A DNA stretch of 64,000 nt from Raja brachyura (Eukaryota), in the NCBI GenBank assembly GCA_963514005.1, contig OY740826.1, forward strand, positions 2,480,001 to 2,544,000, in the 5' to 3' direction. The position numbers and the translations under genes are program-made. Under the pieces are notes generated by a model. It worked only from the letters and a program-made list of their open reading frames with translations, ran no database searches and was not told where the DNA came from. This document shows positions 1-64,000 of the stretch, one piece after another (positions within the stretch are counted from its first letter, which is position 1; every line of letters starts with the position of its first letter).

Positions 1-254
1 TTGATCAGACTTTGCTGGTTTTACCTTGCACTAAACGCTATTCCCACATCTGTACACTGTAAATGGAACAATTGTAATTATGTGTAGGATGGCGCTGAGT
101 TACTCCAGCGCTTTGTGTCTATCTTCAGTGTAACCAGCATCTGCAGTTACATTAATACACAAAGTATTTCAGTGATCAGACTCTGCACAAAGTCGCAACT
201 CAGCTGAACTGGTGGTCGTTCGTGGGAACGAGCGACAGACACGGAATTACGTTC

Positions 255-371
255 CTGGGTTCTACCCGCTGGTCGAGTAGCGACTGACAAACATTCAGGG
301 GACCAGTGTCGTCATCCTCAGGGGCCGTCACTGTGTGGAGAACACGAATGTGTAGAGGAGTAGATTTGCAT
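255..371 (-). other. Orphan 117-nt exon-like segment (copy 0; donor mutated GT->GA)
   Basis: Strong acceptor ttttatttccgtttccag|. The paralogous copies at 50036-50152, 53301-53417 and 57346-57462 end in CCCAG|gtac, but this one ends CCCAG|gaac. One frame (phase 2-2) is open: CKSTPLHIRVLHTVTAPEDDDTGPLNVCQSLLDQRVEP. Confidence 0.5.
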
Positions 372-418
372 CTGGAAACGGAAATAAAACAAGGAAGTAT
401 TCTTTTATCAGCAAACGG

Positions 419-2056
419 TTAAGTAAATAAGTAAGTAAGTAAGTTTATTGGCCAAGTATTCACGTACAAGGAATTTGCCTTGGTGCTCCGCCCACAAGTA
501 ACAACATGACATACAGTGACAGTTATGAATGACTCAGAAAACACTAAACAATAATAATTATAAAACATTAATGATAAAATGCCAGGGTTACGTTTCTGAT
601 TTTCAAACCTGCAGTAAAACTCATTCAGGTCATTGGTCAGCTGATGATTGTCCAAAGAGCGGGGGACTTTCCTCTTGTAGCTGGTAATTTCTAGCAAGCC
701 CTTCCAAAGTGAAGAGTCTCTAGCTGAGAACTTGCTCCTCAACTTCTCAGAGTACCTTTCGTTAGCAGCTCTGATTCATCTTCTCAGCTGGTACTTGGCC
801 TGCCTGCAGAGGTCTGCATCCCCGCTTCTGTAGGCCTCCTCTTTAGACCGTTGGAGCTGTCTGAGTTCTGCAGTGAACCAGGGCTTGTTGTTGTTGAACC
901 ATGTCCGGGTCTTAGTTGTAATGCAACTGTCCTCGCAAAAGCTGGCATATTATGATACAGTGTCCGTATACTCATCGAGGCTTGTGGTTGCTTCCCTGAA
1001 CACATTCCAATCCGTGCAGTCAAAGCAGGATTGTAGGTTCTCAATGCCCTCGCTTGTCCACCTTTCGTTATTCTGACCACAGGCTTAGCAGCTTTTAGTT
1101 TCTGCGTGTAGGTCGGAATAAGGTGAACTAGACAATGATCAGAGAGACCCAGACCCGCGCGGGGAATAGAGCCATATGCGTTCTTGATTGCCGTATAACA
1201 CTGATCGAGTGTTCTCTCCCCTCTGGTGGGGCAGATAACATGAAGTCTGTATTTTAGAAGGTCACGGCTGAGGTTAGCTTTGTTAAAGTCCCCCAAAACA
1301 ATAACCTTGGAGTCCGGGAAGTCACTCTCTACCCTCATTACCTGGTCAGCGAGTTGCGTTTGCGCCTCATGTAGGCAGGCTTGGGGGGGAATGTAATCTC
1401 CAGCGAGAATAAAGGAATTAAATTCCCTCAGAGAGTAGAAGTGTTAACAGTTTATTAAGAGGGATTCTAGGTTGAGAGAGCAGAAATTTGACAGTACCCT
1501 GATGTCGCTCCACCAGCCCTGGTTGGTATAGAAGCATATTCCACCGCCTCTTAATTTCCCCGCTGCCTCCACTTCGCGGTCCGCTCTGTGAAGTTGGTAG
1601 CCAGCCAGTTGCAGCGCGCTGTCCGGGGTCAACTCACAAAGCCAGGTCTCGGTGAAACACAGGGCAGCAGCTCGAGAGAAGTCCTTGTTTGTCCGATGCA
1701 GGAGTTGCAGTTCGTCCACTTTGTTCTTGAGAGAACGTACGTTTGCCAGGAATATGCTGGGGAGTGGTGTGCGTGATCCTCGTCGCGGAGTCGATGAGTG
1801 CTCCAGAACGCTTCCCACGGGTCCTCCTCCATATCAAGACCTTGAATGCAACTACAGTCCCGCCGACGAGTATGTCCAAATAATCCAGCGAGTGAGAGAA
1901 ATCCAGAACGATGTTTGGAGGCACCGTATGTCCGATGTTTATGAATACATCTCTCATGAAAGTAATCTTTGTAGAGTTTTCACAGACGACACAAATGAAC
2001 AAACACATACAAAACAGCAAGGAGCAGTACACCGTGGCCGCCATCGTCGGCTCCAG
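419..2056 (-). mobile_element. Rex1/Babar-clade LINE, internally deleted and frameshifted
   Basis: APE endonuclease motifs PLPSIFLANVRSLKNKVDEL, CFTETWL, HRADR, GGGICFY, LGDFN, LDxCY, SDH spread over ORFs 1444-1818 and 784-1338. 3' tail AATAAA plus (CTTA)n at about 420-450. RT region missing. Confidence 0.8.
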
Positions 2057-2544
2057 CAGCAGCTGCACTGCAAACAGCTACACTGCAAGCAAGCTAACCC
2101 ATTTAACCCCAGATGGGGCATGACTTTGACTTATTGGAGGGAGTGCTGTACTGTGGGAAGAGTCCCTCACTATCTCTGCAAACCTATTCTGGCTGTGATC
2201 CTATTTCTGGTCTCTGTAATCCCCTCCCCACCAGCCCCGACACCTCTCCCTGTCAAATTGGAGGTATTTAATCTAACGGGTGTGCCAGCTTCCAGTTCCA
2301 CAGTGCCATGGTTAGGTTGCTCATTTGGATAAGAATGCACTGATTCAAGAATTGTTTAGGAAGGAACTGCAGATACTGGTTTGGACAGGCAGCATCTCTG
2401 GATAGAAGAAGGATCTCGACCCGAAACATCACCCATACCTTCTCTCCAGAGATACTGCCTGACCCGCTGAGTTACTGATTCAAGAATGTCTGGAATTGTG
2501 CAAGGCAAGTTTGCTGAATTAACTATGCAAAGTTTTATAATGAA

Positions 2545-4215
2545 CTAGACCAAGTTCAGACCCGTTGGATCTGTTCCCCCAACGTGCGGTTGCAGGGGAG
2601 GGAGGGCGGGGCAGCATGTCCCTGAGGGTGGGTGAGGGGGGTAGAGAGGGGCAGGGTAAGGGAGAGGAGAGGGGAAGGTGAGAGGAGAGGGGTTATGGGG
2701 AAGAGGGGAGGAAAAGGAGGTGAAGGGGAGAGGAGAGGGGGAGAAAGAGGGGTAGGGGAGGGGTGGAGAAAGAGGGGTAGGGGAGAGGTGGAGAGAGAGT
2801 GGAGGGGGAGGGAAAGAGAGAGAAAGGAGAGGTGGGGAGAGAGAGTGGGTGAGAGAGAGAGAAAGGAGAGGGGGAGAGGTGGGGAGGGGAGGGAGAGGGG
2901 GAGAGTGGGGAGTGAGGGGAAGAGGGGTAGCAGGGAGTGGTGCAAGAGCGAGGGGAAGGGGGTGGGGGGGAGATGGGGATGAAGAGGGTGGGGGAGAGTG
3001 GGGGTGGGAGTGGTGAGGAGAGTGGGAGGTGGAGAAGGGGAGAGGGAGGAGGAGGGGGGGTGGGGGAAGGTGTGAGAGGGTTCAGGGAAGGGTTGAGAGA
3101 GGGGTGGGAGGGGAAGGGGAGAGAGGGGGGAGAGTGTGGAGGGAGGGCGAGAGGGGTAGGGGAGAGAGAGGGAAGAGTGGAGGGAGGGGGAGAGTGGTAG
3201 GGGAGGGGGAAGAGTGAGGAGGGAGGGGGATAGCGGAGAGAGCGGGAAGAGTGGGGAGGGGAGGGAAGGGAGGGGGGAGAGAGGGGTGGGGGAGGGAGGG
3301 GGAAAGGTGGGGAATGGGGGAGAGAGAAGTGGAAGTGGGGAGGGAGGGTGAGAGGTGTAGGGGAGAGTGGTGGAAGTGGGAGAGAGGGAGGGGGAAGGGG
3401 GAGTGGTGGAAGAGGGAGAGAGGAGTAGGGGAAAGGGTGGGGGAGCTAGGGAGGGAGGGGAGAGAGAGGGTGGGGGAGGGAGAGAGGTGGGGTGGGAGGG
3501 GGAGGGAGGGGGAGAGGGGTAGGGGAAGTGGTACAGTGCCCCCCTAGTCACATGTGTGGGGGATATTAGGTGGTACAGAGTCCCCCTAGTCACATGTGTG
3601 GGGGAAGTGGTACAGTGTCCCTCTAGTCACGTGTGGGGGAAGTGGTACAGTGTCCCCCTAGTCACATGTGTGGGGGAAGTGGTGCAGTGTCCCCCTAGTC
3701 ACATGTGTGGGGGAAGTGGTACAGAGTCCCCCTAGTCACATGTGTGGAGGAAGTGGTACAGTGTCCCTCTAGTCACATGTATGGGGGAAGTGGTACAGTG
3801 TCCCTCTAGTCACATGTGTGGGGGAAGTTGTGCAGTGTCCCCCTAGTCACATGTGCAGGGGGGGGGGTGGGGCAGCATGTCCCTGAGGGTGGGTGAGGGG
3901 GTTAGAGAGGGGTGTGGTAAGGGGAAGGGGAGGGGAGAGGAGAGGGGAAGGTGAGAGGAGAGAGGTTATGGAGAAGAGGGGTGGAAAGGGAGGTGGAGGG
4001 GAGAGGAGAGGGGGAGAAACAGGGGTAGGGGAGAGGTGGAGAGAGAATGGAGGGAGAGGGAGAGAGAGTGAAAGGAGAGGGAGAGAGGTGTGGAGAGAGA
4101 GGGGGTGAGAGAGGAGGGGGAGAGAGAGGGAAAGGAGAGGGGGAGAGGTGGGGAGGGGAAGGAGAGGGGAAGAGTGGTGAGTGAGGGGAAGAGGGGTAGC
4201 AGGGAGGGGTAGCAG
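2545..4215 (-). mobile_element. Non-autonomous Helitron-like element (3' end) carrying G-rich tracts and a minisatellite
   Basis: The minus strand ends CAGATCC-aac-GGGTCTG hairpin, 8 nt, then CTAG|T at 2545-2548, the canonical Helitron 3' signature. Internal duplicated block at about 2607-2960 and 3869-4205. Upstream extent uncertain. Confidence 0.55.
3522..3856. repeat. 37-bp minisatellite, about 9 copies
   Basis: Unit GTGGTACAGTGTCCCCCTAGTCACATGTGTGGGGGAA in head-to-tail array with no unique spacers. Confidence 0.9.
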
Positions 4216-4836
4216 GGAGTCCTCCTCGCCATATGAGCCTCTGCCTGAGGCTGTTTGGGGAATCCTAGGGGCATGCGACCCCGATTGGAATACTTCATGG
4301 CTCATCATTGTCTGAAGCATTCTTTCCATTTGATCTAGACATCCCCATACCTTCTTGTTGGAAGGAGGGGAGTCTTCTTCATCAGACTCGTCAGGTAAAA
4401 TGGGCCTGACAGATTTCCGGTTGGCCTTTCTCCCTGCTGGAGTAGCCTCAGCACCCTGAGGCACTGGAGTTAATGGAGGCAGTTGAGCTGCCTGCAGTTC
4501 TGCAGTCAGCGACGGAGCTGGCGTTACGGTAGCCGGTATCTCCCTACCCGATCCGCAAGCACTAACCGTGGTCCCGCGAGTTAAACTCCTGCTACGGACG
4601 GCAGACTTTTTCGCAACTTTCTCCATTCTCTAATGACTGCCGCTGGCTCCTGAGCCAGTCTCACGGAGTTTAAATACCCGCAGAAAGTTTTGAAATCACT
4701 TACCTGCCGGTTTACTACTTACCGCTGGTGGAGCTGCGCTCTCCAGCCCGTCGGTGTGCCATGCGTTGGACGTAATGACGCACATGTGCCTGGCGGGGCT
4801 TCTTCACGTAGTCACTCACGTGACTCCGAAGTAAAA
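4215..4836 (-). mobile_element. DIRS-type tyrosine-recombinase retrotransposon, 5' fragment (left terminus plus start of gag-like ORF1)
   Basis: Terminus (A)TTTTACTTCGGAGTCACGTGAGTGAC matches the DIRS start at 62607 and is complementary to the ICR at about 5490-5511. ORF begins MEKVAKKSAVRSRS...LDQMERML. Confidence 0.65.
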
Positions 4837-4849
4837 TTGGCTACAGGTG

Positions 4850-5810
4850 CCATTACATTTTACATTCTGATCTACACAAGCAGAGCAGACCAGGGGTGGC
4901 AGGATTTAAGATCATTTTCGGATACCCCACGGTCTCACGACTATGTGGGAGGGCAGGCTTGCTATATTATATCCAGGCCACCAGAATCCTAAGAAGTGTG
5001 GAATCAGCGTTGTTTATTAATCGACAAACAACCACACAAGGGAAGGTCGGTTCAGATTATTTCAAGGTGGCTGCAGCAGGTTCTGGTTTATGCAGGTACT
5101 AACACTGACGATTGTAGATCTCATTCCACCAGGGCAGCATCAACGTCAGCGGCCAGGGCAATGGACATTCCCATCGACCATATCCTCGCGACCGCAGGAT
5201 GGTCAACTGAATTGTTTTTTAATTTTATTTTTACCATAGGCCGGTTACTGACCCGGGGTTTTTTGCCCATTCTGTTTTGCATCTACTTTAGCCTCCCCTG
5301 AGATACAGGGGTTGCTATTGATTTCTTTATTAACGTAAAGCATTAATACATTTGAATCAATATCATGTTTAATGCATTTTTTTGATTATTCACTCATCCT
5401 GACATTGATTATTCAATCAATGCAGTGAGACGCCGAGATTTGGATCTGCGGCATGATATCACAAAGCTTCAAACCCTTCACGGAATCACACACGTGACTC
5501 CGAAGTAAAATAGTAAGATTAAATGAGAACTTACCAGTTTGAAGTTTGATCTTGATTTTATGAGTAGTTACATTGGTGATTACGTGCCCTCCACGCCCAA
5601 CCCCCTCTCATAAAGGTCATCTGGCAGTTCTTGAGTAACGCATCTTACTATGTCACTTTGGTAATTGTTATTTGTGATTTCATACCGCTGCTTTGAAGAT
5701 TCACGCGCATGTGCACTGGTGGGGTTCTTCACGTAATCGCCAACGTAACTCCTCATAAAATCAAGATCAAACTTCAAACTGGTTAGTTCTCGTTTAATCT
5801 TACTATTTTC
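4850..5810 (+). mobile_element. DIRS-type retrotransposon 3' fragment (tyrosine recombinase C-terminus, ICR, right terminus)
   Basis: ISRWLQQVL...HSTRAASTSAA...ILATAGWS is the YR catalytic region. An approximately 80-bp inverted repeat (about 5507-5587 vs 5730-5810) fits the ICR/terminal-repeat layout. Confidence 0.85.
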
Positions 5811-6214
5811 CCCAATAAATAACCCGTGCCTGCCTTCTCCGCATATCCCTTGGCTGCACTCACCCCAAGAGCTCTATCTAACTCCCTCTTAAATCCATCC
5901 AGTGATTTGTCCTCCACTGCCCTCTGTGGCAGGGAATTCCACAAATTCACAACTTTCTGGGTGAAAACATTTTTTCTCACCTTCGTCTTAAATGGCCTCC
6001 CCTTTATTCTAAGACTGTGGCCCCTGGTTCTGGACTAAATAGTATCAGGATTAATCTTGTCCCTGCTCCACTATTAGATGACCATGACTGATTAGTTTTA
6101 GTTTAGTGTAGTGAAGAGAGACACAGCACGGAAACAGGACCTTCGGCCCACCGAGTCAGCATCGACCAGCGATCCCCGCACACTACACACACCATGGACA
6201 ATTTTATATTGAAG

Positions 6215-6830
6215 TCTCGTGATGAGGCTGCATGAAGAACCTGCCAGCTCACATGCGCGTCAATACGTCGTCGATGGCGCGGGATTTGGAGGCATTCGAA
6301 AATGAAAAATGAAAAGATATATTTGAGAATGTTGATTTATTTTACTTTTCATTCCTTTTCTGTTTTCTTTTTCCTCTTTCAATTGAGTTCAAGATGCTGA
6401 AAAACCTGAAGCAGGTGAATCACCTCAAGAGACAGTTCCTGATGGTGAAGCAGATGATCCGGTCCCAAAGCGACTGCTTCGATCCATGACAAGTGATGGT
6501 CAACAAACATGGACATGGGTGGAAAATTGTAGGTGGTGAATTGGACATTGACTAGGGTGATCTGCTTCCAGCCTCAAGCATCTTGCTAGAATTAACCTAC
6601 TGTTCATGCAAGAAACAAACTGTGAGAAATCAAGTGCAGGGAAAGGAAGATGCTCGTCAACAGCATGGTGTGCCATGTACAGATTTATGTAAGTGTGTTG
6701 ACTGTAGAAACTCTATTGCTGCAAAAGACTTGGAATCTGATGAAGAATATTCAGATGAAGATCAGATGTAATGTAAACAAATAAATTGGGGGAACTAAAT
6801 GATTATATAAAGTTTTATTTTAATGTCGCT
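6215..6830 (+). mobile_element. Internally deleted DNA transposon remnant with C-terminal CXC cysteine cluster (CMC/Chapaev-EnSpm-like, tentative)
   Basis: HGWK...LPASSILLELTYCSCKK...HGVPCTDLCKCVDCRN followed by an acidic tail, with an in-frame stop upstream; fused to an acidic N-terminal piece ending KRLLRS. Confidence 0.45.
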
Positions 6831-6834
6831 CGTT

Positions 6835-7710
6835 TCACTCGGGGCGCTGTACTGACAGCAGCCTCTGCCTGCAGCCTGTTTGTTTTTCCATCTTTTTTTA
6901 ATTTTTAGTCAGTTTAAGGTTTGTTTTTGGGGGAGTCTTTAACTTTTATATGTGGGGGAGGTGGGCAGGGTAAGGGGGAAACTAACTCCAAGTCGCTTCC
7001 TGGCGGCAACGCGACTATTTCTCCGAGTCGCGTCCTCGCCCCCAACAGCATGGCCGACAACCGGGATCGGAGCGGCCTTTCCTGCCGGGGACCAGGAACC
7101 GGACCAGAGCTACAATAGTGGCGGCGCGGCGCTGGAGTCACCGCGGAGTGGGCGATGCCTACCTGGATCGCCGCTTGGAGCTCCGGAGAGTTGGGCCGCT
7201 GCTCCAACGCCGTGAAGCTCTGGTTTGGAGAGCTTCCAACGCGGGCAGCGCTGAACAACTCTGTGGAGTCCTGGGGCCATTTGCCGAGGAGTTCCAGCGT
7301 TGCATCTCCACCCGGCGCGCCCTGTGGACTTTGGGAGCCGCAGACTCCGGTATGAGGGGGCAGACTCGAGGTCCAGGCCGCTGAGGACATCCCCCAGCCC
7401 CGACGTCAGACTTACATCACCCCGGCGAGGGGGCCTGAACATCGGGCCGCCCGTAGCGGCGACTGCGGATTGCTCGGGGAGGCCCCGACCACGGGTGAAC
7501 AGTGGGAACATCTGAGGAAGAGACCGACTTTGGTGCCTTCCTTCACTGTAGGAAATGTTGATCCTGCTGTGTGGGGATGTTTTATGTCGAATTCTATCAA
7601 CTCTATGTTGTGTTCTTTATTTTGCTGTATGGCTGCATGGTGATTTCATTTCACTGCGCCAATTGGCACACGTGACAAATAAATGTATCTTGTTGTATCT
7701 TGTATCTCTT
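6835..7710 (+). mobile_element. Unclassified GC-rich non-autonomous retroelement with LINE-like 3' tail
   Basis: GC/CpG-rich body with no recognisable protein. Ends in a stem-loop, AATAAA and (GTATCTT)n. Start and 3' motifs shared with 35800-36525. Confidence 0.5.
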
Positions 7711-7794
7711 CACTGTTTATTTGATCAAATTATTTAAACAATGAGTGAATTACTTATGATAATGGCGTGCTGGTGAATGACAGTGCGACAGTCC

Positions 7795-8080
7795 ACCCAC
7801 CCATCCACAAATACATACATACACACATCCACACACACATCCATCTGTACGCACACTTCCATGCATGCACACACATACATGTACACATACATCCACACAC
7901 ACATCCACACACACATCCACACATCCATCCACACATATGCATCCACACACATACACATACATCCCCACACACACATACATCCACACACACATACACATAC
8001 ATCCACGCATACATCCACACATTTACATCCACACATCTATAGATACACGTTTGACAGGTATACACAGACACACACACAAA
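7795..8080. repeat. Degenerate (CA)/(CATC/CATA) simple repeat
   Basis: Seen directly; it accounts for the His/Thr and Val/Cys ORFs here. Confidence 0.95.
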
Positions 8081-8877
8081 CTACAGATACTCAAACAATG
8101 AAACACATTTAGGGTTCTTTTAGGTTAAAGGTAATAGCCCTCATTTGCAAAGGCATAGGCTCATTTGCAAAAAATATAGGCTCATTGTAGCTTAAAATGA
8201 ATACATTGAGTAAACATCAGAGCATTCGATTCTTGGTCAGGATGTGACATTTACATCAGAAATAAGACTTTACTCTTGCAAGTCTGTCTCCCAACCTGGC
8301 ACTGCCCCAGTCCCACTATGGCCGTGACCCCCACTCTCCCCACTGGCAATCAGTGGGGTTCAGTAAACGGGGGAACCCAGAGAATTTGTCCTGACCCTTT
8401 AATTACGCAGGTTCATGAGCCCTTAAAACCTGGGACCTCTGCGGCAGTCTCATTCATTTTCCTATTGAAGCGACTGGAAGATGCCCTGCAGGACAGTCCC
8501 CCAGCCTGGCACTGCCCCAGTCCCACTATAGCCGTGACCCCCACTCTGCACACTGGCAGTCAGTGGGGTTCAGTAAAGGGAGGAACCCACAAGAACTGCC
8601 CTCACCCATTAATTAGGCTGGTTCAGGAGCCAGACCTCTGCAGCACTCATTCAAAAAACACACACAATTATATTCATTATATTATATTTATATCATATAG
8701 TTATACTTAATTATATGTGATTACAGCCATATTCACAAGTCATATATATATATAGGTATAATAATGTATAGTTTAAATGGACTGCAACACAGAAATAGGC
8801 TATCAATGGTGTAATATGGGTATTGTCCAATAGACGGCGCTGACTTTCCCGATCTCATTTTCTGGGCTGAGGGTCCA

Positions 8878-9100
8878 ATATTCCAGTCGACATCGCTCAG
8901 TGCATCCTGCAGCATGGCCTCTGGATGGTCAGACCACCGCTTTATGTCCCTCGTCACTGCCGCTTCCCGTACTATCCGTTCTTTATACTCCGGCAGCAGA
9001 TAAATGGCAGCGTGGTCAGATTTCCCAAAAGGAGGGAGAGAAACGGCCTTGTAGCCTTCCCTGAACGGCGTGTAGCAGTGGTCCAAAGCTCTCCCCCCCC
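8878..9100 (-). mobile_element. Rex1/Babar LINE fragment
   Basis: LDHCYTPFREGYKAVSLPPFGKSDHAAIYLLPEYK...WS...LQDALSDVDW (end of the APE domain). Confidence 0.8.
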
Positions 9101-9156
9101 TGGTGACTCCAGCACTTTGTACCTATTGAAGGCAGTGAAGGCTTGTATTTACTTAC

Positions 9157-9228
9157 CAAGAGAAAACATGAAGGGGTAAATCAAATCCACGAGCTTCTGA
9201 AAGGTATAAACGGTAGTCTCTGTATAGA
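9157..9228 (-). CDS. IZUMO/SPACA6/TMEM95-like gene, exon 2 (72 nt, phase 1-1)
   Basis: ctctctcttccattag| ... CTTG|gtaagt. Encodes (V)YTETTVYTFQKLVDLIYPFMFSL, in phase with the exon 1 donor. Confidence 0.6.
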
Positions 9229-9559
9229 CTAATGGAAGAGAGAGAGAGGGACAATGCTGATAAAGCCGGGAGCCGTGGGGTTATCTGAACACAATTAGCT
9301 TCTTCCCCACTAAACCCAAACACGTCCACTCTCTCCAGCACATGCTGACTATTCCCAGGGTACAAATGTCTGCTTAATAACCCGATGCTCCCTTCCTCAC
9401 CGCCCCTCCCTCCCTCCGCTATCCATCCCCCTCCCTCTCCCCATCCCTCCCAACCTACCCTCTCTCTCACTCTTCCTCCCTCCCCCCCACTCTCTCCCTC
9501 CTTCCTCTCTCCCTCCCTCACTCCCTCCCTCCCTCCCCCCCCCCCCCCCCCCCTCCTAC

Positions 9560-9937
9560 CCATTTTGAAGTCCTTGGAGTAAGTGATAACCGGGTCCAGC
9601 TGAGTGGAACATTCGTCCTCAGAAGCCGCGATCAGACGCGGTTGACAAAAATGCTGGAGAAACTCAGCGGGTGAGGCAGCATCTATGGAGCGAAGGAATA
9701 GGTGACGTCGCCTACTCCTTTGTTGCATAGATGCTGCCTCACCCGTTGAGTTTCTCCAGCATGTTTGTTTACCTTTGATTTTTCCAGCATCTGCAGTTCT
9801 TTCTTAAACATCAGACAGCGGTTCATCAGGTCGAGGAACTTGGACCAGAGCCGGCGGTCGCAGTTCACACAAGCGCAGCCCCTGTGAGCCAACACGGCGA
9901 GGAGGAGAAACACAGAAGCCAGATTATTCTGGGACAT
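9560..9937 (-). pseudogene. IZUMO/SPACA6/TMEM95-like gene, exon 1 interrupted by a 166-bp insertion (pseudogene or splice-rescued)
   Basis: ATG at 9937 (aagATG). Removing the insertion and one TSD copy gives MSQNNLASVFLLLAVLAHRGCACVNCDRRLWSKFLDLMNRCLIAASEDECSTQLDPVITYSKDFKM G|gtagga: a signal peptide followed by CxxC. Confidence 0.6.
9644..9809. mobile_element. Penelope-derived palindromic insertion with TSD
   Basis: Near-perfect inverted repeat centred on GACGTC, from the same family as other Penelope ends in the window. Flanked by ATCAGAC-GCGGTT (9631-9643) and ATCAGACAGCGGTT (9810-9823). Confidence 0.8.
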
Positions 9938-10244
9938 CTTGACCTCGGCGCTGGCTGAAAAACCTTCTCGCCTTGTGGGCGACATCGTCCGAGAACATCC
10001 CCGACGTCAACAAAGGTCTCCAGGATGTCCCGTCACAAACACCAACCCACGCCCCGACACAAACATTGGAGACACAGAGTGCTGGAGTAACTCAGCGGGA
10101 CAGGCAGCATCTCTGGAGAACACGGATAGGGAGAGGGAAGGGGGGGGGGGGGGGGGAGAGAGAGGGAGGGAGGGAGGGAGGGAGAGAGGGATGAGAGGAA
10201 AGGGCAGAGGGAAGGAGGATGGGAGAGGGGGAGGAAGGGAGGGG

Positions 10245-10545
10245 CGGTGAGGAGGGGAGCATCGGGTTATTACACAGACATTTGTACCCTGGGAATAGTC
10301 AGGATGTGCTGGAGAGAGTGGACGTGTTTGGGTTTAGTGGGGAAGAAGCTAATTGTGTTCAGATAAGCTCACGGCTCCCGTCTTCATCAGCATCGACTGT
10401 CTCTCTCTCTCGCTCTCTCACTCCCTCCCTTCCATTAGTCTATAGAGACACTATGGTTTATACCTTTCAGAACCTCATGGATTTGATTTCATGTTTTCAC
10501 TTGGTAAGTAAATACAAGCCTTCAATGCCTTCAATCGGTACAAAG
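10245..10545 (+). pseudogene. Inverted duplicate of IZUMO-like intron 1/exon 2 (7-nt deletion in exon)
   Basis: Reverse-complement match to about 9115-9410; exon at 10439-10503 is frameshifted. Confidence 0.75.
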
Positions 10546-11049
10546 TGCTGGAGTAACTCAGCGGGTCAGGCAGCATCTCTGAACTGGGGTGGTGAGAGGG
10601 AGGGAGGAATAGAGGGAAGGAGGGAGAGAGAGAAGGAGAATGGAAGGGAGAGAGGGAGGAAGGGAGGGGGACAGTGGGAGTAGAGGGGGTGTGGGTGAGG
10701 GAGGGAAGGAGAGAGGGAGTGAGGAGAGAGAGAGAGAGAAGGAGGGACAGAGGAAGAGATTTATTGTGAGTGGGACGTTAGATTTGGAGGGAGAGAGAAG
10801 GGAGGGATGGAGGGAGGGTCGGTGAGGAGTGGGGTCAACAGGTTATTAAACAGACATTTATCAGACAACAGACAAAGACGATAGGGATGAGGAGAGAGAG
10901 GAAGGGAGAGAGTGAGAGAGGGAGGGAGAGAGTGAGAGAGGGAGAGCAAGAGAGAGGGGGGAGGGGAGAGGGAGTGATGGAGAGAGGGAGGAGGGAGCGA
11001 GTGAGGTTGGGATGGGGGAGAGGGAAGGTGGATGGGAGGGAGGGGGGGA

Positions 11050-11350
11050 GCGGTGAGGAGGGGAGCATCGGGTTATTACACAGACGTTTGTACCCTGGGA
11101 ATAGTCAGGATATGCTGGAGAGAGTGGACGTGTTTGGGTTTAGTGGGGAAGAAGCTAATTGTGTTCGCATGACCCCATGGTTCCCGTCTTTATCAGCATT
11201 GACTCTGTCTCTCTCTCTCTTCCTCTCTTGCATTAATCTATACAGAGACTATGGTTTATACCTTCCAGAAGCTCATGGATTTGATTGACCCCTTCATGTT
11301 TTCACTTGGTAAGTACATACAAGCCTTCACTGCATTCAATAGGTACAAAG
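11050..11350 (+). pseudogene. Second inverted duplicate of IZUMO-like intron 1/exon 2 (acceptor AG->AA)
   Basis: Exon frame intact (YTETMVYTFQKLMDLIDPFMFSL) with gtaagt donor, but the acceptor reads cattaa. Confidence 0.75.
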
Positions 11351-11424
11351 TGCTGGAGTAACTCAGCGGGACAGGCAACATCTCTGGAAGAACAGGTGAT
11401 GTTACAGAAGGGTCCCAACTCGAC

Positions 11425-13335
11425 ATTTGGGGAATGAAGAACCTGAGGACATAGGGTTAATATGAGGGGGGAAAGATTTAATAGGAACTTTTTGGAAACG
11501 TTTTCATTCAGAGGGTGGTGGGTGTATGGAACAAGCTGCCGGTGGAGGTGATTGAGGCAGCAACTACAAAAGACATTGGGCAGGTACACGGATATGACAG
11601 TTTGGAGGGCTTTTGGACCAAACACAGGCAGGTGGGACTGGTGTAGCTGGGACATATTGGCCAGTGTGGGCAAGTTGGGCCGAAGGGCCTGTTTCCACGC
11701 TGTGTGACTCTAAAACAAAAGGGACCACAATGAGATAGATTGGAAGGTTGGGAAATTGATCTCTAAGTGATATGGCATGGAAACAGGCCCTTCAGCCCTA
11801 CTTGCCCACACTGGCCAACATGTCCCATCTGCACTAGTCCCATCTGCCTGCGTTTGGTCCATATCCAAATGTGTCCTATCCATGTACCTGTCTAACGGTT
11901 TCTTAAACGTAGGGATAGTCCCTGCCTCAAGTACCTCTTCCGCCAGCTCGTTCCGTGCACCCCCCACCCTTTGTGTGAAAGAGTAACCCCTCAGATTCCT
12001 ATTAAATCTTTTCACCTATGTCCTCTGGTTCCACTACTCGGGCCAAGAGATTCTGAGTGTCTACCCGATCTATTCCTTTTATTATTCCCCCCCCCCCCCC
12101 CCCGTCCCCTTATAAGATCACCCCTCATCCTCCTGCACTCCAGTAATCTGATAACAGAGGGGATGAATCCTTTCCTGAATCTGGCGGTCGCTCTTTCAAG
12201 CTTTTGTATTTAGATTCGTACAGTTTAGTTTAGAGATACAGTGTGGAAACAGGCCCTTCGGCCCACCGGATCAGTGCTGACCAACGATCCCCGCACACTA
12301 ACAATATTCTACACACACTAGGTACAATTTTTAAAAACATTTACACCAAGTCGATTTACCTACATACCTGTACGTCTTTGGAGTGTGGGAGGAAACGGAA
12401 GATCTCAGAGAAAACCCATGCAGGTCACGGGGAGAACGTCCAAGCTCCGTATTGTCAGCACCCGTAGTCGGGATCATAGAAACATAGAAAATAGGTGCAG
12501 GTGGAGGCCACTCGGCCCTTTCTCACCTCAGTCTTAAATGGCTTCCCCTTTATTCTAAGACTGTGGCCCCTGGTACTGGACTCACCCAACATTGGGCACA
12601 TTTTTCCTGCATCTGGCTTGTCCAGTCCTTTTATAATTTTATATGTTGAAGGATGAGAAGGGATCGAACCTGGGTCTTCGGTGCTGCATTCGCTCTAAGG
12701 CAGCAGCTCTACCGCTGTGCCACCATGCCTTCTGAGGGGAGAAGAGGGAATGGCTGTGGTGTGAGCGGTCCTTGATTATGTTGGTAGTTTTCCGAAGGCA
12801 GTGTGAAGGGTAGATGGAGTTGCAAGTTCACAAGTTATCCGAGTAGAATTAGGCCATTCGGCCCATCGAGCCTATTCCCCCTTCAATCATGCCTGATCTC
12901 AGCCCCCCAATCCCATTTTCCTGCCTCCTCCCCTTAACCCTTGACATCCGTTCTAATCAAGAACTAGTCTTTCTCTGCCTTAAAAATACCCAGTGACTTG
13001 CCCTCTGCGGCAAATAATTCAATTTTCACCACATCTGACTGAATAAATTGCCCCTCACCTCCTTTCTAAAAGAGCGCCCTTTAATTCTGAGGCTATCTCT
13101 GGTCCTAGACTCTCCCACCAATGGAAACATCCTTCCCACATCCACTCTATGCAGGCCTTTCACTATTCTGTACATTTAAATGAGGTTCGCCCTAAACCTT
13201 CTAAACGCCAGCGAGTACAGTCCCAATGCCGTCAAACGCTCATCAGACGCTAACCCACAAATTTCTGGAATCATTCTTGCAAACCTACTCAGGACCCTCT
13301 CAAGAACCAGCACACCCTTCCTCAGATATGGGGCG
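11425..13335. mobile_element. Cluster of CR1 LINE 3' fragments and a split V-SINE
   Basis: CR1 C-terminal motifs (FTQRV..WN.LP..V.EA...FK..LD) on both strands. SINE pieces at about 12225-12475 and 12660-12730 are separated by a CR1 piece. Confidence 0.75.
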
Positions 13336-13496
13336 ATAGGCGGGGGGGCGAGGTTGGTTTGTGTGACGGGACCAGGCTACATCCACAACTCTCTGTGTAT
13401 TTTCATATGGTCTTGGGCAGAGCTGTTCCCAAAACAAGTTGTGATGCTTCCCGATAGGAAGTATACAGTAGTTCAGTAAAGTAATTGGGAAAATAC

Positions 13497-13682
13497 ACTT
13501 CCGGTGGCGCCATGTTCTAGGGGAGAACAGCGCCAGATCAGCTCCGTAAAAATCTGCAAAAAAAACGGGGCTAAAGGAGGGTGCTAACGCTACTTACCGC
13601 AGGAGATCGATTAAAAACGGCTCCGGTGCGATTGAAGGCTGCGTGACGTCATCAGGCGCGCGACTTTGGTAAGAAATTTAAA
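13497..13682 (+). promoter_or_regulatory. L1 5' UTR internal promoter
   Basis: CpG-rich. ETS-like ACTTCCGG at +1, YY1-like CGCCATGTT at 13508-13516, CRE palindrome TGACGTCA at 13644-13651. Confidence 0.55.
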
Positions 13683-14816
13683 ATGCAGCACTCCTCCCCT
13701 CCCCCGAAGAAAACGGGCCTAAGAAAAGAGGCTGGTGCCACCAAAGCCTCGGGCTCGAGTCTGACTGCCTCCCAGGAAGAAATCTCACAGAGAAAAGTGG
13801 AAATGGAAGAGTTTAAAAATTCCATGATAGGTGAGATGAAGAAACTGGTGAAAGAAATAAAAGATCTGAAGAAGGAATATAAAGATGAATTTAAAGACAT
13901 GAAGAAAGAATATAAAGATGAAATAAAAAATCTAAAAGCGGAGATTCTGGTGTCTCACGAGAGAACTAAAGTGGAATTAACAAAAGAAGTTACCGAGACG
14001 GTAAAGATTATGATGAGCGAATGGAAAAGTAAGACGGAGGCTGAATTTCAAAACCGATTCTCTGAGATAAACGTCAAGGTTGCTGGGTTGGAACAAATGC
14101 TGAATGATAAGATAGATCCTATTACCATTACAATTGACCAACATAATGATACACTTAAAGATTTGGCTGATTTTGCTGTAAAAAGTGCCAAGGAAACTGA
14201 GAAGTTACTTGCCGAGAATAAACGCCTCTCAGAATTACTTCGCAAAATAAATGAGAAATGTATTGATTTGGAGGGCCGACAAAGACGTAAGAATTTGCGA
14301 ATTGTAGGATTGACTGAAGGTTGTGAAGGAAATCAAGACCCACGAAAATTTGCTGCAAAACTCCTAAAAGACATTTTGGAATTGGATGAAGAACCACTGT
14401 TGGGCCGTGCCCACAGGGCTTTAAGACGGGTCCCTGGGAGAGGTGCACCACCCAGACAAATGATTGTAAAGGTGGTGTATGATCACGTCTTTGAAGATAT
14501 GATGAAGATAATAATGAGAAAGAGAAATTTGAAATACGAAGGAAATAACATTAGTATCTTCAGAGATTACCCAGCGGAAGTTGCTAAGAGAAGATCCTTA
14601 TTCACTGAAACAAGAGGCATTCTACGGAATTTAAAGAATACAGTGGATCTCAGATATGGTTTGATGTACCCAGCAACACTGAGAGTGACCTATGACAACA
14701 AGGAACACCGCTTCGTTAAGCATACTGATGCATTGAAGTTCGCAAAAGGCATACAGAAGAAGGCAGAAGAGGAGGAAACAGACGATGAATCACGGGAGGA
14801 AGAAGACGACGACTGA
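13683..14816 (+). CDS. L1 ORF1p (coiled coil plus RRM/CTD, transposase-22 family), 377 aa
   Basis: LEGRQRRKNLRIVGLTE, RAHR, IFRDY and YGLMYPATLRV motifs. Confidence 0.95.
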   Translation: MQHSSPPPKKTGLRKEAGATKASGSSLTASQEEISQRKVEMEEFKNSMIGEMKKLVKEIKDLKKEYKDEFKDMKKEYKDEIKNLKAEILVSHERTKVELTKEVTETVKIMMSEWKSKTEAEFQNRFSEINVKVAGLEQMLNDKIDPITITIDQHNDTLKDLADFAVKSAKETEKLLAENKRLSELLRKINEKCIDLEGRQRRKNLRIVGLTEGCEGNQDPRKFAAKLLKDILELDEEPLLGRAHRALRRVPGRGAPPRQMIVKVVYDHVFEDMMKIIMRKRNLKYEGNNISIFRDYPAEVAKRRSLFTETRGILRNLKNTVDLRYGLMYPATLRVTYDNKEHRFVKHTDALKFAKGIQKKAEEEETDDESREEEDDD

Positions 14817-15429
14817 ACATTTTGGACTTTTATCATTAACCTGCGGTTATGAGTTATTCAGTGAGAAAGAGGGAAAATAATGGGAATGTAGTAGTGGTTT
14901 GGTATCAATTTGTAGAATTTCAATAATTCCCCTAACATAGTATTATTTATCATAATACTAATTACAATAGAATAGTAATTAATAAATAGTTTCATGAATA
15001 ATAGAAATAATTACTAAACCCTTAAAGTTAGTACCCCACCCCAATATATACAGTATTCTAGTTGGGAGCTGGAATATTTAACATCTTTTTTAAACACGGA
15101 AGTCATTAGATTAATCGCCACGTTAGTGTGGCGTTCACTAACACACACTACACAATCTATCAGTGTAGTCTTTTTTTTCTTTGGGCACCCTTTTAACACT
15201 CTTTTTTCTTTTTTCGCTTATATTTTCTATTTTTTTTAATATATTAAGTATTTGAATTTATGTGATATATTATATGAATGTAATTATGAGCAATACCGTA
15301 TAGTTATTTTAGATAGACATGGATATGGATTATTGAGATTGGTAATTTTCGTCGGATTGACGTTTGGGTGCCTTGTTGAGCTGGAGGGGCCGAGAGGGCT
15401 ACTCCAAAAAAAACCACCCTAATACTAAA

Positions 15430-18400
15430 ATGCAAGATATGAATTTGAAGACTGGGGATGATGGAATCACTTTTTGTAGTTGGAATGTTAAGGGAATTAA
15501 TGAACCAATTAAAAGGGGTAAGGTGTTAGCGCAGCTGAATAGATTGAAATCAGACGTTATTTTCCTCCAAGAGACGCATCTCAAAAGAGATGATCAATAT
15601 AGATTAACAGCTAAATGGATGTCAAAGGTATATCACTCTTCATTTATACATAAATCTAGGGGAGTCGCAATAATTATTCGTAAAGGTATACCTTTTAAAC
15701 AAAGTTCTATAATAGAAGATAAAGAGGGCAGATATGTAATAATTACAGGGGAATTATACTCAAAAAAAGTAATTCTTATGAATATATATGCTCCTAATTT
15801 CGATAACCCATTATTTTTCAAGAAAATATTCAATAATATTCCTATATCCACTCAACATAATTTAATAATTGGGGGCGATTTAAATTGCACTTTGGATAAC
15901 TACTTAGACAGATCCTCAACAAAAAGGAAAGCTATTTCTAACTCAAGTAAACTTATAAATTCTTTCATTAACTCAACTAACGTTAAGGATATTTGGAGAT
16001 TAGAGAACCCATCCGGACGAGAATATTCTTTTTTCTCGCCCGTATTCGGAACCTACTCGAGGATAGATTACTTTTTAATAGACTCAAAACTGCTTCCCTA
16101 TGCATACAATGCAAAATATCACAATATTATTATTTCAGATCATGCACCATTAACATTTAAGATAAAACTAAAAGATATATCTAATAAAACTATGACTTGG
16201 AGATTTAATCCTCAGATACTGAAGGACAAGGATTGTTGTAATCATGTGACAGAACAGATTAAATTATTCTTTGAGACAAACGACACACCTGAAATTTCAC
16301 CATTGTTACTTTGGGATACATTTAAGGCATTCATGCGTGGTGCAATAATATCGGCACAAGCATATTTTAATAAAGAAAACCGAAAGAAGGAACAGAAGTT
16401 AGAAATGGAGATAAAACAACTAGACAATGAGAATATAAAACACCCCTCTAAGGAGTTAAGTAATAAAATTGCAATAGCAAAGTATAGACTAAACGAAATA
16501 TACTCTAATCAAGTCATCAAACTTTATCAACAAACCAAACAAGTGCATTTTGAATTTGGAGATAAACCGCATAAATTGCTAGCAAGACAATTAAGAAAAT
16601 TAGACGATGAAAAAACGATACATGGAATTAGATCAATGCAAGGAAATATACTGACCATACCAAAAGATATTAATGATAGATTTTTACAATATTACCAAAA
16701 TCTTTACTCATCAAAATTAACAGGACAAACAGATGGAATGGAAACATTTCTAAAAGAATGTCAAATTAAGAGTTTAGATCAGGAAGGGAGACATTTGTTA
16801 AATGCTGAAATATCAGTGAAAGATATCGCAGAATCAATTGGTTCGTTAAAGAATGGAAAAGCTGCGGGGCCTGACGGCCTGAGTGCAGAATTTTATAAAA
16901 AATTTCAAGATCTGATCTCTCCAAGACTACATACAGTGTATAGACATGCATACGAACAAGGAAAATTACCAGACTCTTTAAATGAATCCACAATTACACT
17001 TATACCTAAGGTAGATAAAGATCTGGAAGATCCTGGTTCATATAGAGCGATTGCCCTTCTAAATACAGACCAAAAAATATTAGCTAAAGTTTTATCTAGG
17101 AGACTAAGTTTGGTGATCTCTAAATTAATACATTATGATCAAACAGGTTTTATTCCAAAACGCTATTCGTCTCATAATTTAAGACGCCTGTTTAATATTA
17201 TATATTCTAAAAGAATACGAGATACGGAATTAGCAGTCATATCGTTAGACGCAGAAAAAGCATTTGACCAGGTGGAATGGTTATATCTATTTAATATAAT
17301 GGAAAAGTTTCAATTGGGGGATCAATTTTGTAAATGGGTAAGAATCCTATACTCAGATCCTACTGCAAGAATTCTAACTAATCAAATACTATCAGTTAAA
17401 TTTAAACTCTTTAGGGGATGTAGACAAGGATGTCCGTTATCGCCTTTATTATTTGCCTTGGCGATAGAGCCTTTGGCGGAAAGAATTAGGTCAGAACCTG
17501 AAATATACGGTTATAATACTGACAGAACAACTAATAAAATATCCTTATATGCAGATGATGTTTTGATTTACATCACAAAACCTGAAATTAGTATTCCAAT
17601 GTTGTTTGATGTTATAAATAAATTTAGTACATTTTCTGGATATAGGATTAATTGGAATAAAAGTGATATTATGCCAATAACTAATATAAATTTAAACATA
17701 TTACAACAATATCCATTATCAATAGTTACTGACAAAATTAAATATTTAGGAATTAATGTATCTAAATCACATAACTCATTAATTAGATCGAATTATCCTC
17801 AATTATTAGATAAACTTAAAAAAAATATTTTATATTGGAAAACACTGCCTATATCTTTGATTGGTAGAATAAATGCTATAAAGATGGTTTTTCTACCACA
17901 ATTATTATATCTGTTTCAAGCTATCCCTTTTTTCCTTCCGAAAACCTTTTTTAAAAAAATTGATAATATTGTTAATAGTTTTATTTGGGATTATAAAAAT
18001 CATAGAATAAGTAAAAAACATTTATGTAAGTCAAAGATAAATGGAGGATTAGCACTTCCAAATTTTTTATACTACTTCTGGGCAGTACAGATTAAGAATA
18101 TGAATTTTTGGTGGGTAAATACGGACCTGGAACCAACGTGGCTAAAGATAGAAAAGGAAGATTGTTTGCCTTTCAACGTAGATTCAATTATTTTTGCCCC
18201 AAAGGAAGTTCAAAAAAAAACTTATAGGGACAATCCAATCATTTATAATAATAGACGTATTTGGAAACAAATAGTCAAGACTTTACAATTAGACAACCTT
18301 TCATTTAGATTACCAATTATGAATAACCCATTATTTAAGCCCTCCACATTGGATGGAGGGTTCAGACATTGGGATAATTTAGGAATTACAAGGGTAGAGC

Positions 18401-19218
18401 ACCTTTATAGAAATGGAAAATTTCTTTCATTTCAGGAATTACAAGATATCTACGGATTGTCTTCACAGCATTTGTTTAGGTATTTCCAAATTAGAGATTA
18501 TATTAAATCTAATACACAGGATTTTAAAAATAAGGAACCAGGATTATTAGATGAATCGTTTAACTGGCATCCAACCACAGAAAAATTAATAGCTTATATA
18601 TATAACATCATTATGGATAATGAGAATCCAATAACTGAAACATATCGTCAAGCATGGGAAAATGAAATTGGATCACCTATAACCAAAGAAAATTGGGGAG
18701 AAAGTCTACAAAGAATACACCGGTGCTCGTTAAATGCTAGACATATATTAATACAATTTAAAGTATTATATAGATTACATTATTCAAAAGCCAAATTAAA
18801 TAGTATATTTCCTAATCTCTCCTCTATTTGTGATAAATGTAAGAATTTAGAAGCAAATTTAACACACAGTTTTGTTACATGTCCTAAATTGAATTATTAT
18901 TGGACAGAAATTTTTAAAGTAATTTCTGAAGTTCTTAAGGTTAAATTAGAACCTGACCCAAAGCTAATAATACTGGGAATTCCAGAGGCTAATTTGATAT
19001 TTACACCAGACCAAAGAAATTTCCTTGATTATTGTTTGATATTGGGGAAAAAAATAATATTGAAATTTTGGAAGGGAACATTATCCCCAACAATTAAAAT
19101 GTGGGCATCAGAGATGTTGGAGACGTTGCAGTTGGAAAGAATCAGATTTGTCCTTTTGGACGAGTATAATTCTTTTCAACAGATATGGTCTCCATATATA
19201 CAGTATTTAGAGAAGTAG
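15430..19218 (+). CDS. L1 ORF2p (APE endonuclease, reverse transcriptase, CCHC), about 1262 aa from the first ATG
   Basis: SWNVKG, LQETH, GGDLN, SRIDY, SDH; SLDAEKAFD, RQGCPLSP, LYADD; CDKC-x8-H-x4-C. No stops or frameshifts. Confidence 0.97.
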   Translation: MQDMNLKTGDDGITFCSWNVKGINEPIKRGKVLAQLNRLKSDVIFLQETHLKRDDQYRLTAKWMSKVYHSSFIHKSRGVAIIIRKGIPFKQSSIIEDKEGRYVIITGELYSKKVILMNIYAPNFDNPLFFKKIFNNIPISTQHNLIIGGDLNCTLDNYLDRSSTKRKAISNSSKLINSFINSTNVKDIWRLENPSGREYSFFSPVFGTYSRIDYFLIDSKLLPYAYNAKYHNIIISDHAPLTFKIKLKDISNKTMTWRFNPQILKDKDCCNHVTEQIKLFFETNDTPEISPLLLWDTFKAFMRGAIISAQAYFNKENRKKEQKLEMEIKQLDNENIKHPSKELSNKIAIAKYRLNEIYSNQVIKLYQQTKQVHFEFGDKPHKLLARQLRKLDDEKTIHGIRSMQGNILTIPKDINDRFLQYYQNLYSSKLTGQTDGMETFLKECQIKSLDQEGRHLLNAEISVKDIAESIGSLKNGKAAGPDGLSAEFYKKFQDLISPRLHTVYRHAYEQGKLPDSLNESTITLIPKVDKDLEDPGSYRAIALLNTDQKILAKVLSRRLSLVISKLIHYDQTGFIPKRYSSHNLRRLFNIIYSKRIRDTELAVISLDAEKAFDQVEWLYLFNIMEKFQLGDQFCKWVRILYSDPTARILTNQILSVKFKLFRGCRQGCPLSPLLFALAIEPLAERIRSEPEIYGYNTDRTTNKISLYADDVLIYITKPEISIPMLFDVINKFSTFSGYRINWNKSDIMPITNINLNILQQYPLSIVTDKIKYLGINVSKSHNSLIRSNYPQLLDKLKKNILYWKTLPISLIGRINAIKMVFLPQLLYLFQAIPFFLPKTFFKKIDNIVNSFIWDYKNHRISKKHLCKSKINGGLALPNFLYYFWAVQIKNMNFWWVNTDLEPTWLKIEKEDCLPFNVDSIIFAPKEVQKKTYRDNPIIYNNRRIWKQIVKTLQLDNLSFRLPIMNNPLFKPSTLDGGFRHWDNLGITRVEHLYRNGKFLSFQELQDIYGLSSQHLFRYFQIRDYIKSNTQDFKNKEPGLLDESFNWHPTTEKLIAYIYNIIMDNENPITETYRQAWENEIGSPITKENWGESLQRIHRCSLNARHILIQFKVLYRLHYSKAKLNSIFPNLSSICDKCKNLEANLTHSFVTCPKLNYYWTEIFKVISEVLKVKLEPDPKLIILGIPEANLIFTPDQRNFLDYCLILGKKIILKFWKGTLSPTIKMWASEMLETLQLERIRFVLLDEYNSFQQIWSPYIQYLEK

Positions 19219-19664
19219 CTGTTCTTGGCATCACGGCTCGACTGACACCCTGCGGGATTTGATGAAAATAATGTATTGGTATACCAGGATATATGCATGT
19301 CTTTACTGATATTATTATTTGTAGTTGTTTCATTTATAATATATTGTGTGGCTTTTAATTGATATATATACATAATATGTCTTTTTTCTTTTTCTTCATT
19401 TTTTCTTTTTCTTTTATACCAAATAATTATTAAGGAATTATAATTTTATTGATTAATAATGGTATTTCTCTATACCCACTTTTATTTTCAAAAAAAAAAT
19501 AAGATAATAATCATTAGAGTACAAATATTGATTTAAGTGGATGTTTATAACTCAGTTTTAAACATTGAGAATTGTTTATTGCTAATAAAAAAAATTATTC
19601 AACAGAAACAGGCCCATTTGGCAACTCATCTATGCCAAGAAAGATGCTCAATTAAAGGTAGTCC

Positions 19665-19706
<42 letters not shown>

Positions 19707-19724
19707 TTGGGAAAATACCAAATG

Positions 19725-20465
19725 TTTAAGAGGATGTTGCCAGGAGTCGAGGGTCAGGTTAGGTAGGCTGGGACTCTATTCCTTGGAGCGCAGGAGGATG
19801 AGGGCTGATCTTATAGGGGTGTACAAAATTGAGAGGATAGGATCAGGTAAGCGCATGGAATCTCTTGCCCTGAGTAGGGGAATCGAAGACCAAGGAACAT
19901 AGTTTTGGTCTCCTAATTTGCAGTTTGACCTACTAATTTGAGGGACATTCTTGCTATTGAGGGAGTGCAGTGTTGGTTCACGAGGTTAATTCCCAATATG
20001 GCCGGACTGTCATCGGTTGATAGAATTGAGCGGCTGGGCTTGAATACTCTGGAATTGAGAAGGATGAGAAGGGATCTTATTGAAAAATATAAGATTATTA
20101 AAGGATTGGACACGTTAGAGGCAGGAAACATGTTCCCGATGTTGGGGAGGTCCAGAACCAGGTGCCATGGTTTAAGAATAAGGGGTTGACCATTTAGAAA
20201 TATGAGGAAAAACTTTTTCACCCAGAGAGTTGAGAATCTGTGAAATTATCTGTCTCAGAAGGCAGTGGAGGCCAATTCGCTAGATGCTTTCAATAGAGAG
20301 TTCGAAAGAGCTCTTAAATATAGCGGAGTCAAGGGATACAGGGAAAATGCAGGAACTGGATAGTGATTGTAGATAATCAGCCATGATCACATTAAATGGC
20401 GGTGCTGGCTCGAAGAGGCAAAGGGCCTACTCCTGCACCCATTGTCTATTGTCTATTGTCTGCTG
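19725..20465 (+). mobile_element. CR1 LINE 3' fragments
   Basis: RLGLYSLERRRMRADLI, LE.RR.R.DLIE.YKI, SRTR.HGL; (CTATTGT)n tail at about 20440-20470. Confidence 0.85.
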
Positions 20466-20469
20466 TCTA

Positions 20470-23400
20470 TTGAATCCGCAATACCCTGCGAGTTAGCATG
20501 AAGGACCTGAGCAAAGGGACTTCCTTCTCACGGGACCAGTTCATCAGGAAGGTATTGCTGGGGCCTGCATATTTGATGCCAAGGACAGTTACTGTCTCCA
20601 GGACTTCCCTGGTAATGAATACTTTGATGTCACTTTCAAGTATCCAACGGGATGGCAGAAGCTGACGCAAGAGAAGGGGAACAAAGCTCTGCTGTCACTG
20701 CTGAAGAAGCTGGAAGGCCACGAGACAAAGGACTGCCAAGTGAGCAAGAACTGTAACCTGTGCAGGGAGGCAGGTCACCTCTACAGGGCCTGCCCTAAAA
20801 GAGCCTGCGCCTACGCAAGATAAGAGGGGCTGTTGCCAACACCCTCAGGGTGGGCGGGAAGCCTCCCACCACTGCCAAAACCCCAGCAGAAAGAGAGAGC
20901 AGGGATGAGGACAGCCCGACCATCTCGAGCCCCCAACCGCTGGACAGAGACCCCCAGCCCCCTGTCCAGGAGGGAGAGTCGATGGAAGAGGGGGAACAGG
21001 AGGAGGCATGGCAGGTGATGAAAAGCAAGAAACACCAGAGGGCTCTGCCCAAAGAGCCAAGGCCGGAGGGAACGGGAAAGTCTAAGAAAAGAGTCCTCTC
21101 CCAGACCGACGCCAGCAACGTCTCCTCGTCGGAGGATGAGGCGACATCAAGGACCCGACGACGGAGGCAGAGGAAGAAAACCAGTGAGGAGATCGGAAAG
21201 GGAAAGGACACGCTTGTTGTCCTCCAATCCGGAAGACCGGGAGCAGTGCAGCGGCCAATGGGCCCCAGCTCCGGGAGACCGGGAGCAGTGCAGCGGCCAA
21301 TGGGCCCCAGCGCCGGGAGACCGGGAGCAGTGCAGCGGCCAATGGGCCCCAGCTCCGGGAGACCGGGAGCAGTGCAGCGGCCAATGGGCCCCAGCTCCGG
21401 GAGACCGGGAGCACTGAATCAGCTACAGGAGACGGAGGGGGCAGTGCGCCCAGAAGCGGGTAGAACAAGGAGGGTCCCTCCAACATCTTCAGCTACGCCA
21501 GATGAGACCCCCCCCCCCTTGAGGATGCCAGCACCCAGTACCTGAGCCCCGAAACATTGCTGCAATTCACCAAAGTGGTGGGCATGAGAGGACAAGATGA
21601 TGGTAAGTGACAATTTAAGGGCAATGGAGCTAAAACTGGCATCGCTAAACGATGTGTAAACGCCTCGCAGTATCTGGCCACACGGACTGTCGGTATGGTC
21701 GGGGGGCAATGACTGCCGCGCTTCCGGTCCGGGGATCTTGCTGCGGGGAGGGAGCTTCGCCATCACTGAGGTCAGGGAGGTGGTTGGGGAGGGTGGGGGG
21801 GGGGGGGGGGTGGTGGGGGAGGTTCGCAGGGGGAGCTCTGTGATCAACAGCCTCAGGGAGGAGGACGGCTCGGTAACATCCTTGCAGACGGACATGCTGA
21901 GGATCTGCAAATCCTTTTACACGGATTTGTGTGATAGAAAGGCCACAGACAGCACGGCCTCCCAGAACTTCCTGTCCTCTATCACGGAGGTCTTGTTGGA
22001 CAGCAAGCGGGAGAGTCTGGACCAACCACTGACCCTGGAGGAGATGACTGTCTCCATCCGTTCCTTTGACTCGAGTAAAACTCCAAGAAGCGATGGCTTA
22101 CCGGCCAAGTTGTATTTGGCTCTGTGGGACTGGGTGGTGCTGGACCTGCTGGAAGTGTACAATGACATGCTTCTAACCGGCAGCATGTCAGACTCTATGA
22201 GGAAGGGCAGCATCACCCTAATCTACAGCAGAAGGGGGAGATGAATGAATAAAGTAATTGGAGACCCATCACATTATTGAATGTTGATACAAGATCCTGT
22301 CTAAGGCCATCGCCAACCGGGTCAAGTCTGCCCTGGGACGGGTGATCCACCCAAACTAAACCTGTGCTGTACCTGGTAGAAGAATCTGGCAGGAAGAGTG
22401 AGGCCTTGCTCTTTGGCGACTGGCCCGACCGTTCTTCCGTCCCCTCCACCATCAAGCCTGAAGGTGCTGGGGATCTGGTTCGAGGGGGCTGAGGCATGTG
22501 ACAAGATTTTGGTGGAGCAGATAGCCAAGGTTGGGAAGAAACTGGAGCTGTGGAAGCAACGCTCCCTCTCTATAACGGGAAAGGACTTGATCATCAGGTG
22601 TGAGGTGGTCTCGGGGCTGCTGTAGTTGGCGCAAGTGTGGTCTGTCCCTTCCTCCTACGCCACAGGGATCACCCGGGCTGTCTTCCAGAAAGGTTCTTCA
22701 GACCAACACCTTTGACCACAAGTCCATCGGGCAGTGGTCAGCACAGAATGTCCTGCAGGCACTGCAACAAAATGACTCCATGGATCCTGTGGCATGGTTC
22801 CCAGAGCAGACTGCCCAGCTTGTCTGGTGAAATGCCTCATCGCCACAACTCACCAACAAGCACCGAGACCTGGCTTGGCTGGCGGTGAGGGGAGCCCTCC
22901 CAATCAGATCCTTCCTGCACCGTTGGAACCTCACTACCAGCGCACGCTGCCCGTGGGACGGCTGCTATGGAGAGGAGACGGTTGCCCAAGTATATGCAGA
23001 GTGTGGGTTTGCAAAGACAGTCTGGAGAGGTTTGCAATGGTCCCTGTCACGATTTATTCTGAACAGCTCTGTCACAGTGGACTCTGTGATTTACGGACTG
23101 TTCCCAGGGAAGCATTCAGAGACTGACATTGTGTGCTGCTGGAAGGTCATCAACTCGGTGTAAGACTCCCTTTGGCCTGCCCGAGCTTTGTTGACCATCC
23201 AGCGGAGCGGGATGTCTGTTGGAGAATGTTGCCGACTGGCCCCCTGCAGACTGCAGGAGTACGTGCTGAGGGACGCACTGAAGCTTGATGCAGCTAACGC
23301 CAAGGCTCGGTGGGGGGGTCCCTCTACACAGGGATTCTCCCCGTCAACATCGGGGACCTGGGGCGGAGGGTTTTGCACCGGAGTCGCCTGCAACCTGTTT

Positions 23401-24125
23401 CTCTTGCGGTTCACAGACTTGCCAGCTGCCTCCCACTTTTGCGGGCTGGAAGAATCTGTCAGCCACGTGTACATTGAGTATGTGAGGCTGCAGCCACTGT
23501 TTTAATACCTAAAGGGGCTGCTACTTGCCTTCTGGCTGCATTTCTCACCCACCATCCTCATCTTTGGACACACTGTGCATGGGGGAGAGCGTAGGGCTGA
23601 AGATGTCCTGGTTGGGTTGCCCCTGGACCTGGCCAAGCTGGCCATCCTCGAGTCACTGCGTCAGGCGGAAGAGGGCTCTGCCCGAGCCAGCTGCCTGCCC
23701 CTTTTCCGGGGTTACATCCGTGCCCGGGTGGTGTTTGAGAGGGACTATGCACTGTCCACGGGCAACATTATGGTGGTGGGTTCTGTTTTGTTTTATTGTA
23801 TTGTAAGTATTATTTTTAACAATTGATTTCATTTTTTGATATTAAAAAAAGGCTCGGTGGGGGAGGACCACAGTCTAGGGTCCTTCCGCTGCTGGGCATG
23901 GGGGGGGGGGGGGGGGGCGGGGTGGAGATGCCCCTCAAAATTAAGGGAAGGGATTCCACGCCAGTGGGCCACATGAGTGGCAAGGGTGGGGGATCAATTT
24001 GTGTAATTTGTGTAAACATTATTGAATGTATGTATAGCCTCCAAGGATGTGGAATGGAGATTTGTAAGGATCATCTATTGGATATATTTATTTCTCAAAT
24101 AAAGTATATTTTGAATTTTTTTTTA
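20470..24125 (+). mobile_element. Degenerate Tx1-clade LINE (gag zinc knuckles, deleted ORF2) with a second Tx1 3' fragment
   Basis: GHETKDC..KNCNLCREAGHLYRACPK. ORF2 pieces KTPRSDGLP, KVLGIWF, WLAVRGALP..CPWDGC..EETV. Second C-terminus CHFCGLEESVSHVY at about 23430. AATAAA at about 24098. Many stops. Confidence 0.85.
21229..21415. repeat. 42-bp minisatellite (4+ copies) within Tx1 ORF1
   Basis: Unit GACCGGGAGCAGTGCAGCGGCCAATGGGCCCCAGCTCCGGGA, an in-frame 14-aa repeat. Confidence 0.95.
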
Positions 24126-25399
24126 ATGGAAGCTTTATAAACAACACAATTGTGACTTTTACAAGATATTCAGACGGGAATGTAATAGGAAGGCTATAGT
24201 TTAGTTTAGAGATACAACAAGGAAACATAGAAAATAGGTGCAGGAGTAGGCCATTCGGCCATTCGAGCCAGCACCGCAGTCAATGTGATCATGGCTGACC
24301 ATCCAAAATCAGTACCCCGTTCCTGCTTCCTCCCCATATCCCTTAATTTCGTTAGCCCAAAGAGCTAAGAACTCTTGAAAACATCCAATGAATTGGCCTC
24401 CACTGCCTTCTGTGGCAGAGAATTCCCAGATTCACAACTCTCTGGGTGAAAACAATTTTCCTCATCTCAGTCCTAAATGGCTTATCCCTTATTCTTAAAC
24501 TGTGACCCCTGGTTCTGGACTCCCCCCAACATCGGGAACATTTTCAATGCATCTCACCTGTCCAATCCCTTAAGGATTTATATGTTTCTATAAGATCCCC
24601 TCTCATCCTTCTAAATTCCAGTGACTACAAGCCTAGTCGATCCATTCTTTCATCATATGTCAGTCCCGCCATCCCGGGAATTAACCTGGTGAACCTATGC
24701 CACACTCCCTCAATAGCAAGAATGTCTTTCCTCAAATTAGGAGACCAAAAATCAAATAAAAGAGATGTTTAAAACATAATTCTGAGACACGTGACTGTAA
24801 TGGTTCAGCATTTTAATCTCTTTGTTTACAAATGCAACAAATCCAAATCCTCTGCAGAAAACATGTAATGATATAAAAATAGTATCAGGATTAATCTTGC
24901 AGCTGCTCCACTATTAGATGACCATGACTGATTAGTTTTAGTTTAGTGTAGTTTAGAGACACAGCGTGGGAACAGGACCTTCGGCCCACCGAGTCAGCGC
25001 CGACCAGCGATCCCCGCACACTACACACACCAAGTCCAGTCCAGTCAAGTCACTTTTATTTCTACAGCACATTTAAAAAACAACTCTCGTTGACCAAAGT
25101 GCTTTACATTGGTGGAGGTACTAACGTTATACAACAGTGGTTCATAGATTAAGCACATACATAAATACATACATATAGCCCTCCCTCAGAGGACGTCAAG
25201 AAAGGCTTGAGAGTAAAGATGAGTTTTAAGTCTCGACAAAAGAGTCGATGGAAGGGGCAGTTCTGATGGGAAGAGGGATGCTGTTCCACAGTCTAGGAGC
25301 TGCAAACACAAAGCCCCTGAGCTTATGCCTAGACCGCGGGATGTTCAGTAACCCCAAGTCTGCCGATCTGAGGGACCTGGAGGTGGTGTGGTGGATAAG

Positions 25400-25610
25400 C
25401 AGGGACAATTTAGATTTACAGCAAGCCAATTAACCTACAAACCAGCCCATCTTTGGGGTGTGGGAGGAAAGCGAAGATCCCAGAGAAAACCCACGCAGGT
25501 CACGGGGAGAACGTACAAACTCCGTACAGACAGCACCTGTAGTCAGGATCGAACCCGGGTCTCTGGCGCTGTGAGGCAGCAACTCTACCGCTGCGCCACC
25601 GTGCCGCCCT
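25400..25610 (-). mobile_element. tRNA-derived V-SINE (HE1-like)
   Basis: GGCGGCACGGTGGCGCAGCGGTAGAG (A box), GGTTCGATCC (B box), and V-domain-like GGAGTTTGTACGTTCTCCCCGTG. Confidence 0.8.
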
Positions 25611-26147
25611 TTGTCAGATTTCCAGTGTCTGCGTTTCATTATTATTATTACTCACCAATGCCACACAGAGAGCTGCTTGCTATGAAACTTGTTATAGAAC
25701 ATGGCGCTACAAGAGCAAGAGGGCGTTTCAGAGTTTCAGAATAGCATTAGCAAAAATCCCACAGGATTTTCAAAAAATAAAAGTCTGTATTTAATAACTA
25801 CGAGTCTATTTTGTAACTGCAGGTAAAGACTGTGTTTAACAGACTATCATGTGATCAGTGTCAACAGAAGCAATTATTGTCAATGTTAATAGTTACCCGC
25901 GGAACAGTCTGTGTTCTAAAGAAACAAAGGCTTTTTTAAAGAGATACAGCGGGGAAACAGGCCCTTCGGCCCACCGAGTCCGCACCGGCCATCGATCATC
26001 CGTTCACACACTAGTTCTATGTTATCCCACTATTTCATCTACAGAGGGTTAATTAATCTATGAAACCCAAGGTAGTTAAGGCTGGTGTAGCGCTCCCTCC
26101 CCATCACCTCACCCTCCCTCCCTCCTCACCGCCCCTGTCTCCCCTCC

Positions 26148-26327
26148 TCACCGCCCCTCCCTCCCTCCTCCCACCAACCCCTTCCCCTGCTTGGACTGGA
26201 ACCAGAGCTCCGTGTATTCCACCCCCTCGCCACTGTGCACGGTGTCTCCGCTGCTCGGTACCTCCCGCAGGTTGGCGTACACGGCCGCTTGCTCTTCCCC
26301 CGGCCCGTCCTGTGCACTCCCCGCGCT
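26148..26327 (-). CDS. Siglec-like terminal cytoplasmic exon with tyrosine motifs
   Basis: cctttccttccag| phase 0. SAGSAQDGPGEEQAAVYANLREVPSSGDTVHSGEGVEYTELWFQSKQGKGLVGGGREGR*. VEYTEL is an ITIM consensus; AVYANL is ITIM-like. Confidence 0.85.
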   Translation of the reverse strand, partial: SAGSAQDGPGEEQAAVYANLREVPSSGDTVHSGEGVEYTELWFQSKQGKGLVGGGREGR

Positions 26328-26689
26328 CTGGAAGGAAAGGGAAGCAGACGGGCTGTTGTGGGTTTAGTACAGAGCAGTGCGCGGTGTGGCCCGGCATTTA
26401 ATACCATCAGCGAGAAGGTGCACAACTCCTGAACTCCCACAGACCCAGGTTCAGCCATGTTGTTTATGTTCTCCTCTCTCACACTCTCTCTCTCTCCCTC
26501 TCCTCTCACTCTTTCTCTCTCTCTCCTCTTTCTCTCTCACTCTCTCACACTAATGCACTCTATCTCTCACACTCGCAGTTTCACACTCTCTCTCTCTCCC
26601 CCTCTCACACTGTCTCCCTCTCTCAAACTTTCTCTCACACTCACGCCCACCCTCACACTCTCTCTCACGTAGTTAGATAAATCAATATT

Positions 26690-27020
26690 CATACCCCCGG
26701 TTGCTAAATACTTTAATTCCGCTTCCCACACTGACCTTTCTGTCCTCGGTCTCCTCCATTGACAGAGTGAGGCTAAACGCAAATTGGAGGACCAGCATCT
26801 CATATTCCGCTTGGGCAGCTTACAGCCCAGTGATATGAACATTGATTTCCCTCACTTGAGGTAGCCCTGTGTTCCCTCCCTCCATCCCTCCCCCACCCAA
26901 GTTGCACCAGCTTCTCGTTTTCACCCAACAAACCGCTAACAGTGACCTGTTTCCTTTATCATCGTTACTTTGCATTTATCTTTCATTCAATGTTCTTTAT
27001 CTCTCTCTACATCATCGTCT
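26690..27020 (+). mobile_element. Penelope-like element 3' fragment (GIY-YIG C-terminus)
   Basis: PVAKYFN..H.DLSVLGLLH*QSEAKRKLEDQHLIFRLGSLQPSDMNIDF. Confidence 0.75.
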
Positions 27021-27560
27021 ATATAGAGTCGTACATTGTGGAAACAGGCCCTTCGGCCAAACTTGCCCACACACTAGTCCCACCTGCCTGCGCTTGGTCC
27101 ATATCCCTCCAAACTTGTCCTGTCCATGTAGTTTTCTAACCGTTTCTTAAACTTAGGGATAGTCCCAGCCTCAACTACCTCCTCCAGCAGCACGTTCCAC
27201 ACACATGCCACCGTTTGGGTGAAAAAGCTACCCCTCAGATTTTTTTCCCCTTCACCTTGAACCTATGTCCTCTGGTCCTCGATTCCCCTACTCTGGGCAA
27301 GAGACTCTGTGCATCTACCTGATCTATTCCTCTCATGATTTTATACACCTCTATAAGATCACCCATCATCCCCCTGCGCTCCAAGGAATAGAGTCCCAGG
27401 CTCCTCAACCTCTCCCTGTAGCTCAGGCCCCTCGAGTCTCAACCGAAACGTCAACTGTTCCTTCTCTCCAGAGATTCTGCCTGTTCCGCTGAGTTACTCC
27501 AGCTTTTTGTGCCCACTTTTGTATCATCTGTAGTTGAGATTAAATGCAAAGTTCCACTAC

Positions 27561-27627
27561 CTGATTGGTGGCAGAGTGTGGGCAGTAGATCACATTGGTG
27601 TCTTGGATTCCTGAAGCATCTTCCCTC
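27561..27627 (-). CDS. Siglec-like cytoplasmic exon (67 nt, phase 2-0)
   Basis: ttctgttgctgcag| ... CAG|gtagtg. (R)REDASGIQDTNVIYCPHSATNQ links the TM and terminal exons in frame. Confidence 0.75.
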
Positions 27628-29674
27628 CTGCAGCAACAGAAGATCACACCAAGTTTACAGCACATCTGCACATCAGCAAAGTCCAAGTACAAAGTTGCAG
27701 TTGTATTGGACGTTGGTCATAAAGTCATGAGGTCATTAATGATAGGAGCAGAATTAAATCATTCAGCCCATCAAGTCTACTCCGCCATTCAATCATGGCT
27801 GATCTAACTCTTCCTCCTAATCCCATTCTCCTGCCTTTTTCCCATAACCCCTGACATCCATACTAATCAATAACCTATCCATCCCTGCCTTAAAAATATC
27901 CATTAACTTGGCCTCCACAGCCTTCTGCGGCAAAGAATTCCACAGATTCACCACCCTCTGACTAAAGGAATTCCTCTCAGCTGCTTCCTGAAGGAACGTC
28001 CTTTAATTCTGAGGCTACGACCTCTAGTCCTAGACTCTCCCACTAGTGGAAACATCCTCTCCACGTCCACTCAATCCAAGCCTTTCACTATTCAGCAGGT
28101 TTCAATGCATTTAGAGTATTGTGTTCAGTTCTGGGCACCATGTTGTCGGGGAGATGTTGTCAAGCTCGAAAGGGTGCCGAGACGATTTACGTGGATGTTG
28201 CCAGGACTCAATGGCCTGAGCTACAGGGAGAGGATGAGCAGGCTGATTCTCTATTCCTTGGGGAACAGGAGGATGAGGGGTGATCTTATAGAGAGGTGTT
28301 TAAAATCATGAGAGGAATAGATGGGGTAGACGCACAGAGCATCTTGCCCAGAGTGGGGAATCGTGGACCAGAGGTCAGAGGTTTAATGTGGGGGGGGGGG
28401 GGGGGGGTGGTGGGTGAGATTCAATAGGAACCTGAGCGCTAACATTTTCACACAAAGGGTAGTGGGTGTATGGAACGAGCTGCCGGAGGAAGTAGTTGAG
28501 CCATGGGAGTAATGTTTAAGAAACAGTTAGGCAGGTAAATGGATGGGATGGGTTTAGAGTGACATGGACCAAACGCAGGCAGGTGGGACTAGTGTAGATG
28601 GGGCATGTTGGCCGATATGGGCAAGTTGGGCCGAAGGGCCCGTTTCCACACTGTGTGACAACTACAAACAGGGGCCATGCCATTGATTTTTCCAATTTCA
28701 TGCAACTCCTGCATTCCTTTCCCCCCCCCTCTCCACTCCCACCCCTCCCCCACCCTAGTCATCCGCCTAGTTCCACTGTTCACATCATTCTATCCCTGTC
28801 TTTAGCACACAATCCCCAGCCAACAATGGGCCATTGTGGGCTCCACCCTTCATAAGTTCAAGAAACAGAATTACGCCATTCGGCCCATCAAGTCTACTCC
28901 GTCAATCAATCATGGCTGATCTATCTCTCCCTCTCAATCCCATTCTCCTGCCATCTCCCCATAATCCTGACACCCGTACTAATCAAGAACCTATCTATCT
29001 TGGCCTTAAACATATCGATTGGCTTGGCGTCAACAGCCTTCTGCGGCAAAGAATTCCACAGATTCACCACCCTATGACTGAAGAAATTCCTCCTCATCTT
29101 CTTCCTAAAGTTAGTTCTTTAATTCTACGGCTGTGGCCTCTGGTCCTAGACTCTCCCACTAGTGGAAACATCCTCTCCATATCCACTCTTTCCAGAACAT
29201 TCACTATTCATTAAATTTCAATGAGGTCCCCCCCTCATCCTTCTAAACTCCAGCTAGTACAGGCCCAGTAAGTGTCAAACGCTCATCATATGTTAATCAT
29301 TCTCGTAAACCTCCTTTGGACCCTCTCCAGAGCCAGCACAACCTCCCTCAGATATGGGGCCCAAAACGGCTCTTAACAGTCCAAAGGTCATCTGTTGCTG
29401 GCTCTGTTTTGTTCTGACTTTCTCAACCTTTCAGTCTGAAGAAGGTCCCGACCGAAAATGTCACCTATTCCTTAATCCCCAGAGATGCTGCCTGACCCGC
29501 TGAGTTACTCCAGCACATTGTACCTATCCGTGTTCTCCAGAGATGCTGCCTGACTTGCCGAGTTACTCCAGCATTTTGTGTCTGTGAACAGGAGTTAGCC
29601 TGGCAGAAGCAGTCATAAGAAGCAGATGACAAAGATGGATTTGGGAGTGAAAATGTGGATTTATTTAAACTTAC

Positions 29675-29771
29675 CGCTGTGTATACTTGTAGATGAAGAA
29701 TCCAGCTAGCTCAGCGATCAGTATTATCCCTGCTGTAAGCAAAACTGCCATCCAAATACTGAAGCTTTTAG
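29675..29771 (-). CDS. Siglec-like transmembrane exon (97 nt, phase 1-2)
   Basis: ttgttcttacag| ... CG|gtaagt. (A)KSFSIWMAVLLTAGIILIAELAGFFIYKYTQR. Confidence 0.85.
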
Positions 29772-31036
29772 CTGTAAGAACAACCAGAGGTGTGTTTTCA
29801 GATTTTTCAGTTTAATTTATTGTCACGTGTAACGAGGTACAGTGAAAAGCTTTTGTGGCGTGCTATCCAGTCAGTGGAAAGGCAACACATGATTACTCTC
29901 TCCCCCTGCCCACACACCCCTCCCCCCCACACTCCACCCCCCCCCCCCCACCCACACACACCCCTCCCTCCCACACACCCTCACCCTGCCCACACACACC
30001 CCTCCCTCACCTTAGATCCTCTGGCCACTAGTACATCAGGGAAATTGTTTGTGTCTTCCTTAGTGAAGACGGATCGGATGCTTTCAACAGAGAGTACGAT
30101 AGAGCTCTTAAAGATAGCAGAGTCAAGGAATATGGTGAGAAGGCAGGAATGGGGTACTGAATGTGGATGATCAGCCATGATCAAATTGAATGGCGGTGTT
30201 GGCCGAAGGGCCGAATGGCCTTCTCTGCACCTACTGTTTATTGTCAAAGTACCTGTTCAACTCGTCTGCTATTTCCCTGTTCTCCAAAATAAACTCACCT
30301 GTTTCAGTCTTCAAGATTCCAACTTTGGCTTAACTAATTTTTTCCTCTTCACATAGCAAAGGAAGCTTTTACTATCCTCCTTTATATTCTTGGCTAGCTT
30401 ACCTTCGTACCTCATCTTTTCTCCCCGCATTACCTTTTTAGTTATCTTCTGTTGCTCTTTAAGTTACCCAATCCTCTGGCTTCCCACTCATCTTTGCAAT
30501 GTTATACTTCTACTCTACTATTTTCATACTCTCCCTGACTTCCCTTGTCAGCCACGTTCGCCCCTTACTCCCCTTGGAATCTTTCTTTCTCTTTGGAATG
30601 AACTGATCCTGCAACTTCTGTATTATTCCCAGAAATACCTGCCATTGTTGTACCACTGTCATCCCTGCCAGGGTATCTTTCCAATCAACTTTGGCCAGCT
30701 CCTCCCTCATGACTCCATAGTCCCCTTTGTTCAACTTTAATACTGACATTTCTGATTTTCTCTTCTCTGCCTCAAATTGTATATTAAAACATATTATGGT
30801 CCCTACCTGCTAATGGCTTCTTTACCTCGCGTTCCCTTATGAAATCCGGTTCATTACACAACACTTAGGTTGTTGTGTAATGAGAATGTTGCCAGCCCTC
30901 GAGAATTAGACAGGTACACGATGAGGTCAGGTTTGCAAGGGTATGGGCCAAATGCAGGCAGGTGGGACTGGTGTAGGTGCGACATGTTGGTTGGTATGGG
31001 CACGTTGGGCCGAAGAACCTGTTTCCACACGGTATG

Positions 31037-31370
31037 TGTAGGAGCTATTTATGTTTAGGCCAGCTACTGCTGGCATATTATATTAGTTTGTCTGGATATT
31101 TCTAGCGGTATTATTTTGGACACTTGGTGGCGGTCATTTGATGAATGGAGGGGTGCAACACATGGGCTTCATGGACAGGGAGTGATTCAGACCTGCTACA
31201 GGAGGTGGAGGGTACACAGTTCACACAGATCAGGAGAACAGGAAGCTACAACTTGTATGAGCATAAAGAGAACCTGGTACATTCATTTCTTTGTTTGTAC
31301 AACTACTTCAATAAAGAATGACTGGAAGATCTGTTCTTTTTTGGTCTGTGTAAGATCACTCCTCCTTACA
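31037..31370 (+). mobile_element. Probable solo LTR (334 bp)
   Basis: Begins TGTAGGAG and ends CTCCTTACA (TG..CA with short inverted termini). AATAAA at about 31310. Flanks TATG/TGTG form an imperfect 4-bp TSD. Confidence 0.55.
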
Positions 31371-31475
31371 TGTGTAGTAATGGCAATGGAAAGTTGGCCA
31401 TTGTAAAAGTTAGAAATGGCCATTACAGTTTGACTCTCTGGCTCTCTGACTTCTCTCGCCCAGAGATGTCCTCAC

Positions 31476-31769
31476 CTTCAATCGACAGATACACTCTGAG
31501 CATGGCTTCCCCGTGCCGGTTTCGGACTGAGCACAAGGCCGTCACGTGCTCCCCTCCCTCACCCCCTCTCAGAGTGAGGGAGCCATACACCAGATGCCCG
31601 CTTGCCACCTGCCAGATGTGGAGACGTCCGTGGGTTTGATTTCCGCTGAGGTTGGCGAGGGGGAGGTGCCAGGTGAGCTCTCCGGGTGGGTTGCACCTGG
31701 CCGCACACACACAGGTGACACTCTCAGGTGTGTGAGTGCATCCCGAATCCCAGAAAATCTCTGGCGCAT
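31476..31769 (-). CDS. Siglec-like Ig domain 4 (membrane-proximal C2), 294 nt, phase 1-1
   Basis: tctccctctccag| ... GAAG|gtgagg. APEIFWDSGCTHTPESVTCVCAARCNPPGELTW...ALCSVRNRHGE. Confidence 0.9.
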
Positions 31770-32279
31770 CTGGAGAGGGAGAAACAAGACATGAAAGAGT
31801 TGTGAATCTGTGCAATTCTCTGCCACAGAATGCTGTGGAGTCCAATTCACTGGATTTTATTTCAAGACAGAGTTAGATTTAGTGCTAAGGGCCAAAGGAA
31901 TCAAGGGATATGGGGAAAAAGCAGGACTCAGGGGTACTGATTTTAATAGATCAGCCAAGATCATATTGAATGGTGGTGCTGGCTTGAGGGGCAGAATGGC
32001 CTACTCCTGCACCTATTTTTCTATGTTTCTAGGAGATCAAACGCAAAATGCTGGACTAAACTCAGCGGGACAGGCAGCATCTCTGGAGAGAAGGATCTGC
32101 CTCCATCACTGCCCTTGGCAGCGTGTTGCAGATGCTCTCCATGGTCTGTTAAACAGTTTACCAGGAATACAAGTATCTTATACAAATAACATCAGTCTGA
32201 ATAATGGGTCTCACCCCAAAACGTCACCTATTCCTTCCCTCCAGGGCTGCTGCCTGTCCCGCTGAGTTACTCCAGCAAT

Positions 32280-32680
32280 AACCAACCAGATCTCCCAGTG
32301 GCCCAGCACTTAAACTCTTCTTCACATTCTGAATCTGACCTTTCTGACCTGGGCTTCTCCATGGCCAGAGTGAGGCCCACCGTAAATTGGAGGAGCAGCA
32401 CCTCATATTTCGCTTGGGCCGTTTACACCTCAGCGGTATGAATATTGACTTCTCTAATATCAGGTAGTCCCGGCTTTCTCCTCTCCTTCCCAGCTCTCCC
32501 TCAGCCCACTGTCTCCGCCTCTTCCTTCCTTCTTCCCACCCCGCCCCACCCTCACATCAGTATGAAGAAGGGTCTCAACCCGGAATGTTGCACAATTCCT
32601 ACGCTCCATAGATGCTGCCTCACCTGCTGAGTTTCACCAGCATTTTTGTCTGCTCCAGTATTTTGTGTCTATCTTCAGTA
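32280..32680 (+). mobile_element. Penelope-like 3' fragment with decayed hammerhead-like motif
   Basis: RKLEEQHLIFRLGRLHLSGMNIDFSN, followed by the family 3' repeat. Confidence 0.75.
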
Positions 32681-32685
32681 AACGG

Positions 32686-33302
32686 GACTGATCCATGAAC
32701 GCTGAGGCCCTGTACAAGAAGGAACAGAGCTTTCTGAGAAGGCTCCGCTCCTTCAACATCTGCAGCAAGATGCTGCAAATGTTCTACTAGTCGGTGGTGG
32801 CCAGTGCCATCTTCTTCGCTGCCGTGTGCCGGGGCAGAAGGGCGAAGGCTGCGGACGCCAATGGGATCAACAAGCTCATCAGGAAGGCCGGCTCCATCCT
32901 GGGAGCGGAGTTGGATTCACAGGAGGTTGGTCTTGGAGGGGAGGATGCTCGTCAAACTGTGGAGCATCTGGGACAATACAGCTCACCCCCTCCGTGACAC
33001 ATTGGTCAACCTGAGGAGCACCTTCAGCAACAGACTGGTTCCACCAAGATGCAGGACAGAACGCCACAGGAGATCCTTCTTCCCTGTGGCTATCAAAGTG
33101 TACAACTCCTCCCCCTTCTGTCGTAGTGTAGACTGAGACTGACTCGCCTCCCCACCACCCCCCTCCCACGTAATCTTTGCACAGCCCCCAAGCCTTTCCA
33201 CTCGTCACTTTAATTTCATATTTCAAGTATTTTGTGTTTGTGTATTTTGTGTTTTTAGTATTCTCCTGGGATAAATAAAGTTCTATCGTGTCGTATCGTA
33301 TT
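32686..33302 (+). mobile_element. Rex1/Babar LINE 3' end
   Basis: ALYKK..FLRRLRSFNIC..ML.MFY*SVVASAIFFA...T.R..RSFFP.AI; AATAAA plus (TATCG)n tail. Confidence 0.8.
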
Positions 33303-33734
33303 GTAAAAGTTGCCCCGCACATCTCCTTTACCATTTTCCCCTTTCACCTTAAAGCTCTGCCCTCTCAACCTTGACATTTGCACCACGTGAAAAAGATTCT
33401 GACTGTCTACCTTCTCAATGCAACTCATAGTTTTATATATTTCTGTCAGGTCTCCCCTCAGCCTTTCAACTGGGTGGTGAATCTGTGGAATTCTTTGCCA
33501 CAGACGGCAGTGGAGGCCAAGTCAGTGGATATATTTAAGGCAGAGATAGATAGATTCTTGATTAGTGCGGGTGTCAGAGGTTATGGGGAGAAGGCAGGAG
33601 AATGGGGCAGGGGAGGGAGAAATAGATCAGCCATGATCGAATGGCAGAGTAGACTTGATGGGCCGAATGGCCTTATTGTGCTCCCATCACTTATGAACAT
33701 GAACTCCAGAGAAAGTCTATCCAACCTCTTCTTT

Positions 33735-34045
33735 AGTTTAGTTTAGAGATACAGCACGGAAACAGGCCCTTCGGCCCATCGTGTCCACGCCGACCAGCGA
33801 TCCCCACACACTTGTACTATCCTGCACACACTAGGGACAATTTACAAATATACCAAGCCAATTAACCTGCACACCTGTACATCTTTGGAGTGTGGGAGGA
33901 AACCGGAGCACTCGAAGAAAACCCACGTAGGTTGTGGGATGAACTTGCAAACTCCGTACCGACAAGCACCCGTCGTGAGGATTGAACCCGGCTCTCTGGT
34001 GCTGTGAGGCAGCAACTCTAGCGTTGAACCACTGTGTGCCCCCCT
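33735..34045 (-). mobile_element. V-SINE (HE1-like), near full length
   Basis: tRNA-like head, V-domain-like core, CR1-like tail ending (CTAAA)n. Confidence 0.75.
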
Positions 34046-34863
34046 TAAAACTCCTTATTGGTAATACTCTCTAATCCAGGCAGCGTTCTGCTCCCTGACC
34101 ACATCCTTCCTGTAATGGGGTGACCAGAACTGCACACAATGCTTCAAATAATTTTATTTAATCTTCCTCATCTTAGAAGAGGAGAGAGGAAATATAGGAA
34201 AGATGCTGTCAAGCAGGAAAGGGAGCAGAGAAGATTTATGAGGATGTGGCCAGGACTAGAGGGCCTGAGCTATAGGGAAAGGTTGAGCAGGCTAGGACTC
34301 TATTCCTTGGTGCGCAGGAGAATGACGGGTGATTATAAAATAGAAGGTGTGATATAGAAGATTAAGATAAGATAATAAGATTATAAGAGAAGTTTAAAAA
34401 CATGAGAGGAATAGATTGGGTAGATGGTAGGTGAAGGGGAAAAGATTTAAAAGGAATCTAGGGGTGACCTTTTCATACAAAGGCTAGTTGTTGTATGGAA
34501 TGAGCTGCCAGAGGTGGTCGTTGAGGCTGGGACTATCCCAGCGTTTTAGAAACAGACAAGTACATGGATAGGACAAGTTTGGAGGGATATGGGCCAAACA
34601 TGGGCAGGTGGGACTAATGTAGCTGGGACATGTAGGCTGTTGAAAGCAAGTTGAGCTGTTCCCACGCTGTGTCACTCTGTGCCTCTATATGACTATGACT
34701 TTATGAATCCATGGCTCTATAACTCTATGAGATGGCAGGAGAGTGGGGTGAGGAGGGAGAGTTAGATCAGCCATGATTGAATGGTGGAGTAGACTTAGCC
34801 AATCTAATTCTGCCCCTATCACTTATGACGTTTTGTGGGACGTGTAAGTGTGTGTCTACTCAC

Positions 34864-35145
34864 ATTCTACAGTGAGGGTCACATTCCTCTCTGCTGTCCC
34901 GTGTTCATTCTCCGCCACACACTGATAGACCCCAGCATCCTTCCATGTCAGCTGAGGGAACTGCATCCGCAGCTCGTTGCTGGAACGTGTTGTGTTCAGC
35001 GTGATACCGAGATGTCTCCACGTCAGGTTAGATGCTGGGAAACTCTGGACGGAGCAGAGGATCGCTGCAAAGTTTCCTTCCTTTATGATGACCCGGGAAC
35101 TGTTCGCATCGTCGTGGAAAGTGATTGAGAGATTTCGTGGAGCAT
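34864..35145 (-). CDS. Siglec-like Ig domain 3 (C2), 282 nt, phase 1-1
   Basis: ttgtctttag| ... GAAT|gtgagt. APRNLSI...ILCSVQSFPASNLTW...DAGVYQCVAENEHG. Confidence 0.92.
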
Positions 35146-35799
35146 CTAAAGACAAACGAAGGTTTAAATGTGTCAATCTATTCCCCTCATGATCTTTTCA
35201 CCTCTATAAGATCACCCCTCATCCACCTGCGCTCCAAGGAATAGAGACCCAGCCTGCTCAACCTCTCCCTGTAGCTCAGGCCCTCTGTTCCTGGCAACAT
35301 TCTGATAAAAAGTCTCTGAACCCTTTCAAGCTAATATCTTTCCTGTAACATGGTGTCCAGAACTGAACACAATATTCTAAATGGGGTCTCACCAACGTCT
35401 TATACAACTGCAATATGATCACCCAACTTCGATACTCAATACTCTGACTGATGAAGGCCAGTATGGCAAAAGCCTTTTTGACCACCCAATCTGTCTGTGA
35501 CTTGAACTTCAAGGAACCTTGCACCTGCACTCCTTGATCCCTCTGCTCTACAGCACTCCCCAGAGGTCTACCATTAACTGTGTAGGTGCTGCTCTTGTTA
35601 GACGTCCCAAAATGCAACATCTCACATTTCTGTGATTTAAATTCAATTAACCATTCATCAGCTCATCTGGCCAATGATCAAGTTCCTGCTGCAATCTTTC
35701 ACAACATTGCTGTTCTGCCACATCCCCTCTCACTGCTCCCCCTCTGTGATGCCTCCTGCTCTCCGATCTTACATTCATTGTTCTTTATCTCTCTACATC

Positions 35800-59944: not shown

Positions 59945-62606
59945 AGCCATATGCGTTCTTGATTGCCGTATAACACTGATCGAGTGTTCTCTCCCCTCTG
60001 GTGGGGCAGGTAATATGAAGTCTGTATTTTAGAAAGTCACGGCTGAGGTTAGCTTTGTTAAAGTCCCCCAAAACAATAACCTTGGAGTCCGGGAAGTCAC
60101 TCTCTACCCTCATTACCTGGTTAGCGAGTTGCGTTTGGGCCTCACGTACGCAGGCTTGGGGGGGAATGTAAACTCCAGCGAGAATAAAGGAATTAAATTC
60201 CCTCGGAGAATAGAAGGGTTTAGTTTATAAAGAGGGATTCTAGGTTGGGAGAGGAGAAATTTGACAGTACCGTGGGGGTGTGGGAGGGAGTTGGGGGAGG
60301 TGGGGTGTCTGGCGGAGGGGGGTGTTTGGGGGAGGGGGGTGAGGGAGGGGATGCCTGGGAGGGGTGTCTAGGGGAGGGGTGTGTAGGGGAGGGGCATGAT
60401 GTATGGGAGGGGGGGTGTATGGGAGAGGGGTGTAGGGGAGGGGGGTGGGGGAGGGGTGTGTAGGTGTGAGCTGAGTAGGGGAGGGGGGTGGTGTATGGGA
60501 AGAGGGGTGTAGGGAGGGGGGTGCATGGGAGGGGGCGTGTAGGGGAGCGTGTGCAGGGGGGGGGTGTAGGGAAACGGGCGTGTAGGGGAGGGGGCGTGTA
60601 GGGGAGGGGGTGTAGGGGAGGGTGTTCAACAGCCCACACTCTGCTGCTTCAGCTTGATTCTCGGCGGCTTCTGGACGGGCGGCATCTGAACCGTTTTTGA
60701 GCAAATTTAAAAACAACGCAGAGCGGAAGTGGTCAAGATGAGAGTTTTAGTTATAGTATAGATAGAAGATAGATTTTATCAGGATGCATCGCAGCTTGCT
60801 TTGGAAACAGCCCCATTCGAGACCAGAACATGTCCTTCGGCCCACCATGTCCGTGCCAGCCCTTTTATCGGCCCATCTATTGGTATGATTGTATAATTGC
60901 CATATGTACCAGAATTCAGTGTTTGCACGCAACCCAGGCAAGTTGTACTGTACAAGGTCATCAACGATAGGAGCAGAATTAAGCCATTCGGCCCATCAAG
61001 TCTGCCTCACCATTCAATCATGGCTGATCTATCTCTATCTCCTAACCCCATTCTCCTGCCTTCTCCCCATAACCTCTGACACCAAAAACAAATCAAGAAT
61101 CTATCCGTCTCTGCATTAAATAATCCACTGACTCAGCCTCTACAGTCTACTGTGGCAAAGAATTCCACAGATTCACCACCCTCTGACTGAAGATATCCTT
61201 CCTCATCTCCTTCCTAAAAGAACATTCTTTAATTCTGAGGCTATAATCTCTAGTGCTGGACTATCCAACTAGTGGAAACATCCTCTCCACATTCACTCTA
61301 TCCAAGCCTTTCACTATTCTGTATGTTCCCCCCTCATTCTTCTAAACTACAGCGAGTACAGACCCAGTGCTATCAAACGCTCATCATATGTTAACCCACT
61401 CATTCCTGGGATCATTCATGTAAACCTCCTCTGGACCCTCGCCAGAGCCAGCACACCCTTCCTCAGATACTGTGCATAGTTCCCTGAAGGTGGAATCTCA
61501 TGTAGATAGGATGGTAAAGGAAGCTTTTGGTGTGCTGGCCTTTAGAAATCAGAGCATTGAGTATAGAAGTTGGGATGTAAAGTAAAAATTGCACAAGGCC
61601 AATTCTGGAGTACGGTGCACAATTTTGGTCACCAAATTATAGGAAAGATGTCAACAAAATAGAGAGAGTACAGAGGAGATTTACTAGAATGTTGCCTGCG
61701 TTTCAGCAACTAAGTTACAGAGAAAGGTTGAACAAGTTTGGTCTTTATTCTTTGGAGAGCAGAAGGTTAAGGGGGGACTTGATAGATGTCTTTAAAATGA
61801 TGAGAGGGATAGACAGAGTTGACGTGGATAAGCTTTTTCCATTGAGAGTGGGGAGGATTCAAACAAGAGGACATGATTTGAGAATTAAGGGACAGAAGTT
61901 TAGGGGTAACATGAGGGGAAACTTCTTTGCTCAGAGAGTGGTAGCTGTGTGGAATGAGCTTCCAGTGGAAGTGGTGGAGGCAGGTTTGATTTTTATAATT
62001 TAAAAATAAATTGGATAGGTATATGGACAGGAAAGGAAAGGTTATGGTCTGAGTGCAGGTAGATGGGACCTGGTGAGAGTAAGTGTTCGGCACGGACTAG
62101 AAGGGCCGAGATGGCCTGTTTCCGTGCTGTAATTGTTGTATGGTTATATAGTTATATGGTTATATGGACCCAAAATTACTCACAATATTGAGTACAATAC
62201 ATACTGAGAGTCATGGGAGAGGGAGACACAGAAATACCTTTCTGTCCCGGGCCTCCTTCACTGTTGGAGTCGGGCCCAACGCAAATTAGGGAACAGCACC
62301 TCATATTTCGCTTGGGCAGCTTACATCGGTACGCTTATCGACTTCTCTAACTTCGTAGCCTTGCTTTCCCTCTTTCTCCATCCCTCCCCTTTCCTATTGT
62401 ACGACCAGTCTGACTGTCCCCTTGATCAAATCTTATCTCTGTTTGCTTCGTTGTCACCTTCTCCTAGCTAACAACGATCTATTCTACATTTTCATCCAAA
62501 CTCATTCCCTTTGTATTGTTTTCACACCTTAACTTCCTTATCTCTGTCCCTCTCTCTCCCCTGACTCTCAGTCTGAAAAATGGTCTTGACCCAAAACATC
62601 ACCCAT

Positions 62607-64000
62607 TTCATTTCGGAGTCACGTGAGTGACTTCGTGAAGAGCCCGCCGGCGCGCATGCTCGACATATCGTCGTACCGCGTTGCTGCGACGGCTGGCGGT
62701 GGAGCGCGCTCCTCGCCAGCCCTTCAGAAGGGGCCACGGAGGTGAGTATTCTACCTTTAGTTGGTGGTCCTTGTTGTTGGTTTTGTCTTGCAGCAAGGAC
62801 ATGGATGGGAGTTCCAAGGGCCGGAGGACGTCAGGACGAGTTCGCCGGTCAACAGTTCCGGGGCCTTTACCATCGGCAGTACCTGCAACGCAGGCCGGGA
62901 CTTAGGCGGAGATGTGGGTAAGCCCTGTGGTTACAGGTCCAGATCCGCCAGCACACCACAGCTCGGAGGAGTTCGACGAGGAGGAGTGTGGTGTGCCGCC
63001 AGAGCAGGAGGACCCTGCCATGGCAGTCAGGTCGTCAGCAGGCTCGCTGGCGAACTCGAGCAGTGGGCGTGCGGCTGCACGGCCCATTACACTCAGCCCT
63101 CCGAGTGGGGGAAGGGCAGGAGCCCAGAAGCCTAACACTACCAGGGCTAAGGCATTGCCTGACACGGAGGAGCGGTCAGGTTCCAGGGCGAGACCCGGGG
63201 CGGCTGTGAGGTCCAGCCGGCACACCCCGACTCTCGACACCGGGACGGGTCGGTTGAGTCGGGTCTCGTCACGGTCGCCGAGCCCCCCATGGATGGGTGG
63301 GCGAGACCATGCGTCGGCAAAGTCCACAATGTGGGCAGCCGGCAAGCCTGCGCGGGCTTCAGGTAGCCATGCTTCGGCTGGTGCCGACACCACGCCGCAA
63401 GTGCCCTTAGTGGCAGCGGCGTCAGCTCCCGCTAAACGGAGGCGGTTGAACACGCCCGCGCGGGAATCGCGCAGTTTCGCCTCGGCGGCTGTTAGCGACA
63501 ACTACCGGCACCGGCAGGGCCTCGATGAGGTGCGGGCCGATGATAGGAGCCCGGTTTTCTTTCAGAGCCGGAGGACTCCGACCACCTGAGTGTTCAGGGT
63601 GAAGGGCGTATTGACCGTATGGAGCGGCTGCTGGAGCTCCTGCTTTAAATTCAACAACAGCAGGGCAGCTACAGGCACAGGGCGTCGTCACCAGCCTCTA
63701 CCATCAGCCTGGAGCAGCAGGAGGAGGAGGTTTTGGTGGATTCCATACCATCTCCGTTGGAGGTGCCAGCGGAGGATCTTCTGGATGTGGCGACCAAATT
63801 TGCGGCCCCACATTCGTCTGGACTTCCTTTAAACGCAAAGCTGGCAGCCACTGTGGACTTTCTTAACAACCAGCAACTACAGGAAGAAGTCCTCATTCAG
63901 GCAATGAGCTGTCACAAGGCTCCATCCAATTGCAACTCCCTCAACGTGCCTGTGGTCAATACGCCGATATGGGGCAACATCAGTGCGGCTATCCGTCAAC
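62607..64000 (+). mobile_element. DIRS-type retrotransposon 5' part (left terminus, disrupted gag-like ORF1), runs off the window
   Basis: TTTCGGAGTCACGTGAGTGAC terminus matching 4810-4836 and the ICR; APSNCNSLNVPVVNTPIWGNISAAIR gag-like motif. Confidence 0.75.

Follow-up and report, generated by a model that had tools for sequence, protein, structure and literature searches.

The window analyzed here, by which we mean the whole 64,000-nt stretch of Raja brachyura contig OY740826.1, carries on its minus strand two exons that are the 5′ end of a conserved, transcribed, and spliced gene of sharks and rays. Judging from the cysteine plan of the shark and ray proteins, the family to which this gene belongs is probably a new addition to the IST superfamily (IZUMO1/SPACA6/TMEM95) of sperm-egg fusion proteins, which is defined by structure. 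The window itself likely holds the 5′ end of an elasmobranch IST gene that is Ig-less, TMEM95-like, and damaged in this copy.

Exon Structure of the Gene Piece in the Window

Exon 1 is split into two parts by an interspersed repeat. The first part (9812..9937, minus strand) comprises 42 codons that cover the start, the signal peptide, a CxxC motif, helix 1, and a third cysteine. In translation, a hydrophobic leader is followed by C-V-N-C-D and then by a helix-like stretch that ends in NRCL, the arrangement that the earlier note gives for IST-superfamily proteins, in which CxxC comes directly after a signal peptide. The ATG at 9937 is the exon 1 start codon; a second in-frame ATG lies upstream at 9985 and corresponds to the N terminus of P0001, the homologous protein described below. 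The open reading frame that contains both (9683-9985, minus strand) enters the 166-bp element and meets a stop at 9683. The second part of exon 1 (9560..9630, minus strand), with 23 codons reading AASEDEC..DFKM, carries the fourth cysteine and ends in a G|GT donor at 9560/9559 (letters G|GTAGGA). Once the insertion and the second copy of its target-site duplication, 179 nt together, are taken out, a 199-nt coding exon 1 ending at 9560 is obtained. It is followed by intron 1 (9229..9559, minus strand; 331 nt), the 5′ half of which is low-complexity sequence of the CCCT/GAGG type, and by exon 2 (copy A; 9157..9228, minus strand), which is 72 nt long, is in phase 1 at both ends, and encodes the predicted helix 3. 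Both splice sites of this exon are intact, with the acceptor CCATTAG| and the donor G|GTAAGT, and its trailing G is compatible with the Asp that comes next in all orthologs. The exon model of the earlier note, in which a 199-nt exon restored by deletion is joined in phase to a 72-nt exon, thus proved accurate to the base. All four N-terminal cysteines are intact in the window copy. In what follows, the exon pieces were searched one by one, and the joined 90-aa model entered no search or fold.

The repeat that interrupts exon 1 is a 166-bp hairpin-forming element, MITE/SINE-like, at 9644..9809 (no strand assigned). The hairpin arms, at 9640-9706 and 9707-9773, are 67 nt each and 87% complementary, and partial copies of the element occur about 30 times elsewhere in the window. 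It is bordered by a target-site duplication, whose first copy (9810..9823, minus strand; AACCGCTGTCTGAT, 14 nt) keeps the reading frame and whose second copy (9631..9643, minus strand; AACCGCGTCTGAT, 13 nt) is one base shorter. The orthologs are contiguous across the insertion site, which falls between the two cysteines of the predicted extra disulfide, the one linking helices 1 and 2. An enumeration of GT-AG pairs over the insertion yielded no pair that gives back the native sequence. There is a plausible cryptic GT-AG intron inside the repeat, with its donor at 9772 (AAG|GTAAAC) and its acceptor at 9663 (TTTCTCCAG|), and its removal would leave a frame that is preserved and stop-free, with 23 residues added.

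A Shark and Ray Family of Transcribed and Spliced Genes

A search of 1.84 billion representative proteins with the first part of exon 1 alone (exon 1a, 42 aa) returned one strong match, P0001, with E=4.9e-16 and 88% identity. P0001 is a protein of 265 aa encoded on a 956-nt Logan contig, and because these 956 nt encode the whole 265 aa without introns, the contig is a spliced transcript. The protein is colinear with the three pieces in the window: its residues 17-58 match the first part of exon 1 (37/42 identical), residues 60-82 the second part (20/23), and residues 84-106 exon 2 copy A (21/23). It runs unbroken through the insertion site (NRCL-I-VASEDEC) and through the junction of exons 1 and 2 (DFKM-V-YTET). 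Conversely, the HMM of the family matches the first part of exon 1 with E=5.6e-15. A homologue search with residues 17-58 of the 100-aa open reading frame found nothing within the length limits of that search.

Further members were brought up by a word-based search, namely XP_067831459.1 from Heptranchias perlo, XP_072326277.1 from Scyliorhinus torazame, and XP_038668818.1 from S. canicula (LOC119974183). These three NCBI shark proteins are 59-60% identical to P0001, and all are named "uncharacterized protein." The earlier note had suggested a possibly unannotated paralog; annotations of the family exist in three shark genomes, under no other name than "uncharacterized protein." A literature search on LOC119974183 returned no paper. 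In P0007, which is isoform X2 of the S. torazame protein, precisely the 24 residues encoded by exon 2 are missing, and in P0004, from a second transcript contig, a different 5′ end is joined to the first residue after exon 2. The members found are all from elasmobranchs, and a profile search with the family alignment gave no further or more distant relatives. As a separate observation, the list of sequencing runs shows two organisms with about half of the words that were sampled and three others with a fraction of 0.23-0.35.

We considered whether the exons might be chance open reading frames in repeats. This was rejected, as exon 1 occurs once in the window and its ortholog is backed by a transcript. 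That the window exons are not due to chance also follows from the match of exon 1a to P0001 at 4.9e-16, from the colinearity of the two, and from the skipping of exon 2 in P0007.

Predicted Design of the Shark and Ray Proteins

The description of the family is drawn from an alignment of P0001, P0005, P0006, and P0008. In order along the sequence, these proteins display a signal peptide, C-M-N-C-D, a third and a fourth cysteine, four predicted helices, a β-hairpin, a stalk, a transmembrane (TM) helix, and a tail. The ectodomain has ten cysteines at the invariant spacing 2, 14, 8, 60, 3, 10, 2, 6, 5. The C-M-N-C motif is invariant in the four orthologs, and so is the whole N-terminal C-x2-C-x14-C-x8-C pattern pointed out in the earlier note, which fits the published cysteine positions of TMEM95 and SPACA6. 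A downstream CxxxC/CxxC cluster in the homologs had been named as the feature that would decide for or against the IST reading; it is present in P0001, P0005, P0006, and P0008, as C-x3-C-x10-C-x2-C-x6-C-x5-C, after the four predicted helices and before the TM helix. The second CxxC, which in P0006 is C124-x-x-C127, is placed between two predicted strands, at the tip of a hairpin, in both AlphaFold models (pLDDT ~46), and contains an invariant N-C-S sequon.

The part of the protein between the hinge and the membrane is short. From the last hinge cysteine to the TM helix, the stalk measures 20-50 residues, and this region gave no Ig match in Pfam and no predicted strands, so that the shark and ray proteins, as predicted, have no room for an Ig domain. 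The stalk contains an invariant R-x-R-R motif (R150, R152, and R153), ~13 residues before the TM helix, which suggests processing by a convertase. The strongest conservation in the family is found in the TM helix, with 24 of 29 positions invariant, and in the 27-residue tail, with 17 of 27; conservation this close to complete suggests that these parts have a partner in the membrane. Within the ectodomain, conservation is highest in helix 4 (17/20 invariant).

Relation to TMEM95, SPACA6, and the IZUMO Proteins

[quoted passage not shown] One CXXC is situated in a small N-terminal helix and the other at the tip of a hairpin in the hinge, and the helices of the bundle, alternately antiparallel and parallel, form a triangular face (PMC9482655). 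The cysteine plan of the shark and ray proteins can be compared with that of SPACA6 (7TA2), in which cysteines 27, 30, 41, 55, 124, 128, 139, 142, 147, and 153 give the spacing 2, 10, 13, 68, 3, 10, 2, 4, 5 (PMC9482655). Both have ten cysteines in the ectodomain, arranged in one order, the stretch x3, x10, x2 is identical, and the two share the arrangement C-x3-C-x10-CxxC-x4/6-C-x5-C as well as the cysteine pair of helices 1 and 2. However, the N-terminal x10 and x13 of SPACA6 differ from the x14 and x8 of the shark family, and where the shark and ray proteins have only 20-50 residues from the hinge to the TM helix, an Ig-like domain is present in SPACA6.

TMEM95 (7UX0) and the shark and ray proteins are both type I membrane proteins of similar size, with an N-terminal CxxC after the signal peptide, a single TM helix, and no Ig domain. 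The published disulfides of TMEM95 are C35-C45, C105-C134, and C109-C128. The first of these, an extra disulfide between helix 1 and the next element, has its counterpart in the putative C39/C48 pair of P0006, while the hinge cysteines C105, C109, C128, and C134 correspond to C-x3-C ... C-x5-C, and an N-glycan sequon lies in the hairpin of both. Written as spacing, the published plan is 9, 59, 3, [18], 5 for TMEM95 and 8, 60, 3, [20], 5 for the shark family. [quoted passage not shown] There are nevertheless clear differences, since the family gives no PF15203 match and no HMMER-detectable sequence similarity to TMEM95, has x8 where TMEM95 has x9, and shows an invariant R-x-R-R stalk together with an unusually conserved TM helix and tail. 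Before the second CxxC, TMEM95 has x8, compared with x10 in the shark family.

As for the remaining members, IZUMO2 and IZUMO3 are Ig-less IST proteins with a four-helix bundle, a hinge, and two CxxC motifs, and they are similar in length to the shark family. Unlike them, the shark and ray proteins have no PF15005 match and carry the putative disulfide of helices 1 and 2 that is not reported for IZUMOs. TEX51 has a different distribution, with reports confined to mammals, lizards, snakes, and turtles.

Sequence profiles do not connect the family to any of these proteins. The Pfam models for IZUMO (PF15005) and TMEM95 (PF15203) gave no match at E<=10 with the window pieces, P0001, P0005, P0006, or P0008, so that the profile check proposed in the earlier note gave no significant support, either with the window pieces or with any ortholog. 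Pfam likewise returned nothing with each exon piece and the 100-aa open reading frame. Against the PDB, phmmer with exon 1a found nothing, sequence searches including the family profile found no IST chain, and the sole match of an hmmsearch with that profile was short and due to chance, in the density-regulated protein. A six-frame regular-expression search of the window for a hinge-like cysteine cluster met only chance matches in repeats.

Two AlphaFold (AF2) models, built from 3-5 sequences, have a poor mean pLDDT of 46.9 and 45.9, and both show four helices followed by a hairpin. When the first model (pLDDT ~46) was submitted to Foldseek, the human TMEM95 ectodomain (7UX0_A) ranked first among 350,542 PDB chains, with E=1.1, which is short of significance; residues 70-141 of the model align to residues 60-135 of 7UX0_A, in a register that sets C140 on C134. 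With the second model, TMEM95 was not among the matches, and the wide search was dominated by the TM helix. An independent signal comes from the ESM Atlas. There, where scores below 0.9 are leads only by the tool's own rating, the nearest neighbors of P0006 include two IZUMO3 clusters at 0.95 and 0.94 (212/256 shared features), followed by TMEM95 at 0.90 and IZUMO2 at 0.84. The connection to the IZUMO family runs through these Atlas neighbors only and is best taken as a lead; with exon 1a alone, the Atlas gave no usable match. Together, the cysteine pattern and the Atlas neighbors lend support to the core of the earlier reading, that of a divergent IST protein.

Exon-2 Duplicates and Surroundings of the Gene Piece

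The unit made of intron 1, exon 2, and the adjoining 61 bp is present three times in the window (copies A, B, and C). Copy B is an inverted duplicate of intron 1 and exon 2 (10139..10557, plus strand), with its exon at 10439-10503; a 7-nt deletion and another indel shift the frame and make it a pseudo-exon. Copy C, the second duplicate (10956..11362, plus strand), has its exon at 11237-11308 and retains an open frame, with the acceptor AG changed to AA. Copies B and C stand in tandem, with a period of ~806 nt, upstream of exon 1, which is consequently flanked by inverted arms, copy A on the minus strand and copies B and C on the plus strand. From copy to copy, the exon differs by 6-11% and the intron by 6-9%. 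These differences show that the copies are real and old, and an assembly fold-back artefact, which we also considered, is rejected on the same divergence of 6-11%. Among the copies, the exon is no better conserved than its intron.

Homology among the three copies stops at 9096-9103. Beyond exon 2 copy A, the sequence 61 bp downstream is replaced by a retroelement-like repeat fragment (8736..9086, minus strand), in which an open reading frame is related to a repeat open reading frame at 54113-55066 (E=2e-9) and gave no Pfam match. Neither tblastn nor an unfiltered family HMM in six frames, the latter run on 1-7860 and 7930-64000, detected anything past exon 2: helix 4, the hinge, the TM helix, and the tail were not found in the window by these searches, in agreement with the earlier note, which had likewise not located the later exons with the CxxxC and CxxC motifs. 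There are 9.1 kb from exon 2 to the window edge in the downstream direction, and exons 3 onwards may lie off that edge.

On the same strand, the neighboring gene (about 42977 to 29600) encodes a V-set domain, which also passes the model for the first Ig domain of CD22, and C2-set domains. To call it Siglec-like is fair on these domains, but the synteny argument with human 19q13 that was built on it is weak. Human SPACA6 contains the miR-99/let-7/miR-125 cluster; a search of window positions 1-7860 and 7930-64000 with Rfam found no RNA family and none of these miRNAs.

Alternative Readings of the Family and of the Window Copy

Two other origins for the shark and ray proteins have to be weighed against membership in the IST superfamily. 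In the first, which we regard as quite improbable, the family would work in the manner of Kit ligand, Flt3 ligand, or CSF-1, as the precursor of a helical ligand anchored in the membrane, whose four-helix ectodomain is shed by a proprotein convertase at R-x-R-R and whose likeness to IST proteins is convergent. These cytokines too have a membrane-anchored helical-bundle ectodomain and a short tail, and they can be released by cleavage, as R-x-R-R might allow in the shark family, where the three arginines are invariant close to the membrane, conservation is high in the TM helix and tail, and four helices are predicted. Their clusters are also listed for P0006 in the ESM Atlas (Kit ligand 0.85, Flt3 ligand 0.83, and CSF-1 0.81), but these scores are under 0.9 and rank below the IZUMO and TMEM95 clusters. 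The Pfam models SCF (PF02404), Flt3_lig (PF02947), and CSF-1 (PF05337) gave no match to the shark family, the cytokines are not known to have a ten-cysteine plan, paired CxxC motifs, or a hinge, and a convertase site is equally compatible with a sperm IST protein. In the second reading, the proteins would be a new Cys-rich type I membrane family of cartilaginous fishes, unrelated to the IST proteins and matching their cysteines by coincidence. This is consistent with sequence profiles that link the family to no known one, with members found only in elasmobranchs, and with a predicted fold that stands unverified at pLDDT ~46. However, chance would then have to yield ten cysteines that agree in order and almost agree in spacing, in the same placement relative to signal peptide, four helices, and hairpin, and within the same order of domains; moreover, IZUMO and TMEM95 are nearest in the Atlas, and TMEM95 is the top Foldseek match for one of the models (E=1.1). 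We consider this second reading unlikely, if less so than a ligand precursor, and favor an IST protein on the strength of the shared cysteine plan. Whether the family might be the TMEM95 ortholog of cartilaginous fishes, or a surviving ancestral Ig-less IST gene, is a narrower proposal that we put forward only tentatively, as one of doubtful but appreciable probability.

The state of the window copy is a distinct issue. Because of the repeat in exon 1, the duplicates of exon 2, and the absence of exons 3 onwards, this copy is probably, though far from surely, a pseudogene or a disabled allele. Conversely, it could be a working gene from which the repeat is wholly or partly spliced out, or in which the insertion is a polymorphism of the sequenced haplotype, with exons 3 onwards located beyond the left edge of the window. 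Several features agree with such a working gene: the insertion offers a GT-AG pair, good in both donor and acceptor, that keeps the frame and leaves no stop, exon 2 copy A keeps its frame and both splice sites, the N-terminal cysteines have all been preserved, and with only 9.1 kb downstream of exon 2, a long intron 2 would put the rest of the gene outside the window. If the cryptic intron were used, an in-frame product could still arise. Yet no GT-AG pair restores the native sequence, and the 23-aa insert of this product would fall between the disulfide cysteines of helices 1 and 2 and would add a fifth cysteine. In addition, the window copy departs from the four orthologs at five positions where these do not vary (M to V inside the CxxC, S to T, T to S, M to T, and M to V), the exon-2 copies diverge equally fast in exon and intron, and a retroelement-like fragment sits 61 bp downstream of exon 2. 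On balance, we regard a working copy as the less likely case and a disabled copy as the better description of the window.

Discussion

If the family is indeed of the IST type, its product would be a type I membrane protein of ~220 aa, composed of a signal peptide, a CxxC helix, a hinge, a stalk, a TM helix, and a 27-aa tail. In this protein, the hinge would be a β-hairpin with the second CxxC at its tip and four more cysteines alongside, and the two CxxC motifs, paired as in IST proteins, would staple the first helix to the hinge hairpin. Helices 3 and 4 would face outward. In TMEM95, the α3/α4 surface binds FIMP. The shark and ray protein might then be located in the membrane of sperm and, alone or as part of a complex, help the gametes to recognize each other or to fuse; we propose this role by analogy only.

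Few sperm proteins are known without which vertebrate gametes do not fuse. TMEM95 has been traced no further back than amphibians (PMC9482655). The sperm factors for which fish orthologs are known do not include it. Should the family be the cartilaginous-fish ortholog of TMEM95, or else an ancestral IST gene without an Ig domain that has survived there, a TMEM95-type fusion factor would have originated at the base of the jawed vertebrates and not in tetrapods, would have been lost in ray-finned fishes, and would have been retained in a lineage that shares internal fertilization with amniotes. The family would also bring two features that are not known to have been described for IST proteins. 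One is an invariant R-x-R-R site of the convertase type in the stalk, the other the near-invariance of the TM helix and tail; they suggest that the ectodomain is processed and that the protein has a partner embedded in the membrane.

The window copy illustrates how a coding exon can be struck by a hairpin repeat amid local inverted and tandem duplication of an intron and exon, but this damaged copy is of less importance than the family itself. The family would also indicate that the cysteine plan can reveal IST members where Pfam fails. With a conserved and transcribed TMEM95-like IST protein in sharks and rays, missed by standard profiles, the superfamily would reach back to the base of the jawed vertebrates, and such a protein would provide a testable candidate fertilization factor in an internally fertilizing group.

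Organization of the window gene and its surroundings

The intron-1/exon-2 unit occurs three times in the window, once on the minus strand (copy A, 9103-9554) and twice on the plus strand (copies B and C, 10139-10557 and 10956-11362), with its inverted arms flanking exon 1. The copies are 89-94% alike, in exon and intron both, and the unit end in copies B and C is a hairpin repeat of the same family as the one inserted in exon 1. The exon-1 hairpin repeat contains, on the minus strand, a good donor (AAG/GTAAAC, at 9772) and a good acceptor (TTTCTCCAG/, at 9663). Splicing from 9772 to 9663 would keep the frame and add 23 residues, including one additional Cys.

Elsewhere in the window, mobile elements include an apparently full-length L1-like LINE (13683-19218, plus strand) with an open ORF1 of 377 aa and an open ORF2 of 1284 aa, with Exo_endo_phos and RVT_1 domains in ORF2. 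A related copy is represented by a 3' fragment on the minus strand (58700-59950). Another repeated element with long ORFs is found at four minus-strand loci (47247-48572, 50405-51204, 54110-55066, and 60220-60716), its ORFs sharing the start MFLNLLKNGS..., followed by a proline-rich tandem repeat of the PPLHTPSPT type. One copy extends into a retroelement-endonuclease-like end (LDHCYT...GLSDH), and a related fragment is present at 8736-9086. A tandem array of 8.9 copies of a 37-nt unit (3522-3855, 89% matches) is embedded in a long GA-rich low-complexity tract (2640-4220). The neighboring Siglec/CD22-like gene (29600-42977, minus strand) has a V-set exon that meets the Ig_CD22 model as well, plus two C2-set_2-type exons.

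Transcript forms and ortholog architecture

In the catshark, exon 2 (encoding predicted helix 3) acts as an in-frame cassette that can be skipped, as in P0007 (Scyliorhinus torazame isoform X2). A second transcript form is seen in P0004, a transcript contig of the same family in which a different 5' end is joined straight to exon 3.

Among orthologs P0001, P0005, P0006, and P0008 (family alignment A3), conservation is highest in the TM helix and tail. An R-x-R-R motif, outside the window, is invariant in their stalk, formed in P0006 by R150, R152, and R153, with the TM helix ~13 residues further on. This motif matches a proprotein-convertase-type consensus, which would allow release of the ectodomain.

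Follow-up and report, generated by a model that had tools for sequence, protein, structure and literature searches.

Within the window, the 64,000-nt stretch of Raja brachyura DNA analysed here (contig C50), we identified what is very probably a Penelope-like fold-back stub in a truncated, likely dead two-exon duplicate of an IZUMO/TMEM95-like gene, with the in-frame GT-AG segment inside the stub being a by-product. A sequence-only reading of this DNA had proposed that a Penelope-derived element gave rise to an intron that rescued the gene. The first half of that proposal, a Penelope-like insertion in a coding exon, is retained, and the second is not: the copy has no exons 3 onward, a sister copy is frameshifted, and other, unrelated copies of the element also show a splice-like pair that leaves an in-frame remainder. 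Because intron-like signals are also present in those other copies, ordinary debris in a dead gene copy is most likely, rather than a gene-rescuing intron.

The insertion interrupts host exon 1 (9560..10070, minus strand; in-frame ATGs at 9985 and 9937, 5' end not defined), which encodes a signal peptide, the first CxxC motif and two further cysteines. Its 166-nt body (9644..9809, plus strand) is flanked by a target-site duplication, with the gene-5' copy (9810..9823, minus strand, 14 nt) intact in the window and one base shorter in sister copy L003, and the gene-3' copy (9631..9643, minus strand, 13 nt) one base shorter in all three inserted copies. Together, the body and the duplicated target site give a net insertion of 179 nt. 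Searching the species' own genome with the exon revealed six places, comprising three inserted copies on C50 (L001, L002, which is the window copy, and L003) and three uninserted ones (L004 on C1482, L005 and L006 on C51). The three uninserted paralogs prove the insertion, and the 14/13-nt duplication bears out the earlier description of a transposon in a coding exon. A contig from a relative also lacks the insertion (joint 9630-9810).

A look-up for RNA runs containing the inserted stretch itself listed none, a blank that carries no weight on expression. We compared the locus with contigs from sequencing runs, four of them guessed to be RNA and four DNA. One contig skipped 9631-9809 and joined exon 2 in three of the four RNA-guessed runs (all from one study, organism A), which shows the relative's spliced form without the insertion and speaks to the uninserted type only; the fourth run (X5, organism B) covered the repeat only. 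Among the DNA runs, organism D carried the window type with 0 differences over 9815-10070. Contigs of organism E extended 24 nt into the insertion, a length below the 31-letter rule of the alignment, suggesting that the insertion and its frame are old enough for this organism to have them too. Over 9810-10070, the L005 type was seen in run X19 and faintly in X22 among the rows listed.

The inserted body consists of two unequal arms. The long arm (9707..9809, plus strand) is the element's terminal-repeat end, in sense orientation for the element and antisense to the gene, and begins with the triplet that comes after a hammerhead-like core in other copies; loose ends of contigs from both RNA-guessed and DNA runs continue from 9708 into this core. 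The short inverted arm (9644..9706, minus strand, 63 nt) is the source of the acceptor-like AG. As a hairpin, 9640-9706 and 9707-9773 are 87% complementary with no loop and a folding energy of -111 kcal/mol (z = -13.9), and none of 200 shuffled sequences was equally stable. The objection, raised alongside the original proposal, that the putative intron is a near-perfect hairpin is therefore well founded.

Several lines of evidence suggest that the element, which is very abundant, is Penelope-like. Longer copies continue before the arm start into the hammerhead-like core, itself preceded by the end of an open reading frame (ORF), and the motif together with the insert's arm or a related arm was found in 23 copies within 415 kb of local sequence. 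This motif, in which any cleavage is putative, was defined by a custom pattern, and Rfam gave no hammerhead match, with 0 hits at gathering score in the window and only below-threshold generic hairpins in three loci. A GIY-YIG domain (PF01541) was matched in one of five ORF pieces scanned, at L129 of a related subfamily, with E = 1.5e-4 and 22.4 bits, just under the cut-off of 22.6. Two copies of the insert's own subfamily encode the same C-terminal peptide 112-117 nt before the hammerhead. Thus, the Penelope-like origin first suggested for the insertion is supported by the hammerhead-like motif directly before the arm start in other copies and by the GIY-YIG-like ORF upstream in the related subfamily. 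Elsewhere in the window (44149-44397, minus strand), the end of a Penelope-like endonuclease ORF lies 200 nt before a hammerhead-like motif, and a first look genome-wide gave about 100,000 candidates.

Penelope-like EN+ insertions are described as having an adjacent inverted 5'-truncated copy and a one-sided tail of 30-40 bp (Craig et al. 2021, PMC8557442), and minimal hammerheads occur in Penelope-like terminal repeats (Cervera and De la Pena 2014, PMC4209133). An inverted 5'-truncated copy with a one-sided tail is present at our locus, and 34 further exact fold points occur in the genome. Like these elements, the window stub has an inverted truncated arm beside a complete end, with about 37-40 nt unpaired on one side, while longer copies have the hammerhead-like core and related copies the GIY-YIG-like ORF upstream. 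Unlike them, the stub lacks both the hammerhead core (the fold lies at the next triplet) and an ORF, and is situated in a coding exon of a gene fragment. A single fold-back point (window 9706-9707 and L076-L109), the triplet after the hammerhead-like core, is common to at least 35 insertions, and several of them have target duplications of 14-16 nt. Their arms often diverge unevenly from the family majority, and two templates may have been used.

The putative intron (9654..9772, minus strand) is a 119-nt GT-AG segment that lies for nearly its whole length within the predicted stem. Its donor GT is at 9772 and its acceptor AG ends at 9654, both in phase 0; taking out the 119 nt leaves 60 extra nt and a frame open to the end of exon 1, and the unspliced frame reaches a stop at 9685-9683. 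On recomputation these coordinates, the phase, the remainder and the open frame were all the same as in the sequence-only reading. The frame does depend on the base lost from one target copy, as had been noticed, since an intact 14-nt second copy would leave 61 nt. Splicing would stretch a Cys-Cys spacing of 8 residues by 20, with one added cysteine. No indel was found in this spacing in P0001, P0002, P0005 and P0006, the four homologs that hold the segment among six aligned rows, and the concern first voiced about 20 added residues between conserved cysteines is upheld.

To place these features in context, we used an exact 22-nt fold-point pattern and fetched all 34 other genomic copies that it matched, treating them as controls irrespective of genes or exons. 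A donor and an acceptor were paired at matching places in 11 of the 34 controls and lay exactly 119 nt apart in 6 of these 11. Seven controls were scorable, meaning that target duplication, donor and acceptor could all be called (the other 27 could not be scored), with remainders of 55, 60, 75, 62, 64, 57 and 185 nt, although three of the seven duplications are short or doubtful. Three of the seven remainders are multiples of three, and two of the three phases of the 37-nt remnant are stop-free; from these fractions we estimate that an in-frame, stop-free pseudo-intron arises in about a fifth of long-armed antisense insertions. The in-frame intron is not beyond chance, and the GT-AG pair is built into the fold-back form of the element.

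A proposed sequence of events could produce this pattern. Target-primed reverse transcription would have run along the terminal repeat as far as the hammerhead triplet and then turned back at the fold point or switched template, yielding the inverted arm. In antisense orientation, AAG|GT would always be present in the long arm, about 66 nt ahead of the fold point, with a pyrimidine run and CAG in the inverted arm about 53 nt past it, so that any long-armed copy would mimic a 119-nt intron. The remainder would comprise 37 nt, the arm end and the target duplication, and its length would be divisible by three in about a third of cases. At this locus, the loss of one base in the target duplication made it so.

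An unlikely alternative is that the upstream region kept by the truncated or dead copy still drives its transcription and that the 119 nt are occasionally spliced out, forming a cryptic intron that serves no selected purpose. Consistent with this idea, the window copy and the fuller paralog L007 have the upstream region in common, the AG is preceded at about 19 nt by a branch-like motif, and the donor fits 7 of 9 positions of the consensus (splice-site strength was judged by eye against the usual consensus). The +4 base of the donor is private to the window, differing from 22 of 22 aligned control arms, and the change goes toward the usual splice consensus. However, the branch region and the acceptor would be paired in the -111 kcal/mol stem, and another AG occurs 10 nt before the acceptor. 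The joint 9653-9773 was absent among the joints listed (15 of 37 for the RNA-guessed runs and 15 of 82 for the DNA runs), a weak negative because these runs represent another species' RNA or DNA.

We next turn to the host gene. The uninserted exon retrieved P0001, a protein of 265 residues from a 956-nt Logan contig, and the shark proteins P0002, P0005, P0006 and P0008, whose only source name is 'uncharacterized'. The intact relatives P0001, P0005 and P0006 carry two CxxC motifs, a signal peptide and a single membrane helix but no Ig domain, and four helices and a two-strand hinge are predicted for them. The CxxC pair is present in P0001, P0002, P0005 and P0006, and the window copy has one CxxC. 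By language-model features of the Atlas, P0006 (0.95; 215 of 256) and P0002 (0.90) resemble IZUMO3 clusters, and the values for TMEM95 were 0.89 and 0.87. On these features, and without a Pfam family match, we call the host an IZUMO/TMEM95-like gene of cartilaginous fishes. No Pfam family scored above cut-off when the exon pieces, P0001 and the six aligned homologs were scanned, and a PDB sequence search returned two chance matches only. A full-length model was of low confidence (pLDDT 42), and Foldseek with this model returned nothing at E<=0.001; its helix-helix-helix-helix-strand-strand order fits the bundle and hinge of the IST superfamily. P0003 and P0004 were dropped as unrelated repeats.

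The IST superfamily consists of IZUMO1, SPACA6 and TMEM95, and also IZUMO2-4 and TEX51 (PMC12615630). Like its members, P0001, P0005 and P0006 combine a signal peptide with paired CxxC motifs and a membrane helix, and their four predicted helices and putative two-strand hinge would match as well. Unlike them, they have no Pfam IZUMO or TMEM95 match, and the window copy encodes the first CxxC and part of the bundle only. By analogy with the family description in PMC12615630, the host is likely a sperm-protein gene. P0001, P0002, P0005, P0006, P0007 and P0008 form an unnamed cartilaginous-fish family with no Pfam match that resembles IZUMO3/TMEM95 by language-model features. In catshark records, exon 2 is alternatively included (P0002 versus P0005).

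The window copy consists of exons 1 and 2 only. Exon 2 (9157..9229, minus strand), placed by contig alignment, is open and has AG and GT borders. Likeness to the fuller paralog L007 then stops about 50 nt into intron 2, at 9096..9106, inside another element fragment. On C1482, L007 has exons 1-4, all open and correctly ordered, ahead of the contig end, with exons 3-4 located 2.1-2.4 kb past exon 2. In contrast, blastn (word 7, E<=1e-3) returned 0 matches to exons 3 and 4 across an unbroken span of 304,500 bases on C50 (2,350,001-2,654,500), against 8 for exon 1 and 9 for exon 2, and a 23-nt exon-3 pattern (<=2 mismatches) gave 0 matches on the whole of C50 versus 12 genome-wide. Because read-through past exon 2 meets a stop after two codons of intron 2, full splicing would give a predicted product of about 112 residues, missing six of ten ectodomain cysteines and the membrane anchor. 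A weak CxxC-like match at C50 2,473,144-2,473,251 (E 0.05) was dropped, as it crosses exon borders of the real gene. Upstream of exon 1 lie two inverted copies of the exon-2 segment, one of them decayed (10125..10581, plus strand) and a second at 10904..11370 (plus strand). Inverted exon-2 segments are likewise present upstream of exon 1 in L007 (4254-4325 and 1302-1355), one with an unchanged exon-2 frame.

Could the missing exons reflect an assembly artefact, such that the window copy is a real gene whose exons 3 onward were lost in a gap or misplaced? A 200-N gap does lie 54 kb downstream, and L004-type variants over 9810-10070 were not among the rows listed for the four DNA runs, where contigs show presence, not absence. 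Exons 5 onward, highly conserved from ray to shark, were yet not found in the whole assembly with two protein queries, one degenerate pattern and tblastn over 22 loci, although failure to match with these queries is not absence. They remained unmatched across the assembly, and thus no complete gene copy was located; the best copy, on C1482, stops 1.7 kb past exon 4 at the contig end. Nevertheless, contigs from two of the four independent DNA runs span the breakpoint past exon 2 and continue about 30 or more letters beyond it (X20, 9060-9310; X23, 9071-9248), while the pieces listed for X19 and X22 reach too little past it. In addition, the three copies on C50 differ from one another by 2-3% and by private variants, and the relative's spliced contig matches the uninserted type. 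We therefore consider an artefact extremely improbable.

The insertion-bearing unit was tripled in tandem on C50 after the insertion had occurred. In sister L003, the base lost from the gene-5' target copy causes a frameshift and a stop before the donor, making splicing irrelevant; the frame is kept in two of the three inserted copies. All three have the exon-1 donor GTAGGA versus GTGAGA in L004 and L005. Tandem segmental duplications with 93-98% identity span the window and its flanks (C50 2,470,001-2,654,500), and locus L013 contains one additional, incomplete copy of the latter half of exon 1, at 2,562,601-2,562,686 on C50.

These duplicates bear on a further reading, that of a selected intron gain in which splicing would remove the insert, so that the two-exon copy would encode a novel secreted peptide, IZUMO-like and about 112 residues long, or be joined to further downstream exons. 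In its favour, two of the three inserted copies keep the frame, the insertion is likely common to organism E and the window differs from L004 by 5 silent and 7 replacement changes, giving a pN/pS of 0.38, on differences too few to show neutrality. The donor has changed for the better, the acceptor arm is unchanged and the 37-nt remnant that would become exonic has a single private change, a silent one. Against it stand the frameshift in L003, the missing cysteines and membrane anchor, and five amino-acid changes private to the window lineage, all five of which fall in columns invariant among P0001, P0005 and P0006. Control copies show the same features without selection, and we give this reading very little credence. 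The distribution of arm differences had looked like a sign of selection, as the donor-side arm has all 8 of them (binomial p 0.008-0.016) and the acceptor-side arm has none. This sign was weakened by the controls, in which 2 of 19 hairpins are equally lopsided (8 v 1 and 15 v 1) and the long arm is more diverged overall (86 versus 63 differences).

Introners, which are transposon-derived spliceosomal introns, can carry both splice sites, and those of Aureococcus leave 12 nt, or four residues (Gozashti et al. 2022, PMC9860276), while non-LTR retrotransposons account for about 5% of classified Introner cases (Gozashti et al. 2025, PMC12130899). Like Introners, the window element has both splice-like sites, GT-AG and derived from the element, and would leave in-frame residues. 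Unlike them, 60 nt would stay behind, a single locus rather than an intron family is concerned, the host is truncated and the intron is putative. Exons 3-4 are missing around the copy and a sister is frameshifted; we do not file the element as an Introner because the host gene is not otherwise intact and the intron is putative only. The word Penelope is absent from the main texts of PMC9860276 and PMC12130899, a retrozyme preprint (10.64898/2026.07.22.740005) held nothing relevant on sharks and rays, and a literature search at the level of listings turned up no vertebrate exon reported to contain a Penelope-derived intron.

As most likely read, the locus is of small significance, a further example of a Penelope-like fold-back stub within a fragment of a gene. 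It does carry a caution: because of how they are built, palindromic copies of this element look like in-frame introns. If splicing did occur, here or at other exonic copies, it would represent a retroelement-made intron in a vertebrate coding exon and a route to intron gain, in a group for which Introner surveys report little recent gain (PMC9860276, PMC12130899), gains are few and three cases of intronization have been described in human (PMC12124190). The boldest version would make the antisense fold-back form a latent intron generator in cartilaginous fishes, with this locus a live, testis-spliced case after the one-base loss and donor improvement, giving a secreted IZUMO-like peptide; we regard this as very improbable.

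The unnamed IZUMO/TMEM95-like family of sharks and rays, together with its amplified fragments, may be the more useful lead. Fragments of exons 3-4, mostly without exon 1, are amplified on C51, C25, C296, C609, C674, C1361 and C1482; the exon-3 pattern accounts for the 12 genome-wide matches given above, and a DNA search gives more fragments. Their spread looks like an ampliconic region, and sex linkage of the amplified fragments would be our guess.
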